Part shown: piece by piece, positions 1-64,000 of the stretch
Layout of the letters: each line of letters starts with the position of its first letter
How positions within the stretch are numbered: the stretch's first letter is position 1
Assembly: GCF_964204645.1 (NCBI RefSeq)
Contig: NC_134026.1
Span: forward strand, 12,051,950 to 12,115,949
Length of the DNA stretch: 64,000 bases
Reading direction: 5' to 3'
Origin: Tubulanus polymorphus
Lineage: Eukaryota; Animalia; Nemertea
Position numbers and translations under genes: made by a program
The notes under the pieces: generated by a model
Told to the model about the DNA's origin: nothing
Seen by the model: only the letters and a program-made list of their open reading frames with translations
Databases searched by the model: none

Positions 1-205
1 AGTCCAAACAAAATCAGAATTTGAACTGTCCGAATCCCCGTCAGAAACATTTCGAACTTTACCGGGAGGTTTCGAGCTTTTCTTTTTGGACATTGACGTT
101 GTTCTTCCACCTTTACGAGTGTCTGATTTCTTTTTACGGCATTTTCTAGCGTAATGTCCTTTCTTCTTGCAATAGGCACATTCTGCCTCTAAGGCACCAC
201 ACGAG

Positions 206-727
206 TCAGGTGCGTGGTCTTGCGGTTTCAAAAGTGCGTGCACTTTTCAAATATTTGTCTAGTGTCAAATCTTCCTGACCTAGGAATTTTACTCGGAGTT
301 CATTACTACGGCACTTTTCAACGATCTGGTCTCTGATCATCTCAGACTCTTTGTTGCCATAGTCACAAGATCGGACAAGGTCTCTGAGTGCGGTAGCATA
401 CTGGTCGATAGTTTCACTTTCATTCTGTGCTCGTTGGCGAAATTTATAACGTTCAGCTATAGTGTTCTTCTTTGGTTCGAAGTAGGCCTTCAATGCAGCC
501 TTCGCTTCTGCAAACGAAGTCTTTGATCCAGGGAGTGCAGCAAACACCCTCTGAACAGATGCTCCCATACAATGGAGCAAAGTAGCTCTGCGTATCTTGT
601 CCTCCTTCTGGTCCACGCCAGAGGCTACCTCGAAAAATTCGAATGAGGCCAGCCATGAACCCCATTCGGCTGCCAGGTCTGTGGCGTTCAAGTTCAACGG
701 GGCCGGAGCCCGAAGATTTTCGGCCAT
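206..727 (-). pseudogene. Gypsy gag-like protein; frameshifted near 206, with CCHC zinc knuckle residues continuing in another frame (CAYCKKKGHYARKC)
   Basis: ORF has LLHCMG, ERYKFRQRAQ..ETIDQY..ALR.L...C.YG and MIRDQIV motifs typical of Mag-type gag; likely ATG at 727 (MAENL). Confidence 0.8.
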
Positions 728-851
728 TTTAATTTTCACAGGCGGGTTGAATGTTTAACAATCGTACCTGTTTCGACGATCAAATTCGACCTCCAACGGA
801 CGAAGAATACAAAAATACACCGCTCTATATCAACATTAGTGTTCCAAATTT

Positions 852-864
852 ATCCTCGTCGCCA
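852..864 (-). promoter_or_regulatory. Primer-binding site complementary to the 3' end of tRNA-Ser(GCT)
   Basis: Minus strand reads TGGCGACGAGGAT, 2 nt inside the LTR end. Confidence 0.75.
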
Positions 865-866
865 TA

Positions 867-992
867 TGTAGCATCGTCCAGCCAAGATGTTTCCGATATA
901 AGATTAAGATTGATATAAAGATAAAGGTAGTAGTTTATTCATGGTTTCCGTTACAACGCTTTCTAGCCTGCGCCAGGTGGCAGCATCATACA
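867..992 (-). repeat. Putative 5' LTR (126 bp)
   Basis: TGTA...TACA ends, AATAAA on the minus strand near 935-940, abuts the PBS; partner LTR is outside the window. Confidence 0.65.
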
Positions 993-1086
993 ATGTACTA
1001 TCCTACAATCGTCAAGGTGTGTAATATCAGTACTTGTCCAATGAGATTGCAGAACTGTCGAAAGGGGAGAAATGCCTGAGCAAAGC

Positions 1087-1175
1087 AGTAATTGGAAAGT
1101 GGGCTTTCAGATCAGAGGTCGTGCGGTCGAGACACCACTCATCACCACAAGTAATTTTTTTTCCTAATAAATGGG
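1087..1175 (+). repeat. Left terminal inverted repeat (89 bp)
   Basis: Reverse complement of 18173-18262 apart from a 1-nt indel. Confidence 0.95.
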
Positions 1176-1496
1176 AGATAGAAAAGGATTCTTAGCAACA
1201 ATAAATAACAGAATTAAACCAGCAAAAAACAATTTGAAATAAAAAAGTTAGTTGATGTTACAAAAGAAATTGAACATAAAATATTGAAATTAGAAAAGAT
1301 AAAAACTAAATATGGAGAGAAAGTATCGGCGAATTTAAGCTACTGCAATGTTAGTACATCGCGAGAATTTAAAGTGTTTTTACCTGATAAATGGGTTTCA
1401 TTGAGTACAGAGGAATTAAAAGATTTAGAAGGATTTAAAATAATCTATCATGGGAAAAATGAAGACGGTCATCATGATTTAGAAATTGTTGATTAA
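1171..1496 (+). pseudogene. Small Polinton protein (TKYG...VFLP motif), frameshifted near 1230-1240
   Basis: TAAATG start at 1171 inside the TIR; first frame stops near 1240 and continues as ORF 1284-1496. Confidence 0.65.
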
Positions 1497-2438
1497 ATAA
1501 GAAATAAAAATAATGAATATCTAGAATCCAAAATGACCTTAGTCGTTTTATTGAACAACTACAATCATACAGTCAAACATCTGTTACATGTTATTATAAG
1601 AGAGTGCTTCATTTGAATATTGATCAATCAAACAGGTGTTGCACAACGTTGTTGTTATATTGGATAGCTAGCAGTTATATAATAAGCACGCAGTACATAC
1701 AACACACACACACAGGACAGGAGGATAGTCATTCTCTCTCGTGATTAAAAGGAATATTTCAATGTTTTTACGGTAAGTTTTAGCAAAACCACCCGACTTG
1801 ACTCACAGAGTTTTTAGGGGATAAGCATCCCGTTATTGAGAGGCGCCACGAGATACCTATCCCCAAGCATTTCTACTTACACCCCTGTGACCCACACCTC
1901 ACCAATTCTCCTTCAATGGTTGACAGGAAACACATTATATTAAAGGCGCCTAATGCATTTCCTATTAACCCCTTACCCTCGAAAGGAGGATCGAAAGTCG
2001 AAACTGAAGGAGAACCACGGAGGGTGGACATTTTCGAAATGCCCCTGCAAGCCAAAAAAATATGCTAAAAAAATATATGAAATTTGAAATTATAAATTAT
2101 TCCGAATGAAAAGAATATAAGAATGAAAACTGATAAATGAATTATGGATTTTTAACTTAATTATGATATAATTTTTAATCATATTAGTAATCGATTACCA
2201 TGTTAATTGATTAACAAATTCAAATTCAAATTCAAATAATTCATTTTAGCATCACACCCCACCCAGTGCTGCCATCTTTCAATTTAAGAAAAAACTAATA
2301 ATAAGAAACGACTGTAATACAATATTCAAGTAAAAACAAAATAAATTAATAAAAATAATGAATATCTAGAATCCGAAATGACTTATCTGGACAATTTAAT
2401 TGCTCCGCATAGATAGACAAAAGTAGTGAGATATTCAA

Positions 2439-2834
2439 TTATTTTTTTTGCTTTTTTTCTAAAATATTAATCCATTTTTTTATTATCAATTTTGGAATTT
2501 CAGAAGTATTTTCATTTTTGATAGCATTTGTTTCAGAATTATTTATATCATGAATTTTATTTGATTTCTTATACCAATTACACCCAATCAAAATGAATAC
2601 AATTACAAATCCAACTGTAAAATATAGATATTTATCAAATATTCTATTATTAGAAGGAGTAGAAATAAGAATATTTTCACCATTTTTATTAACATTTTTA
2701 TTACTTATTTTTTCTTTTACAGCTTTTTTATATTCTTGTGATTTAATTCCTAATTGCCGTGACCATTCAATTTGTTTCTGTGATCTCGGTTTTGTCTTCA
2801 CAGTTAATTCCTTCACTTCTTCCACCTCGCTCAT
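2439..2834 (-). CDS. Hypothetical single-pass membrane protein (131 aa)
   Basis: TAAATG start; hydrophobic stretch YLYFTVGFVIVFILIGC. Confidence 0.75.
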   Translation of the reverse strand: MSEVEEVKELTVKTKPRSQKQIEWSRQLGIKSQEYKKAVKEKISNKNVNKNGENILISTPSNNRIFDKYLYFTVGFVIVFILIGCNWYKKSNKIHDINNSETNAIKNENTSEIPKLIIKKWINILEKKQKK

Positions 2835-3372
2835 TTATTATAGAAATATTTTTACTTTCAATATTTGAAAATGTTATAACCCCAGTTGATAATAATGTCA
2901 TAAATCCACCTAATTGAAATGATAAATATCCAATCCATTTATTTAATTCAGTCATAACTAAATAGTCATTTTTTAAATCGGAATATAATCTATTTTCATC
3001 TTCAATTGGTAGTATATAATTACATAATTTACTATAACCTTTTACTACATTTTCTGATATCGCGTCATTAATTCTAGCTGTTCTCGCGGCTTCATAAATC
3101 TTAAATAATCTAATAATTTCATCTGATTTCATTGTATCGAATTCATCATAAGTTAAATTTTTACCGACAAAATTTCTACATTTTCCAGATGCTATTAATA
3201 TTTCTAATTGATGTTTACAGTAAAGATAATATTCATAATTATTATTTGTTGTAACATTATTTAAAGCACCATCATCTGGAATTAATTTGTTTTCTGTTAT
3301 TCCTAAATCATCTAAAGTTTTTTCAATTGGAACATCACCATTTTTAGATTTTATTTTCTTTTCACCTACCAT
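2767..3372 (-). CDS. Hypothetical protein (201 aa) with a C-terminal hydrophobic segment
   Basis: T7-GTTATA-TAAATG start; intact ORF. Confidence 0.75.
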   Translation of the reverse strand: MVGEKKIKSKNGDVPIEKTLDDLGITENKLIPDDGALNNVTTNNNYEYYLYCKHQLEILIASGKCRNFVGKNLTYDEFDTMKSDEIIRLFKIYEAARTARINDAISENVVKGYSKLCNYILPIEDENRLYSDLKNDYLVMTELNKWIGYLSFQLGGFMTLLSTGVITFSNIESKNISIINERGGRSEGINCEDKTEITETN

Positions 3373-3403
3373 TTATATAACAAAAAAATTAGTTGTGATG
3401 TTG

Positions 3404-3641
3404 CAACTAGAATTCAACTAGATTAACAAGCTAGTTGAAATATTGTTGTGTTTGTTTATTTCTTGTTAAATCTAGTTGATTTTTGTTTCAACTACTAACA
3501 ACTAGAATTCAACTAGAATGTAACTAGAATTAAACTAGATTAACAAGCTAGTTAAAATATTGTTAAATCTAGTTGATTTTTGTTACAACTACCAATAACT
3601 AGAATTCAACTAGAATTCAACTAGATTAACAAACTAGTTGA
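3404..3641. repeat. Intergenic array of direct and inverted CAACTAG/CTAGTTG repeats
   Basis: CAACTAGAATT units and CTAGTT(G) counterparts, arranged in larger duplicated blocks. Confidence 0.8.
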
Positions 3642-3643
3642 AT

Positions 3644-4251
3644 TTAAATAAATTCATATTTAAATGGGTGTTGTAATCTAAATAGTAACTTTGATCTTTT
3701 AATATTTTTCAACTTATCCATATATTCATTATGTAAATCATGTGGAATAATATCATTTTCCTCAAGTGCATTTTTCATCGATTTTCTATCTTTATTGTAG
3801 AATAAAACTAGAAATCTAATGTTTTCTCTAAAGTCTTTAACAATTGAATTATATTTTTGATTTAAAACCCATGTTGTTATCCCAAAATGTCTCCCAGAGA
3901 AAGCTAGATAACATAACTCACTTTCTCTGACTTTTGAATCATGTAAATTTGCGCAATCATCTATGATAAATAATGTATTTGATCCTTTATAAATATCAAT
4001 TGCTATTTTTATACAATTATCTAAATTTTCTTTTACTGTTTTAGGATCTAATATAATAAATTTATTTTTCTAGTAATATTTCTATCATAAGTTTGATTAA
4101 ATTCATATGTTGGGCAAAATAATACTATGTTATCAAAATAGTTTTCATAAACAGTATCTAATAAATTTAATATAAAATAAGTTTTTCCACAATTTGTTAC
4201 GCCAGATATTAACATATTATGAGGCTCAAATATAAATAATTCCTTATTCAT
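3644..4251 (-). pseudogene. A32-like (FtsK/HerA superfamily) packaging ATPase with one frameshift near 4065
   Basis: Walker A GVTNCGKT; after the frameshift, Walker B LFIIDD and the SGRHFGITTWVLNQ motif; stop at 3644. Confidence 0.9.
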
Positions 4252-5379
4252 TTATATATTTTTAATTTTACTTGATAATATCCATTCATTAATTTTATCT
4301 GGCCATCCAACCCATTTTACTAAAGAATATTTTTTTCTTTTAATAGTTTTTGTTTTTAATACTTTTTCAATTTTATATTCTTGTTCTAGATTTTCAGTAG
4401 TTAAACTTAATTCTTCTTCGTAAAAGTAGCCATCAACTTCTTCACCATCTAAATCTTCTAATTTATAGACATATGGTTTTGTTGTTATTACCTTTTTTAT
4501 TTTATATATTTCCCTAGTAAAATTTCGATCGTATCCTTTGTCAAATATCTTTTTATACTTAGATATTCTAACATTTTGGCCAACTTTAAATTTAGGTTCA
4601 CCAAAATCATCTACAAGAAATGCTCCATATAAATTATTCCAAACAATTTCAGCATTTTCAGGTTTTCTAGCATCAATAGGTTTCATTCCAATAGAAGAAT
4701 GATAAGAATTATTATATCCTTCTATCAATTTTGGTAAAACATCAATCCATTTAAAAGTATTATTTGCTGTAAAATATTTCCACATTCTTGTTCTTAATGT
4801 TCTATTAAATCGTTCAACAACTGCTGCTTTTTTATCCGATTTTGTTGAAAAATATTTAATATTATGATTGTCTAAGAGTTCATGAACAAGTGAATTATCA
4901 AACTCTTTTCCATCATCAAATTGTATTTTTTCTGGTTTTAGTTTATCATCCGAAAGAAATTTTCTTAAAACATTTGATGTTTGTACAGCATCTTTTCTAT
5001 AAAGTGGGAAACTCCATACATAACGACTAAAAATATCAATTATAATCAATAACCACCAATAATCATCATTATCTTCCTTAACATTTTTCGTATCAATTAA
5101 ATCTCCTTGCCACTGTTGATCTACATAACTTACCATAGTTTTACGAGTTTTATATTTTCTAACAATTTTTTTATGTGTTGTGTATGTTGGTTGTTCTAAC
5201 ATAAATTCATTTATATCTTTATATTTAATTAAATTGTGTGGGATTATCTTATCTAATTTATCTTGTTTTACTTTACGCCATATATTTTTGGTAGAAGAAT
5301 AAGCAACCGAACTCTCAGGGTTGTAATATAAATTTCTTAAATATTGTTCTTTAGTATTAGGAGTTTTTTTACCTCCCAT
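4252..5379 (-). CDS. Retroviral-like (rve) integrase with C-terminal chromodomain
   Basis: WQGDL, IDIFSRY, FDDGKEF and VERFNRTL form the DDE motif; C-terminal YKIEKVL...LVKWVGWPDKINEW is a chromodomain. Confidence 0.95.
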   Translation of the reverse strand: MGGKKTPNTKEQYLRNLYYNPESSVAYSSTKNIWRKVKQDKLDKIIPHNLIKYKDINEFMLEQPTYTTHKKIVRKYKTRKTMVSYVDQQWQGDLIDTKNVKEDNDDYWWLLIIIDIFSRYVWSFPLYRKDAVQTSNVLRKFLSDDKLKPEKIQFDDGKEFDNSLVHELLDNHNIKYFSTKSDKKAAVVERFNRTLRTRMWKYFTANNTFKWIDVLPKLIEGYNNSYHSSIGMKPIDARKPENAEIVWNNLYGAFLVDDFGEPKFKVGQNVRISKYKKIFDKGYDRNFTREIYKIKKVITTKPYVYKLEDLDGEEVDGYFYEEELSLTTENLEQEYKIEKVLKTKTIKRKKYSLVKWVGWPDKINEWILSSKIKNI

Positions 5380-5409
5380 TTATATATCGTTAATTTTAAC
5401 TTTATATTT

Positions 5410-6657
5410 CTAATATTGAATACTATCTAATTGGGAATTTACAATATTTAATTGTGCATCAGATATAATATAAATGTGCATTTTAAAATTTTTGTCTCCT
5501 CTTTTCTTTTTCATGAATAATTGTATTCCATCTTTAGTGTTCTGTAGTTTTTTTCCAGAACCATGTAATGAATTATCCTCTGTTGTTCTAAAATCTAACC
5601 ATAATGCATATTTATTGCCGGTATAATAATCAATTTGATTAATATTACAATTTTCAAATGATTTTACTTTTTCATTCATAAAATGTTTTCTAATTTCTGG
5701 CCATTGATTAATCATTCTCATTCCTTGACAAAATATTTTATTTGCTATTCCTTCGATAGTTATTTCTACTTTTGTTATTTCAGGATTATAATAATTATCT
5801 ACCTTTATTGCGCCATTAGTATATGTTGCAATGGTAAAAAATATTAATATACCTTTAATAGATCTTCTTGGGAAGTTAATATTCTCATTAATTATTTCAT
5901 CATTTGCATTAATAGTTACAGTTTTAAATTTATCAATATAATCATATAATAATGAAAATCCTTGATTGTATTGAGTTTGAATTGTGCTAGCAATATTTTC
6001 ATTAGTTACTGTGTTATATTCTAAACATATATTCGATAATTTATAACCCATATCTTTAACAACGCTAGATAATACAATTTCATTTACAGGAGCAAATGTT
6101 ATCTCAAATATAATATCTTCTTGAATTGCGTATTTATATAAAGGTGCATTATTATTTATCAATTCAAAGTCTAATGGAATTTTATATTTGCTTCCATAAA
6201 TCTTTTTAATCAAATTATCTGTGGCACGAGTTACTATTGCGTCATTAGCTCCTGATCTTAATTTATTATGGTTTTCCGATTGAATACCCTGAAATACCAT
6301 ATTATTTCTATTTTCATTAGTTAACCATAAATCTTTATAATGCATAAATAAATTATAATCATCTAATGAGAAAACTGTTTCTGGACCAATCTTTATTGTT
6401 AATTTTTTAATCAAATATCTCCCAACATTATCGACAACATAATTATTATCATAACCAGTTACTTTTATATCGGCTGATAAATAAATACTATTTGGAACAT
6501 AAAAAGTATTTTGTGTTAATCTAGGAATTGTAACATATAAAGTTTCATCGGGATTAATATTTGAAGGCTTATGTGTAATTATATGATGTGATCTTTCTGC
6601 TTTAATAGCATTAGATATTCTAGAAATCTTAGAAGGACTTATAAAACTCCCACTCAT
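5410..6657 (-). CDS. Major capsid protein (predicted double jelly-roll), 415 aa
   Basis: Size, beta-rich pattern (LIKKLTIKIG, YKIPLDF, YKLSNICLEY, ITKVEITIEG) and context; intact ORF. Confidence 0.8.
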   Translation of the reverse strand: MSGSFISPSKISRISNAIKAERSHHIITHKPSNINPDETLYVTIPRLTQNTFYVPNSIYLSADIKVTGYDNNYVVDNVGRYLIKKLTIKIGPETVFSLDDYNLFMHYKDLWLTNENRNNMVFQGIQSENHNKLRSGANDAIVTRATDNLIKKIYGSKYKIPLDFELINNNAPLYKYAIQEDIIFEITFAPVNEIVLSSVVKDMGYKLSNICLEYNTVTNENIASTIQTQYNQGFSLLYDYIDKFKTVTINANDEIINENINFPRRSIKGILIFFTIATYTNGAIKVDNYYNPEITKVEITIEGIANKIFCQGMRMINQWPEIRKHFMNEKVKSFENCNINQIDYYTGNKYALWLDFRTTEDNSLHGSGKKLQNTKDGIQLFMKKKRGDKNFKMHIYIISDAQLNIVNSQLDSIQY

Positions 6658-6697
6658 TTATTTAACAAAAAAATTAATTATTTATTTTTAATCATGT

Positions 6698-8129
6698 TTA
6701 CTTGATATTTTTTGATATCATATTCACTAACCCAAAAATAATAGCAGTTGCAACTGTAATTAAAAATAAAATAATATGTTCAGCAGCAAAGTTAAGAATA
6801 TTCCCAGCAGATTTCAATATAAAACCAACAATTGATGCAATAATTCCTGGTAAAGCTGAAGCAGATTTTTTAAATAGTTCCCATAAATAATTTGCTAATT
6901 TCTTTAAACCATCTTTAACTTTATCTTGTATAGAATTATTACCTGGGGGTTTATCTGGTTTATTTGGAGTAGGAGTAGATTTCAAAGAATTTGATATTGC
7001 TAAACCAATTGTTGTAAATAACATAGTTACAGCTGTTAGAATTGAAAGAATTGTTATTCCTTCTAATTTAAATAATAACTTTATTCTATCTTTTAATGAT
7101 ATTTCAGAATTTGGTTTAATCAACAAATCTTTAAAAATAACTTTTAATCTATTAATATTATAATCATATGATTCTAATAATAATTTAATTTCTTCTTTCT
7201 GTACTTCTAAATTATCTTTTAAATTATTAATTTCTTTTTCTAAACGTAATTCTTTTTGCCTATATTCTATTTCATCAATTACTTGATGATCTAAATCAGA
7301 CTTTAGTTGTTCTATTTCTTTATTTGCATTAGTTAATTCTTTTTCCAAATACATAAATTTTTTGATCTCTTATACTTTTATTATGTGCAATTTTATCAGC
7401 TTCATTTCTTATACTAATAATTTCTCTAATTGCTTCATCAGAAAATATATTTAAATCTTCTAATTGTTGATCTGTTGCATCAAGTAATCCATTCGGTAAA
7501 AGTTTTTCAATTAGAACTTTATTTGATTTAAGTTTACTAGTTTTAGAAGTTTTATTCTGTTCAGAAGTTGTTTCTGTTTTTGATTTCTTTTTGATTATTT
7601 CAAATAATTCATTAATTCTTTGTTTAAATACGTCTATATCATTATCAGTTAATTCTTGTTTTATAACATCAGTTATTACATTACTATTACTTATTCTTTT
7701 AATTCTATCTGGATCTAATTTTCTCAAAGTTAATTTTGTTATTATTTTTTTTTAATAAGTGATATCAATATAATAATCATCTTTCAAACGATAATAACAT
7801 TTACCATTATCTAAAAATTTTAATTGATCTGCTAAAAGTCCAACGTCTTCATCATTTATGTTAAGTTTAGATTTTTCAATTAAATCTTCTAATTTAGGTA
7901 TTTTGTTTAAATTATCTAATTCTTGTTTTACTAAATCTGGGTCTAAATTTTCAGGATTTAATTGTGATTCTGAATTTTTAATATAATCAGGCATATTTAA
8001 ATTATTATTATATTCTGGCTCATTGCCATCATTAAAACTTGTTTCACTAAAATCAGGTTGTTGTTCATCAGTTATACCAGGTTCATCAAAAGGATCCATT
8101 CCAATATCTTCTCCACCTTCTACATCCAT
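6698..8129 (-). pseudogene. Coiled-coil protein with acidic N-terminus and C-terminal membrane helices; one gene broken into three ORFs
   Basis: Single TAAATG start at 8129; in-frame TAA at 7752-7754; frameshift near 7340. Confidence 0.7.
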
Positions 8130-8145
8130 TTATATAATAAAAAAA

Positions 8146-9536
8146 TTAAAATTTAAGATATAATATTCCTCCTATAACAATTCCTATACAAGTTTAAGCT
8201 AATTTAGTATTTTCATGTAATTTATTATCATTATCAGTTTTAATTATATCATGTTGAATATTATCAGTTTTAATATTTTCTGTACTATTGTAATCTTTTA
8301 TTTTGGAATCATTATCCAATTTAATATTCTTAGTTTTAGTTTCTGTTGATTGAATATGTTTTTTATTTTTTTCACTTTCCATTAATTTTGGAGCAGTAAT
8401 TATCTTTTTATTTATATCATTCAATCCAAATGAATTATTTATTGTTGCAGTTTTAATTAGATTATTATAACCAATTATATTTCCCATCTTTAATACTAAA
8501 TCATTAGAAATAATTAATAGATTAGGGCCTATACAATAATTTAATCTAATATGTGATTTATCTAAATAATTTTGATATCTTACAATGTTTTCTGGAATCG
8601 ATCTATTTTTATCATTATAAATGGAATCTTCAAATAATACTTTAAATTGTTTCTGCGTATCAAATGATGTATTTAAATTTCCAATTATTGGGGATCTTGT
8701 TTCAACTTGCGCACCTAAAATACATATCAAATAAGTTCTAATAGATTGATTTATTCTTTGTATACCTGATTGTGTAAAACCTTCATTATTTTCTAAAATG
8801 AAATAAACCCAACCATTATTGTTTTCTTGTTTTAAATTATCATAAAATGTCGGTAATTTATTGAAATTTAATGTTTCTAAATCATTTGTTTCTATTTTAC
8901 CATAACCTCATTTATTACTATAGATGTTATAAAAACTATTAAATGGTATGGAAGTGCACAATATTCTGCAATCTTTTTAGGGCAAGGAAGTGATCTTATT
9001 GTTCCAATTTTTGTTCTAAAATCAGAATTATTTATATCTATATTAAATTCATTACAAATTTTATAAAACTTTGATAAATTAATATTATTATCTTATTCTT
9101 TAAAATACCTAGATCCTGGTAAAGCGCACTCTAATTCATTTAATATTATTCTGATTTGAAAGTATGTATGAAATCTAAATAAACTTTGAATTAATTTATA
9201 TTTAGAATTATTCAAATGATCATTCCAACTAATTCCACAACCTGTTGTTGCACAATAAACAGCAAAATTTAATTGGTTTTGCCAATACTTCATATTAGAT
9301 TTTAATAACCATTGTTTTTCATCTTTCAATTTTTTAATATTAATTAAATATACATGAAATATATTTTCCATCTTTGCATTAAAATTATTAGTTTCAGTAA
9401 CATAAATTTCTAAATTAGTTAGTAATGAATCTAAAACTTCATTTCTATATGTAATATCTTTATTAAAATCTATTGCTGGAATATTATATTTAATTGATTT
9501 ATTATATTGGAAAGCTTTTGGAAAACTATCTACCAT
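8146..9536 (-). pseudogene. Conserved-looking hypothetical protein (WQNQLNFAVYCATTGCGIS motif) with C-terminal hydrophobic tail, disrupted
   Basis: TAAATG start at 9536; fragments 9093-9536 and 8194-8730; reading through the stop at 8194 gives TCIGIVIGGILYLKF. Confidence 0.65.
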
Positions 9537-9552
9537 TTATATAATTAAAAAA

Positions 9553-9987
9553 TTAATAATTCATTAATTCTTTTAATAATTTATCTTGTTCTTCAACTGT
9601 TATATGACCATTTAAACTTATTATATAATCTAGTGTATTCTTTAATTTATTAATTCCTTTTATATTAGTTTTAATTTTTTCTTTATTACTTTTTATATTT
9701 AATTTTGAACTTATACCAGTTAATACACTTGAACTTAATCCTAATACACCAATTGAAATAGCTAAAGGTGTTAATGGGCTGAATATTGCTAAAAATGTTA
9801 TTACAGAACTAATTGTAACCGAACCACTTATAATCAAATAATATATAATTTTACTTTTTAAATATTTTTTCTTTTTTATCTTTAAGTCACTTTCAAATTC
9901 TAATATTTGTTTTTCTAAATATGTTTTTAATTTAGTTTTATTTATATCATGAGGAATAATATCAATACTATCAACTTTATCTTCCAT
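9553..9987 (-). CDS. Hypothetical two-TM membrane protein (144 aa)
   Basis: T8-CTAAA-TAAATG start; central hydrophobic hairpin. Confidence 0.75.
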   Translation of the reverse strand: MEDKVDSIDIIPHDINKTKLKTYLEKQILEFESDLKIKKKKYLKSKIIYYLIISGSVTISSVITFLAIFSPLTPLAISIGVLGLSSSVLTGISSKLNIKSNKEKIKTNIKGINKLKNTLDYIISLNGHITVEEQDKLLKELMNY

Positions 9988-10006
9988 TTATTTAGAAAAA
10001 AAATTA

Positions 10007-10429
10007 CTAATTAGTAAATTTATATGCTACAAATATAACAATAACTGTTCCACCTAAAATCCAAATTATTTCATATTTCTGTTGTTCTTTACTTGGGGTG
10101 TAATAATCTGATAATTTAGGTTTGTATTGATGTAATTTTTCTTTATTTGTTACGGCGTTATATAAACTCATTGCATCATCAACTGATTGAAAATCTCTAT
10201 GTGAAATCTTCTGATCATATAATTCTTTATTGATGTAATCCATATAGTTTTGCCTCCTTTCTCTATATTCTTCTGCTGCTTTATTGTATTTCTCTAATGC
10301 TAAGTTATGTCTTCTTTGTTCTCCTAATGAACTATTTTTATCAATATGTTTAAATAAATATCCACCACCAGTAAATGCTAAAGCGTTAACAATTGCCGAT
10401 CCTATAATAGTTATAATTGCAGAAGCCAT
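10007..10429 (-). CDS. Hypothetical membrane protein (140 aa) with hydrophobic N- and C-termini
   Basis: TAAATG start; IGSAIVNALAFTGGGYLF, central helical region, C-terminal TM. Confidence 0.8.
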   Translation of the reverse strand: MASAIITIIGSAIVNALAFTGGGYLFKHIDKNSSLGEQRRHNLALEKYNKAAEEYRERRQNYMDYINKELYDQKISHRDFQSVDDAMSLYNAVTNKEKLHQYKPKLSDYYTPSKEQQKYEIIWILGGTVIVIFVAYKFTN

Positions 10430-10453
10430 TTATTTAGTAAAATAATTACGCAT

Positions 10454-10675
10454 TTATATGGGAGGAATATATTTTTGTTTTTCCAAATAATCAATAGTTA
10501 AATTAGATAAAGTAATTGCTAATGTTAATTTTAAAATATCATTTATATCAAATCTATCAACATTAACACTTCCCATTTTAAATACTTTTTTTAATACCAT
10601 TGAATAACCAACAGTTCCAACTGATAGTAATGCGCCATTATATAATCCAGTTATTATCCACTTATTATCACTCAT
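10454..10675 (-). CDS. Small hydrophobic protein (73 aa)
   Basis: T9-GATAAA-TAAATG start; fits the tight gene packing. Confidence 0.7.
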   Translation of the reverse strand: MSDNKWIITGLYNGALLSVGTVGYSMVLKKVFKMGSVNVDRFDINDILKLTLAITLSNLTIDYLEKQKYIPPI

Positions 10676-10682
10676 TTATTTA

Positions 10683-11033
10683 TCAAAAAAAAATACTATC
10701 ATCAAAATATTTAGTTAACTTATTTACGATTAATTCAACATTTATTTCATTACTAGTTTCATTTGTATATATTTCAATTATTATTTTTTTAATATCATCG
10801 ATGATAAAATCTTCAGCTAATTCATAAAATCTTAAAGATTCTCTAATTAAATTAGTAATCTTTTCTACATTTAAAGTTTCTTTATCTATTGTTTTTTCAT
10901 ACTCAAATGTTGTTTCATTTGAAAATGCAATATTTTTGATATGTGTAATTACATCATTAATGTTAAATTTCATTTCTTTCTCACGTTTAAAATCAAATCC
11001 AAAACATATACTCGGTCCAACAGTTATATTCAT
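10683..11033 (-). CDS. Hypothetical protein (116 aa)
   Basis: T6-CACTATA-TAAATG start. Confidence 0.7.
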   Translation of the reverse strand: MNITVGPSICFGFDFKREKEMKFNINDVITHIKNIAFSNETTFEYEKTIDKETLNVEKITNLIRESLRFYELAEDFIIDDIKKIIIEIYTNETSNEINVELIVNKLTKYFDDSIFF

Positions 11034-11049
11034 TTATATAGTGAAAAAA

Positions 11050-11812
11050 TTACTCTTTACATCTTATAACTAATTCATAAATTACGGGAAAGTTATTCAA
11101 ATCAATTAAATAACCATTATGATTTCTTATTTCTAATTTAAAATTATTGAAATGTGGAATACAAGGTTTGAAATCATATTCAGTTAAATTATAATTTATT
11201 TGAGTTCCAAATTGTTTGACATTTTTTAATGGTAAAATATTTAATAAACCAGAATTACAAATTGTATCTTTAGTTGCTTCAAATGTTTTTGTTGGGTCAA
11301 TCAAATTGCAATAAATATAAAAATGTGTAAAAGGTATTAAGTTTGATCTACCTTCTGCGTATGCTGTAACAATATCTGGGTTAATTCCTAACAGTTTACC
11401 TAAAGGTTTTCTTACTTTAAATTTAAATTGTTCGTCATTAGCTAACCTAATCTTTATTTTATTAGAACTATCACTTTTTAAAATTCTAATACTAAATCCG
11501 GAATCACTTCCTAATTTAGCTCGAGCTTTTCTATTAATTTTTTGTGCTAATGTATCTAAACTATATAATCCTGGTTTTAAATATATATATAAAAAACCAT
11601 TTATTCCTTTTTTTGTAAAAGATTGAAAAAATTAAATGTTCTAGACTTTTATCCTTTATATTATAAAAAGAATTACATAAACTTATATTAACTAATTTTA
11701 AATCTACACAATTCTTAAATTCTCTATTTAATTGAACTAGTAAATTATGTGATTTATAATTTGTAAGTTTTCTAGAATCAACAAATATTCTGTATTCTTT
11801 TAATTCTACCAT
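11050..11812 (-). pseudogene. Minor capsid protein (penton, single jelly-roll), frameshifted near 11590
   Basis: N-terminal IFVDSR...SFYNI, internal FKPGLYS and FYIYCNLI, C-terminal LEIRNHNGYLIDLNN match the penton pattern. Confidence 0.75.
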
Positions 11813-11880
11813 TATTTATAACATAAACAAATTACCGCTCATCACTAAAAATTAATTTTAATAAAATTTTTCCTAAATAA

Positions 11881-13197
11881 ATGGATGAGAAGATAGCATG
11901 CGAAATTTGTGGTGAACTTCTAAGAAAAAGTAATATGGCTCGACATATGAAAAAACATGATGAAAATTATAAACCCCCTAAACTAAACTGTCCAAAATGT
12001 AATAAATTATTCTCAAGAAATTATGTTAAAAAACATTCAGAGAAGTGTAAAATTAATGGCGCAACGGCTAATGTTGATAGTAATGAAAGTAATAGTAATT
12101 CTGCTGAAGTTGAACCTGAAATTATTTGGAAAAGACCTTTCTTATTCTATGACAAGGATAATATAAAAGATCATATCTGTGAGCCTTGTCAAGTAAAATA
12201 TAGCCCTGAAAATAAAGAAGATTGGGAGAATCATCAATTTCGTAAAGCACATATAGATAAAATTTCTAATAAATTTGAAACTGAATTCAATGAAAGAAAA
12301 AATAATTTATTAGAAAAAATAAAATATGAGAAAACGTTACCAGATAATAAAGAAACAGTTGAAAAGTTAGAAAAACAATATAATGAATTAACAAGAAAAA
12401 CATATTATTGTAAATATTGTCAATTGATTATTACAACAAGTAATTCAAATCTACATAATAGAACAATAAAACATAAAGAAAACGTAAGAAAATACCAAGA
12501 GCTTAATGAAGATCTATTACCAATACATTATAAACAAAAATGCCCACAATGTAGTTATGCAACCTTAAGACAAGAAGGTACTGTGTTATTTTGTAATGAA
12601 TGTGGATGGCAAAAGAATTTATGGAGTGAAGAAAAAACTAGAAATTTTCTCATAGATCCAAAATTAAATTATCTAGATGAAATTTTTAAAATATTTTCTA
12701 TAGAAGATCATACACCAGAATATATGCAATGGCTTGAAAAAATGAAAATAATAGAAAATAAAAATGGTGAAATAACTAAAAAAGATATTATAAAAACAAT
12801 TATTCCGTCAACATTTAACACAAAACCAAAGAAAATGTATTTATATTTATTATTTAACGATTATTATGAAAAACCTAAATTAACAAAAGAAGATATGAAA
12901 AATATAAAAAAAATATTCAAACAAATATTAATGTATCATTTGGAAAATAGAATAACAGATTCAATAAATTATGAATTCTTTTTAAATAAGATTGTAGATT
13001 ATTTATACATAGATATTATAATTCCATTTGATGAATTAACAAACAAAAAGAAACAAAGAGAGCGAGATGAAATGTGGAACAAGATAGAACTTTATTTAAA
13101 TAAGAAAAATGAAATGGAAGAAGAACCTAAACAATTAAATGAAAATGAAGAAGCCAATAGTGATTTCGAGTATGATGATATTGATTTTATGTTTTAA
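11881..13197 (+). CDS. Multi-zinc-finger protein fused to a poxvirus A2/VLTF3-like late transcription factor domain
   Basis: N-terminal C2H2/C2HC fingers; then a CPQC-x13-CNEC ribbon, NF...KL.YL, IFKQIL...EN...SINYEFFLNKIVD and a C-terminal W, resembling vaccinia A2 ([13 protein letters not shown], recalled from memory). Confidence 0.8.
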   Translation: MDEKIACEICGELLRKSNMARHMKKHDENYKPPKLNCPKCNKLFSRNYVKKHSEKCKINGATANVDSNESNSNSAEVEPEIIWKRPFLFYDKDNIKDHICEPCQVKYSPENKEDWENHQFRKAHIDKISNKFETEFNERKNNLLEKIKYEKTLPDNKETVEKLEKQYNELTRKTYYCKYCQLIITTSNSNLHNRTIKHKENVRKYQELNEDLLPIHYKQKCPQCSYATLRQEGTVLFCNECGWQKNLWSEEKTRNFLIDPKLNYLDEIFKIFSIEDHTPEYMQWLEKMKIIENKNGEITKKDIIKTIIPSTFNTKPKKMYLYLLFNDYYEKPKLTKEDMKNIKKIFKQILMYHLENRITDSINYEFFLNKIVDYLYIDIIIPFDELTNKKKQRERDEMWNKIELYLNKKNEMEEEPKQLNENEEANSDFEYDDIDFMF

Positions 13198-16100
13198 TAA
13201 CCATAAGGTAATGTTTTTATACCATCACCTGAAATATGTCTTTTATCATCAAATGGATTTAAACTAGTTTTTTCAACTTCATTAATGTACATCTCATGAT
13301 CTTCTGATCTTATACAATTCATTTTGTGTTTCATTACAATTGAGTTATATAAACACTTTATATAATCTTGAAATTCTATATGTTTATCAACCACATGTTT
13401 TGTTATTCCTTTTAACTTTTTAGCTTCATGATCTTTTGTTCTATAACTATACATTTTACTTCTTATCCCAACAAATTCAATCATTTCATCACCCCCTAAT
13501 TCATCTTTAAACTTACCAGGAATCTTTTTATTATCATTGCTAAATAGTTCATGATCTTTGGGATAATTGCTAAAATCAAAATGATGTTTTAATGTTTTTA
13601 AGTCTTTTGTTATGTCATTTGTCTTGATTTTTAGTATGTAACTGTCAGTATTGAAGCAAATTAATGGAAATCCACAGTTAAATGTATCATCTTCAGTTGA
13701 TAAATCATAAACATAATCTGATGGGTTATATATTTCAAATAAATCTTTAACTTCTTCAGTTAAATCTTTTTCTGTGTGGCTTAGATTAAAGCAATTTGGT
13801 TTAGATTTAATCAATCCAATATTCATATTGAAGCCTATTGAATTACATAATATATTTAACCCTGATATAGCAACTTTTCCTTTCTGTGCAAAGGTTATCT
13901 TTTTATCCTTTGTAAATTTTTTAGCACCATCTGCTGCATAGAATCCAATGAAGAACCATTTTCTTAAAATATTTTTTGCATTTGATACATAATCTGGAAC
14001 TATCTTTTCTTTTGTTGAAGTATTACTTTTCACTATTGCATGAATATAGAATTCATCATTATATTTTATAGCAAAATCTTTAGGATTATTTACAAGTATT
14101 CTATAAACTGCTGATGATTTCATAACATCCATGATTTTAAATGTTTTATTTGGATAAACTTCTTCACAGAATTTCTTAATTCTTTCTAATAATTTTAAGT
14201 CTTGATTGCATAAATACCAACAATATTTATTACCCCAAACATAATTATACACACCTGCTGAACCATCACCCATGAAAAATCCTTTGATAAAATATTCTTT
14301 TTCTTCTAATGTTTCGGGTTCTATGTTATAAATATTATCAATTATTTCATCAAATGACATATGATTCATTCTTTGGAAAAATCTTTTATGTAATAATTCA
14401 TCTCCAATTTTTATATCAGTTGGTTTTATTTCATCGCCATTTCGTTTAATTAAACTATGATCTTCTGTAACATCTACAAACCCTAATTTAGTTCTAACTC
14501 TATAGATTTTCTTATTTGTTTTATGCCTAATAATATTCTTTAATTTTTTCCATCCATTTCTTGTCCAAACATCCATTAAACCATTTATTTGTATTAATTC
14601 TTTTTCACCATATGAAATATAACATTCATTTTGTTTTGGAATTATTTCTGAAATTCTTCTTATCAATATTTCATAATTACATTTTAATAATATTGGGGTG
14701 TCAGCTGTTACAGAATCAAAATATAATATTTCAATATGCTTTTCCCCAAAAAGTGGTTGTAAAACATTATAATAAAAATCATACATTAATAATTTTGATA
14801 CTTCTAAAACAGTTGAACCAATGAATATAGGTTTATTAAATTTCATTGACGTTCTTTTTAATTTAACTGCTGTTCAATAATCTTCAAATCTTTTATTTCC
14901 TAAATGTCTAGGACTTGATTGTAAATGTCTTAATCTTTCAGAATTATTTACTAATTCAATATCATTTCTATTTCTAATATTTTCACATGTTTTACCATAA
15001 AAACTATTATTCATTAATTTGAAGAAATCTTTTTCAAAATCTGTTTTTGATATTGTTCTCCGTTGAGTATTGAAATCTATATATTTTTCTAACCACTTCG
15101 ATTGATTAAATTCAATATATCTATGTACTTTCTTTAATTTCATTCCTTGTTTTAGATAAAATTTTAACATTCTATAATGAACAATATAATTGTATTTATT
15201 ATTTTGAGTAAGTATTAATTTTTCTGTAAAAACATGATCTTTCGGTTTTATTTTCTTCTGGTATTCACTTAAATAACTATCATCTACGGTTAAATGTTCT
15301 GGGCAATAAGGTAAGTTTCTTGTTTTAAACTTTATATTTTCAGGATATTCTAAATCAACTACAAAGAAATAACCAATTGGCGCTTCATCTTTTAAACTCG
15401 CAATTGCGCTTTCCCAATCAGTTTTATCATCATTTTCAACTTCTGTTCATATAAAATTTTTGTATGGTTGAGGTTGCATCATTGCCCAACCATATAAATT
15501 ATTGGCGTCAATATATAATAATTTATATTCATCATTTGCTTTAAAATATCTATCTCCCATAACACCACTAATTCCACCTCTAATTGATTTTTCAAATAAT
15601 AAAATCATATCTGGTTCTTTTAATAAATCTTATTCTACATTTGTATATTTTAAACCACATTGCCAGGTTAAACCAGGACTAGAGTAGCAATAACAAGGAT
15701 CAACATTAAAATGATTCAAATTAACTTCTCTAAATTTTTCAAATATGTCAGCCAATTTCATAACATCTGATTATAAATATAAATCAACTAATTCACCATG
15801 ATTTTTCATCTTAAAATGGTTCCAAATATTTAATGTTCTATTAAACACTTCGTCTTTCACATACTCCTCTTTTAATTGATCATAAAATTGATCTTTTAAT
15901 AATTCTGTTACATTAAAATCATTGTGTGTTTTATAAAATGAATAAGGAATTGCGCCTTTATATCTCAATAATTTAAAATCTTGTTCATTTGGATAATAAT
16001 ATCGAGTTATAACAAAATCATTATCAACTAAACTTTTTGATAAATTATCTAATGAACTTGCTAGAAATCTATAAGAATCTAAAAATCTAATGCAACCAAA

Positions 16101-18177
16101 TTGAAATGAAATATAATTTTCAGATGTTTTAGCTAATAGTTTAAAATCATATTTTCTTACATTTACACCATTCATAGCATTATATTCTTCTATTTCTTGA
16201 TTAATTGCGCCCAATTTTCCCGATAATTGTTTTATAAATAGATGGGTATCATAGCCTGATAAATTATGAAATAATATTGGTACGAAATTAACTTTCTTAG
16301 CTTGTAAATTGCAATCTTCATGAGCAGCTCCACGATATTTTGAATTTAAATGATCATGATCTCTAACTTTTTTATCAAATGAATAAAAACGTTTTTCACA
16401 ATAACAACAATGAGTTGCATAATTAAAATCAATTTCAAAATCATTAACTACATTTTCACCTCTAAAAGAAATATATTGACTTTCATATAATTCAGGATAA
16501 TTTGATTTTATATAAATTCCATAAGCAGCAGCTCTTTGATGAACTTTTTTAATTGTATTTATAATTGGTGGGTCTTGTATTGTGTCTTCATTTAATTCAT
16601 TTCCTTTATCCATTGATTTTAATAATTGCTTTTTGTTATATATTTCTTTTCTATCTTGATCAGTTAATTCTTTATTCAACGATTCAAAATCCCCATAAAT
16701 TACAAATGGAACAATATTCTTGAATTTATGATTAGTAAATTTCAATTTATAATCTTTTTCTGTTGGCATTATTAATTTACAAAAATCTTTATTATCACAT
16801 AATTCTTTATGTTTTAATAATGTATTCTCAGTCATAAATTTAGATAAACATTTTCTACATAGATAAATTTTATGATGATGATCACTTTCTGTTCTAAAGA
16901 ATAAATCAATTTGTTTTAACCACATATAATGTTCATTTTCATCTTTTTTGTAATATAACAAATCTATAGCATTTTCATCATCATAATATTCTGTTAAATA
17001 TAAAGCTTCCAATGTATAATCTTTAATATTTTCACCTTTTGTCTTTGGTAATTGCATTAATTCGAATACATTTATTTTTAAATTATTGACTTTTTCTATT
17101 TTAGAAATCATTTTTATAGTTACTGGATATTGATCAATTTTATATAATGTTTCATATTTCCGATAATCTGTTATTCTACAAACATTTTCCTGTGTTGGAT
17201 GTAAGCAACTAATAATTGACCATAGAAAACATTTATTATCTTCATTTTGAATATTTATTACTGCTTTTGTTGTAAATGGTAATTTAATATAAGATGATGC
17301 TTTAATATCCTTTTCTGTTGTAAAGTTTGAATCATTTTTAAACATTTTATTACTTTTTGATGTTTTGTTTCTTTTTGTATTATAAACATTTAAATCTAAA
17401 TATATAATTTCATTCAATGTTAAGCCAGAACCCTCAAAATATCTTTCTTCAATATGACGTTTAAATTCATTTAATATTTTTTTCTAACTTCTCTTTTATT
17501 TGTGTTTTTGAAATTATTTCTTCAGAGAGTGTTTGAATATTATAATTCATTTTTTCTTCTGACTTTATAAAACTTACTTTCCCAGAGATACTAATTTTTG
17601 GATTTTCAACATCTGTTATCAAATATAGTATTTTTTCTATTATTTCATTAAATTTACTATAATCTTCTATTCTTGTTCCTTTAAAAAATCTAAATATAAT
17701 AGCTGCAGGACCAATTTTACTATGTAATGTTTCTAAAATTTCAATTGTATCTTTTATTTCTAGTGAATCAATATAATTTCTAACATTTTCCATGTAAGGT
17801 TTATTTGAAATGGATTTAGTTTTTGAATTTGGTTTTTTTACTTTTTGAGGTTTATCGTCAAAATAATCTTTTCCTAAAACATTATTGCTCAAATTTTGGT
17901 GGTGTTTTTGTGATTCGAGATGTCTATTATAATTCCTTTTTGTTATAAACTCATTACAAACTTCACATTTTATTTCATCCACATTCATATTTTCTAATCG
18001 TTCTTTTCTTTCATTGGAATTTTCTGAAGTTTCAAAATCTATTCCATTTTTTATATGATTTGCAGTTTTTTCATGTCGTGATTTTTGGGATTTATCGATG
18101 TATTTTTTACAATATTGACAATCATATTGATTTTTATTAACATTATTGTTTTCTGGCTGGTGTTCATTCTCCCCCAT
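13194..18177 (-). pseudogene. Protein-primed family B DNA polymerase with N-terminal zinc fingers and an intein; 1 frameshift and 4 in-frame stops
   Basis: Exo motifs YGDFES, FHNLSGYD, FLDS; motif A YIDANNLYGWAM; motif B KLMNNSFYGK; motif C YFD/TDS; KMYSY, KLKGI and DDKR. Frameshift in an A7 run near 17480; stops at 15771, 15630, ~15447 and 14874. Confidence 0.95.
13650..14714 (-). mobile_element. Intein (355 aa) with LAGLIDADG homing endonuclease in PolB motif C
   Basis: YFD|SVTADTP ... VTEDH (block B) ... FIKGFFMGDG and FFIGFYAADG ... YVYDLST ... LICFN|TDS; removal restores YFDTDS. Confidence 0.95.
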
Positions 18178-18262
18178 TTATTAGGAAAAAAAATTACTTG
18201 TGGTGATGAGTGGTGTCTCGACCGCACGACCTCTGATCTGAAAGCCCACTTTTCCAATTACT
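18173..18262 (-). repeat. Right terminal inverted repeat (90 bp)
   Basis: Inverted copy of 1087-1175; includes the pPolB start codon. Confidence 0.95.
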
Positions 18263-18285
18263 CAAAGCTAATCACATTGCGAAAC

Positions 18286-19330
18286 TGGGATCGAGGTACT
18301 GTGTGTCGCGTGGATTACCCTTATACAAAGTGGCTGGGATCGAGGTGCTGTGTGACGCGTGGATTACCCTTATACAAAGTGGCTGGGATCGGGGTGCTGT
18401 GTGACGCGTGGATTACCATTATACAAAGTGGCTGGGATCGAGGTGCTGTGTGACGCGTGAATTACCCTTATACAAAGTGGCTGGGATAGAGGTGTTGTGT
18501 GTCGTGTGGATTACCCTTATACAAAGTGGCTGGGATCGAGGTGCTGTGTGTCGCGTGGATTACCTTTATACAAAGTGGCTGGGATCGGGGTGCTGTGTGT
18601 CGTGTGGATTACCCTTATACAAAGTGGCTGGGATCGAGGTGCTGTGTGACGCGTGAATTACCCTTATACAAAGTGGCTGGGATCGGGGTGCTGTGTGACG
18701 CGTGGATTACCCTTATACAAAGTGGCTGGGATCGGGGTGCTGTGTGACGCGTGGATTACCCTTATACAAAGTGGCTGGGATCGAGGTGCTGTGTGTCGCG
18801 TGGATTACCCTTATACAAAGTGGCTGGGATCGAGGTGCTGTGTGACGCGTGGATTACCCTTATACAAAGTGGCTGGGATCGAGGTGCTGTGTGACGCGTG
18901 AATTACCCTTATACAAAGTGGCTGGGATCGGGGTGCTGTGTGACGCGTGGATTACCCTTATACAAAGTGGCTGGGATCGAGGTGCTGTGTGACGCGTGAA
19001 TTACCCTTATACAAAGTGGCTGGGATCGGGGTGCTGTGTGACGCGTGGATTACCCTTATACAAAGTGGCTGGGATCGGGGTGCTGTGTGACGCGTGGATC
19101 ACCCTTATACAAAGTGGCTCGGATCGGGGTGCTGTGTGGCGTGGGGATTACCCTTATACAAAGTGGCTGGGATCGGGGTGCTGTGTGGCGTGGGGATTAC
19201 CCTTATACAAAGTGGCTGGGATCGAGGGGCTGTGTGGCGTGGGGATTACGCTTATATAAAGTGGCTGGGATCGAGGTGCTGTGTGTCGCGTGGATTACCC
19301 TTATATAATATTGCTAGGATCGAGGTTTTT
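18286..19330. repeat. 49-bp tandem minisatellite, about 21 copies
   Basis: Unit GGCTGGGATCGAGGTGCTGTGTGACGCGTGGATTACCCTTATACAAAGT repeated head-to-tail without spacers. Confidence 0.95.
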
Positions 19331-19854
19331 GCCCTGGTTTACCTGTGGCTGGATCGAGGGGCTATGAATATGTCGGTTGGTCAGTAAAAAACGCAAAGTT
19401 TGTAGCCAAATAACTCTTTGAAAGATTTTTTGTCATATGCCAGTTTGTCGGTATGTTGGTAGAAAGCTGAGTGCACAACAGCCGAATTACTCCTTTTTAA
19501 AAATATATCCTTGAGTGAACTAGTCCACGCAAACCTGGACTTGAACCGGTCTTATTAGGACCAGAAAGGACTGGCAGTTGTCCTAAAACATATGATTTTT
19601 AATCCATTTTGAACTGAAGGATATCAAAAAAGTCTTCATTGAATGGGTTTGAAAAGAGAAAATTGACTCGAACGTTTCCATGCCTACATACCAAACTTCA
19701 GTTGGTAGGCATGGAAACATATTGTTAAACTTTCACATCGTCACAGCGTAGAGGATGTCTCACTTGGGGCGTAACATCAACCATCCTCGCTTGCCAGGGG
19801 ACGAGTATCACTCCCGAACTCGCTTCCACCAGCCCCCTGGCCTCACGAAGCGTG

Positions 19855-20110
19855 ATTCCATTACTGGCGCTGTTGCGCATGACGTCATATATCGATTTGC
19901 TAAATAATTCCTTGTTCGGTAAAACGTTCGCTGATTGGTCCATTTAACGGGAAAACCAACATAAGTCTACTGACGGTTTGTTACAAGCGCTGTGATTGGT
20001 ACGACCGGATTCTGGTCGGCTAGTAACGACTCCAACGACTCGTGAGGTCAAGGGGTTCGGAGAACAGCTTTAGCGTAGTGGGTTCGAATCCCTTGACGGG
20101 TGAAGATGAA
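19855..20110 (+). repeat. Dispersed repeat, related to 58463-58667
   Basis: Shared TTACTGGCGC..GCGCATGACGTCAT, AAGCGCTGTGATTGG and AGTGGGTTCGAATCCCTTGACGGGTGAAGATGA. Confidence 0.7.
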
Positions 20111-20157
20111 CATCAACCGGTCTCTAACTGAAGGTAGAGACCGGCAACCAGTCTATC

Positions 20158-20169
20158 CAAAATGGCGGC
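20158..20169 (+). promoter_or_regulatory. YY1-like motif overlapping the MRPS18C start codon
   Basis: CAAAATGGCGGC matches the YY1 consensus common at housekeeping gene starts. Confidence 0.5.
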
Positions 20170-20282
20170 CCCCATGCTTAGAAAGGGATCTTCGATTTCG
20201 TCGCTAAAATGTTATCACAGACTCTGTTCATACTCGAAAAATCAACAATTTCAACCATCCCAGGGTGTTTTGTTAATAAGTT
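20162..20282 (+). CDS. MRPS18C: Mitochondrial ribosomal protein S18C, predicted exon 1 (transit peptide MAAPMLRK...)
   Basis: ATG in strong context; basic, Ser-rich peptide with no acidic residues; GTAAGT donor; phase 1 matches the next exon. Confidence 0.7.
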
Positions 20283-20536
20283 GTAAGTATTGTTATAATA
20301 TGTAATATGTAATAGATGAAATCTAAGTGACGGACGCTTCGTCACAGCTTGATTTAATTTTTCATGCTAACAAATCATTTCGATTCGAAAACAACATCGT
20401 GTATTTTGATATTGTGTATGTATTGTGTATTTTGAGTGTATAACGAAATACACTCAAAATATTGTCAGTGATTAGTAACACAGAGAAAATTAACGCGTGT
20501 GACGCGTGAGCCACGCTACGCGCTGGAGAGGACTCG

Positions 20537-21327
20537 CACAGGGGTTTGGCGATGGGCTTGGATTTTATTTCCGGGTTGTTGATAATGATAATCTCGCGAG
20601 AATGGCGCTAAATATGAACTGCGAATAAATTTAAAATATCACGGAAATACCTTGTGTTTATATTGTTTATTAATGCGCTATAAAGTTTCGATAAACAATT
20701 GGTCGTTAAGGATCATTATCAGATGGTCGTCACGCTTTACTATATAAAATCACAAGGGATGAAACGCCAGGCCTCCGCAGTACTTAAATTTTCAGCCAGA
20801 AAGTTGGGACAGTCACGTGACATTCTGATGACGTCATCGCATTTAAAACTTCACGAAAAGTTAACATATTCACTGACCGATATCAATTGTCAGATTATGA
20901 TTCATATGAAATAAGTAACTTATAAAAAATAAATTATGATGAAATATATAATTCATAGTCAAAAAATGCATTTGAATGTAAGTTATTCTCAAATATTTTT
21001 CGTATCATAGTTTCCATCTTATATGCTTCAGGTTCGCGTTCAGTCAAATAAGAAGCGTTAAGTCACGTGACTGTCCCAACTTTCTGGCTGGCACGACATT
21101 GAACTGCGTTTCATCCCTTGTTATTTTATATAGCCGTCTGACGACCGTCTGATAATGATTCTTAACGACCAATTGTTTATCGAAACTTTATAGCGGATAA
21201 ATAAACAATATAAACACAAGGTATTTCCGTGATATTTTAAATTTATTCGCAGTTCATATTTAGCGCCATTCTCGCGAGATTATCAATAACTCGGAAATTA
21301 ATCCAAGCCCATCGCCAAACCCCTGTG
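20537..21327. mobile_element. MITE with ~300-bp TIRs (CACAGGGG...), 8-bp TSD (P or hAT type)
   Basis: TSD AGGACTCG on both sides; second copy at 47747-48518. Confidence 0.9.
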
Positions 21328-22724
21328 AGGACTCGTAGTAAATTCATTCATAAAACCACTAAAATCATGTGAACACTTAATGACCTCTATAGATTAGCCA
21401 ATCAGAATCTTCTTCATGACCTGGCGGGGTTTTTCACTGTATAAATCCGCCAATAGTAGATGAAAATTCAATTTGAAAATTTACCTCATGTTTGCATGCA
21501 AAATTATATACTTTTTCATCCGGAATAAGCGATCTCTCACCAGGAATCATATCCTTTAGGTTCTTAAGTTTTGAATCGCGAAAAGCGCTTGAATTTAAAT
21601 CGATGAGTCATTCAAATACGCAGTGCAGCAACTTTTAGCGGTTTCTGGTTCAACAATACTAATTCATAATGCATCTGAGGTGGAAATATAATACGATTGC
21701 TGAATTTATTTAACTGGAAATAAGGTCGTTTTTTCCGCATTAATTCTTAATGCGGAGTGACATAGGACTTGGCATAGGCCTATTCTCTGAACCGGTTGGG
21801 TTAAAAAAAGCCCAGTTTTTAAGGGAGGGGTGGCAGGCTTGTTTTTTTTCAAACTTTTTATTTTGACCGACTTATGCATTAAATTTATCGAGTAAAACTA
21901 TTGATGGGAGGCACATAGTGGTTCAAGTAGATCATTGGAATATTTTAATGCTCATTTCATTCAAAAAGCAGTCATGAGAAGTTTTAGATAGAAACTACTA
22001 ATTCACCCTGGGTGAACTTTTAAGACAATATAGGTCGGGTAATTTTCCAGGAATCCTCATAAGCGCGCTGGAGGTTGACTGAGTCGGCAAAGCTACGGTC
22101 AATCGCGATTGATTTAGAGATAACTTGACCTCTTTTCAGTCGTTTTATCGTGATATTCGCGTAGGGTTTTAGCTGTTTTGATAGTGTGGTACTTTTCAGT
22201 ACGGCATATATTAAAATAAAGGATTTTCTTCTGGATTTTGAGATTTGAAGACGTACGGGGATGGTTTTACCTTAACCTGTCATTCATTCTTTTGATTCAG
22301 AACGACAAAAACACATTTTTAGACTTCGTTTGGGTGTTTTGGTATCCAAACTTTGAAACGCGTACACACTTACACAAACAACGCATTAAAAAAACACTAG
22401 TTTAGGTTTCTCGCGTAAACCATTCAATATTTGATACTTTTTCTGATGGATATCGGAGCAATTTCCAGTAGCATAGATACAGGAGTATCCGCCTTGTCTC
22501 TGTGCCACTATTCTAAATATTAGTACGTATTTTCAGACGTACATCCAATATCATTAGCAAAAGTTATCTCTGAGCGCTCAATAACTATAGTCAACTGACT
22601 TAAAATATTTTGCTCAGCGTTCTTACAGATACAATTCAACGCTTATCGGTTAGGTTTTCACTTCTTTAAGATATAGCGCTCAGAGTTAGGTCTTATTAGT
22701 TACTTTTTAGACACTTTCAACTTA

Positions 22725-23870
22725 TTTAAAGTCAAAGTTTGATTCTTGACTTATCATTTCGGTTTTTTTCAATTTCAAGTTAGGATCATTATCAAAGTTT
22801 GAATTAATTTTGCTTTAATTCAGACTATTTCAAGTTAGGATCTATTCGCTCACTATTTTAAGTTTGGATTTATTCTCAAATTTGAATTAATTTAGTTTTG
22901 ATTCAAACTATATCAAGTTTTATTCAGACTATTTCAAATTAGGATTTATTTTCAAAGTTTGAATTAATTTTGTTTAAATTCAAACTCCAAAGTCAGGAGT
23001 TGTTCAGACTACAGTGTATTTTAAGTCAAAGTTTGATTCTTGACTTATCATTTCGGTTTGTTTCAATTTCAAGTTAGGATCATTATCGAAGTTTGAATTA
23101 ATTTTGTTTTAATTCAGACTGTTTCAAGTTAGGATTTATTCGCTCACTTTTTCAAGTTTTGATTCAAACTATTTCAAGTTTTATTTAGACTATTTCAAAT
23201 TAGGATTTATTTTCAAAGTTTGAATCAATTTTGTTGAAATTCAAACTTCAAAGTCAGGATTTGTTCAGACTACAGTGTATTTAAAGTTAGAATTTGTTCA
23301 GACAATTTCAAGTTAGGATTTATTTTAACTATTTCAAGCGGGGATCAATAAGTTTGAATTAATTTTGTTTTAATTCAAAGATCATTATCACAGTTTGAAT
23401 TAACTTAGTTTTGATTCAAATTATTTAAAATTAGGATTTATTTAGACCATTCCAAGTTAGGATTTATTTAAAATATTTAAAGTTAGGATTTATTTAGATC
23501 ATTCTAAGTCGGGATTTATTCAGACTATTCCAAGTTAGGATTTATTCAAACTATTTGAAGTTAGAATTTATTCTCAAAGTTTGAATTAATTTTGTTTTAA
23601 TTCAATCTATTTCAAGTTAGGATTTATTCAAACCATTTCAAGTTCGGTTGTTTGGAATATTTCAAGTTAGGATCATTCTCAAAGTTTGAGTTACGTTTGT
23701 TTTAATTCAAATCATTTCAAGTTAGGATTTATTCAAACCATTTCAAGTTCGGTTGTTTCGAGTATTTCAAGTTAGGATCATTCTCAAAGTTTGAATTACT
23801 TTTGTTAAAATTCAAACCATTTCAAGTTAGGATTTATTCAAACTATTTCAAGTTTGGATCATTTTTCAGG
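22725..23870. repeat. Degenerate tandem repeat array (core TTCAAGTTAGGATTTATTCA)
   Basis: Many diverged ~27-bp units plus a ~300-bp higher-order duplication (22725 vs 23020). Confidence 0.85.
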
Positions 23871-26313
23871 GTTAGAATCAATAGCAATTAGGGTACATAT
23901 TTGCGGCTCGGGTTATAGCGGATTATATGAATATATAGTGTACTATCATTGTAAAAGGGTTTATTCAATAAGAATTATAAAACAGAGATTTACTGCAGTT
24001 CCATAGTTCAATCATGGCTACCTCACTTGGTCCTTGATCCAATTACTACACCAGAACAATCTTCAGAATTCAACCCTTTGGCTTCAAAGCGACAAAGGGT
24101 TTCATTTGAACAAGATATAGTGAACGAAGTCTCCATAACTATGGCTCGTGACATAGCTGAAGCTAAAGATAGATTAAGATCCTTAGAAGAACAGAATAGC
24201 AATCTAAAAAGTAGAAATGATTCACTTGAAATGGAGAATTTGCAATTGAAGCAAAAACTGAGAAATTGCAATACGAGCTGCACTAATTTCCTCATGAAAA
24301 GGAAAGAAGCTTCAGCAAAATTATGGAAATCATTTGGAAGATATTTGGATTTAATATCAACAAGTGAGGCTCAGAATGTTGCCAGGCTTCAGTCCAAACT
24401 GCAGAAAGCCAAACAAACTATCAGGCAACTTCAGAGGAATAAATCAAAAACAAAATCCCGTTCACTATTATCCAGATCTAGCTTGAAAGAAAAACATTCC
24501 CAGAATTTAAATGTATCTCTTTGGAATATCAAGAAAATCTGTGTGGAAAGGTAAAAAGGATTTCATCTCTTAATTCAGAAGTTAGTCATCTACAGGATAA
24601 ATGTTTGACTAGAAAATAGGGAGAATCAGGTAGGCCTATTAGGCACTAAAATGGACGGAAGAACGTATTTGCATAAAATTCGTGAAGCTAGCTATCATCT
24701 GCAGAACTTAGGAATTTCTCAAAAAAATGTTTTAACTGTCATTAAATTAGTAAATTCTGCTCTCACCGATACTGAACTATCTGGAAATATCCCTTCGTAT
24801 ACAACTCAGAATCAATTCACTAAAGAAATGAAAGCTGCCTCTAGGTCTCAGGTTCAAGAAACCATTGAGAAAGAAGATAATCTCACAGTCAAATACGATG
24901 GAACTACAAATTAACTAGGACATCTTGTAGAAGTTGAGGTAGCCACCAAACAAGGCGACTTACTAATGGGACTAACCATTCAAGCCGGTGGAACTGCTGA
25001 TGAATATACTAAAACCATCGTTAAAGCATGCAATAGAATCGATTCTTCGAATTCTCAGAATTCAGTAGATTCCAACTCTACTTTGAATAAGATCAAAAAC
25101 ACCATGTCTGATCGTGTCACTACGAATACAGCGATTAAAAAACAATTAGAAAACTTGATAGGCCATAACTTGAATAACTTTATATGTGCCATGCACCCAC
25201 TAGAGGCAATGGCAGGCGACTGTGAGAAAGTGATCAAGATATATGAGGCATCAGTTGACATAGCCAGCAAAAAGATTGGCGTCAATTATCCCTTTCTACA
25301 TCGCGGTGAGAGCAACACAGTACTACAGTCGGAACAACCAGTAAATTATTTCATGACACAAAGTACAACTGTAGCACTGAATTGAGAAGTTTTCTTCATT
25401 CTAAAGGAATCGTACCTGAAACAGAAAGAAGAAAATCAGTAGGCCTACTTTATAATTGTTTTGTCGGCAATAGGTTTCATGTAGTTTTCCTCTCATGCGG
25501 TTCATTATACCATTATAAATCAAGAATTATCGAATTTTTCAATGACACTTTCAGTCCTCGAAATGTTGTTCAAACAGTAATAGGGGTAATAGGCTTTCAT
25601 ACCAAAGGTCGAAAGGTCGAGCTCATAAAAAATGAAAAATATGAAAATAATAACAATTTCTATTTGAATTAGTAGCGAAACTCATATAAAATGAAAAATA
25701 ATTCTCGCACACTCGAATTTATTTTTCATTTTTACTCGCTAGAAAAAAGTGTGAGTAAAGTGTGAGTGAAATAAATTCGAGTGTTTGAGAATTATTTTTC
25801 ATTTTTTATGAGTTTCACTACTAATTCAAGTAGAAATTGTTATTATTTTCATGTTTTTCATTTTTAATGAACTCGCCCCTTCAACCTTTGATATGAAAGC
25901 CTATTATCCCTATTACTCTTAAAATATTCATATACATGAATAAAATATATATGAATAACATATAAATTGATAGATTATTCAATATAAAAGTGTGAGTGAA
26001 ATAATTCATATTTAAAACATTGAATATTTATATTTGAATGAGTTTTAATAAAAATTTTGTTATAAAAATGAAGAAAGAAGAAGAACCCAACTTTAAAATC
26101 GAAATCAATGAAACCAATAAATCATTTTCACAGTTTTACATTAAAAATTATATTTCAGCAACAAATTTAGTGTTCGCAATACATTTTAAAATACATTATT
26201 TAATTACTGAACTAGTAGATACTTTTGATAATGGTGTTAAAAATCCTAAAGTATTCAATACAGTTTTAAATTTTAAAGGAACTTTAGATGAAAACATAAT
26301 TAATATTGATAAA

Positions 26314-26853
26314 TTTATCATTTCAACTGTCAAACAATTTATCATTTCAACTGTCAAACAATTTATCATTTCAACTGTCAAACAATTTATCATTTCAACT
26401 GTCAAACAATTTATCATTTCAACTGTCAAACAATTTAACATTTCAACTGTCAAACAATTTAACATTTCAACAGTCAAACAATTTATCATTTCAACTGTCA
26501 AACAATTTATCATTTCAACTGTCAAACAATTTATCATTTCAGCTGTCTTATCATTTCAACTGTCAAACAATTTATCATTTCAACTGTCAAACAATTTATC
26601 ATTTCAACTGTCAAACAATTTATCATTTCAACTGTGAAACAATTTAACATTTCAACTGTCAAACAATATATCATTTCAACTGTCAAACAATTTATCATTT
26701 CAACTGTCAAACAATTTATCATTTTAACTGTCAAACAATTTATCATTTCAACAGTCAAACAATTTAACATTTCAACAGTCAAACAATTTATCATTTCAAC
26801 TGTCAAACAATTTATCATTTCAACTGTCAAACAATTTATCATTTTAACTGTCT
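26314..26853. repeat. 24-bp tandem repeat, about 22 copies
   Basis: Unit ATCATTTCAACTGTCAAACAATTT. Confidence 0.95.
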
Positions 26854-26904
26854 ATTAGATATTTAAATCATTTAACTCAATTCAATAATTATAATGTAGA
26901 ATTG

Positions 26905-27552
26905 TTACTCTTTACGCCAGTTTTTATGTTTAATTGTGTCATAATGCTTTGATTTATGTGATTTTGAATATTTACCTCCGCAATAACAATGAATTTTTTC
27001 ATTAGGATTGAATTTTCTAAATTCATCATCTAAATTACATTGAACTGCAATATCTTTAAATGATTTTTCATTATCTAATTCACATTGAATTCCAATATTT
27101 GATGAATTTTCGTTATAGATAATTTGTTTATTATCAAAATTGAAATAATATAATTGTCTTTTTTCAATTCTTAAGTTAATCAAATCATTGTAATCTTTTG
27201 AAAGTATTATATCATTATTTCTTTCATTGAAAGGAGTTTTAAGAATATAAATTATGTTTTCATCTAAAGTTCCTTTAAAATTTAAAACTGTATTGAATAC
27301 CTTAGGATTTTTAACACCATTATCAAAAGTATCTACTAGTTCAGTAATTAAATAAGTTTCATTTGATAATATTTGATTAATCATAGTTATGTTATCGATT
27401 TTATAATGTCTTGCGGACACTAAATTTGTTGCTGAAATATAATTTTTAATGTAAAACTGTGAAAATGATTTATTGGTTTCATTGATTTCGATTTTAAAGT
27501 TGGGTTCTTCTTCTTTATTCATTTTTATAACAAAATTTTTATTAAAACTCAT
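26905..27552 (-). CDS. Hypothetical 215-aa virus-like protein with C-terminal zinc finger
   Basis: Intact intronless ORF ending IHCYCGGKYSKSHKSKHYDTIKH; its 5' half is duplicated in the opposite TIR (26038-26300). Confidence 0.7.
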   Translation of the reverse strand: MSFNKNFVIKMNKEEEPNFKIEINETNKSFSQFYIKNYISATNLVSARHYKIDNITMINQILSNETYLITELVDTFDNGVKNPKVFNTVLNFKGTLDENIIYILKTPFNERNNDIILSKDYNDLINLRIEKRQLYYFNFDNKQIIYNENSSNIGIQCELDNEKSFKDIAVQCNLDDEFRKFNPNEKIHCYCGGKYSKSHKSKHYDTIKHKNWRKE

Positions 27553-29094
27553 TCAAATATTAATATTCAATGTTTTAAATATGAATTATTTCACTCACAC
27601 TTTTATATTGAATAATCTATCAATTTATATGTTATTCATATATATTTTATTCATGTATATGAATATTTTAAGAGTAATAGGGATAATAGGCTTTCATATC
27701 AAAGGTTGAAGGGGCGAGTTCATTAAAAATGAAAAACATGAAAATAATAACAATTTCTACTTGAATTAGGAGTGAAACTCATAAAAAATGAAAAATAATT
27801 CTCACACACTCGAATTTATTTCACTCACACTTTACTCACACTTTTTTCTAGCGAGTAAAAATGAAAAATAAATTCGAGTGTGCGAGAATTATTTTTCATT
27901 TTATATGAGTTTCGCTACTAATTCAAATAGAAATTGTTATTATTTTCATATTTTTCATTTTTTATGAGCTCGACCTTTCGACCTTTGGTATGAAAGCCTA
28001 TTACCCCTATTACTTCAAACAAGTTTACTAAACGCATTACAATTAAATGAATTGGATCCATGTTTACGTAGTCAGGGAATCATAGGCAAAGTTTAAACCG
28101 GACCTTGGATGCGACTCTTATCCAAACGCGGAATATTCTTGAAATGAATGAGCACTTTGAAATAGCTCATTCAAGACATGGTGCTTGCGCAAAGGATGCT
28201 AGTAGTCTATTGACACCTGATGCTCCTTGTGCTTTTGATCTTGTTGATATCCAGAGAGATGCTGTATTTCGAAGTTTAACCGCACCAAGTCATTCAGATG
28301 GAACCACTTTAAGTTTACTGAAAGACCTGTGCCAAGCATGTTTGAATGTGATGGACAGGCAATTGAAATCTCAACTTCCTGGTCGAATTTTTGACAATCC
28401 ATCTGCTCAGCTATTAGAAGAAGCCGCATCCTGCTCAAATACAAACATAAGCGGAGAACGAAATTTTGCGTCAGCAGATCAGGAAATTGGCGTGCCAGAA
28501 ATGCGAAAACTGGCTATATAGAAGCTATGGTTATGTTTCGAAAGAATGAAACAGGCGAATGGTTGCGATCGAAGTCAGATGTTGATAAAGAAAGCGTAAT
28601 TAGTCTAGCTAGATGATCAGTTAAGAATATAAACGAGCAGGATAGATTAGACGAAGAGGAACATTCCGAGGAAAATTCAAAATAAACTACTTAAGGCGCG
28701 AAAAAAGAAATTAGAAAAGGAAGATCGCGACAGAGCCAAATTTGGGGGTCTGTGGACTGGACCTGATATGATGGAAAGTTATCTGGCTGGACATTCTAAA
28801 ACAAAATCCTTAGAAGTAATTAAATCTCAGATTAATATTCGAACTAGAATCTTTCAATGTCAGCCTGAGTCGAAGATAACATTTAGCAAGTCCACTTTAG
28901 AAGATTTGAAATCGATCATGAATGAGCTATTTGAAATTGCCATTCCATTAGAAATGATAGACTTATTTGAACTAATAATTACACCACATAGTTTAGTTAG
29001 TAGTAATTTTTTGCAGAGATGGCTAGATGAAGGGACAACCAAATGGTATAATAGATATTTTGAGTCAGTAGAAGTAACTAAGCGCGGAATTCTA

Positions 29095-29690
29095 GACGTA
29101 TCGGCCCCACTCCGCGCGGTGGCGCCACCCCGCGGGATTTACGCGAAGCAGCAGAACACAAACACGGCCATTCTCTCAATTTTCAATGATAGAAATCGTG
29201 TGTGTATCTCAATTATTTCGGCTGTTAGGGTTTTAAGGCACAATATAAGTTGATGATGTGATATGGCGATGTTAATTAATGATAATTCCGCAGTGAAGCT
29301 AATCATGAACGGTGCCGATTGTGTGTACAGCTGCCAAAAACACTGAAATGTGCGTAGTTGCGTAACTATTTGCAGTGAATTGCAGACGAAACATGAAGCC
29401 TTAATGGCCGTTTAAAAAAAAATTATACAAATCGCAATTGTAAAATAAAAATGAGATAGAACCTAAGTTAAAATTCTTGCCATTTCTAAAATGTTATTGA
29501 TTATTATTACTAATTTTTAGTCAGTGCGAAACGTTTAGTTTTCCAACAATAATGAGGGGTGGTAGGTAGTCATGCAATTCAAGTCATCATTTATTACACG
29601 TTACTTCCGTGTTGTTGAAAATCTCGTGAGTCCTGGACTAAACCCCAATGAACAATGTGATCTGTGTGCTGGCCACCAAAATGCACACAG
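29095..29690 (+). repeat. Dispersed ~590-bp repeat, copy 1 (copy 2 at 56280-56866)
   Basis: Near-identical sequence from GACGTATCGGCCCCACTCC to GTGATCTGTGTGCTGGCCAC. Confidence 0.9.
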
Positions 29691-30235
29691 TGCACCAAAA
29701 TGCACAATGACCTTGAGCTATTCCCTTGAAAATCAAACTTGCTAATGAACAGGTCAGCTGATGTAAACTGTATGTACTCTACTATCTGTACACATTTGAT
29801 ATTACGGAGATAAATAGGCTAGATGGAAATATTGGCCCCGGCCCAAGGTAGACATTTTTTTTTCATACCCTGGGGGTGCTATCAACCCCAGATTTTCAAA
29901 ACCAACCAGAAACATTCTATTTTAGCCAATTCTTGAAATAATTTTCAATAAAAGAACTTGTGTTCAGAAATGCATTTGTTTGTCAAATTGTTTTTGAGAT
30001 CCTGATTGTCATCAAATTGTCCCTGATTTTTATCTTTTGTAAAATTTTGTCCCTGAGAGTATATGATAAGTCCCTGGCACTATGCTCATATGAATGTCCC
30101 TGAGAAATGTGTCTGGTCCCTGAAAAAAAATCTTAATGTCCCTGAAAGGATTTTTTTAGGTTGGCAGCTCTGATAATTCCTGATCATTGTTTGTGGGGCT
30201 TTCTTTGTTTTCTTATCAATTTTTTTTGAGTGTAG

Positions 30236-30393
30236 GTCGACACAAGTGGCGAACATTTGGATACCAAAGGTTTCTGCCTAAAAGAGACAATGATCAAGGT
30301 GTGGCAGAAGTCAATGAGCTGAAAGAGAATAATGAACAAGGAATATCAAAAGAACGATTGAAAGATATTATACATTCAAGAGGAATAGATGCT
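30236..30393 (+). CDS. MRPS18C: MRPS18C predicted exon 2
   Basis: Polypyrimidine tract with TAG acceptor, open frame, GTAAG donor; phases 1 and 0 fit the neighbouring exons. Confidence 0.7.
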
Positions 30394-31176
30394 GTAAGAA
30401 ATTATACAACTTGTCTGAGTATTCTGATGTGGAATAAGTACTAGAATCGAGCCAATATACAGCTTTTCAAAAATGTTGTTCTATGATCACCAAAAAGGGC
30501 ACACTGGGAGCAAAGAAAGCCACATCTTACAAATTTATGGAACTAACTTACTGATTATAAAATGACTAAATCGATACTATTCATTTGCCCTAATTACGTA
30601 GGGCCTATAGGTCTATATATAACATATTTACATAGGCATAGTTCATGGTGATCAAACATCGTTGGTGAACTATTACATGGCCCAAGATATTTCCAAGTTA
30701 AGTAGTACACTAACAATGAACTTTCAAAGGGACAGGACTCATAATAATTGTACTTGAATAAGAACCAACCTTTCTTATGAAAGAAAGAGGCAATTCTTTC
30801 AAATGGATGAATCCCCTGCGAGCTTGAGAAATATGCTGCCCTGTACCCTCCACTCAGACTTTCAACAAACTTGGCATCCTTACAAAACTGGTGTGGCTCT
30901 TCCATGTCTACTCCCTGGGTGCGAGACAATTTTGTTTGAAATCAATGGTAGGTTTCACCTTAAGCTTCATACAAATCAGGTTACAGTGCAGAATGTACAA
31001 ATACTAAATGATTGCCTGAGGAGGTAGATGGATTTATACCTGTAAGCTTTATGTCAATTATATGTATAGTTATTAGTTCAGATATGTTCCTGATTCAACA
31101 GAGGTTGTTGATTCCTTTAAGTGACAACCCGAAGAATATACAGAACCTATTGTGATGCATATTTTCTTGGTTTCAG

Positions 31177-31260
31177 AACTTGGAAAATTATTTAGATCCA
31201 TATGCAAAATGCCATAAAACGTGTATATTATGTGAACATAATATTGAACCAGAATACAAG
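31177..31260 (+). CDS. MRPS18C: MRPS18C exon 3 (DPYAKCHKTCILCEHNIEPEYK)
   Basis: TTTCAG acceptor, GTATGT donor; PY...CILC...YK motif of S18C. Confidence 0.9.
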
Positions 31261-31767
31261 GTATGTAGTATCTACTCAGATCAGACTGGTAAACTGGTTA
31301 TAACAGTTTAATACAGTTTCCTCATTTGGTAAAATCATTTAAAGAATATTTCTGATGCAGTCAAGCCTGCCTGATGTGGATCAGTGATATCCAGATTTCT
31401 ACATGTACCCGTACATAATTTATGTAAAATACGGTTAGTGGTAAAAATCTCCTTGTTTCCAAATCCCCTTGTTAAAAATCTCCCAGGTAAAAATCCCCAA
31501 TGTTTAAAACTATTTTCATACTGGATATAATTTATGGCAATTTATAAATTGTCTAACTATGGACAATTTATTTTTACACACAATTATACAAAACTTATTT
31601 ATTGTCATAATATTTCCCATATTACTAACGGGAAAATGTCCATACCAACGCAGTGGTTATAAATTCCACAATTTCATGTGGTTCATCGTTGATTATTTTT
31701 ATTGTACGTTGCTATCAAACAGAACAATTCCTTTAATCTGGAGATTAAAGGTTTGCGAAGATTTTAG

Positions 31768-31885
31768 TCTTCAGCCCAAAAACTGGCCACATCTTCAGCC
31801 AAAAAACTGGCCCACTCAGATTCAAGATGGTCAACTGGCAGCCATTATTGTTCGCTAAAATCAGCACTTTTTACACATTTTTGGC
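31768..31885 (+). repeat. Fragment of a dispersed repeat family (Helentron-associated/DINE-like)
   Basis: CTTCAGCCCAAAAACTGGCCC...ATTCAAGATGG...AAAATCAGCAC also occurs at ~40546 and ~59268. Confidence 0.7.
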
Positions 31886-34800
31886 ACGCGTAAGCCTATA
31901 TCAACGGTCTGGCCGATTGATAATCATTCGTGTGCTTAATACACTACGTTCAAAGCTATTTTTAGCACACTCAAATATAATTTCAGTAGCCTGTTATTTC
32001 ACTACTAATGGGCAAATTGAACAGATTAAGCAAAAATATAATTAGGGTTTTCTGTTACATCACAGAAAACCCTATTGAGATTCGCGTGTTTCTTATTATT
32101 ATTTTATGTCCCACTATTTTCACTAAAATAACTAAGGCTTTATTACCTTGCCGCTGTTGTCGATACAATCAATATGATATCGTTCAACTCACTGAGATCT
32201 ACAAATACTCCGCGTGTTTTTTCACGAATCATCGTTACAAAAGCACTGTCGGGCCGTAAACATCGAAAATTTAGCCCCATTCAATAGGGCGACATGTTTT
32301 TCGAGTCGTCATCCCGAAATCAACTCGCAGGCCGATTGTCACTTCGATTATCAATTCAAGTATAAATTAACTAATTTATTGCCGCAGACTTCACATTTAG
32401 CCGCGGTCTTCAAACAGTAATTTTAACAATAGCCCATTTTCCTCATCAAATCATATTACCGATACACAGGAAATTTACTACATTAGATTTTAAAGGCACT
32501 GTCGAGCCGTAAACATCGACGAATCGACGTGTGTCACTACATCGTCGTTCCGGGGATCAGCTGCGAGTTTCTCCTCATCATAAGAATCAAATCGAGTAAA
32601 AATTAATTTATTACTACCAGTGATTTGGCTGCGGGTTTCAAAGAGTTAGTTTAACAATACCTGTTTTTCTTTACCAAATTAACCGTGTATTTACTAAGAT
32701 AAATCTTTTGTGTACCGGGGAGTCGTAGGCCTAAACTAAACACGCCGAAGAGATATAGCGGAGAAAAGCTGTTGTGTCGACGAGGTACCAAAATAAAAGA
32801 ATATATTTCTTTATTCGGCTGCGGGCTTCAACCTCCATATCAATACCATCAATACTCTATATTTCCTACAGTGCATACCGATCATCGTCAAATGCACAAG
32901 ATATTTACTAAATACAAGTATATAACACACTCCTATCCGTATGCTGGACTCACACTTGACATTCGGAGTAAGCGTTCGCTGTGGGGGAAAGAATATCGTT
33001 CGCTCTGTCGCTTGAAGTGTTTATCGAGTTTTACGCGACCTTAAGGCTTTAGGCCTACCGGTACTGACCTTTACTATCTCAAACAAACACAGTATAATTG
33101 TTGCGTTTATTAACGGACTCATTGGATTGAACTTCAAAATGAAATTTACGATATTTTGGAGGGTTGTTATTCAATAGGACTACAACCAATCTATCCGGAT
33201 GTTAGGCCTACGCATATACATAGGCCTACATTGGCTAGTAGCCTCGATTAGGTTAATGCTACGTTCACTGTAAAGGAAGAATCAGATATATTAAAATGCA
33301 TGTTAATTAGTGATTAACTGGTTCTGACTTGCATCAATCAATCAAAATTATAAATTTTATTGCCAAAATGAAGATTTTTTTGAAAATTTCGTCCGCAGAC
33401 AGCTTTATATAACTTTTCAATTGTGTTTTTTCATCATAAATTAAACTGGTATTTCATTAATTCCTAATGACTGGGCGAAGGTCGGCCTTGCGACGGCTTG
33501 TGACTCACTGCGACCGCCAGCGACAGTTGGGTCACAACGACTCATCGATCTACGCTCCCTTGCGACGGGTTGCGACAGTCAGCAACGCCAGTCACAAGGA
33601 GTGGCACGTGTTCTACTTTCTGCGACGCTACACGAGCGTCACAACCGACCTACGCGCTCTTGCGACTGGCAGAAACTAGTCGCACACAGTCCCTGACAAT
33701 CGTATCGCAACCGACTTGCACCAAAACTTGCGATGCAACGCGAGGATCGCATCGCGTCTCAAGGCTGACCTATATCCTAAGTTACTGCGGAGCCCCAGAA
33801 ATATCTTTTTTTCGTTCAAAAGACCTTTCGCTTGAAAAAATTTTTCATCGGAACAAAATTTATTTCGTTTGAACCAATAATATTCATTTCGATTGAACCA
33901 ATTTGAAAAAAATCATTCGAATAAAGTTGAAGAAACTTTTTTTGTCCAAACGAAAGGTTTTTCGTTCGAACAATCGTTCGATCGAACAGAATCATTTTAA
34001 TTCGAACAGAATTTTCTTGTCAGAACATTAAGTTTTTCGTTCGAACAAGTATATTGTAAAAAGTTTTTTCTCTGAACCAAAAGTATTAAGTATTTCGTTC
34101 AATCGAACATGATTGTTTTCATTTAAACACTCGTTCGAAAAAAATTGTTTTCGCTCAACCAAATTTTTTTGCCGGGACAAAAAGTTTTTCATTTCAACAA
34201 TAAAATAGCTTTTTATTCGAACACATTTTTTTGTCAGAATGAAGAAAAGTTTTGGTTCAAACAAAGAGCGTATTGTTCGATCAAACAGAATTGTTTTCAT
34301 TCGAACAAGATTTTCTTTTCGGAACATTAATGGTCAAACAGCGTGTTAAGGTCGTTTTGGAAATTTACTCGGTCTGGTATATTTTAGATTACTCTGTATG
34401 TTATTTGTCAGGACATTAAACAGAAGACGACTTAGGATACCACCTTGCGTGACTCCACTAGTTAGACCGACTTATTTCAAGATGATACTGTTTCCTAATA
34501 GCCTGTTTAGTAATGGCTGTTGTTGTGCGTTATCAAATGCTTTGTCGAAATCCACCGTTGAACAGGATTCTAAGACTGTGCAGAAAACCCGTTATCGTTG
34601 CTTTGCAGCTATATTTCGTAATTTGTCTTTTTTTTCATGGTTCGAAAAGTTGAATGCCGTGGATTTCATATTTGTTAAGAAATCAACCAAAAATTGTCAA
34701 CATTTGATCTCGTAAAGATTTGACGCTTTGTTCGGTAGTTATGGGCTTTCAAAGACGAAACCCTCCAAAATCTCGGTTATATATAATTTGTGTTGACCCG

Positions 34801-35656
34801 GTTTGAACTCCATCATGATGTCATAATATTTGTTGAATATGTTAATGAGGTGGATCAGTAGGTGCTATTTCGTTTAAGAAAATGGCGGCTCAATTGGAGT
34901 GAAAAATATAAGTGCCACAATCACAAGTTCGAAAGAGATTTTAAAACATCAAAAGTATAAAAATTTATTAAAACCTCAAATTTTCGGTTTTATTTGGCGG
35001 GAAAATTCTTATTCTCGCGTATAAAATTGCAATGACCTCTACGAGCGAATGGGATTGGCTGTTTTTGGGATATACGGGGAATTCCGGCTCTACTAAGATA
35101 ATTATGGGAAAGCCATAGAATGGCGTACGTTTCATTGGACTAGGTGCCGTATACGTGCAAATTTCAAATGCTCATTGCTGGTGAGGATGTAATTATTTCA
35201 TACATCCGCCGTAGGTATTGTTTCATTTTAATACCCGGTGATTGTTTTGATTGACATTGAAGTGTAAGCGGACATTCACTTACACGAGGCCTCCATGTGC
35301 GCGCGGAGTGCTACACGACACATACACAAGCTCGTACAGTACACTACTAATAAAGGTGATGCTGTAACGCGTGCACGTTTGACATGAAAATAGGCTGAAT
35401 AATCGTAGCAGAAGATGAGCGCCGTTTTCTGTTTGATAGAATTTGTAATAAATTGTAATTTCTTGTGAATATTAAGCAGCAAACTACAAGTATAGGTCGA
35501 GGTCTGAATATTGTAGTCGTAAATTCCAGGATTTAAAACGATCTAATAGCCGTTTTCTTCTGTACCGGTATTTTAACTTCCGTGGCCAACATTGGAAGAG
35601 GTTTCCAAGACCCAATATTCAGCCACCCTCTGATATGTGACATCATATGAATTTTA

Positions 35657-36218
35657 GGCCATCCCATATTAATGGTCTGTTTGCCGTAACCCAACCCATA
35701 CGACTTCAAAGGTATCGAGTGAAAACTTTTTTTCTGGGATTCATTGAAATAAATTTTAATTTTTGATAAAAACGGCCGACCAACCGACACACTGCCGACG
35801 TATGAGCTACGTATGTTTGAATTAAAGTGTGCATCGTGTGTAACATGCCTTGACATGTGGCCTAATTTAAGTTTTCCAGGAAACTGGCGGTGTTCCAATA
35901 AGCTGCCATTCATTCTCATAGTGACTATATTAAAACGTAAAAGCACGCACATATTCAATGTACTATTTCATTTTTAACACAGAGATGACGCTCTGGACGA
36001 AGTTATAATTTTAGAATAATTCTCGAAATCTACGCTATTAGACAAATTTCCCGTGCACGACGTAGATGATTTCTGCGATATTGTTTCCATGTAAAAAAGG
36101 TAATAAATTTTTTTTTTTTTTGCCCAAATATTTTGCAAAAAAATTCCACCTACCTACCGACTCATCCTGAAAAGTTGAGTCGGTGATACGACAAACAGAC
36201 AATTATTTTGGGATGGCC
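35657..36218. mobile_element. MITE with GGCCATCCC TIRs and TTA TSD (PIF/Harbinger-like)
   Basis: GGCCATCCCATATTAATGGTCTGTTTG vs the inverted CAAACAGACAATTATTTTGGGATGGCC; TTA on both flanks. Confidence 0.7.
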
Positions 36219-38293
36219 TTATTTGAATATTTTTTTCATATTGTGAAACATATTTTTTTTGAAAATATAAAATAGTTTCCCTGCCGCGCCTACCTTTACC
36301 CTACAAAATTTTGGACGTGGACCGTAACCAAATGTATATCTTTGGTCTTATTTGACTACAAAATAATTCTTTAAGAAAGATAAAATACAATATAAACTTG
36401 TGGAACTGTTACCAAGATGTTGTGTGCTTTATTTCTCCACTGCTCACGATCTTAACTGATGAGGTTAAAAGAACTGGATTCTGTGAATAACTGCACTAGC
36501 GAGCCTTCAATTTGAATTGTGATTGGATTATCTGTCTGGTCGAGACATGGTCTTTATGATTCTAAAGACACTATCATTCAAATCAGGGATATCAGGATCA
36601 TCCCAATTTGTCGATAAAAAAAAAACTACTGTTCTATGTCATGAAATACCTAGTGTCATTGCTTATTCTCTTATCAGGGGCTGAACAAGGTTTTGTACCA
36701 GAAGTGAACAATAAATATTGAATTCAGTTGAAAGAATTGGTCATGATGAATTTTATAATCGATTTCTAGCAGAGTCAACATTGACATTGTGTGGTCCATG
36801 AGGAGAGAGGATGTTGCGAATTTCCAGATGGCATGGAAATCGACTGTGGCTGACTAATTGATGCGCGCAGATAAAGCGTTGAGGTTACAAAAGATTTCGC
36901 CAAAATGCTTGTATCATTAGGGGTAGACAAACTTTCCGAAGATAAATGAAAACTCCACCTTGTTGATCGTCAGTTGATTTAGCTGTAATTATTTCGTCTG
37001 GATCAATCGACACATTCATTTCAAAATCTGTGTTCAGTAGAATTTCTTTCAATAAAATAAGAATCTATTTGACTAATTTTTTACTAATGTATTCAGGAAA
37101 AATTTAGAAAATCCTAGACTCATAATCAAATTCTGTGAAGTCACTTAAGGTCTTTTGCTCAAATCAAGCCAAGGGCTCAGGTGGCTTAAATACAATTCCT
37201 CACTGTCCTGTAACGCCGAGTACGACAGAGTTTACACACTGAAAAACGTTGCACTGTGTAAGTGTAATTTGGATAAGTCAGCAATATACTTTGGAATAAC
37301 ATCAGTGAAAATCTAAAAAACCTGGAAAATTCTAAACTGTTCCTGAGAAATTATAGAAAGCAACTTTGTGCTTGATTATATTATATAGTTATTCAAACTA
37401 AAATTATTGTTTTTGAAATAATACAGAAAACAACTGGCTTATTAAATGATTACATCTTAATCAAGCTGTTATCATAGTTTACTTTGTTTGCATTTTGTGT
37501 GTTAAGGGTTGACTGTGAGCATATTTTTTTCTTTATTGCATTTCTCTTTTTTTCTTTTCTCTTTTGAGGGACTTGTTTTATACAAACTATTCCTTAGTTT
37601 CTACAGGCCCCTCCAGGTCTAATTTACTGTATTTTGTATTATGCTTTGTACGCTATGCTGTAAATTATATTTGAAAAATAAAGTGTTCAAATCAAATCAA
37701 ATCAATATTAGAAACATCAGATCCCAAGATTAATTGCAAAAAGTGGTTAAGACTCTCAACTACTACTCAGCACCGTTTTGAAAGTGAATTATGAAAACAC
37801 ATGAGGAAGCGACTCGATTATACAACGACTATAGCCTTAGTACAAAATTTAGAACTGAAAGTTTGACCTCGACTTATATCTCGTATCGACTTGGGATGCT
37901 GTGATTGGTTATTATTGAATTTAATGCTTCAGTGGACACTAGATGTCACCACCTCCACAGGCAGTAATGAATTGATAAAATTTGTCTGTAGATATATATA
38001 ATATTACGTATATATAGCATTGCAGGTTGATGTCCATAGCAATTATGAGGGGTTAAGACTGTTACACTTGATACACCCCTGATACACCCCCTCAATTTGA
38101 AAATTCTCCAGGCCAATGTATATATGTTCTTGTGTGTCATCCAAGTGTTATGGCATAATCGACAAATGAATGGACATACGAAAAGTCAACATGAAAGCCC
38201 GCTGGGACTTAAGTCCCCAGTGGATTGAGAATGGTGCAGCAGTGAATGTGCGACGTGATGGTGAGTGTAATATTTTATTTTTTCCTTTTTCAG

Positions 38294-38420
38294 AATACGC
38301 AGCTTCTCAGTCAATTTGTATCTCCATATACAGGCCGAATATATGGTCGACATGTAACAGGATTATGTTTACCGATGCAAAGGCGTGTTTCACATCTGAT
38401 TAATCGAGCCAGAAGATTTG
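38294..38420 (+). CDS. MRPS18C: MRPS18C exon 4 (NTQLLSQFVSPYTGRIYGRHVTGLC...RAR)
   Basis: Ribosomal S18 signature; canonical CAG and GTAAGT boundaries. Confidence 0.95.
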
Positions 38421-39829
38421 GTAAGTTACTAAGTTTTCATGTATTGCCAATGTATAGCTAGCCAAATTATCAAAATAACACAACAATTGGCGCTAAACAT
38501 AACTAGTCTTTTTTCAATGATAAGTATACTGACTTATAAATCCCCCTCTTCCAACTTTGAAACCACTAACAGAAATTTCAGTTGACCCAAAACATAAATA
38601 AAGATGGTGCCACCCACCCTGATTATCGTGATAATCATGTTAACAAAAGTATAAGCGCTTAGCACCACAAAGGACTTTTTTCAAGCGCATTGATTTCTAG
38701 CTGTACTTGATTTTCTTATCAGGTAATAAGTTATTGACAGTTCTATTTTGACAAAGTCTAAATGGCTTTGGAGACCTGTTCTGAAATAACTTGCTAACAA
38801 AATGCCATGTATTGATACTCGTCTTTTGTACTGTACCCTCTCAATGTGCTATTAGTGACATTTGAAAAATAATCGATCCAAGAAAGAACAGTGCAATGAG
38901 AATTGTGTGAAGCATTCCAGTTTTGTGAAAATTTGTTCCATCCGGAAAATGCCTGTATTTTGCGATGCATCTCAGGCAGTTTTTTTTTTTTCGTTAAGCG
39001 CACATTCCCAGCCAAAAGTATTCCTCTGGACCCGGTTCCTCAGTTCTAGCTGAAGCACAAGTTTACTGTGGCAGTGATTCATAAAGTTTAATGAGCTTTT
39101 TATCGTTACTGTCTTTTGTTACACCGAAGACTTTCCCATTAACTGTCCAAACTTTAGAATATAGGTCAGAGTTTAATGCGCGCTCACTAATTTTGAAATC
39201 TCCGGTCGCAGATCTCCCCTTATTATGATTCCAGTTCCTTTTAAGGATGAACGCTCATAAATGATTGAGTCTCTTGAATTGCGATTAAAGAAACGGACAA
39301 TTATCCCATCTGGTCTTTTAGTACCATTTACATATATATTGGTTCCTTCGTTTGAACTCTTATGAGCAACTTATCAGAAGCTGAAATTTTGGAAGGTAAT
39401 CTAAGTTTGTGATACAGGGTTCCGTAGTGAAATTCCTAGCTCAGAGAATTGACAAGAAATGTGGTTGTTAGTTAATTCAGTTTATTGATGAGCCCACCGA
39501 GCTGTTGCGAGAGCTAGAACAAGAGTCTAGAATAAGAGAGTGACAAGAGAGTCAGTCCACGACAAGAGTATTTATACTCTCAGATGGCCACGTCAATTGA
39601 ACAATGACCATCTGGATTACTTGATGATCACGAAGGCCACGTTGGTAAAACAATGACCATCTGGATTAATCACGAAGGCCATATTTACAAATGTAGAGTT
39701 TCAAATATGTGCTCAAATTTCCGGAGCATATGTTTCACTGTAAGCTATCTAGCTCATCTTCTATATATCACTGTATCTATATACATCTAGTACTTGACTG
39801 CAATAAACTGATATCCATCTCAGTGTAGA

Positions 39830-40400
39830 GTTAACAAATAAAAACCCACAGTTAGGTCTGTAAAATAATATATTTTCTTTACAGTTTCGAAGCTTTACCT
39901 AAGCCCCATCATCAGAAGAACAAAAACACAATAATGAATTACAGTAATTCAAAATTATAGAGGTTACTGTGGAATACTAATAGTCTCTAATAGTTAATAA
40001 GGAAGGGAACCCGAGAGCTAAGAAACAATAAAAAGATATATGAATAGGACGAATAGACGCAAACACAGGAATTAGTAAGCAGATATGTTCAAACCAGATA
40101 AACATATTCAGATAAGAGTTTGTTGTGTGGGGAGAAACCTGTATTTGAATTCACAGTATTGGGAGTTTCTAAGATAATAGCTGATTCCATAATAGGTCTT
40201 TTTTTAAGATCATCGCATGGATCTATTAACTCGCTTTAATTGTAATTAAATATATGGCCGGCTTCAAAAGTATGTGTAAACACTGAACTTTCCGGTTTGG
40301 CATTGATATAGCATCACGTCTATGTTCTTTTATTCATTTACTAACTGACCGACCAGTCTCTCCGATGTAAACCTTTTCACATTGACTACAGGGAATTGCG
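39830..40400 (-). mobile_element. Penelope-like retroelement fragment (GIY-YIG endonuclease and pLTR remnant)
   Basis: Minus strand near 40400-40310 reads AIPCSQCEKVYIGETGRSV...IKEHR; CTGATGA...CGAAA motif near 39885-39915. Confidence 0.7.
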
Positions 40401-40422
40401 TTAATACCAATTAGACGGCTGA

Positions 40423-40812
40423 TTAGTCCCAGCGGGCTATTGCGTTCACTTTTCATCCTTCGTCTGTCCAGTTATCTTGGGAAGTTTTAAGGACTCTTCA
40501 ATGTAATGTCTTGATATTTGGTTTACATATGTATCTACTCTAGACACATCTTCAGCCCAAAAACTGGCCCTGTCAGATTCAAGATGGCCGACTGGCAGCC
40601 ATTGTTGTTCGCCAAAATCAGCACTGTTTACACACTTTTCAAGTTTTTGAGGAAAATTTTTAAGACGCTTTGATCAATTATCTTAATCTTTCATATGCAT
40701 TTGTATCCCCCAAGGGTCCATCAGCATAAGAAAAATTGGGTCAATTGGACTCAAGATGTTTGTCCTATGACCTTTTTTGTGCCCAAAAACGTCAATTTTG
40801 GCCCAAATTCCG
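40423..40812 (+). repeat. Helentron-associated/DINE-like non-autonomous repeat
   Basis: Begins TTAGTCCCAGCGGGCTATTGCGTTCACTTTTC, as does the copy at 45347; internal part shared with 59200-59530. Confidence 0.65.
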
Positions 40813-40819
40813 AGTCCTC

Positions 40820-41446
40820 TAGCTTCCTACTCATAGAAACCAAGAATCTGTTGTTAAGAAACATATATATAACAGACGAATCTGGATCTAGCATCTGTAT
40901 TGTGGCAAGAACAGGCCATCAACTTTGATCCTGATTATATTGATGTTATACAAGTTGAAAATGGAAAAGTATCTGAATATCCCAAAGGTTGTTTATTTTT
41001 GCAAACTACAAAGACGAGTAAAGTAACATTCAATCCAAAGATTTCCAATACTAAAAGAGATGCTCCTATGAATATAGATATCAATAATTTGACAGTCACA
41101 AAACCAATAGCAGTTAATGAAATCAACTCTATTAAAGATTTAATAGAAGGACCAGGGAGTATTACATACTCTGTACAATGCAACATAGCTACAACAGCTA
41201 ATAGTGCAACGTATTTAGGCTGCAGGAAATCATTTTGTCGTACAAAATCAATATCACTTGGTAATGTTTTTATCATGCAGAAAATGTGGCTTGCAGGCCC
41301 GAGCAACACCGTATTTTGCATTGTCCTTAAAATTACAGGATGTCAATGATGATTCAATAGATTCACAACTGTGGGTTAAAATCTTTGGGACCTATGCCCT
41401 TACAGATGGGGAGAACCCAAATTTAAGTCCTCGTGACTTACACCAG
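40820..41446 (+). pseudogene. RPA70-like OB-fold protein relic (Helitron cargo type); likely continues after 46311
   Basis: ITDESGS...WQEQA, Y.GC...C..K...C.KC zinc ribbon, L.LQD...LWVKIFG. Confidence 0.6.
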
Positions 41447-41817
41447 CAGGGCTGCCAATGTCTCCGATTTCAGCGGAGTTTGCTACGGTAAAACCAGTAG
41501 AACTCCGGTGCCACGGGAGTGGTGAAAAAACTACGCACGAGCGTCGGTCTCATTCCGGTACTCCGCCGAAGAGTCAACCGAATACGCCCATAATCAATTT
41601 CACTCCGGTGTTCCGTTAGAATGCCAATCGAATACGCTCAAATTTATTTCACTCCGGTGTTCCATTAGAATGCCAATCGAATACGCTCAAATCAATTTTG
41701 TCATTGTAAAATCCTATCCACAGAAGGGTAGTCTTTGGTTTGTGCGCATGCGCAGTTATCATTAAGCGATCATGAAATGTGATAGTCGGAGGTTGGATTT
41801 AGTGTTCACCTGTTAAC

Positions 41818-44800
41818 ATGGCGGCATCATTGTCTGATTTGGATTTTTCGGCAAACGAATCGAATTCCGATGATGATGAAAGCGAATCAGAAGAAGGTGA
41901 AGTAACTGCGAGGAAGAGAAAATCCAAACAAGGGACTAGTAACGAACAACAGAATAAAAAAACCTGTGTCGCCAATCAAAAATTCAGAGCAGAATATACG
42001 TCCAAGTATCCGTGCATTGTTCCATCTCAAATATCAAATAGTTATGCACTGTGTACTTACTGTCTGTAACCTTGATTTTCTTGTTACACACGGTGGGTTG
42101 ACAGATGTCAGGAAACATTGTGAAGAAAGCAATAGTCACGAAGCTAAGGCAAAGCTGCGGACAATACGAATACAAGCAGAATACAAGCAGACACCGAGGA
42201 GTGATTAGATTTATTAGAGACAAACATAAAGACTGCTTTTTAGCCGGTTGTGTGTGTCATCTATTGGCTTTGGCTACTAGAAAGGCAATTACAGCCTTCC
42301 AAGGGGATATTGATTTTGACAACATCTTAAAACTCACAAATTGGTACCTGGAAAAGTCAAGTAAATGAAAAGCAAAACTATCCAAAATTCAAAGAGATAA
42401 TAACATTCCTGAGCAGGCTATGATTAAACGTGTACCAACTAGATGGCTTTCTATGTGGCCTGCTTTGATCAGACTTCTAGATCAGTGGAGGGCATTAGAA
42501 ATATTCTTCAACGAAGAATGTGCTGTGAACGAGCCATGTGACGTAAGGGCAAGGTGATGATGATTTAGTCAACCCAGAAACAGTAAAAGCAACATTAAAA
42601 AAGTTTTTCAATAGTAAGAAAACAAGATTATATGCTGCCTTCTTGGTGAAAGCACTCAAGGTAATTTGTGTTAACAGTATCAGTAATTAATAGAATATTT
42701 AATCAGTCAACAACAGGCCTAAGGTTTTGAAATTTTAGGCTAAACAAAAATGATACCTTGTTTTTCTGCTTGTTTTTAAACTGCAATAAACTTTTATCTT
42801 TTAGAGTCTTGAGTTCACAAACGAAAGTCTGCAGACGAATCATGGCACCATACACATCGTGAAGAGGAGTTTGGAGAGATTATTCCAAAAGTTGCTGGTC
42901 TGTTTCACAAAGCCTGCTGCATTGAAAAGTACTGCCTGTGTTTTGTCTACTGATTTCACCAGCAGATATAACATAAAGGTTAGTAATATATTCCTCATTT
43001 AGAGGGGGTTCCAGAAACCAGGAATCAATTTTGTTGATTCATGGATTTTTAGACTAATACTACCATACTAGTCCCTAGCCCTCTACTAGTTATGGGAGTT
43101 GCTTGGTATTTTACAATCGTTCAGATCAAATCCAGGCCATCATCTTTGGCCAACTAATCAAGAAAGCATAGCCATAATTTTCTTTTAAATGTGGTAGGCC
43201 CCTATTAAATGTTCCTTTTCTAAATCATCATCTGGGCAGAGTCGTCTTTTGTCGATGTTTGTATACTCTGTTAGATAGCTGGTGAAGATTAGGCATTTCC
43301 TGCATGGGAGGGCGGGAGGAGCAGTATTTTCAGACTGGTTCATCATTGATCTTCAACACATGACAATTTGAAATAAAAGATAAATTGGTTGATTGATGTT
43401 GACTTTGTTTTTTACCCAGTGCACAGATATAAACTGATTAGAAAGTGCTACATTTTCAATCTCCTCAATCAAAGGGCTTAGACCAATTCTCGCTTTATTT
43501 TGTCAGTATTGATTACCTCAAATAGCCTTTCTAATCGGCGACGGGTAAGTGTAGTGCACTTACAAATTTGTAACTAGAAAGAAACTTAAAAAGAGGACGT
43601 TTGTCTAACTAACTGGCTTTAAAACGACCTTAAACGTCTGTCAACCAAATCGGAAGTGCGTCATCAACCGGCAAACCGATCACATAAGGACGTTCGTCTA
43701 ACGAACGTCCTAAAAAGATTCATACCGATGTGTAGTTGGTATAGTCTGTATTATTCAACCCTATCGTGCCTAGGGTAAGATAAATCACAACTGCCTGGAT
43801 ACTACTGATAATCTGTCCCAGCTTTAGTTTTGTCTAGCAAGCTGGTGCTGCCACCTGGTTTTCAACCTTACTAATTCTAAACCAGCGGTGTAAATAGCGA
43901 TTTTACAATGTTTTGGCCTGGTTTGAACATTGTATGATTTCAATTGTAGAACAGAGATATAGTAATTGGAAGCAAGGCCATGGAATGCCTCGCATTGGTG
44001 AATAATGACACGGCATCAGCATTCTACAAAGCTGTTGTCTTATTTTACCAAGCAGCATGTTCTTATATAAAGGATAAGATCTACCCTGAAAAAGAACCAT
44101 TGTGGTATCATGCTCAGGTAAATATCTTCACTGAAATTGATAAGCCACGATGATCAAAGGATGGCTTAAGTTGGGTGCCCTACAACAAGAAAGGTTACTA
44201 TCGAATGTTTAATTATGACGACAGTCAGCTTTGCCTTTGATGCAAATTATTTAAATCTATGAATGTAATATACATACTTTCTTTTGTCCCAGGTATAAAT
44301 GTCATTTGCTCCATGTATTTTGAAAAGAAATGTATTTTCTTTGAAATTTCTTTCGCTTCAGGTGGCTGATATCACAGGAAGGCAGAACTCGTCATTTGCT
44401 AGTATTAAATATTTCCTCGAGAGATTTGGTTGCCTGTCAGATGTTATTGACCAAGATGAGTTACATATGGAGTTCCTGGACTTCCAGTCATAACAAGATT
44501 CAGAATTACCTCAAGAGTTGTTTACCATTCCATCATCAAAAGACATCAACGAACCACGTCCAATTGAAGATCAGTGGAACATGTTGGGGAAATTAACAGA
44601 TTTCAACCATGCTCCAAGGTATTATTATTGCCTATTCACATTTTCATTAAAGTTTATTTGCACTGGTTCATTTTCTTTTACCCCTATAGTCAACCATTAG
44701 TATTATGAATCATGCCCGTCCCATCCAATGTTAAATGTCTCCTAAACCTTTGCTGATTTAATAAGCTACCATCGACTCTGCAGGAAGAGTACCTGGAGTG

Positions 44801-45250
44801 GTATAAAGTATTATGTGTATTTAAAATTGAGTTCAATGCAACGGACATTGCCACAATGTCAGTGTTAATTATCTAATGCAGAATTAGTATTGTTGTTATA
44901 GTATGTGTGCACATTTATTTCATTGAAAAATTTGATACTGACTAATTCTTCAAATGTATATATCTCCACATATGTTCATGCCACTTCGCAAATCTTTTTA
45001 GGTTCAAGCAGCTAGAGAAATTTATGATGTGTATACTTCTTATTCCGGTATCGAATGCCCCTTGTGAGAGGGTGTTTTCCACTGTTAAAAAAAACAAAAC
45101 GATCTTCAGGAGTACATTGAAACCAGAAACCTTGGAGTCGATGATGATCCTGAAAGCACGCGGGGCAACTGTTACGACTTTAACCCATCAGAAGAACTTC
45201 TAAGAAAAGCTAAGGCTGCAACATTTCGGTACTTACAGGAAAAACATTAA
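41818..45250 (+). pseudogene. Intron-containing hAT transposase pseudogene
   Basis: BED-like finger (CTYC...HGGLTDVRKH), GCVCHL, VPTRWLS and the dimerization motif IPVSNAPCERVFS near 45040-45080. Confidence 0.88.
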
Positions 45251-45346
45251 TTAGTAAATAATTAAACTGTTTTTAGACATTGAATTCTCAGAAGAACCAA
45301 GGAAAGTAGTTATCTACATGAGTTTATTATTAGCCAACTTGGGACT

Positions 45347-45866
45347 TTAGTCCCAGCGGGCTATTGCGTTCACTTTTCGTTCGTCCGTCCGTCCTGAGAC
45401 GGAAGCCAGTTATTTTGGAAAGTTTTGAAGACGCTTTTATGGATTGTCTTGATATATAATTGGCAGCCATCTTAGTATCATCAGTTCTCATTCGCAGGTG
45501 GAAAAAGGTTTTTTGAGGAAAATATCTACAGGTTTTAACTAATAGTCTTGATACTTAATTATTATTAGCACTGTCATAGGATACATCTCCTCACTTGGAA
45601 TTGGGATCACCCAATTCTTTTTTCTTGCCACCAGGGGGAGTTAGATATTGAATAATATACAATTTGTCTATTTATATTGGTAACTATGCATATTTTCTGA
45701 CCACAATCGATTACAAAGTTGAAGCTCATGACATGTTCTATGATAGTGGTGAGTTTCAAGGTCATTGGATTTTGTATATGGTCACCAGGGGGCGTTGAAT
45801 ATTGAAATTGCTTGAGCATTTCAAACCACTTCCCAAGTGGGCATGATGTCCCTGGACCCCTAGTTA
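45347..45866 (+). repeat. Helentron-associated/DINE-like repeat nested in the hAT 3' region
   Basis: Same 5' end as 40423, (CCGT)n microsatellite, shares sequence with 59640-59825. Confidence 0.65.
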
Positions 45867-47746
45867 CTATAGTGTATTTTTCTGCAGTTGTGTTTGTAGA
45901 TAAGTTAATGGAGTTGTACTTTTGTATGTACATTTATCAGAGTTTATTAGTTGGTTAGTTTGTGGTATATGTAGTATTAATCAAATATGGCCCATGTGCA
46001 TTACAGTCTTTGTGATGAAAAAAAAAGGTATTTTTTGATAGCAATGATAGCAATAATGCGTAAATCTAATGTGTGTATATTTCTTTGTGAAGGAAAGTTT
46101 AACAATCAATTTTAATCAATACAAACAGAATTTTATCATTATTTTGTGTTTTTCTTGGTATTATCTGGTCGTTTCGGCTGCTACTGAGAATCAATGATTT
46201 GCTACTATCACTAGAATGTTTGATTTTGCCCTGCTACTGACTGAAATAAGAAAACTACTATCAAAATTGTATAGTGTTACTACAAAAAAATTGTGAGGTT
46301 GGCAGGTCTGCACCAGTACAGATGAAGCTGTTAAACTATTGATTGTGACTGGCACGTGGACCTCACAAGAAGATCGTATTCAACTACACCTGTGACGAGA
46401 TGGCCGTACAGAACGTGAACATTGCTGCTGTTTCTGTGGATACAATGCATTACGGTAACTTTTTTTCAGCCGAAGGTAATATAGTTGCTTCTTTGTCTCG
46501 AATAAGTGGTCAGATGAAGATGATAGAAAATTATAGGAATTTTGGATATAAGATACTACCGTACGATCAAAAAAGTTATCGCCAGTTAAAATAGTATGAT
46601 TCACAATTCTTATTTTTCTAGGCATCTAGTTCCAATCAGCATAAATCAATTTTAGTTTCATTTCGTACTAGAAGTATTCGAATACGGTAAACTTCTCAGA
46701 GAATAGGTCTAAGGTTAATTAGTCAAATTCATCTACTTACGTATCTATACAGTGCGTATCTATACTTTTTTCGCAACAAACTATTTCGACCATACGAAAG
46801 AATCTGCAATTTTCATTTTCATAGGTTTATAATTTTTGTTCGTTAGTATAACTGAAACATGAAGATGAATTGGTTAAATTTTTATGTGGACAAATATATA
46901 ATCTCAGTAACACCTGACCACTTATTTTGGATGATGATCATTTTTTTCTTTTGGTTGACAAGGGTAACTGTATTTGTGTTGTGTTATTGCCTGAACATTG
47001 CTCTGATGTCAGATGTTGCACGTTACTATCATTGTATCACAAAATTCCGTCACAAAGCTATTTCCAGTCAGTGATCGAGAGATCTTCGAAACGGAGAAAT
47101 GCGTACTACTTGCTATCACCAACTGGACTTCGGGACGCTATAACTACACAACACATCGCTAGTTTTGTTCGTCGCAGAATCAACCAGAATGCAGGGATCC
47201 TCTGCAGATCATTCATAATCGCGGTTAACGTATCGTCGCATCATACGTATATAACGACAAAATGTGATCTTTTGTGAATGACTGAGAATCCGGCCGTTAC
47301 TGTCCAGCGTTTGCACATTTTCGCGCGGTGAAACTCAAACTTTCATGTTTTCGTGGCGGAAGGAGTTTTTATGAGCTTTCAGCATCTACGTTTTCGTTTT
47401 CGGCAAATTTGGAGGACCAAATTTAATAGGACAAGGGGGCATCTGTCACCCTGATATAAGTCACATATTTCATAATCATATATATATCTACAATTTCATA
47501 AGGAACATTTCATAAGGAATATTTCATAATACTCATATCTCTTATACATGGAAATGCTTAACAATAATACTAATATTAATAATGTAAATAACTTATGAAT
47601 ATAGTATCAATATGTGCTATAATCGTAATCAACATTTGACATTACTCATTATGTTTTCATAGTAATTAGCTCTAGTCAGTGCTCAAAATAATTGATTAAG
47701 GTCTCTCTAACATGTCACTAGGTGTTAGTTTGCGAGTCCTGATGTC

Positions 47747-48518
47747 CACAGGGGTTTGGCGATGGGCTTGGATTTTACTTCCGGGTTGTTGATAATCTCG
47801 CGAGAATGGTGCTAAATATGAACTGCGAATAAATTCAAAATATCACGGAAATACCTTGTGTTTATATTGTTTATTTATCCGCTAAATAGTTCCGATAAAG
47901 GATTGGTTGTTAAGAATCATTATCAGACGGTCGTCATGCTACTATATAAAATAACAAGGGATGAAACGCCTTCAGAGTTGTGCCAGCCAGAAAGTTGGGA
48001 CAATCACGTGACATTCTGATGATGTCATCACATTTAAAACTTTAACATGAAAAGTTAACATATTCACAGACTGACATCAATTGTCAGATTATGATTCATA
48101 TGAAATTAATAACTTATAAAAAATAAATTATGATCAAATATATAATAGACAAAAAATGCATTTGAATGTAAGTTATTCTCAAATATTTTTCGTATCATAG
48201 TTTCCATCTTAGATGCTTCGGGTTCGCGTTCAGTCAAATAAGAAGCGCAACTGTCACGTGACTGTCCCAACTTTCTGGCTGGCACGAATTGAACTGCGTT
48301 TCATCCCTTGTTATTTTATATAGTAGCGAGACGACCGTCTGATAATGATTCTTAACGACCAATTGTTTATCGAAACTTTATAGCGGATAAATAAACAACA
48401 TAAACACAAGGTATTTCCGTGATATTTTGAATTTATTCGCAGTTCATATTTAGCGCCATTCTCGCGAGATTATCAACAACCCGGAAGTAAAATCCAAGCC
48501 CATCGCCAAACCCCTGTG
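47747..48518. mobile_element. Second copy of the CACAGGGG long-TIR MITE
   Basis: Highly similar to 20537-21327; TSD CTGATGTC/CCGATGTC (7 of 8 match). Confidence 0.9.
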
Positions 48519-48638
48519 CCGATGTCTACAACTTGTCTGACACACAGTTCTCACATCATACTCATGATTCTGTATATAAAGACTATGTAAAGTTATGATA
48601 ATCATTCTCATTCCGGGATGCAATAAAGATTGTACATA

Positions 48639-49263
48639 CCGTATTTTCCGGCCAATAAGCCGACTCGGCCAATAAGCCGAGGGCAGTTTTTTAGCCTAAA
48701 ATACATGGATTTCATAAAGCTTCGCCCAATAAGCCGAGGCCCTTCATCAGAGATTTTAATTCACTGATTTGTCAATTAGTTCGTCTTAATTGACGATTTA
48801 AGAGGCTGACAGTAGCGCCCGCTGATGTGTGAGAGTGCGGTGTATACTATCATCGCCGAGTGACTGTGGTATATATAGACTCACTCAGCTGATTACTATA
48901 CACACAGCCATACACGCAGTACGCGGCTCACTGCTGATTTGCATATATACTAATGTATGAACTGACACGTGGTAGTACCATGAACTCGCGCGTTATATAA
49001 ATGTATACCATTGCCGCTGTGCGGTGATGGAACAATCAAAGTAAAAATAAAATAGTTCAAAATAGATTATAATTGGTAGTAAATAATGACCTCAAATAAA
49101 TATCGACCACTTTTCTTGATTTTGACGATCATTGAGAGCATTAGAGTGGCATAGATCGGAAAGTGATTTTTTATGTCAGATCGTATCCGCCCAATAAGCC
49201 GATCACGATATTTTGGGTAAAAATCTGAGGCTAGAAAATCGGCTTATTGGCCGGAAAATATGG
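48639..49263. mobile_element. Tc1/mariner (pogo-like) MITE
   Basis: TIR CCGTATTTTCCGGCCAATAAGCCGA, TA on both flanks, internal copies of CCAATAAGCCGA. Confidence 0.88.
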
Positions 49264-50521
49264 TATACGGTTTAACTGCCTTGTTGTTCCTGATGGATGG
49301 AATCCTGTACCGCTGGTGTAAATGCTAGTTCCCCAGCCAGCCTGCCGATACAACAACCAGCCGGTTACATTACCTCTAACAGACCAACAAGCAAAACTAC
49401 AATCCCCACAAAATAAAGATCTTTCAATCTCCTTATATAAGGAGGTTGGAACTTATATCAACTACAGAGTAACTGGTATTCTAGTGCTTTAAGGTAGCAG
49501 TGCTAATTCATTTTCGATGAACTGTCAGTAGCTTCATTTTGACTGGCAAATTCATGAATTCTACTCACTCCTTAAAAAATCCTTTTAATGCCACCATCTA
49601 TGAGTGAACTGAAAACTGTAAGAGTTGGTATATCCAAACATTAATTATTTTTCACAAATAAGTCCATGCAAAAAATACGAATTCCATTGATCAACAGGAT
49701 AATTCTTAATGCTGATCACCACACTACTAAACAGCAGCATGGCTGATGTTATATTTCACACAACTTCATATTTGGAAATTACCTCATATTTAAGCTATTT
49801 ACAAATACAAGAATAAGCAAAAATCCAAAGAACAAACTTCATAGATGATGTCGTAAAAAGGAAAAGAGTGAGTTGAATTTATAAAATCCCCTAAAGCTTG
49901 AATGTCTGACAGTGCATTGAAAATGAACAAACAGACGAAAATTGTGGTTCTTATTTCACATTGAAAATTTCGAACCTAACTCATATTAGCATTAATTCCA
50001 TTTGTTTCAAAATTCCAAAACCCGGTGTTTGAACGCAACGTCTTTCACACAATTAGTTATTCCTTACAGAACAGTAAATATTCGGTATGGTAAGCCACTA
50101 GATGTACACTTGCTTGACTCAAAGTAAAGGGAACTTTAATGATTTTTTCAAAACATCAGTAGCAATACTTCAAATATTATGATATTAATATAGTAATATA
50201 ACAACAATCAGTCGTGGAAAAAATATATAAGATTAAACCCACTATTTACAAGAAATTCATAAATTACTAATTTAGAATTTAATGATGATACATTTCAATT
50301 TCAATCTAGATTCTCATTAGGTGCAATAATATACATAGGATGACAAATTATTTGTCAATAGATAATGCTAAGCATGGAGTTATTTACTTAGAAATAAATG
50401 AATTGTGAGGAAGAACATAAGATTTTAATGGTGAAAAAGTAACCTTTGGAGAAACTAGTTTCAAATATGAAGTTTCAGAACGTAAAAGGATACCAGCTAG
50501 TGGTGTAGCTAATCATGTTTG

Positions 50522-50913
50522 CAGAGCTGGCAACCGTTACTGATTTTCAGTATTTGTTACTATTTTATAACGAGAAATACTGATTTGATTTGTTTGATGC
50601 ATACAGAAATATAAAAGATGTTACTCTGAAGGTCTTACTGTTGATTACTGATTGATTTGAACAGAATATGAAAGATGTTACTCTGAGGGTCTTACTGTTG
50701 ATTACTGATTAATTTGAACAGAAATATGAAAGATGTTACTGAGGGTCTTACTGTTCATTCCTGATTAATTTGAACAGAAATATGAAAGATGTTACTGAGG
50801 TTGTTACTGTTGATTACTGATTAATTGAACATTTTCGTTCATATTTCAATGAGATGTTACTGAAAAAAGTACAATTTTTTACTGATAGGACTTTTCACTG
50901 GTTGGCAGCCATG
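50522..50913. mobile_element. Small non-autonomous hAT-like element with 6-bp TSD and internal ~58-bp tandem repeats
   Basis: Ends CAGAGCTGGCAACC / GGTTGGCAGCCATG; TGTTTG duplicated on both flanks. Confidence 0.75.
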
Positions 50914-51412
50914 TGTTTGCAATATTGGTCACCAATTTTACTTTGATTTATAACTTGTCACTACAATTAGTACTTATGTGAACGATGGTGTTTCTCCTCA
51001 AAATTCACTTAGTACAAAACTTCATACCTCACAAATTCTAAATTATCTACTCACTCATAATTTTACGCAACTAACTGTCATCCCTTGTATATATAATTAT
51101 GTTTTTAGAATTTTAATGATTTCTATGTTAAAACCAACACATGTGTCTTTGGATTTTTGGTTTTCATATCTGTTTTTAAATGTCTTGTAAGTAGTGGGTT
51201 TTAACTTATTTCATATCGGTAGTCCTCTTGGGTACTAATTAACAAAGTCTTTTTTGATTAATTAAAGTAAGGTAATTTCATTTGAATTGATTACTTTTGA
51301 ATATGTAATTTCATCAATCCAACGAATTAAGTTGTGCAAGGTACTGACTGCTACCTTATGAATTTGCCTATCATTTCTTTTATAGGATTCTAATGATGAT
51401 GTTATCCTACTA

Positions 51413-52220
51413 GGATTGCCAAATGTAGACAACCGATGTTTCCACAATGTAATGCTTTCAAGTACTTCGCCACAGTGGCCTTGGCCAACAATTAGACCAT
51501 TGTTGCAAAACTACGGCAATCTCCAAACCATTGACACTTCTTTCAAAATTACACCAAACAAATGATCCACATACTTTGATCACACTTTCAAACAATTTCT
51601 TGTTCTGCTTTCATGAAAATTTCAGCCAGAGGTTTATTCCTGGACATCAGAATGATTCGCATTAATATTTGATTACCACATTTGAAACATTGGAAATTCA
51701 GTTTCACCATGAAAGTGCCATTGCGGCATTTGCATTTCAATGTCAATCCAAGTTGAAATGCTTAAACTGTCACCATACTTCAGTTACTTCAGAAATGCAA
51801 CCAATAATTGAATTACCTAGCTCATCATCATTAAATGAATTACTTGATGCCTTACTACAAAACAAAAGTGTTACGTATACCTGTGAGCAATGCTTTACAA
51901 CACATGCTGAAAAACAACTTTCCTTTTTGAATCTGCCTGACACTGCAATTTTCCAGTCATTCCACAACACATTAATCGTACCATTATTTCCATTATATCC
52001 ACATTACCAGCACAGCTCCCCATTTATTGTGAAAATTTAACCGCATTGTACAATTTAACAACAATTGTATATCACATTGGCTTTTCGTTAACTGGCGGTC
52101 ATTATTTTGTCACAACGAAATCACCTAATAACAATTGTATTACAATTAATGATAATTCGATTAGTTTATCATGGAAATCACTTCATCATACACAGATTGA
52201 ATACATTGTTATTTTAAAAA
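51413..52220 (+). pseudogene. Ubiquitin-specific protease (peptidase C19)-like relic
   Basis: Cys box GLPNVDNRCFHNVML, GHQND, CLNC/CEQC zinc ribbon, His box IVYHIGFSLTGGHYF...INDN. Confidence 0.75.
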
Positions 52221-52559
52221 AACAATCACAAAATGTTCAGCATGCCATAGTTAATCAGCAACACCATGATAAAACACCTTCCAAAACACCACAAAATTTG
52301 TGCCAACTGTAGACACAAATGTCCAGTCTGGACACCACAGTAATCCAAAGGTTTCACATTCTACACTGGTTGATAATAACACTATTTTAACTCAGATCAT
52401 GGAAAACCCTTTAGTTGATTTTGAAACTCTCAAGTATACACCGGTTTTTACGGTAAATCTAAGTCTATGAACAATCTCATTCCACTCCAAAAAAATCAAG
52501 GGTTCATAAACAAACGTTCCAAATCTGCCTGCCTCAAACTGCCACCAAAATGGCCTACA

Positions 52560-54712
52560 GATGGCGATGAATATTTCTATCATATCCTGCTACTTCACTT
52601 GCCCTTCAGAGATGAAAATGAACTCACATCACATGGTTTAGCTTTAGCAACTTTTCAAGCAAAACACAAAAAATGCAGATTCCCCACCACAATCACTTTT
52701 TTGTGTAACTACAAAAGCTCCTTACTCAGGTGAGCCCATAACAAGCAATGATCTAAATTCCATTAATGCTGTTGTTGCCCCAAACACTCAGGAGACATTA
52801 ATAGATTCCAGTGACATACCTGTAGATCCTAACTTATTTTGCATAGATAATACCGATAGTACTGATCTGATAATGTTACCAAAGACATGTATGAATTTCC
52901 ACAGCCACACTTACAACATGACGTCAACTGTATCATCAATAGATTGAATAATGATCAGCTACTTGTATTTAACATGATCCGACAACACACATCAACTGTT
53001 GCAATGCATAACTTAGGTCAACCTTCCACATGTGAAACATTATATCTTCATATATCTGGGGGCGTAGGCTCTGGTAAGACTCACTTGCTTCATATCATAG
53101 CTTCACATCTTATCAAAACTGCACTGAATACCAATTCTGTGTAGTAACTGCCCCTACAGGCATTCCAGCATTTAGCATCAGCGGAACAACAATACACAGG
53201 GCATTAAGATTGCCTGTTGAGCATGGCTCATGTGGTGGCTGACTGTATCCCTCTTCCTTAGGTGGCGGTGAAGACAGACTGACAGAAGTCAACTCTGGTC
53301 GTTGATATATGTAGAACTGATTTATTTCAGAATAGTCAGACTTTTATAAGCCAAGCTATGAATTGTACAGTTAAAAATTGACATACACTACTGAATTCGA
53401 ATAATTTAATCCTGAAAACTTTGAATAACCAATGATATGAAAACTATTGTCAATTGAATAACAGGCTAGAGGGTAAGTTCATACTACCATGAGTTTGTAC
53501 GGTTGTACCTATACATTATGAATATAATTCTAACATTGAAAACCAACGAACTATTATCGATTCCCGACAGCTCTTCTCTGACATATAAGCCTCTAAGTAA
53601 TGAAGCCCTTATGGTCATGCGTGATCAATGGAAGTATGTCAAATACTAGATCACTGATGAAATTAGCATGGTTTCAAACAAAACTTTGATCTTTATACAT
53701 AAACGACTGTGTGAACTAAGGAATACTCAATGTACACTTTCAAGTTACTTTGGAGGCATTTCAATTATTACCTTTGGAGACTTCATTCAACTGAAACCTG
53801 TTATGGGGCAATTTATATTTGCACACACTAATCTGCCATCACCAGTTAATCTCTGGACAGTTATGTTTCAAACACATCATCTTACAATGAACGTCAGACA
53901 AAAATCATACGCTGAACTATGTAATCGTTTCAGGACAGGTTGTCACACAGATGACGATCTCTTGATGCTTACCTCACAATTAGAAAACAACCAACCTACT
54001 TGTAAATTAACTAATTTCAATGATGCAATTCGTTTGTTTCCGACTATTGAACAATGCCATGTCTATAATATGGATAAATTGAAACTATTTCCTAACATAA
54101 TAGTGATTACTGCAGTTGACACTATTACATCACTTTCTAACGGATATATGCAACATGCACCAAAAATCTCATTTCAAAAGACCCTAGGCAATGTGCTGGC
54201 TTACCAACTGTATTACATATTGCAGTAGGGGTAGAAATCATATTAATTCGCAACATTGATGTTTCATTAGGTTTAGTTAATGGAGCAAGAGGAATAGTTA
54301 CTTCCATCAATTTCCTTCCAGGACAATCTCATCCACACAACATTGACATTAAGTTCCATCACATGCAAAGTAATACCAGCAACCAGCAAGTACCTATTTA
54401 CCCTGTTATAGCACAGTTTTTCGCAAAAGACCAGACTCGTTTCTATCGTTCTCAGTTTCCATTGCAGCTTTGCTTTGCTTCCACTATTCATAAAATGCAG
54501 GGAGCAACATTAACGAAAGCTGTCATTAATTTGGGCGATAAAATTTTTGTCCCTGGAATGTCTTATGTTGCCCTTTCAAGACTCACTTCCTTATCTGGAT
54601 TAATTATTTCAAATGTTGCCCTTTCAAGACTCACTTCCTTATCTGAATTAATCATTTCAAATCTCGATATCAATGCTAAGGGCTTCCGTCCATACAAACA
54701 AGCACTTCAATA
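52560..54712 (+). pseudogene. PIF1-family helicase relic (Helitron/Helentron type)
   Basis: LLLHLPFRDENEL, SGGVGSGKT, APTG, DEISMV, FGGISIITFGDFIQLKPV, RSQFPLQLCFASTIHKMQG and YVALSR; many lesions. Confidence 0.9.
53231..53569 (-). mobile_element. Probable solo LTR inserted in the helicase
   Basis: TGT...ACA ends, flanks GCTCA/GCTCT, interrupts the helicase frame, AATAAA on the minus strand. Confidence 0.55.
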
Positions 54713-55227
54713 CAGTCAACCTCGCTTAATCCGCCTCCGGTTAAACCGTATAAGTGCTTATTCCGTATAAATAAATTGGTCCTGTTTTTCAGTAACGTTA
54801 TTCCCTTTAAAATTCTGTGTCTAATTCGTACTCCATAATCCGTATTTTCACTTATTCCGTAGACAAATGCATGGTCCCTTTGCCCAATTCATACGTAAAT
54901 CCTTATGTGTAATCCGTATTAGCTGTCAGCTGTCGGGAACATACACTTGAAGTGAAAAAAGTATAAACATTTGTAATCTAATGAGGTTAGTGTAATCAGT
55001 GGGAAATATTTATTCCCCCAGACGGATCGTTAGAATGTGGTTCTACTGAGTATGTCCACGGTTTGAGAGATAACTAAAGCTGCTATTAAATCATTAGCCA
55101 CTTAAATCATCGTTTATATATGTAATTGTTAATTCACATCAATTATGAATTATCTGTTATCTGTATATCACTTAATCCGTACTAAAAAGCTCAGACCCTT
55201 GTGATACGGATTTACCGAGGTTGACTG
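54713..55227. mobile_element. Tigger/pogo-like MITE
   Basis: TIR CAGTCAACCTCG...CGAGGTTGACTG with TA TSD. Confidence 0.88.
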
Positions 55228-55479
55228 TATTATTATGAGAATAATACATAATAACAATTTAACAATCAACAACAACCAAGTTGAATGTGCTCACTTTATT
55301 TTTAATCGACTATTTATAATTTAAATCCAATTTTCTATCACATAAATGCACCATTTCCACAAATTGTGATGACTATTTCAATCATAGTAAATGCATAACA
55401 TTTTATTATTTTTGTATGATAATTTCAATATTTGTAAACCTTCATTCATGTAAATAAAAGTGTGATAAATATTGCGCTG

Positions 55480-55850
55480 TGTGTAATTCTTTTTCATTAA
55501 GTATTGATATATAATTAATCAACACTAACATCAATGTATATAGAAGTATGTCAGATATTCCTGCCATTTGTATTTCTTTTTCATTCAGTATTATAGTTGT
55601 GATTAATCACAATGACATCAATGTACATAACAGTGTGACAAATAATCCTGCCATGTGTAATTCTTTTTCATCAAGTATTAATATATAATTAATCAAAACT
55701 TATATCAATGTACATGACAGTGTGTCAGATATTCCTGCCATGTGTAATTCTTTTTCATTCAGTATTATAGTTATGATTAATCAAAATGACAACAGTGTGA
55801 CAAAAATTCCTGCCATGTGTATTTCTTTTTCATTCAGTATTATCATTCTT
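55480..55850. repeat. Degenerate ~89-bp tandem repeat
   Basis: Recurrent CCTGCCATGTGTAATTCTTTTTCATTCAGTATT. Confidence 0.75.
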
Positions 55851-56279
55851 TTTCATCATGTGCGTGTCTTTTAATACCTCTAAGGTATCAATACAAACAT
55901 TCTACTGAATAATGTTATAAATCTATCTCATTACTACATGTAATAACATTTAAGTTTTATGTTTTATATATTTTTGTATACGTTTTCTATTATCGATAAG
56001 ACAAACTTTTAATAAAAGGTCAATTTACATATAATTCATTTCTTGTTTTCTCTATTTACTTTTCCACAGGAGATTATCATAGACACAGTCCATAAGTCAC
56101 ACTTTTCTTGGATTTTCTAAGTCGCATAGGCAAAATATCACCTGTCGAATTGACTGACAATGATCGTTGTGATCTGTGTGTTGGCCAATAAGGCACATCG
56201 ATCACACTACTACCAATCAGACCCCTAGCTACCAACTGCTTTGTTACACCCTTCCAATTATCTAGTGTGTTTCTCCCTG

Positions 56280-56866
56280 GACGTATCGGCCCCACTCCGC
56301 GCGGTGGCGCCACCCCGCGGGATTTACGCGAAGCAGCAGAACACAAACATGGCCACTCTCTCAATTTTCAATGATAGAAATCGTGTGTGCATTTCAATTA
56401 TTTCGGCTGTTAGGGTTTTAAGGCACAATATAAGTTGATGATGTGATATGGCGATGTTGATTAATGATAATTCCGCAGTGAAGCTAGTCACGAACGGTGC
56501 CGATTGAGTGTACAGCTGCCAAAAACACTGAAATGTGCGTAGTTGCGTAACTATTTGCAGTGAATTGCAGACGAAACATGAAGCCTTAACGGCCGTTTAA
56601 AAGAGAATTATACCAATCGCAATTGTAAAATAAAAATGAGATAGAACCTAAGATTCTAAAATTCTGGCCATTTCTAAAATTTTATTACTAATTTTTAGTC
56701 AGTACCGAACATTTAGTTTTCCAACAATAATGAGGGGTGGTAGGTAGTCATGCAATTCAAGTCATCATTTATTACACGTTACTTCTGTGTTGTTGAAAAT
56801 CTCGCGAGTCCTGGACCAAACCCCAATGAACAATGTGATCTGTGTGCTGGCCACAAATGCACACAG
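56280..56866 (+). repeat. Dispersed ~590-bp repeat, copy 2
   Basis: Near-identical to 29095-29690. Confidence 0.9.
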
Positions 56867-57732
56867 ATCACACCACACTACACTACCCATTACACACTCC
56901 AGTACCCACAGCTTTCATATATCCATCCAAATATTTAGAGTGTCTTTCTTCCTGGATATTTTTTTTCATGTAAAAAGATGATACTATTGTTCTTTGACCA
57001 AACACCTTGGGTGGATATTCCTGCAATGAAAATGATTTTGGGATTGCCCAACCGCTGTTTTGTATTATTGTTCTGATCAATTGTGTGTTGATCCTTACAG
57101 AGTGGTTCCTAGAATAACTTCCTGTTAGCTCGTGGTGTCACAAATTGTAACCACTGGATATACGCAGATGATATTTTGTCATCAGGAGGGAAATAGGGGT
57201 GGAAATTAACATGGCAATATTTTTTCTATCAGCTCAAAGCCGTTTGGAAGTAATGAGAGAAAATGTGCACAATTTCAATAAATTTTTCCCCATTTTACTA
57301 ACCGATGCTTGACCTTGTTTCTTGACATCACAAGGAGAGCCCTTCACCATCTAAGTTCAATATTGGAATTATCTGAGGTATTTGCCTCTGCCAGCTCCCT
57401 GCGTATGCTGTTTATTAAAACACGATTGTGCTTTGTAAATTATAGGTATTTACTCTTGAGCTGGGAGTGTATTTTGACAATTATAATCCAAATTCATCAT
57501 TTGCCATTTTATGAAAAGATGGTCATAGTGCCCCTAAGGGACTCTTGTTAAGAATATTAACCTTCACCATTTCATAAAAAGTAAATGATCCCTATGTATT
57601 TTCATGAATATGAGCCGAGGGGTATTGCAAGTGTAGCTCTAGTTGAAAAAGTGTCAATGTTAAACCTGTTTCATCACCTAGTGTAGATGTAGCTATAATT
57701 GATTTAAGCATGTGTGTTTCATGTAATTTTAG

Positions 57733-57812
57733 GTTTGATGCCATTTTTGATGAAAGAAACGGATTATCTTAAAGATCCTAAACTCTTCAACCCATTCAAA
57801 GTGCAGAAGTGA
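57733..57812 (+). CDS. MRPS18C: MRPS18C last coding exon (GLMPFLMKETDYLKDPKLFNPFKVQK*)
   Basis: TTTTAG acceptor, phase 1, G.MP...K...YLKDPK motif, TGA stop; the 5 exons total 570 nt (189 aa). Confidence 0.92.
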
Positions 57813-59199
57813 GTGGATAGATTATGGGAACATCCTAAACTCTTCTAACTATTCAAGGTACAAAAGTTAATGGACAGATTTTGGGCAAATCTAGACGTTT
57901 ATTAGTTTATGGTAATGGCAAAAACACAGACCTTTTGTCAATCATTTTTGTGGAAAATTGCTTTAATGATAATACATAATTACAACTATATGCAATATTG
58001 ACATAGTTTCTTTGTTTTATTTGTCAGTATTTTATCAGTCTGCCAAGGTGTATGTTAAATTTAGCGGTTACACCTACGGGATTGTTTTTTGTCATGTAGC
58101 AAGATTCATGTGGAGCTGAGACAAATCTTTGAACGGGAAAAGCATTATTAGGCCAGTCGTAGGCTGAGCCTATTACTATACAAATGGAGCGAATTTAAAT
58201 GACATGGTTTCCACACAAAAGGCTCTTTTGCTTGCCAAGTGAGGGCATATTCGAACAAATCACGTATTTAAGCGTAATCCATTCTCGGAATCGTAGCGAG
58301 CAGAATTTTGAAATAGGGTCTCATAAAAAATGTTTTCTGCATTTTTCACGAAAGTTAAATCGGGAAAATTTCAATTTTTATCAGCCAATCAGGAAGTTGT
58401 GTCTTCCCTGTGATTGGTTTATCTGAAAATATCAGCAGCTGTTCACGTGAATTATCGCGATTTCATTACTGGCGCTTTTGCGCATGACGTCATGTATCAA
58501 CACGCGACAATACTTCCGCGTTCGCTACGTGTTCGCTGATTGGCCCATTTACTGGGAAATTTCACAGAAGCCTAATGTGGTTTGTTACAAGCGCTGTGAT
58601 TGGCCCGACCCGATTCTGGCATGGCTTTAGCTTAGTGGGTTCGAATCCCTTGACGGGTGAAGATGATGGATCCTATCAATATCTATTGAAACAAATAAGT
58701 TTCCCGGTTGGGCAGCCGCGGATATCTACAGTACCGGAAGTGTTCCGGTTCGATATTTCGAGGTTTCTTTGAATTTTGGAGTGATATTGAAATCCGGTAA
58801 ATACCAGCGGTAGATTGTGAAAACCCATTGCATGATAATTGTATTACTTAATCAACGAAAAGCGTCGGGGCCGCGCCAGGAGTTTTCGTGATTCAAGTAG
58901 CGCAATAGCCTACTTCTTCGTGGTTGTCCACCTCAATTTTCACTCCGCCGATCTCTGACACGGCTCTGTCCCCGTCGGCGCTGTGATTGCACTTTCGTAC
59001 CAAATCGGGTGTATGACCTTGATATGCTAATTAGCCATGTGCCCGAATTGCAAATTCAATCAAATTTTATTCTGCCAAAAAATGTTAAATACAATTCGCT
59101 TTCCGAGAGTTGATGGTATGCTGCATGGATCAAAGTTGTTTTGAGATGGGTCTTGAAGCTATTGAGGTCGAGAGATAACCATCTAGATAGTTCGTGAGA

Positions 59200-60008
59200 G
59201 TTCCAAAGTTTTGAAGACGCTTCAAGGTAATGTCTTGATATTTGTTGTATACGTGTATCTACCCTAGACACATCTTCAGGCCAAAAACTGGCCCTGTCAG
59301 ATTCAAGATGGCCGACTGGCAGCCATTGTTGTTCGCCAAAATCAGCACTTTTTACACATTTTTGAAGTTTTCGAGGGAAATTTTGAAGACACTTTTATCA
59401 ATAACCTTGATCATTCGTATATATTTGTATCCCCCAAGGGCCCATCGGCATGTGAAAAATTGAGTCGATCGGACTCAAGATGGCCGTACTGTGACCTTTT
59501 TTGTTCCCAAAAATGTCAATTATGGCCTGAATTCTGCTATATTGCGCCATGTTTCATTGCAATTTGTAATGGTTATTCTTTGGAAAGGGATCTTTTATAT
59601 CCGAGAGGGTATTTTTGACCAGGCAATTATGACGCACTTGGCGGCCATCTTGGGGTCATCAGTACTCATTCGTAGGTGGAAAAAAAGTTTTTCCACATCA
59701 TAATTGATACTTAAGCATATTTTGCTACTATAATCAATTGGAAAGTTGTAGCTCATGACATGTTCTATGATCGAGGTGAGTTTCAAGCTCATTGGTTTTT
59801 TTTATGGCCACCAGGGGGCGTTGCACAATACAATAACTTAGTATTTCTATATTGCATTCGTTCCTGTTGTCTGTGTTAACACTCGATTTTACTATGTAAA
59901 TGATATTGAGCAGGGAGTGTATATTGATAAATATAACCCACAGATTACATCATTTATAAAAAGCAAATCTGACAGGCTGGCCATTGTGCCCCTTGGGGCT
60001 CTTGTTTT
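59200..60008 (+). repeat. Helentron-associated/DINE-like repeat with hairpin-like, T-rich 3' end
   Basis: Shares blocks with 40480-40812 and 45347-45866; ends GCCCCTTGGGGCTCTTGTTTT. Confidence 0.6.
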
Positions 60009-63000
60009 GCAGAAAAAATACTTAAAATTTCGAAAAAATCTTTATGCATGTACTTATGACATGATTATGGAAAATATGCGCTCTGATTGCTTATTTGGAG
60101 AATTTCATTGCTTCTGATGTAATTATGGGAAAGCAATACTTTTATCATCAAGCGAGCTGGACAAGGAAGACATGCCATTTTTAGGCCAGCCCAAGGCTGA
60201 GCCTATTACTATTCAAATGACTATGTATTACTAACTAATTACTATTTAGATGACATGGTTTACAGATGAAAAGCTTTTGTTGTCATTTCACAAAAACGTG
60301 GAATTTCCTAAATATTACTATAAATAGTAACTGGATTTTTCTGCTAGGATACCCAGTATCAGACTTGGCATGGAACCAATCGTGATTGACCAATTGATTC
60401 GCTGAGTAAGGATTGAATCCCAGCATTTACAAGCAATATCATTTTATATCATTATATGATTGTTGACTGGCTGCCAGTTGCCCTATTTCACGGGCCCTAT
60501 AATTTAGGGTAGACATATTGAATTTTTTTGTTTCATCGATTAAGACCGTATTTTGAATCCTGATTGTGACAATTAATTCAAATGAAACAAATCAATTCTC
60601 TGGCTCCTTATACTAAAATCATCAAAAGGTAAATATAAAACATGTTTTCAAAGTCAATAATGTTATCATTTAGTTTATTTGACAAAATAGCTTCAATGAT
60701 AAACCAGAATCTATGAGTATACTGCAAAAGCTGGAGTTAACCTCTATTTGATAGTTTGGCATCGGAATTTGTGGGGACCATAACATAAAACATCTGGTAT
60801 TCAGACTAGATTGATTATGTAATGAAAATCACAAAGAACAGAGTTTAGAAAAAACTTAACCATTTTATAACCTTAAATATCAATAACATATTATTCACTT
60901 TTCTAGACAGCTAGGCAAACGCCAAAACATTTACCATTCTTGTACTTGCAGTAAGTTTAGTATTAGGTTTAGTATAGAAATATAAGCGAAAAGGAAGGCC
61001 AACTCACCATTCATTATCACTATACATTTGCCTTTGCTACGTTCGAAATTGATCAGCGTCCTCACCAGTGGAGATAAACAATAGGTTCTGGGAAATATTT
61101 TTGATTATATTAATCTCTGCGAACATCGAGCATTACCGTTTTTCAAGATTTGGTATTAAGACATAAATCAATAAAAAACGTTAAATTAAGAAAGACTGGC
61201 AACCAGTCTACAACATCAATTGTTTATCACCACCGTTGAGGGTGCTGAACAAAACCCAATATAACTAGCGGATTTTTGAGGAGGCGGTCTTCACGTTTGC
61301 TTATAGTTCTATGGATTTAGTGACATGTAAGGTATTATGTAAATTTGTTTGGTTAATAATTTCATATCGGAGTGGTTGTAAGCAAGACAATTGTTCGTGT
61401 TGTCTGATAATATCAAGAATAAAGGCATTTCAGTGTATTAAATTGAGTTGAATTGTATAGTATATAGAGATGGGCAGTAAATAGTGGCAGTGGTAACTAA
61501 TTTTCACACACTGCTACTGCTACCGGGTACCGGTAATGAATTCATGCGTCTGGTTTTCTGTCCGAAACCAGGTATCCCTTCCGGAAGACTGGGTTACTAT
61601 TTATAGTAAAAATCAAGATATTCTGCATTATTGGAAAATTCTGCGTTTCCGAATTGAAATTGAATTTTACAGGAGGTTTTCATAAAAACCTGAACGCAAA
61701 AATATCAGTTTTAGAGACTGACTAAGCTGTAGAAATCAGCAGGTGTTAACATGAACCTGCGGTATCGTGTAAAGTTCTACTTGCGGGTTTTTTTCTAAGA
61801 TTTGCAATTTCATGGTCGATTTGTGTGAATTCTTTCGTAGATTCGGTGGTTGGGGACAATTTTCATATTCAATATGGAAAATTCATCCTTAAAAACTGCG
61901 CAAGGTTCAGGAAAATGCCGTTTCTCAAATCGGATGGATGACACAATGATTTGTAAATTAGCCATGTGCTTGCATTGGAAATTCAATCAAATTTTACTGT
62001 GCAAAGAATAATCACATCCAATTTTATTTCATTAACCAATAAAAAAATCAAATCCAATTTTATTGAATTATTGTCACATGTTTTGTCAGTTTTATCTTCT
62101 ATACAAAGCACAGCCTTCATGTTCTTGTAACTTCATTGGCTAGTAGGCTTTTTATCTGAATGCACATCCTTCTTCATATGTGGAAATTGCGATGAAGGAG
62201 GACTTTGTTTGGTGACATACTGTAAACATGGTAAAAGAAATAAGAATATTATAGAGGGGGTGCCATTTTGAATTAATTGAAACAAAAATCCAAGGTGATC
62301 AAATCTGCTACCAGATGTCACCTTACCAAGCCCATATGTGTTCCTATGGGCTTTGACAATTTTCATTGTATTGAAGAAGGTTTTTATGGGGGTAAAATTG
62401 ACTGGGACAAATATGACCCCATGGATTCTCTTGGGATATACCTTTCTTAATCCAATAATATTGGGGCTCGAGTGGACCATGCAAGTATTCTTTCAGGGTT
62501 CGAATTTCAGAATTTGCCATCCACAGCAAGATGCTTTCAGAAACGCTATGGATGGCGGAAGCGATCCACAGCAAGTCTAGCTCTCACCACAGCAAGTGCC
62601 TATCTTGAAAACAATACCCGGTTAATTACGTATTCCATGAACATTGAAAAATAATTCTATATCAGAGTCAATGTTATTTGGTTACTTGACTTAAACATTT
62701 AAATGTATATCAAATCAATTATAATATTGTCAACAATATTTGTAAAGATTAAACACTAAAAATGAAATCATTAGAGTTGGGTCAGTTCATAATGATATGT
62801 GATTGAAATTGAATAATTGATCACTAAATTATTGAAAGAATTTATAACCTAGTTATATTCTAATAATCTATAATTTCTCAAAGATAGAATATTGCACTGT
62901 GCATTACTATTAAATTATACTACTGAAGGAATGAATATTGGGCCTACATGTATTGGAAGTTTAAAAATTCAGATCAAAATTCATGTTAATAGCAGTTGTT

Positions 63001-64000
63001 TTTGTTAGGTGGCAGCACTGTACTGAAAAAGTTGTTGGTGCTAGCACAGGAATTTTGCAGCACCGGAACAGGAAGGTGGCAGCACCGTACGGCACACAGT
63101 TAAGGCATCAGCCGCTGTAACTTTCGATTTCATGTCAAAACTATTCAGAATTTTTACAGAATTTTGATTACAAAATCTGGTGTCATTGATTCAAATTGTC
63201 AATGGCATTTTAAAGAAATAAATAATAATTAATAGACGGCATTTTGAAGCCGTCGGTATAAAGGTACGTCAACGGCTATGTACTATTACATCGTCGGCAA
63301 AAGCCATTGATTGTCGTCGTGAAATTCAAACCCTGTCTTTGAAATTTTAATCAGAATAAAACCAACCGTTTTCCATAATTGTTCAAGGCCAAAACGTCAA
63401 TCTCAATTTGAAATAAGAAAAAATTGCACCCCAGATCTCAGATATTGGTCCTACTCGTATGTATATCACACACATGATTCATGATCGATGTTTCTTCACC
63501 TCCATTCACAGCTTCACCTCCATCCCCACCACCGCTAGCGGCACACCAATACATGTGGTAACTTATTGTTTTAGCAGTGATATTTAAGAATATAATTACC
63601 TCAAGGGGGAGGATGTACCCTATTAATTTCGGGGGTCAAAGGTCATTGTCACTGAAGGTAATTCATGCGAAACCTAAACATAATTCAAGGAAAAGTATTG
63701 AAAACTGGACTGCTTTTTCATAATATGGTTACCTTATGGGGAGAATATACCCTAATAATTTTAGGGTTCAAGGCTCAAATGTCAAGGTCATTACAGGTGA
63801 TTTGCAGGAAACCTTATGAACACGCTATATGGAAGACTAATGTTATGTTTACTTGAGCTGCAGTATTTGCTGTGTTGTTTACACATTCTAAGACGATTTT
63901 GTTTTTTTTTGTACATTTACCTTTAACTCTATATTATTTACATTGTGCTAACTTTTGTAAGGAATGATTATACTAGTCTCCTCAACATTCTTGATAGCAT

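Follow-up and report, generated by a model that had tools for sequence, protein, structure and literature searches.

What machinery transcribes Polinton genes has yet to be settled, as has the question of whether the Polintons of animals act autonomously or like virophages. Most group 1 Maverick/Polintons carry an adenovirus-type cysteine protease; our comparison with Maverick/Polintons draws on Bellas and Sommaruga (bioRxiv 2026.06.19.733378) and Starrett et al. (PMC8502044). The entomopoxvirus-associated PLVs AHEV_PLV1/2, CBEV_PLV1 and Ca_PLV1 have been proposed to be poxvirus parasites (Barth et al. 2024, PMC11296320). Their link to entomopoxviruses rests on co-sequencing from occlusion bodies, and the main text, as far as available, does not mention promoter, VLTF, TAAATG or intein (PMC11296320). 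Stephens et al. (2024, PMC11131425) reported that polintoviruses of stony corals are expressed in ordinary transcriptomes of coral colonies. That study takes VLTF3 to be a giant-virus gene of generic kind, its main text never uses the word promoter, and its accessible passages make no pox typing or helper claim (PMC11131425).

We analysed a 64,000-nucleotide stretch of DNA (the window), positions 1087-18262 of which are a Maverick/Polinton of ~17 kb and 76% AT. The hallmarks of the group found here are terminal inverted repeats (TIRs), a target-site duplication (TSD) of 6 bp, the length expected of Maverick/Polintons, a protein-primed PolB (pPolB), an rve integrase and an A32-like ATPase that is broken in this copy. 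The features are as follows.

1081..1086, unstranded: left TSD, CAAAGC; the empty-site joint shares these 6 letters
1087..1178, plus strand: left TIR, 92 nt, holding a T-run, TAAATG and the start codon of the left-end gene (1171)
1171..1496, plus strand: left-end gene, frameshifted, 73% to a 114-aa ORF of relative L001
2439..2834, minus strand: 131-aa ORF with a hydrophobic stretch and TAAATG start, conserved in relative L001
2767..3372, minus strand: 201-aa conserved ORF with TAAATG start
3644..4251, minus strand: A32-like packaging ATPase, split over two frames, with Pfam Pox_A32 in both pieces
4252..5379, minus strand: rve integrase with chromodomain, 375 aa, frame open (Pfam rve 6e-10)
5410..6657, minus strand: probable double-jelly-roll major capsid protein, 415 aa, frame open, with weak Capsid_N and 1305 homologs
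6698..8129, minus strand: coiled-coil/membrane-type gene in three pieces, 485 aa in relative L001
8149..9536, minus strand: conserved Polinton gene in three pieces, 442 aa in relative L001
9553..11033, minus strand: four small ORFs (144, 140, 73 and 116 aa), TAAATG at each
11050..11812, minus strand: putative minor capsid gene, called from its size, frameshifted, start TAAATAATG
11813..11880, unstranded: 68-nt head-to-head intergenic region with two start signals
11881..13197, plus strand: 438-aa ORF with several Zn fingers, then a domain of apparent poxvirus A2/VLTF3 type (12523-13140)
13194..18177, minus strand: pPolB with an EndoVII-like insert, four in-frame stops and one frameshift
13650..14714, minus strand: intein, 355 aa, with a LAGLIDADG domain, in PolB motif C
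18170..18262, minus strand: right TIR, 93 nt, holding a T-run, TAAATG and the pPolB start codon (18177)
18263..18268, unstranded: right TSD, CAAAGC

The TIRs match over 83 nt at 99%, with a one-base indel in the outer 9-10 nt. Reads joining 1080 to 18263, which represent the empty site, are present in sequencing runs of two studies; the insertion is polymorphic. The family is multicopy and occupies many insertion sites, and no free element ends occurred among the DNA read matches listed. In a marine metagenome (X6), pieces of 200-265 nt are spread over the element and are missing from the left flank, a pattern in which multicopy host DNA and free particles are indistinguishable. Contigs of runs X9 (RNA by guess), X8 and X10 contain short element pieces only and have no bearing on expression. 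In the flanks lie remnants of gag, hAT and PIF1/UCH as well as satellites, and no diagnostic host gene within the window. Rfam gave no match.

The first-pass annotation described a complete element bounded by TIRs and a TSD. This stands for the ends but not for the genes, six of 15 being broken (pPolB, the ATPase, the putative minor capsid gene and three others), and this copy is a decayed member of a multicopy, integrating Maverick/Polinton family. The pPolB aligns at 59% to P0147 over 1097 positions, and P0147 has DNA_pol_B_2 at 5e-17. Capsid genes had also been claimed. The call of a major capsid protein, which has 1305 homologs, is weak: its Capsid_N match lies under the cut-off (Pfam E 0.01), and 20 of 41 aligned relatives match at E no higher than 0.05, the best of them at 1e-4. 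Polintoviricetes are marked by a double-jelly-roll major and a single-jelly-roll minor capsid protein, virophages (Virophaviricetes) by their own MCP type and a conserved protease. Relatives of the capsid gene are Polinton-type; the protein has no PDB sequence match, and a close search of IMG/VR found no relatives of the capsid or of the A2 domain. One named capsid relative comes from a bivalve. An ORF similar to the 8149..9536 gene adjoins the capsid gene in distant relatives L005 and L006, and the 144-aa small ORF is weakly SLATT-like. As first noted, there is no recognizable RNA polymerase: Pfam detected neither RNA polymerase nor protease families among 26 ORF pieces, and an adenovirus-type cysteine protease was found neither in these nor among the ORFs of relative L001. 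NCBIfam, like Pfam, gave no match to a poxvirus RNA polymerase subunit. The element probably belongs to group 2 of Maverick/Polinton, class Polintoviricetes.

The TAAATG gene starts of the first-pass annotation proved to be the rule. The motif lies at 14 of 15 gene starts compared with 38 of 657 other ATGs of the element (Fisher p 7e-16), and the sole exception reads TAAATAATG, as does one start of relative L047. Relatives L001, L002 and L004 have it at 26 of 28 ORF starts. Upstream, T occupies positions -14, -13 and -12 in 34, 33 and 37 of 41 starts, respectively, and a run of at least five Ts at late-promoter spacing accompanies 25 of 41 starts but 4 of 79 non-start TAAATGs. The motif also puts a T, a poor Kozak base, at -3 of the start codons. 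Counting back from TAAAT, position -13 is the tenth base, and in vaccinia late promoters a T is conserved there, according to the available text of PMC11980589 and PMC5294985. Two sequence marks of a poxvirus late promoter are present: TAAAT(G) over the start codon and, at the tenth base upstream, a T with further Ts around it. We rejected a stop-start overlap, a poly(A) signal and a TATA box as origins of the motif: it abuts the ATG and occurs inside both TIRs and in the head-to-head junction, where an upstream stop or poly(A) signal fails to explain it. TAAATG is not exclusive to poxviruses. Giant-virus loci have it at 44 of 369 starts (with a maximum of 5 of 12 at a single locus), and sampled AT-rich pox loci at 39-42% of starts versus 93% in the element. 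Chordopox TAAATG starts around A2 are A-rich upstream and rarely have a T-run (1 of 48). Three distant Polintons have TAAATG at 0 of 12 starts and the similar TAAAATG at 4 of 12.

A VLTF3/A2-like factor, likewise proposed at first, was recovered in ORF 11881-13197 by Atlas (0.96) and by profile, protein and fold searches, although a direct Pfam scan of that ORF missed the domain (PF04947). With a profile of three element-family proteins, all 38 poxvirus A2s, GC-rich ones included, scored 37.8-57.4 bits, above every one of 24 giant-virus VLTF3s (-1.1 to 21.6 bits), the latter being one narrow clade without asfarvirus, egovirus, iridovirus, mriyavirus or PLV VLTF3s. Masking the fetch motif left poxvirus A2s at 16-35 and giant-virus VLTF3s at -10 to 8; shuffled A2s stayed below 3. 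Searching 1.84 billion representatives with the A2 domain returned four matches, and the sole one with Pfam VLTF3 is a 226-aa A2L-type protein, 63% identical to the A2 of a 232-kb entomopoxvirus-like genome. A near-length protein search with the domain gave no match. An IMG/VR pattern scan found no pox-type A2 outside poxvirus genomes; its eight matches outside the earlier poxvirus set were one poxvirus A2 and seven without an open VLTF3 frame. No helper virus, transcript or particle of the element came to light in the collections searched.

Single-sequence folding of the A2-type domain reached pLDDT 42; the alignment used for the A2 model has nine rows, two of them entomopox-type. In a fold search with this model, the top four rows were three poxvirus A2s and one unnamed, and African swine fever virus (ASFV) B385R came 18th. 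Poxvirus A2s also outranked the VLTF3s of mimi-, marseille-, pitho- and iridoviruses, and the margin over non-pox VLTF3 is only ~100-300-fold in E-value. A PDB search with the model gave nothing at E 0.001, and another peaked at Z 6.5, a weak and tentative likeness to the TFIIB/cyclin fold (rmsd 3.5, 92 aligned). A tree puts the element's A2 apart from a group of chordopox and entomopox sequences, with 88/79 support (unstarred) and long branches; being unrooted and of three groups, it does not itself establish sisterhood. The domain is highly diverged and fused behind ~215 aa of Zn fingers, in an ORF that is open in this copy. Judged by profile and model, it appears to be of the poxvirus A2 type rather than the generic NCLDV type.

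The pox-type wiring asserted at first gains support beyond what was then offered, from promoter shape and spacing, an A2 of apparent pox type and a lack of avoidance of AATAAA, a Pol II poly(A) signal; the intein adds none. The intein is present, at the YxD|TDS motif of pPolB. It is common to other Polintons and originates in non-pox giant-virus PolB, and we rejected it as poxvirus evidence because these are its relations. AATAAA occurs in the element's coding strands 44 times (43.0 expected), and in those of relatives 113 times (115.7 expected). Element, relatives, pox and giant-virus loci alike show no avoidance; in distant Polintons, taken as a control, very small counts gave 3 against 7.2 expected. 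The pox early terminator, TTTTTNT, stands at 0.40-0.41 of expected, mostly through a loss of long T-runs common to giant-virus loci. Its depletion is specific in relatives only (6 versus 12.7 expected), among 45 tests, and gives at most a hint on pox-type transcription.

TAAATG starts together with a poxvirus A2-type factor point to a pox-type helper as the likely source of the family's transcription, and we favour as the probable explanation that this takes place in the cytoplasm, through the RNA polymerase of a co-infecting virus. An unlikely alternative keeps a cytoplasmic helper but makes it a different nucleocytovirus whose initiator resembles TAAAT, be it asfarvirus-like, egovirus-like or of a lineage yet to be sampled. 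The position of A2 outside the known poxvirus subfamilies, the giant-virus PolB ancestry of the intein, TAAATG at 30-42% of starts in some giant-virus loci and the existence of pox relatives with protist hosts (as covered in the available part of bioRxiv 2024.03.23.586382) would all suit it. The fold-search ranking, with B385R and the other non-pox VLTF3s under the poxvirus A2s, argues against it, as does the ASFV late initiator, described as TATATA rather than TAAATG.

In another reading, which we also consider improbable, no helper is needed: the element has captured an A2-like (TFIIB-like) factor, and this would direct host Pol II to TAAATG in the nucleus. The factor is carried and open here, the model bears the weak TFIIB/cyclin-fold likeness noted above, many insertion sites mean repeated access to the nucleus, and coral tissue expresses other polintoviruses, in the accessible account of PMC11131425. 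Yet coding strands hold ~4-6 AATAAA per kb without depletion, and the TATA-like part sits directly against the ATG, not at the usual distance of 25-30 nt upstream. The A2-factor gene and pPolB themselves start at TAAATG; sharing this signal, they leave nothing to start an autonomous cascade. Least probable, in our estimate, is that the signals are a relic of past poxvirus association or a by-product of stop-start coupling or AT-richness, in a family spreading as a plain transposon. The element's AT content, its six broken genes and the TAAATGs that are stop-start junctions (for example, integrase to ATPase) fit such an origin. Against it stand the enrichment over the element's own ATG background, motifs where no upstream gene exists, and retention of TAAATG in relatives that have 71-75% capsid identity and a different gene order, which implies continuing selection.

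Under transcription by a pox-type helper, a dependence that we infer from promoter motif and A2, element DNA would reach the helper factory, where the helper polymerase would initiate within the AAA of TAAATG. The A2-like protein, with its extra Zn fingers, may bias or compete for late initiation. The pPolB would copy the linear genome from the TIRs, capsid and ATPase would package it, and the rve integrase would insert the element into host DNA, germline included. A bolder version, possible but doubtful, is a widespread clade of animal Polintons that integrate into the germline and depend obligately, for transcription, on a poxvirus lineage of marine invertebrates that is yet to be discovered and lies outside chordo- and entomopoxviruses. 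Chromosomal copies would be woken by that virus as an inherited antiviral defence, an animal counterpart of mavirus, and A2 would be a fossil trace of the helper. From the finding one would expect a pox-type virus among hosts for which the collections searched have none on record, and A2 and promoter could serve as probes for it. A promoter word common to nearly every gene could likewise be a sequence flag sorting helper-dependent from nuclear Polintons.

A search of openly available articles, in their main text, found no report of poxvirus-type promoters in Polintons. PLV-poxvirus association and polintovirus VLTF3 are already published. The element resembles Maverick/Polintons in its TIRs, 6-bp TSD, pPolB, rve integrase, A32 ATPase, probable capsid gene, ~17-kb length and multicopy state, but differs in its near-universal TAAATG starts, pox-type A2, PolB intein and the lack of a detected cysteine protease. 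With stony-coral polintoviruses it shares a VLTF3 homolog and, probably, an animal host, on the available text of PMC11131425. Entomopoxvirus-associated PLVs are, like it, small capsid-coding DNA elements, and we count them as a precedent for a pox-type helper; as far as PMC11296320 is available, they are ~12 kb, with a protease and a tyrosine recombinase or no integrase, whereas the element has an rve integrase and no protease was found. Their pox link comes from co-sequencing (PMC11296320), the element's from promoters and A2. Poxvirus post-replicative promoters likewise place TAAATG over the start codon with a T ~10 nt upstream, and poxvirus A2/VLTF-3 likewise joins a Zn ribbon to a helical A2 domain, in the accessible portions of PMC11980589, PMC5294985 and PMC12917281; the element differs from poxviruses in having TAAATG at 93% of starts and a highly diverged A2 domain fused to Zn fingers. 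Mavirus, Sputnik and Gezel-14T share their helper's promoter, as the element would if our reading is true, and mavirus also integrates; their helpers are mimiviruses of protists and their dependence was shown in culture, on the available text of bioRxiv 2022.07.28.501842, whereas the element probably has an animal host, carries pox-type signals and would depend on its helper by inference.

The element is real and belongs to the Maverick/Polinton group, with a distinctive poxvirus-type transcription signature. Its main parts are as follows.

1087-18262: the element, with a CAAAGC target-site duplication on each side and terminal inverted repeats (TIRs) of 92 and 93 nt
11881-13197 (+): 438-aa ORF, zinc fingers N-terminal, VLTF3-type (A2-like) domain at 12523-13140
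13650-14714 (-): 355-aa intein in motif C of pPolB

GC content is mostly 19-26%, against mostly 30-47% in the flanks, and the eukaryotic, repeat-rich host genome is probably that of an animal. Across 26 ORF pieces, Pfam detected an rve integrase with a chromodomain, an A32 ATPase split in two, an intein carrying a LAGLIDADG domain and a weak Capsid_N match; no RNA polymerase or protease family was matched, which bears out the first-pass annotation on the polymerase. The element's DNA polymerase is 59% identical to the DNA_pol_B_2 protein P0147 over 1097 aligned positions. The annotation had also described a complete element with capsid genes. Completeness holds for the ends and fails for the genes: judged against the metagenomic relative L001, 6 of 15 are broken: pPolB (four stops and one frameshift), the ATPase, a putative minor capsid gene, two larger genes and the gene at the left end. 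Frames remain open for the integrase, the 438-aa gene and the probable capsid gene. L001 additionally carries a deoxynucleoside kinase gene (10343-10981, Pfam dNK 2e-31) with its own T-run and TAAATG, absent from the window copy. A non-ORF segment of ~85 nt is shared by window 2355-2440 and L001 2440-2520 at different gene junctions, and its first ~33 bases recur 845 nt upstream (window 1504-1537), flanking a GC-richer stretch; it is a possible cis element. Downstream of the ATPase gene, a cluster of 11-bp repeats with inverted arms (3400-3680) may be an origin or terminator.

Raw DNA reads carrying the same species label (run X7, ~12% read) indicated that the element is not alone. Depth was ~100-1000 over the element against 24 in the left flank, 46 reads spanned the empty site, and 408 left the right end into unlike sequence (agreement 0.36); contigs of runs X1 and X2, from a separate study, also contain the empty site. 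The family therefore numbers roughly ten copies of at least 90% identity, at many sites, and the insertion studied here is not fixed. It adjoins 21 copies of a 49-bp satellite and is some 330 nt upstream of a gag ORF of retrotransposon type (window 209-754 and 18285-19326). Elsewhere in the window lie a duplicated AT-rich ORF (26038-27552; ~215 aa, C-terminal zinc-finger-like motif, 24-bp array) for which no DNA match to the element was found, and a Helitron-like remnant (UCH and PIF1) and a hAT dimerisation domain (51666-54770 and 44946-45200).

TAAATG gene starts, as first annotated, proved robust: the signal occurs at 14/15 starts against 38/657 other ATGs of the element (p 7e-16), the 15th start being TAAATAATG. 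Among metagenome loci, four whose capsid identity is 71-75%, one of them (L003) a near-duplicate of L002, carry it at 14/15, 7/7, 3/3 and 5/6 starts. Three loci of 33-39% identity have it at 0/12 and TAAAATG at 4/12, some of these 12 not being real genes. The Polinton fragments L005-L007 come from three MAG records filed as prokaryotic, where they probably reflect contamination by eukaryotic DNA. Because the signal also lies within both TIRs and in a 68-nt head-to-head junction, we rejected TAAATG as only a stop-start overlap or upstream poly(A) signal. The consensus of 41 starts has AA at -18/-17, a T-rich tract from -16 to -10, then ATAAATG. In published descriptions of late promoters of vaccinia, TAAAT(G) overlaps the start codon and is preceded, ten bases upstream, by a conserved T (PMC11980589), or TAAAT follows a T-containing core at a distance of 5-7 nt (PMC5294985); 33 of the 41 starts have T at the conserved position. 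Sampled pox loci are A-rich upstream, with a T-run in 1/48, so the T-run match leans on the published consensus. As controls, TAAATG marked 48/113 starts in AT-rich chordopox loci around A2, 7/18 in an entomopoxvirus-like locus and 44/369 in giant-virus PolB loci (single loci up to 5/12).

The VLTF3/A2-like factor was likewise upheld, although Pfam scanning by itself misses the domain in the 438-aa ORF. The Atlas placed it at 0.96 to PF04947 clusters, one with Preplasmiviricota members. Searching 1.84 billion representatives with phmmer gave four matches: P0307 and P0308, which share the zinc-finger fusion; P0309 (281 aa), which is more distantly related; and P0310 (E 2e-4; 226 aa), comprising Pox_VLTF3 and an A2L zinc ribbon. 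The single IMG/VR relative of P0310 (63% identity) sits in a 232-kb genome; the 21 kb retrieved from it are 82% AT and include genes for NAD ligase and MSV199, hallmarks by which we take it to be entomopoxvirus-like. A profile built from P0307, P0308 and the element's own protein scored all 38 poxvirus A2s at 37.8-57.4 bits and all 24 giant-virus VLTF3s, drawn from one clade, at -1.1 to 21.6; once the motif by which the pox set had been retrieved was masked, the ranges were 16-35 vs -10 to 8, and shuffled A2s stayed below 3. Fold search with a domain model (pLDDT 80; 2/9 alignment rows entomopox-type) returned cowpox A2 first (E 6.5e-7, TM 0.62), then two entomopoxvirus A2s and one unnamed protein, with other giant-virus VLTF3s from E 2e-4 and ASFV B385R at rank 18. 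A tree of 33 rows (13 poxvirus loci, P0310, four element rows and 15 of the 24 giant-virus proteins) puts the element outside the pox group, on long branches with unstarred support of 88/79. P0309 and the capsid relative P0025 (~55% identity band) both list a longest contig of 12994 nt, a hint that A2 extends to the wider clade. Some capsid relatives at ~55% identity (P0044, P0123-P0130) bear the label Bartonella sp. from their source; these are probably host DNA in the assemblies concerned.

The motif-C intein is present as annotated and drops out as a pointer to poxviruses: it is not confined to the TAAATG clade, and its best relatives lie within other pPolBs (63-41%), then within RNA-primed giant-virus-type PolBs. 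In a quick 64-row tree, from which a boundary rule dropped 57 of 120 listed matches (four pPolB-type), the seven pPolB inteins fall together on one side of a branch with SH-aLRT 99, amid inteins of giant-virus type. The intein is the trace of an old encounter between Polintons and giant viruses; P0152, a pPolB with the same intein clade in a different motif-C context, suggests that the clade has moved between types of Polinton polymerase. Inserts of homing endonucleases in polinton pPolBs have been noted (PMC11161782).

Who transcribes the family is a matter of weighing these signals. The coding strands of Pol II genes tend to be poor in AATAAA. Those of the element family are not (44 observed vs 43.0 expected in the element, 113 vs 115.7 in relatives), and pox and giant-virus loci are alike in this; distant Polintons hold 3 vs 7.2 expected, a small count. 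Autonomous nuclear transcription through a captured A2-like factor would make use of the open 438-aa gene and sits poorly with these coding strands; we consider it unlikely. A non-pox nucleocytovirus as helper, to which we lend equally little credence, would suit the tree position of the A2-like factor and the intein's kin, and less so the fold results. Less probable still is a relic or by-product, a reading that matches the broken genes and not the conserved start signal.

We favour, with somewhat better than even confidence, a family read by a pox-type helper. The helper's post-replicative machinery would transcribe it in the cytoplasm, presumably initiating within the AAA of TAAATG and with a role for the A2 fusion, while the element would replicate with its own pPolB, package itself and integrate through its rve integrase. 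Of the virophage-like hyperparasite in a pox-like factory first proposed, the anatomy and the pox-type signals stand, and dependence on the helper is what we infer from them.

Sputnik, mavirus and Gezel are known to share promoters with their helpers (bioRxiv 2022.07.28.501842), and VLTF3 is known in algal polinton-like viruses (PLVs; PMC9356565; bioRxiv 2026.06.19.733378) and coral polintoviruses (PMC11131425); further related work is available (PMC8502044, PMC12220804, PMC12917281, bioRxiv 2024.03.23.586382, bioRxiv 2026.10.13.758929). Our literature search, which covered openly accessible main texts, found no publication on poxvirus-type promoters in Polintons. PLVs tied to entomopoxviruses have already been published (PMC11296320); the main text of that paper treats them without promoter, VLTF or intein.

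Follow-up and report, generated by a model that had tools for sequence, protein, structure and literature searches.

It has yet to be settled in the field how the genes of animal Mavericks are transcribed and whether these elements exist as autonomous viruses, as transposons or as satellites. The question is raised by a Polinton/Maverick of 17.2 kb that spans positions 1087–18262 of a Tubulanus polymorphus window (the whole stretch of 64,000 nt that was analyzed) and in which nearly every gene starts at TAAATG. An earlier note on this DNA had proposed that these genes are read by a pox-type polymerase rather than by host Pol II. Vaccinia late promoters are described as TAAAT, usually followed by a G that overlaps the start codon; their 10th upstream nucleotide is a conserved T, which the intermediate promoters do not share (PMC11980589). 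They are also described as having a T-rich core 5–7 bp before TAAAT (PMC5294985). Slippage on the AAA, producing 5′ poly(A) leaders, is reported as shown for vaccinia and for the yeast pGKL plasmids (PMC6211774). A literature search, whose scope left out most subscription papers and supplements, retrieved no paper on pox late promoters in Mavericks. In the article text of Starrett et al. the word 'promoter' is absent, and a figure legend that deals with MELD viruses carrying other replicases names a mimivirus-like VLTF (PMC8502044). A term search of the main text of Barth et al. 2024 gave no promoter analysis (PMC11296320).

Element anatomy, copy state and gene content

The element at 1087–18262 is a Maverick/Polinton, as it combines a DNA polymerase B of the protein-primed type (pPolB), an rve integrase, an A32-like ATPase, a capsid gene, terminal inverted repeats (TIRs) and a 6-bp target-site duplication. 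The TIRs, about 90 nt each, lie at 1087–1178 (left, plus strand; containing the T-run and TAAATG start of the first gene) and at 18170–18262 (right, minus strand; containing the polymerase start), and their arms (1096–1178 and 18170–18252) match at 99%. The target duplication CAAAGC is found at 1081–1086, with its right copy at 18263–18268, and three of four read runs contained a joint from 1080 to 18263 with 6 shared letters. Transposon remnants flank the element. In raw genomic reads under the same species label, depth ranged from 138 to 934 across the element, the left flank having 52. At the right end, 532 reads ran on into flanks that were mixed (agreement 0.35). The element therefore represents a multicopy family; no copy number can be derived from the depth, because the flank may be repeated too. 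The GC content of the element is ~23%. The examined copy is decayed, with 6 of the 15 genes disrupted and with the integrase, the capsid gene and the ORF starting at 11881 still open.

The first, small gene (1171–1497, plus strand; TAAATG with a T8 run) is broken near 1223–1242 and has a homologue in the metagenome locus L003 (L003:125, 73% over 90 aa). The minus strand then carries a 131-aa ORF with a hydrophobic stretch (2439–2834; TAAATG without a T5 run), a conserved 201-aa ORF (2767–3372; T7-TAAATG), the A32-like packaging ATPase (3657–4251; PF04665, E 6e-6; TAAATG start; broken near 4051–4069) and the retroviral-type integrase with a chromodomain (4252–5379; PF00665, E 6e-10, 39.6 bits; PF00385, E 7e-4; TAAATG without a T5 run). 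The major capsid protein of 415 aa (5410–6657, minus strand; T7-TAAATG) was called through its homologues alone: Pfam gave no direct match, and one of the 1305 homologues carries PF16903, which we take to be a capsid N-terminal family. Among the capsid homologues listed, the one named eukaryote is a bivalve (39%), which together with the flanking remnants suggests an animal host. Still on the minus strand, two conserved genes are each in three pieces (6698–8129, T7-TAAATG, homologue L003:4328; 8194–9536, T6-TAAATG, homologue L003:2996 at 69–75%) and are followed by a weakly SLATT-like two-helix membrane ORF of 144 aa (9553–9987; T8-TAAATG), whose orthologue L003:2541 matches PF18142 without reaching the cut-off (E 0.0013), by conserved ORFs of 140 aa (10007–10429; T4-TAAATG) and 73 aa (10454–10675; T9-TAAATG), by a 116-aa ORF (10683–11033; T6-TAAATG) and by the putative penton (11051–11812; TAAATA|ATG start; homologue L003:565), which is broken near 11564–11631 and whose single-sequence model (pLDDT 39) was too poor for a structure search. 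A 438-aa open ORF on the plus strand (11881–13197; T5-TAAATG) joins N-terminal zinc fingers to a predicted C-terminal pox-type VLTF3 (A2L-like) domain at about residues 216–420.

The pPolB gene, also with N-terminal zinc fingers (13194–18177, minus strand; PF03175, E 3e-6, over the cut-off on one piece), is broken at several places and starts at a T8-TAAATG inside the right TIR. It contains a 355-aa intein with a LAGLIDADG domain (13650–14714, minus strand; YFD|S...N|TDS; PF14890 and PF14528) that is missing from the relative L007. The intein was rejected as a pointer to a helper, since its nearest ESM Atlas clusters are mixed (phage, bacterial and giant-virus) and name none. Neither an RNA polymerase nor a capping enzyme was found among the Pfam matches of the element, six short ORFs and two broken genes being without assignment, and no cysteine protease was matched by Pfam in its 18 ORF pieces. 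The latter enzyme is described as typical of Polinton group 1, group 2 being more variable (10.64898/2026.06.19.733378).

A uniform start motif

TAAATG had been listed at 14 of 15 gene starts, and a check of all 15 coordinates confirmed this count, the remaining start (the penton, 11812) reading TAAATA|ATG. The motif is strongly enriched over the element's remaining ATGs, 657 on the two strands together (TAA|ATG at 14/15 starts versus 38/657, 5.8%; Fisher p 6.5e-16), and so is the run of at least five T located 5–7 nt before TAAATG that the earlier note had given for ten starts (10/15 versus 2/657; p 4e-17). The 15 starts are not all separate, as 1171 and 18177 are two copies of one TIR, yet the motif count holds when the duplicate 1171 is excluded (13/14 independent starts; p 7.9e-15). 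A longer form, W-A-TAA|ATG, is found at 14/15 starts, TAWA-TAA|ATG at 11/15 versus 1/657 other ATGs, and the extended motif recurs as a 29-nt repeat family. The start positions agree with those of relatives: 2834, 3372, 4251, 9536 and 11033 match residue 1 of the L003 homologues, and 9987 and 10429 likewise align with residue 1 of their homologues. The claim that most intergenic gaps are under ~35 nt is entered here in corrected form, with 9/14 gaps of at most 35 nt by the gene ends that we set.

No early-type AAAnTGA motif was present within 70 nt upstream of any of the 15 starts, and the pox early terminator TTTTTNT formed no pattern at the gene ends of the element. The reading of TATATAAA as a Pol II TATA box was rejected: Pol II starts 25–30 nt downstream of such a box, which would place transcription starts inside the coding sequence.

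A tight motif in a compact, AT-rich element could also be no promoter at all and reflect gene packing (stop-start overlaps, an upstream AATAAA poly(A) signal or a translation context) or a dead relic. Besides the low GC content and the decay of the examined copy, this would agree with AATAAA lying within TAAATAAATG and TAATAAATG and with the TAA at 4251 being a stop codon. That position, where the integrase stops with a gap of 0, is however the only one at which the TAA doubles as the stop of an upstream gene; AATAAA is missing at 6 of 13 starts, and terminal and divergent starts, which have no upstream gene on the same strand, carry the motif too. The distribution of the motif among relatives weighs further against such a by-product.

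Conservation in one capsid clade

A metagenome scan retrieved 30 loci related to the element, of which L024–L030 (short, weak matches) were excluded from start counts. In IMG/VR, no relatives of either its capsid or its integrase were found. The motif is confined to one capsid clade of these metagenomic relatives. With automatically called starts, TAAATG occurs at 53/63 distinct starts in the 15 loci that form this clade (capsid identity at least 51%; range 51–75%), versus 1/31 in 8 more distant loci. AT content does not account for the split, because the motif is found at 21/23 starts in clade loci with a GC content of 0.30–0.44 and at 0/18 in outer loci at or below 0.33. In a capsid tree of 40 rows, 21 of them unlabelled for want of DNA, the 14 rows labelled with TAAATG (L014, with TAAATGA|ATG at its capsid start, was included among them) stand on one branch (100/98) versus 5 rows without the motif; on this tree, it appears to have been gained once. 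The start motif is thus genuine and shared across a clade of an already known element family. Since it is retained at 44% GC and across 51–75% capsid identity, and since outer relatives that are just as AT-rich do not have it, we regard an origin without promoter function as very improbable.

Which promoter type

TAAATG by itself is neither pox-specific nor diagnostic. It was found at 30/88 starts in six iridovirus-like loci (from an IMG/VR pattern scan, the label being assigned from gene content), at 15/39 starts in two entomopox loci, and at 10/37 and 10/29 starts in the giant-virus bins G003 and G004. What sets the Polinton clade apart is the upstream T. Counted from the ATG, T occupies position –12 (10 nt upstream of TAAAT's first A) at 50/53 clade starts and 11/13 window starts, and at 39/122 non-start TAAATG; it is the best-kept upstream base in the clade, and this position agrees with the published vaccinia late T within 1 nt. 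Among TAAATG starts of the other viruses, the same T is present at 13/30 in the iridovirus-like loci (p 4e-7 versus the clade), 9/15 in the entomopox loci, 6/10 in G003 (p 0.01) and 5/11 in G004 (p 4e-4), and only 2/15 entomopox TAAATG starts have a T5 run. In this sample, which comprised entomopox but no chordopox DNA, no virus DNA matched the published vaccinia late pattern as well as the Polinton did. Because upstream T is rarer in the two entomopox loci than in the Polinton, the match of the T-run holds for published vaccinia promoters alone. Position –3 is also T at 50/57 clade starts and in this differs from the Kozak context, which has a purine there.

A helper outside the poxviruses has to be weighed here, namely that the element is the satellite of another nucleocytovirus (an invertebrate iridovirus or a pithovirus-like, asfarvirus-like or egovirus helper) with TAAATG or TATA late starts, and that its pox-type VLTF3 is separate cargo. 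Iridovirus-like loci carry AATAAATG at 28/80 starts, the window has ATATAAATG at 6/13 starts, and late promoters of ASFV are given as TATTT plus TATATA (PMC5294985). A scan for helpers with the full motif returned nine loci, seven of them phage-like chance matches and two giant-virus bins by our own reading of the ORFs; in these bins (L170 and L173) the full T-run motif stands on single genes. Whole-bin counts were weak (12 versus 4 in the control for G003, 17 versus 27 for G004, 3 versus 2 for G001), and no helper sequence was found among 151 virus loci and in the motif scan. Against a non-pox helper speaks the much rarer T at –12 in a sample that contained no asfarvirus or egovirus DNA, together with the variable ATG spacing and frequent AAAATG in those viruses. 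The VLTF3 gene gives a further argument.

A divergent pox-type VLTF3

ORF 11881–13197 probably encodes a divergent VLTF3 (a late factor of the vaccinia A2L type) that is nearer to pox VLTF3 than to those of the other giant viruses tested, as judged from sequence and predicted fold. This identity is newly recognized here and goes beyond the earlier motif observation. Pfam gave no match to PF04947 up to E 5, the curated cut-off was not reached, and a word-index search with the VLTF3 domain found no relatives. With the C-terminal 235 aa, 29 of 30 ESM Atlas matches were VLTF3 clusters (score 0.95). A phmmer search of the domain against 1.84 billion representatives gave five matches, the sole VLTF3-family one being the entomopox-like protein P0135 (E 2e-4), which has PF04947 and the A2L zinc ribbon and is 60–63% identical to named betaentomopoxvirus VLTF-3. 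The others were three proteins without a named family, aligned over the domain (one of them matching the N-terminus of the L003 gene), and one zinc-ribbon chance match. Compared directly, the window domain and the VLTF-3 of Betaentomopoxvirus amoorei share 39% over 74 aa, and when the clade and window ORFs were compared with the 151 virus loci, the single match was that of VLTF3 to L165.

The zinc ribbon and the helical domain match VLTF3 in both sequence and fold. The fold model (pLDDT 79, from an alignment that included 5 entomopox rows) had the VLTF3s of cowpox and of the D. longicaudata entomopoxvirus as its top two Foldseek matches (E 2e-6), those of other nucleocytoviruses following just behind (E 1e-4 onward). 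No solved VLTF3 was found in the PDB by sequence, and the structure search there had no match at E 0.001 or better. A profile built without pox rows scored all six entomopox VLTF3s at 25–43 bits and all 23 non-pox ones at no more than 7.8; against the element profile, the VLTF3s of G003, G004 and G006 reached no more than 7.6. In a tree of 14 VLTF3 rows, in which the non-pox set collapsed to 4 distinct rows and chordopox, asfarvirus, egovirus, mriyavirus and PLV rows were absent, the element and the pox rows split from these 4 at 97/96, the element lying outside the entomopox group on long branches. The low scores of the giant-virus bins add to the promoter comparison, and a non-pox nucleocytovirus helper seems to us quite unlikely. 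The domain was seen in 0/30 metagenome loci, all of which are partial contigs (L003 ends after the N-terminus of the gene).

The same gene could be read in another way. The element may be an autonomous nuclear virus whose own VLTF3 directs the Pol II of the host to TAAATG promoters, motif and factor having been borrowed from a poxvirus and no helper being needed. The VLTF3 architecture (zinc ribbon plus helical domain) is presumably TFIIB-like, and the fold model has weak Foldseek rows to chains of the Pol II initiation complex (E 0.15 or worse). Mriyaviruses are reported to retain VLTF2 and VLTF3 without an RNA polymerase and are considered nuclear (PMC11253617), and VLTF3 is recorded in ~30% of two Zephyrvirus PLV clusters (10.64898/2026.06.19.733378). 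An integrated copy would however have no obvious way to start, since VLTF3, polymerase and integrase are preceded by the motif that also precedes the capsid genes, and an early class was not detected. Moreover, Pfam matched no VLTF2 or TBP homologue in the element (six ORFs being without assignment), and the T position of vaccinia, which is important to the viral machinery, is reproduced in the motif. We therefore hold nuclear autonomy to be unlikely, although it is the main rival, ahead of a non-pox helper.

A putative satellite of a pox-type helper

The reading that we prefer, and consider likely, is that of a putative virophage-like satellite whose genes are transcribed by a poxvirus-like helper's late machinery. 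The proposal of a pox-type polymerase in place of host Pol II gains from the clade-confined motif, the T at the vaccinia-late position and the encoded pox-type VLTF3; it loses some of its force with the occurrence of TAAATG in iridovirus-like and giant-virus loci and with the rival of a host Pol II steered by the element's VLTF3. The points against a pox helper include the failure of the above scans to find a helper sequence, the same TAAATG in non-pox loci, a VLTF3 that misses PF04947 and reaches only E 2e-4 in phmmer, and the polymerase-less nuclear viruses that keep this factor. Lacking a detected RNA polymerase, and having a single promoter class in front of its genes for replication, integration, structure and regulation, the element would be silent until a pox-type virus supplies the late machinery. 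During helper infection, its DNA would reach the cytoplasmic factory, where the helper polymerase would initiate in the AAA of TAAATG and slip, generating 5′ poly(A) leaders and turning the unfavourable T at –3 into A. All genes, including polymerase, integrase and VLTF3, would turn on together in the late phase, and the element's VLTF3 may top up or compete with the A2-type factor of the helper, favouring its own promoters. The element would then replicate by its own polymerase, be packaged in its own capsid and re-integrate. The position of its VLTF3, outside the six entomopox rows, would make the helper a deeply branching pox lineage.

The element can be set beside several known systems. 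With Mavericks/Polintons (Polintoviricetes; adintoviruses, Starrett et al., PMC8502044) it shares pPolB, rve integrase, capsid, A32-like ATPase, TIRs, a 6-bp target-site duplication and the size of 17 kb, but it differs in its uniform vaccinia-late-type starts, its pox-type VLTF3 and the lack of a detected cysteine protease. The virophages mavirus and Sputnik (Lavidaviridae) are likewise small integrating dsDNA viruses, and the sharing of the helper's late promoter reported for virophages (PMC6428243) is a precedent for a satellite; in contrast, they have protist hosts, known mimivirus-type helpers, another motif and another capsid lineage. Promoter matching of virophages serves as a clue to helpers (PMC6401483, 10.64898/2026.07.28.741278), pacmanvirus promoters are described on a transpoviron (PMC11788076), and parabasalid polintons are reported to have received genes from egoviruses (10.1101/2024.03.23.586382). 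A further precedent is given by the PLVs found in entomopoxvirus occlusion bodies and proposed as poxvirus hyperparasites (Barth et al. 2024, PMC11296320), also Polinton-like and compared here by their published description. As described there, they differ in being ~12 kb and having a cysteine protease, and the two PolB elements are without detected integrase, the others having a tyrosine recombinase (PMC11296320).

Regulation differs from vaccinia in part. Vaccinia late promoters and VLTF3/A2L (PF04947, PF08792) share with the element TAAAT-G over the start codon, the T ~10 nt upstream, and a zinc ribbon with a helical domain of ~200 aa; the VLTF3 of the element is, unlike A2L, fused to N-terminal zinc fingers. 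The vaccinia DNA polymerase is an early gene, whereas that of the element stands behind a late-type motif. The yeast linear plasmids pGKL1/2 have, to our knowledge, neither capsid nor integrase. They are also pPolB elements, with a pox-like TAAAN initiator giving 5′ poly(A) leaders, but have their own RNA polymerase and capping enzyme (PMC6211774). Finally, vaccinia A2L is classed as an intermediate gene (PMC11980589), while the VLTF3 of the element sits behind the late-type motif.

Implications

The presence of one constant vaccinia-type promoter at almost all genes is directly testable by plasmid reporter, and the start motif offers a way of sorting Maverick clades, with sequence as the only input, according to their likely helper. 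In its widest form, which we put forward as tentative and rate slightly short of an even chance, a widespread clade of animal Mavericks would consist of endogenous virophages of poxviruses, wired for pox late transcription, equipped with a captured A2L-type factor that seizes the helper polymerase, marking the hosts of an unsampled deep poxvirus lineage and possibly acting as heritable protection against poxviruses. Contact with a poxvirus lineage beyond the sampled entomopoxviruses is indicated by the pox-type VLTF3, and genomes with this clade may therefore show where to seek unknown invertebrate poxviruses.

Intein and repeats in and around the element

The YxD|TDS motif of the polymerase of the Polinton/Maverick is split by a full intein with a LAGLIDADG endonuclease (window 13650-14714, reverse strand), and this intein is missing from the metagenome relative L007. 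The word "intein" occurs nowhere in the text of the Starrett adintovirus paper (PMC8502044), nor in that of the Barth paper on entomopoxvirus-associated PLVs (PMC11296320).

Between the ATPase gene and ORF 3372, a repeated palindromic stretch rich in CAACTAG/CTAGTTG was observed (window 3400-3660). A 35-nt repeat (window 1503-1537 and 2348-2382) lies downstream of the stops of the convergent genes 1171 and 2834, and the depth of raw genomic reads was low over the 840 nt in between. The right end of the element is directly adjoined by a host tandem array of approximately 20 copies of a 49-bp unit (window 18285-19320). Further along, the start of an AT-rich ORF (MSFNKNFVIK...) is present in duplicate, with a short tandem repeat inside (window 26038-27552), and TAAATG is absent at 26038. 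The remnants at 206-727 (reverse strand), 23955-25385 and 53650-54770 (both forward) are presumably pieces of retrotransposon gag, of a transposase-like gene and of a PIF1/Helitron-type helicase.

Start motifs in iridovirus-like loci

In the iridovirus-like loci (L151, L152, L156, and L162), AATAAATG was found at 28 of the 80 gene starts, and AATAAA stands a few bases upstream of many others. For iridovirus late genes and TAAATG, the literature matches listed were two papers, both on poxviruses.

Relatives sharing TAAATG starts

Several Bartonella assemblies contain, on contigs of 0.5-1.6 kb, homologues of the capsid protein with 56% identity (P0044 and its cluster); P0044 was placed within the TAAATG clade in the capsid tree, and these sequences are likely contamination from an animal host. 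The close relative L003 encodes a deoxynucleoside kinase (10343-10981, reverse strand; PF01712, E 2e-31), which has a TAAATG-type promoter as in the element and occupies the slot between the penton-like and VLTF3 genes. In five loci, divergent gene pairs share 20-30 nt as back-to-back promoters, with one TAAATG on each strand (L001:5548-5568, L009:2017-2046, L010:370-399, L011:213-238, and L012:788-819). Two pairs of VLTF3-like and clade capsid proteins come from contigs of equal size, namely 12,994 nt for both P0134 and P0025 and 16,883 nt for both P0138 and P0121, and this equality suggests that VLTF3 accompanies other members of the clade.

Follow-up and report, generated by a model that had tools for sequence, protein, structure and literature searches.

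A poxvirus-type VLTF3 domain fused to four zinc fingers in a Tubulanus polymorphus Maverick with poxvirus-late-type promoter signals

Introduction

Homologues of the poxvirus late transcription factor A2/VLTF3 have been described in several groups of Preplasmiviricota, i.e., stony-coral polintoviruses (PMC11131425, which cites Krupovic and Koonin 2016 for earlier reports and has no VLTF entry in its text supplement), MELD viruses (PMC8502044), Zephyr PLVs (10.64898/2026.06.19.733378), and Tetraselmis PLVs (10.1101/2025.10.09.676808). The element analyzed in this work shares with them the presence of a VLTF3 homologue as an accessory gene, but the available descriptions of those elements report no finger fusion, no poxvirus affinity (one homologue is mimivirus-like), and no promoter analysis.

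PLVs of about 12 kb associated with entomopoxviruses were proposed to be poxvirus parasites (PMC11296320), and the terms VLTF, promoter, motif, and late transcription do not occur in the main text of that report. Both those PLVs and the present element are small integrating dsDNA elements; however, the helper link of the former is described as coming from co-purification, whereas here it comes from sequence signals. A precedent for mimicry of the late promoter of a helper is provided by virophages, among which the Mavirus/EMALE elements are, similarly to ours, integrated and carry genes with a helper-type late promoter (10.1101/2025.10.09.676808). They differ in having a protist host and an Imitervirales helper (with CroV late promoters), and that source, as available, does not mention a VLTF3 of their own. 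Finally, egoviruses were proposed to be the closest relatives of poxviruses, with a gene passed to Trichomonas polintons (10.1101/2024.03.23.586382).

A literature search, outside of which most subscription papers and preprint supplements lay, found no paper describing a pox-type VLTF3-finger fusion or TAAATG/pox late promoters in polintons, and none stating a TFIIB or cyclin fold of VLTF3. The presence of VLTF3 in polintons is already published, and the interest of the locus presented here is that an integrated, multi-copy element combines a pox-type factor with pox-late-type promoters throughout its genome.

Results and Discussion

A 17-kb Maverick as the Host Element

The window, i.e., the entire 64,000-nt stretch of T. 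polymorphus DNA analyzed here, to which all positions refer unless another locus is named, contains a Maverick (Polinton). For some of the features listed below, a sister Maverick, represented by two loci (L072 and L074), served for comparison.

1087..18262, no strand: Maverick/Polinton, 17,176 bp, about 23% GC versus about 36% in the host stretch
1081..1086, + strand: left target-site duplication CAAAGC, 6 bp (right copy at 18263-18268)
1087..1178, + strand: left terminal inverted repeat (partner at 18170-18262), with an inward-facing T-run/TAAATG signal inside
3647..4251, - strand: A32-type packaging ATPase, in two frames in this copy (the sister gene matches Pox_A32, E 4.6e-11)
4252..5379, - strand: retroviral-type integrase with chromodomain, open frame (Pfam rve above cut-off)
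5410..6657, - strand: likely major capsid protein, open frame (Capsid_N weak, E 0.01; 74% identity to the sister gene)
13194..18177, - strand: DNA polymerase B, protein-primed; two U1-type fingers at the N-terminus, one intein (DNA_pol_B_2 above cut-off)

The element has the set of features by which Mavericks are recognized: a polymerase B together with an integrase, terminal inverted repeats (83-nt arms, 99%) with a 6-bp target-site duplication, a packaging ATPase and, weakly matched, a capsid protein. The polymerase of this copy is broken by one frame break and four in-frame stops, and several further genes besides the ATPase are split over two frames; the VLTF3 ORF, arranged tail to tail with the polymerase, is whole. 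No gene for an RNA polymerase is present in the element, and a chordopox A1 profile, used as a probe for A1/VLTF2, found no match in it. The intein (about 350 aa, with a LAGLIDADG domain; 13194-14873, - strand) is inserted in the catalytic YFD-TD motif of the polymerase, and the polymerase of the sister (L072) has no intein.

Mapping of one same-species DNA run (1,934 million letters) gave a read depth of about 270-310x over the VLTF3 ORF and varied flanks at the left end of the Maverick, and because of these two observations the family is considered multi-copy. Two indels inside the ORF (among the 12 shown of 46 found) are multiples of three and lie in the acidic tail. The depth reached about 1,090x over some structural genes, as compared with about 270-310x over the VLTF3 gene, which suggests subfamilies that share the structural block and differ in the VLTF3/polymerase block. 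Moreover, 341 reads leave the reference at 11813 into one other sequence, and part of the family may lack the VLTF3 gene at this position.

Judging from the flanks, the host genome appears to be repeat-rich. A 49-nt tandem array (18138-19417) starts at the right terminal repeat and extends about 1.2 kb into the flank, an LTR-retrotransposon gag fragment (206-727) lies beside the insertion, and to the right of the Maverick there is a decayed helicase region (52400-54800), which we take to resemble a Helitron. A 2.4-kb AT-rich element (25576-28014) has 631-nt inverted arms and two opposed copies of one gene start; its intact gene (26905-27552, - strand) encodes a C-terminal Cys/His finger motif and has no Pfam match, while the second copy runs into a 24-nt tandem array.

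A Diverged A2/VLTF3 Domain behind Four Zinc Fingers

The gene of interest comprises the following parts; P0005 and P0009 are two relatives found in a protein search presented below.

11881..13197, + strand: A2/VLTF3-like ORF, intact: four zinc fingers, A2/VLTF3-like domain, and acidic tail
11899..11958, + strand: finger 1, C-x2-C-x11-H-x3-H, aa 7-26 (ligands kept in P0005 and P0009)
11989..12048, + strand: finger 2, C-x2-C-x11-H-x3-C, aa 37-56 (last ligand His in P0009)
12178..12252, + strand: finger 3, C-x2-C-x14-H-x5-H, matrin/JAZ-like, aa 100-124 (P0009 counterpart above the zf-C2H2_jaz cut-off)
12409..12474, + strand: finger 4, C-x2-C-x11-H-x5-H, U1-type, aa 177-198 (Pfam zf-U1 29.9 bits, cut-off 22)
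12541..12603, + strand: C4 zinc ribbon (C221, C224, C238, C241), aligned to the A2 ribbon, aa 221-241
12652..13104, + strand: helical VLTF3 domain, predicted cyclin-like fold, aa about 258-408

The first-pass annotation had described this gene as an intact A2/VLTF3-like factor with added N-terminal zinc fingers, and this description holds: there is a single uninterrupted frame of 438 aa with four Cys/His fingers, the C4 ribbon, the quoted peptide, and the terminal Trp helix (W399) are all present, and the peptide given there for vaccinia A2 matches the fetched A2 sequences.

For the analysis of homology, a profile was built of 37 chordopoxvirus A2 proteins, three of which were checked in Pfam (PF04947 and PF08792). 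It aligned with aa 220-411 of the full ORF, collinearly and without rearrangement, at 25.7 bits; the isolated domain scored 29.0 bits (21.3 bits without the ribbon), whereas the maxima among shuffled sequences were 10.6 bits for residue shuffles (1,969 scored of 2,000) and 9.9 bits for shuffles with the ribbon kept (1,996 scored of 2,000). In the ESM Atlas, 27 of the 30 hits of aa 214-415 were Pox_VLTF3 clusters (top score 0.96), with short Nucleocytoviricota/Preplasmiviricota VLTF3 clusters (0.95-0.96) ranked slightly above a ribbon-annotated pox-like cluster (0.94, rank 9). In a 16-row alignment the four ribbon cysteines, KL, IFK, INY.FFL.KI, and W are invariant at an overall identity of 20-24%.

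An HMM search against the Pox_VLTF3 family, which had been proposed as a check, did not recover this homology: the ORF and its parts matched neither PF04947 nor PF08792 even at a loose threshold, and a scan with NCBIfam gave no VLTF3 match. The Pfam cut-offs were likewise not reached by P0005, P0009, and four other pox-like relatives. Word-seeded protein searches with the single domain gave no matches and with an alignment query only P0009, and the copy of the PDB searched by sequence contained no A2 or A2 relative among its solved structures. Although below the Pfam threshold, the domain is, by profile score and alignment, a diverged A2/VLTF3 homologue beyond what chance would give. It shares with poxvirus A2/VLTF-3 (PF04947 and PF08792) the C4 ribbon placed directly before the helical domain, about 190 collinear residues, and the spacing of indels, but it is only 20-24% identical to it, carries four fingers in an N-terminal extension of 215 aa as well as an acidic tail, and is encoded in a genome with no A1/VLTF2 or RNA polymerase detected.

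A Pox-Type Domain Placed outside the Poxvirus Crown in the Best Trees

The domain had been said to track vaccinia A2 more closely than the mimivirus/phycodnavirus VLTF3, and this stands for profiles and indel spacing but not for raw identity (20.1% versus 18.9%), which is non-discriminating, being 17.8-21.8% to every VLTF3 group. Against profiles built without Maverick rows, the domain scored 63.8 bits with a 29-row poxvirus-like profile and 22.9 bits with a 12-row Megaviricetes-type one; the scores were 53.4 bits for a trio of proteins (P0026, P0028, and P0029) and 29.3 bits for chordopox alone. The Phe-to-Tyr spacing is 18 in the ORF, as in all nine chordopox/fish-pox rows, versus 21-24 in all 11 Megaviricetes-type rows, and the ribbon-to-helix spacing is 20, versus 21-22 and 22-31, respectively. 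The members of the trio (VLTF3-like proteins of 290-305 aa, encoded on short public contigs) make up a deep branch of their own and are as close to the ORF domain as any poxvirus A2; a locus search found no genomic context for them.

The main tree comprised 48 rows and 206 columns (LG+C20). Its poxvirus-like rows were gathered with a pox-weighted profile, and the named ones among them are only carp edema virus and a Diachasmimorpha entomopoxvirus protein. Left out were 30 of the 37 chordopox and 23 of the 33 Megaviricetes-type loci, near-duplicate cluster members, and fragments (P0002, P0010, P0030, P0033, and P0001), and the trees were built without asfarvirus, egovirus, mriyavirus, and protist PLV VLTF3s. 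In this tree the three Maverick rows formed a clade (100/99), separated by a long stem from 11 Megaviricetes-type rows and lying outside the 30 poxvirus-like rows (96/83), where it adjoined the trio. The path length was 4.95 to chordopox versus 7.03, distance favouring the pox side. Trees of the helical part alone and of recoded residues gave the same picture with weaker support (88/74, 45), the one with support of 88/74 having also been built without P0016, P0034, and P0009. The AU test did not reject the joining of the Maverick clade to chordopox (p 0.17), to the entomopox-like rows (p 0.34), to the trio (p 0.25), or to the Megaviricetes-type clade including P0034, its strongly supported sister (p 0.47). 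The joining to chordopox plus fish pox was rejected (p 0.028).

By profile and spacing the domain is of the pox type, and in the trees it forms a deep branch outside the poxvirus crown, several other attachments being compatible with the AU test. This bears on the origin proposed in the first-pass annotation, i.e., that a factor was captured from a poxvirus helper and that the added fingers bind DNA of the element in a sequence-specific manner and thereby divert the polymerase. The placements with entomopox-like or chordopox rows, not rejected by the AU test, would allow such a capture, but in the best trees the clade lies outside the poxvirus crown and one of the poxvirus placements is rejected. 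The part of this proposal concerning the fingers is considered below.

Predicted Fold

A single-sequence model of the domain was poor (pLDDT 42), and a search of viral folds with it put cowpox VLTF3 first (E 0.012). In a second model (pLDDT 68) a poxvirus alignment was used, so the viral fold matches obtained with it are partly circular: pox and entomopox VLTF3s took ranks 1, 2, and 4, and VLTF3s of algal and amoebal viruses and of asfarviruses were matched as well. When the helical part was compared with 48,161 solved chains, the best 17 of the 50 matches listed all had the cyclin fold (Z 5.0-6.4, which is below the clear range of the tool; rmsd 3.2-6.5), and these included cyclins, TFIIB (7o4i_M, 5iy6_M), a polymerase III initiation factor chain (8ity_V), the Rb pocket, and Orc6. 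Foldseek on the PDB gave nothing significant (no match under E 0.65).

Because the list of cyclin folds is uniform and a ribbon stands in front, the model suggests a layout as in TFIIB, for which the ribbon-plus-cyclin arrangement is described (PMC11579359). The TFIIB family shares the N-terminal C4 ribbon followed by a (here predicted) cyclin-like helical domain, but the ORF has one cyclin-like repeat, a short ribbon-to-core linker, and a Z of only 5.8-6.0, which points to a resemblance in fold and not to membership.

Conservation of the Fusion in a Sister Maverick

A profile search of 1.84 billion representatives resulted in 34 proteins, of which P0005 (697 aa, 44% identity) and P0009 (446 aa, 30%) resemble the ORF far more closely than any poxvirus protein does, and both keep all four fingers plus the VLTF3 domain. 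The P0005 gene lies in L072 and, as in the window, is arranged tail to tail with the polymerase gene, which there encodes an unbroken protein of 1,336 aa; L074 contains the start of the fusion gene and the structural block of this sister Maverick or of a near-identical one. Locus searches of viral and metagenome contigs with the single domain, the capsid, or the integrase gave no matches. Going by these comparisons, the fusion is a family trait that recurs in two other lineages, one of them a sister Maverick. The core genes (capsid, integrase, and polymerase) are about 60-89% identical between the window and the sister; this comparison and the conservation across lineages point to a fusion gene which is old, has been kept intact, and evolves faster than the core.

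The sister also carries a deoxynucleoside kinase gene (L074 9260-9901, - strand; Pfam dNK E 1.7e-31), adjoining the VLTF3 gene and preceded by the same promoter signal, whose counterpart was not seen in the window Maverick. Such a nucleotide-supply gene would fit extranuclear replication.

The rapid divergence of the fusion resembles that of genes engaged in conflict and would suit a poisoned VLTF3, which ties up the A1/G8 or the polymerase of a helper, lowers its late expression, and protects the host, the element's own promoters relying wholly on helper factors. Furthermore, the NFL/NFH, KL, IFK, INY, and W positions, needed for a binding surface, are conserved. Nevertheless, the element uses the same type of promoter as the presumed target (see below), so a block of late initiation would silence the element itself unless the fingers exempted it, and we consider such a decoy quite improbable.

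Poxvirus-Late-Type Signals at the Gene Starts

The starts of 14 genes of the window Maverick were fixed by comparison with the sister. The hexamer TAAATG is found at 13 of them, against a background of 52 of 672 ATGs (P about 5e-14), at all 14 starts of the sister, and also at the P0009 gene. The usual signal consists of TAA, seven bases that are mostly T, six bases, and TAAATG followed by G or A, and in the gene of interest it takes this form:

11862..11884, + strand: promoter-like signal of the VLTF3 ORF: TAA, A/T run (T at -14 to -10), 6-nt spacer, and TAAATG with the start codon

A T occupies -13 at 13 of 14 starts here and at all 14 of the sister; at least five Ts within -16..-10 were counted at 10/14 and 11/14 starts (window and sister, respectively) as compared with 4/38 other TAAATG sites. 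The T-run/TAAATG signal is present in both terminal repeats as well.

In vaccinia, late promoters are described as containing a TAAAT that overlaps the start codon and in most cases has a G after it; ten bases before it, within further Ts, a T is conserved (PMC11980589), and a T-containing core lies 5-7 bp from TAAAT (PMC5294985). The starts of the element have both TAAAT(G) at the start codon and the T about 10 nt upstream, by which a poxvirus late promoter is defined in sequence, and among the 1,008 ORFs of the fetched poxvirus loci, the 295 that start with TAAATG likewise show their highest T frequency at -13 (57%). The TAAATG starts, named as promoters in the first-pass annotation, occur across the element, and they come with the T-run that lies upstream in poxvirus late promoters. 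The element promoters also share a TAA at -19..-17, which is unmarked in the pooled poxvirus profile. It should be stressed that the TAAATG signal may not single out Poxviridae, and a helper need not belong to this family.

A variant with an A-extended T-run (AATT...) was observed at the starts of the ATPase (4251), the integrase (5379), and VLTF3 (11881), and at 2834, and it is partly kept in the sister; this variant may mark an earlier, intermediate-like class. Coupling of stop and start codons as the cause of TAAATG was rejected: it is true of the integrase/ATPase junction (4252/4251), but most starts have spacers. The number of T5NT early terminators in coding strands was within the shuffle range both here (7 versus a mean of 12.3, range 6-20) and in the sister (13 versus 20.5, range 12-29).

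These signals have to be weighed against an autonomous nuclear element, in which the TFIIB-like fusion would bring the host RNA polymerase II to the TAAATG promoters without any helper, and the fingers would make the contact with promoter or chromatin for which A1/G8 or TBP are otherwise responsible. The predicted ribbon and cyclin fold, resembling those of TFIIB, and the integration of a high-copy Maverick in the nucleus are in line with it. To our knowledge, mriyaviruses and chloroviruses are without an RNA polymerase of their own. Mriyaviruses (35-45 kb) are described as keeping both VLTF2 and VLTF3 (PMC11253617), which would be a parallel, but VLTF2 was not found in the present element (as judged with the chordopox A1 profile only).

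The architecture of the signal also speaks against polymerase II. The Kozak context usually has a purine at -3, whereas the element signal has T at this position and leaves no 5' UTR. As a TATA box it would be badly placed: where it reads TATATAAATG, transcription by polymerase II would begin within the coding region, 25-30 nt from its start. The T-run, in turn, stands at the position it has in vaccinia late promoters. Transcription by the host polymerase alone is, in our opinion, rather unlikely.

Fingers and the Question of Re-Targeting

The spacing within the fingers is x11, x11, x14, and x11, the gaps between them are 10, 43, and 52 aa, and canonical linkers are absent, so they depart from a classical DNA-binding C2H2 array (C-x2-4-C-x12-H-x3-5-H with short conserved linkers). 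Their Pfam classes are zf-U1, zf-C2H2_jaz, and zf-met, and finger 4 shares its pattern with the pair of N-terminal fingers of the polymerase encoded by the element. Fingers of the U1/matrin/JAZ kind mostly bind RNA or protein.

A sequence-reading DNA array is not indicated by these patterns. Re-targeting by DNA-binding fingers, as assumed in the capture proposal introduced above, fits poorly with the U1/matrin-like ends and the 11-residue (in one case 14-residue) spacing, and there is no new site for it, because the element promoters already resemble generic pox late promoters. On the other hand, all four fingers are conserved across 30-44% identity, and the TAA at -19..-17 could serve as a finger site. 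Taking spacing, Pfam classes, and tree placement into account, a poxvirus-helper factor re-targeted in this way seems improbable to us.

A Helper-Dependent Element?

The reading to which we give an even chance is that of a helper-dependent Maverick, which supplies its own initiation factor and is transcribed by the RNA polymerase of a putative helper, a co-infecting pox-like large DNA virus. Such a helper is suggested because two independent sequence signals coincide, i.e., the pox-type VLTF3 and the genome-wide pox-late-type starts. The signal would act as a late promoter of the poxvirus type, at which transcription starts within the AAA and slippage produces a poly(A) leader that replaces the 5' UTR. 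Both an RNA polymerase, for which the element has no gene, and A1/VLTF2, which was not detected in it, would be supplied by the helper.

The VLTF3 domain, with its predicted ribbon and one cyclin fold like the front half of TFIIB, would join or displace the corresponding factor of the helper in the initiation complex, entering it with the A1- and G8-like partners; in vaccinia, A1, A2, and H5 are described as interacting with G8 (PMC2674943). The N-terminal fingers, probably drawn from the finger repertoire of the element itself, would tether the factor to nucleic acid, proteins, or nucleoprotein of the element without recognizing a promoter sequence of a new kind. The element would profit by being transcribed more in the factory of the helper and by depending less on a single helper species. 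As to its origin, the domain may go back to an ancient exchange with the poxvirus side of the large DNA viruses, or to common ancestry with it, and not to a recent capture from a known poxvirus.

Conclusions

The pox-type fusion and the promoter signals bear on how Mavericks are transcribed, and on whether those of animals live as autonomous viruses or parasitize large DNA viruses; the family makes the question of transcription testable with a plasmid reporter. The domain is a natural, 20%-identical variant of A2, and as such it may offer a predicted TFIIB-like fold for the poxvirus factor. It is conceivable, though in our view less likely than not, that these high-copy Mavericks are endogenous virophages of an undescribed pox-like virus, whose late transcription they would commandeer by means of pox late promoters on every gene and a TFIIB-like VLTF3-finger fusion. 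If so, they would mark a deep poxvirus-side lineage in the host, and A2/VLTF3 would be a TFIIB-like factor, built of a ribbon plus a cyclin fold, that a parasite can swap.

Follow-up and report, generated by a model that had tools for sequence, protein, structure and literature searches.

The inteins that share an insertion site with the one described here are the pol-c inteins of archaeal and Mimivirus PolBs, which are class-1, start with Ser or Cys and occupy the same D/TDS site with a Thr at +1 (Ogata et al. 2005, PMC549080). Giant-virus-derived DNA polymerase genes that contain inteins have been described from the nuclear scaffolds of three organisms, Klebsormidium, Tetrabaena and Hondaea (Gallot-Lavallee et al. 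2023, PMC10710043); neither the main text of that report nor its two text supplements mention polinton, metazoa or animal, and the supplements also lack maverick, adintovir and EVE. A eukaryote-wide survey places inteins in fungi, plastids and NCLDVs and, in its accessible text, lists neither an intein of an animal nucleus nor any Polinton (Green et al. 2018, PMC5784728), and a 2021 review bases a drug-target argument on metazoan genomes being free of inteins (PMC8529194). Polinton protein-primed PolBs (pPolBs) with HNH and VSR nuclease inserts are described in a report whose accessible text mentions intein, LAGLIDADG and homing 0 times each (Jeong et al. 2023, 10.1101/2023.08.22.554363), and such inserts have been suggested to derive from intein invasions (Krupovic et al. 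2024, PMC11071308). In the openly searchable literature, outside subscription journals, InBase and Repbase, we found no splicing-domain intein from a Polinton or an animal genome, and the accessible parts of PMC12220804, PMC13768754, PMC3671162 and PMC5718144 contain none.

Here we describe a candidate of this kind in the window, the whole 64,000-nucleotide stretch of DNA that was analysed (Table 1). We consider it probable that the locus holds an intact intein in the protein-primed polymerase of a Polinton in an animal genome, and that this intein belongs to a Polinton-specific clade with a likely single, old origin in an RNA-primed viral polymerase and likely persists by homing.

Table 1. 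Positions of the features of the window, with the evidence for each where recorded
Feature	Position	Strand	Evidence
Polinton/Maverick element, 17.2 kb, ~24% GC against 30-47% around it	1087..18262	.	
Terminal inverted repeats (TIRs), ~92 nt	1087-1178 and 18170-18262		
Target-site duplication (TSD), 6 bp, perfect	left 1081..1086, right 18263-18268	+ (left)	
Packaging ATPase, C-terminal piece, A32-like	3647..4069	-	Pfam Pox_A32 E 2e-6
Retrovirus-like integrase with chromodomain	4252..5379	-	Pfam rve E 6e-10
Probable major capsid protein	5410..6657	-	weak: Pfam Capsid_N E 0.01
C-extein, begins with Thr+1 and then the motif C catalytic Asp	13194..13649	-	
Intein coding sequence, 355 codons, stop-free, class-1 signature and LAGLIDADG endonuclease	13650..14714	-	motifs, profiles, fold, reads
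C-terminal splicing part, ~residues 321-355; block F Asp337, Phe354, Asn355	13650..13754	-	
LAGLIDADG endonuclease part, ~residues 121-313	13776..14354	-	profile, model, Foldseek, motifs
LAGLIDADG motif 2, GFYAADG, Asp262	13926-13946	-	
LAGLIDADG motif 1, GFFMGDG, Asp150	14262-14282	-	
N-terminal splicing (Hint) part, ~residues 1-110; Ser1, block B Thr83/His86 at 14457-14468	14385..14714	-	
N-extein of the protein-primed PolB: zinc-finger leader, exonuclease, polymerase motifs	14715..18177	-	
HNH-like insert in the N-extein, weak	~16302-16415	-	
Flank: gag ORF (206-727), primer-binding-site-like stretch, apparent 5' LTR	206..1086	-	Retrotrans_gag E 9e-6
Candidate first MRPS18C exon	20163-20285		by eye
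MRPS18C host exon, AG/GT ends	38294..38422	+	Pfam Ribosomal_S18 E 1e-14

The insert interrupts a conserved protein in frame. In translation it opens with SVTADTP and finishes with LICFN between the flanks YFD and TDS, a junction that the empty homologues P0299-P0301 read as YFD-TDS. Its borders are corroborated by 38 raw reads missing precisely 1065 nt, in agreement with the original prediction of an uninterrupted 355-residue insert. The other predicted hallmarks are likewise in place: the N-terminal nucleophile, a TxDH block B (here TEDH), two LAGLIDADG helices, the terminal Asn and the Thr at +1. Together with an Asp at position 4 of block F, these are the class-1 splicing residues as defined previously (PMC4031507). 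The two helices carry acidic catalytic ends, the equivalents of which are conserved in 11 of 11 aligned Polinton inteins at pairwise identities of 42-86%. Profile searches, on which the prediction had also staked itself, place the TIGR01445 model of the intein N-terminus (30.2 bits, cut-off 24.5) and, narrowly, LAGLIDADG_3 (E 8e-5, 23.2 bits, cut-off 22.5) above their thresholds; Pfam Intein_splicing (E 6e-8, 33.1 bits) does not reach its cut-off of 35.8.

An AlphaFold model computed from a 39-row alignment has a pLDDT of 93.5 and a pTM of 0.92; a single-sequence model (pLDDT 36.9) was discarded. Among the Foldseek matches listed for the model, endonuclease-bearing inteins take all of the top 14 places, with TliVMA (E 2.4e-17), PI-PkoII, PhoVMA, PI-PfuI and PI-SceI followed by I-DmoI (rmsd ~3.2) and mini-inteins, so that the Hint fold is supported by the model and by its matches to full inteins and mini-inteins alike. 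The helper His is missing at both of its usual places, with Asp at block F:13 and Phe at the penultimate position; both His residues are common yet dispensable in some inteins (PMC4031507). The penultimate residue of 177 related inteins is His in 88, Lys in 63, Ser in 9, Phe in 6 and another residue in 11, and the block F His is missing in 60 of the 63 Lys-type relatives. The penultimate Phe is thus non-canonical, as first noticed, but it is not a special trait: Phe itself is uncommon, and a missing His is ordinary in a group in which 89 of 177 members lack it. Sequence and model together confirm the insert as a full-length class-1-type LAGLIDADG intein that is predicted to splice. Its position at motif C, D/TDS, is that of nearly all of the 191 extracted relatives, with variable residues before the Asp (YFD, YGD, YMD, YSD, ASD, YLD), and the original assignment to the motif-C site of archaeal and mimivirus PolB inteins agrees with the published description (PMC549080).

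The surrounding element is a Polinton by its integrase, packaging ATPase, TIRs and 6-bp TSD, with a weak capsid match; a protease gene was not identified between 1087 and 18262. TSDs of 6 bp are typical of Polintons/Mavericks. Judged by eye for the LTR, the element reads as sitting inside the LTR of a gag-bearing LTR retrotransposon. About 20 kb away lies the MRPS18C exon, 42 residues long, the best PDB matches of which are mammalian S18c proteins (E 3e-12 to 9e-12; other bS18m, 3e-4). The duplication and the AG/GT-bounded exon, both invoked in the original prediction, are real, and with the retrotransposon flank they suggest, in the assembly, that the element is joined to animal DNA. On the assembly's evidence, the element appears to be integrated in animal-type nuclear DNA, and the original assignment of the gene to a Polinton protein-primed PolB in such DNA is supported.

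Several other properties of the element and its neighbourhood were observed. At either end of the element the TIR stops where the outermost gene begins, at its start codon, so that the same upstream sequence precedes both the polymerase gene and a short ORF at the left end (~1171-1493). The sole large gene on the plus strand encodes a 438-aa multi-zinc-finger protein (11881-13197) and converges with the polymerase gene, their stop codons overlapping. Of 22 ATG ORFs of at least 60 aa, 14 have their start in an A/T-rich motif whose last letters are TAAATG or AAATAATG and which usually follows a run of T; the eight misses are mostly internal or spurious starts. TAAATG is the poxvirus late promoter, and by analogy the starts may be a loose hint of transcription by a helper virus. 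Our literature search found no Polinton paper on such starts, and PMC11296320 mentions neither promoter nor TAAAT. A 49-nt tandem array of 21 copies with 94% match (18285-19326) adjoins the right end of the element. Farther along, a 2.4-kb element (25573-28014) has 631-nt inverted arms that are 98% complementary, internal hairpins, a 24-nt array, a GC content as low as that of the Polinton and two similar ORFs (26038-26637, plus strand; 26905-27552, minus strand), the one tested being without a Pfam match; it is possibly a fold-back derivative of a virus or transposon. PIF1-like helicase pieces at 53668-54770 (plus strand) are probably a Helitron relic, a label we infer.

The host gene in the window is a pseudogene, which the original prediction had missed. 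Its frame breaks near 17470-17483 and in-frame stops lie at 15773, 15632, 15449 and 14876, so that no intact polymerase reading can be recovered from this copy; the intein inside it stays open. All five lesions would spare the intein by chance with a probability of 0.30, and the open frame was rejected as a signal of selection in this copy for that reason. Because the polymerase is a pseudogene, the intein is here most likely a passive passenger. The gene starts at 18177; its zinc-finger leader and the beginning of P0299 are 49% identical. Pieces of the window polymerase have no match to PF03175, and its identity as a protein-primed PolB is supported through the relative P0002 (PF03175, E 5e-17); matches of the relatives are weak (1e-14 to 1e-18), with a stronger one for P0007 (9e-32).

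Sequencing reads reveal sister copies of the element. Half or more of the sampled words are present in 4 of 11 listed runs, all under one species label, the runs of which come from two studies; the raw genomic run X6 carries the same label. The runs listed include no RNA run with the element, a result that has no bearing on expression. From a sample of 12% of X6, 7570 reads were placed on 12900-15900 at 85% likeness, tied to the window through element sequence, as opposed to host flanks, and with depth left unscaled per genome. (A marine metagenome run, X5, gave 14 scattered pieces from a small share and was left out.) Binned depth is 133-260 inside the intein and 221-558 outside. The 38 X6 reads that skip precisely the 1065-nt intein have 28 different starts; in another 38 the intein is likewise skipped but 8 different letters stand at the junction, and in 88 a loose end begins at this same junction. 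The depth inside the intein and the skipping reads together indicate that alleles with the intein and alleles lacking it are both common in the sample. At the four stop codons, 91-100% of X6 reads differ from the window, and the stops are therefore peculiar to the window copy.

These reads bear on whether the element could be DNA of a protist, a symbiont or a free virus mis-joined to the contig instead of animal germline DNA, which we regard as extremely unlikely. The sharp GC step at the element would suit such a mis-join, and short-read runs do not separate integrated from free copies. Against it stand the perfect duplication on both sides inside one apparent retrotransposon LTR, the spliced exon of an animal-type MRPS18C elsewhere on this contig, five disabling lesions of the sort found in a decaying integrated copy, with stops that nearly all sister reads lack, and the presence of the element family in the runs of two studies under a single species label.

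Two protein clusters extend the polymorphism to other Polintons, several members of which are located on contigs of 0.1-1 Mb. Among the 15 members listed of the P0003 90% cluster (136 in total), 7 are occupied, 6 empty and 2 uninformative; among the 15 listed of the P0006 90% cluster (121 in total), 5 are occupied, 1 empty and 9 uninformative. The six empty alleles of the P0003 family have three versions of the site and are otherwise 93-99% identical upstream, and the differences between occupied and empty members cluster within 10 residues of the site. P0003 and the empty P0134, for example, are identical at 130 of 130 upstream residues (11-140) and at 6 of 10 within the ten residues on either side of the site, and the first ten downstream residues in this comparison match a distant occupied polymerase at 10 of 10. 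Such site-centred differences would fit either conversion tracts or escape from cutting. In the P0006 family, P0142 is empty and agrees fully with its occupied sisters over the 140 residues on each side, so that a site which looks cuttable has persisted; this would fit an invasion that is still under way or a nuclease that is inactive. The survey of sister copies for intein-plus and intein-minus alleles that the original prediction proposed thus yields both: they coexist in the X6 species and in two other Polinton families. The polymorphism and the site-centred differences, seen at the protein and read level, would fit cleavage of the empty allele and spread by gene conversion.

The intein belongs to a family, which had also gone unnoticed. 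Searches returned 309 longer proteins (best 120 listed), 46 of similar length and 2019 representatives clustered at 50% (best 150 listed). Among the matches listed, the best to the intein on its own are protein-primed polymerases occupied at the same site: P0002 is 63-65% identical to the window intein, and P0003-7 and P0010-12 are 41-49% identical (P0007, 47%). Of 419 representatives examined, 302 match an intein, 37 of them best to the Polinton set, many being fragments; the best 150 of the 2019 representatives added RNA-primed or fragment relatives only. From 271 matches, 191 inteins were extracted, of which 15 were dropped (9 near-copies, 6 with wrong ends); with the window intein, this gave 177 rows.

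In the resulting tree, from which Mimivirus and archaeal sequences were left outside, all ten Polinton inteins form one clade with SH-like support of 1.0. A quick IQ-TREE run on 52 rows (30 around the Polinton inteins and 22 sampled evenly) recovers the same clade with an SH-aLRT of 100. The clade is nested among inteins of RNA-primed PolBs of giant viruses and phages, and its sister group comprises 16 RNA-primed PolB inteins with a weak support of 91. Within this sister group, P0019 matches the giant-virus metagenome-assembled genome (MAG) locus L002 at 99.7% and P0026 matches L009 at 100%, and three polymerases are phage-type (phrog_262, E ~1e-160; 1e-42 to 1e-53 for the others tested). With giant-virus and phage-type PolBs side by side in a sister group of this support, the tree points to no single donor. 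The direction, into Polintons, is read from one small clade against a large and diverse RNA-primed set in a tree that is not independently rooted.

The original prediction held that the intein had moved into this element from a co-infecting large DNA virus, a claim not supported by its nearest relatives, which are all Polinton inteins of one clade. We regard a recent move of this kind into the Polinton lineage as very unlikely. The insertion site is the mimivirus site, and the nearest outside relatives do include polymerases of giant-virus MAGs, at 40-44% identity to the window intein. However, the closest intein is that of another Polinton (P0002, 65%), phage-type PolBs share the sister group, and neither 37 viral loci nor the best 80 of 130 metagenome loci exceed 41% identity over the full length; 50,697 phage records gave 2 weak matches. 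'Recent' is the part of the proposal that these results largely refute.

Three groups of relatives stand out in their own right. P0010 (MBV2113503.1), an intein-bearing Polinton polymerase, is recorded at NCBI under Candidatus Thiodiazotropha from a bivalve symbiont sample, and is probably DNA of the host or of a virus that ended up in the bacterial bin. The topoisomerase II-like proteins P0008, P0098 and P0194 contain up to three inteins each, two of them related to the pol-c group, which suggests non-allelic spread. P0109, a DNA polymerase delta of Chloropicon primus on a 1.86-Mb contig, has a related intein at YGD/TDS and is a cellular eukaryotic PolB with a pol-c intein.

Movement among Polintons was addressed by comparing intein and polymerase trees, as had been proposed at the outset, and the two are largely congruent: the intein subtrees window/P0002, P0003/P0004/5 and P0006/P0010-12 mirror polymerase subtrees. 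This agreement, P0007 apart, points to long residence in Polintons. The exception, P0007, has a polymerase without a significant BLAST match to the window class (best E 0.4, against P0299), yet its intein lies within the clade, so that at least one crossing from one polymerase class to another has taken place. Going by PMC8502044, the P0007 and window classes may be the Alpha (pfam03175) and Beta classes of adintovirus PolB, respectively. In a tree of the upstream extein (119 rows, with 14 more omitted in which no site was found), 13 polymerases are occupied, with 11 changes of state against a shuffled mean of 12.6, and the polymerases nearest to the window, P0299-P0301 at up to 74% identity, are all empty. 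An AU test on 39 of the 119 rows rejects a single occupied clade with a p of 1.3e-7, a value that overstates the strength because the empty neighbours were picked after the first tree had been seen.

Vertical descent with loss also yields congruent intein and polymerase trees. The intein could have entered the ancestor of a polymerase class once and then been inherited, with losses by recombination with empty alleles, so that it still splices and no longer homes. The mirrored subtrees favour such a history, as does the coexistence of an empty allele with unchanged flanks and occupied ones. We nevertheless judge it unlikely: it would require many independent precise losses (11 changes), the class jump of P0007 requires mobility, sister differences concentrate at the site, and both LAGLIDADG aspartates are retained in every aligned Polinton intein despite their divergence.

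An old entry with subsequent homing, our preferred reading, suggests the following mechanism. Entry into Polintons would have been old and probably single, because the nearest relatives are all Polinton inteins and the branching largely follows the polymerases; the trees point to an RNA-primed viral polymerase as the source, with homing and loss thereafter. In intact copies, established intein biochemistry predicts class-1 splicing through an acyl shift at Ser1, attack by Thr+1 and cyclisation of Asn355. Splicing should be obligatory for polymerase activity, since the insert parts the two motif C aspartates. Where the same cell contains a Polinton lacking the intein, the freed intein would cut its uninterrupted site, and repair templated by an occupied copy would duplicate the intein. 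The patchy distribution could then arise as inteins are lost, empty alleles change their target site and, rarely, an intein jumps to a polymerase of another class. A live animal intein system, in which the intein splices in animal cells and drives through germline copies while empty copies change the catalytic motif to escape and the intein occasionally reaches another class, is a tentative extension that we rate a little below even.

Although the host gene is viral, and not a cellular animal gene, the locus shows that the coding sequence of an intein can be present in nuclear DNA of animal type, brought there by an integrating virus, and that it is part of a family instead of a single relic. 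With occupied and empty alleles side by side in a multi-copy element, the steps of the homing cycle, namely invasion, target escape and loss, become measurable within single animal genomes. The insertion site, common to giant-virus and phage polymerases, is also a record of exchange of DNA by Polintons with other DNA viruses. Inteins of endogenous viruses had been described before, from algae; the locus adds a further class of host for this known intein allele and, on assembly evidence, an animal genome.

Compared with known systems, the locus combines familiar parts in a different setting. The host of pol-c inteins is an RNA-primed PolB (PMC549080), whereas here it is the protein-primed PolB of a Polinton in animal nuclear DNA. 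The cases of PMC10710043 are alike in having an intein in a viral polymerase of an endogenous virus in a eukaryotic nuclear genome, but their hosts are algae and a labyrinthulid and their vehicle is taken to be Nucleocytoviricota, as opposed to a self-integrating, multi-copy Polinton in an animal that has both occupied and empty alleles. Inteins of invertebrate iridoviruses and other NCLDVs (PMC5784728) also belong to DNA viruses, some of which infect animals; these are free large viruses of another phylum, in contrast to integrated, inherited elements. PI-PkoII, TliVMA, PI-PfuI and PI-SceI share the two-domain Hint and LAGLIDADG fold (TM 0.56-0.65, top five), but are 10-18% identical and come from archaeal or yeast cellular hosts. 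Closest by element are the inserts of Jeong et al. and Krupovic et al., which likewise place a nuclease domain in a Polinton polymerase (the window polymerase also has a weak HNH-like insert), and which are described as nuclease domains, with no splicing domain mentioned. The present intein differs from them in its full Hint domain and precise empty alleles; it provides a concrete case for the suggestion that Polinton polymerase inserts stem from inteins (PMC11071308).
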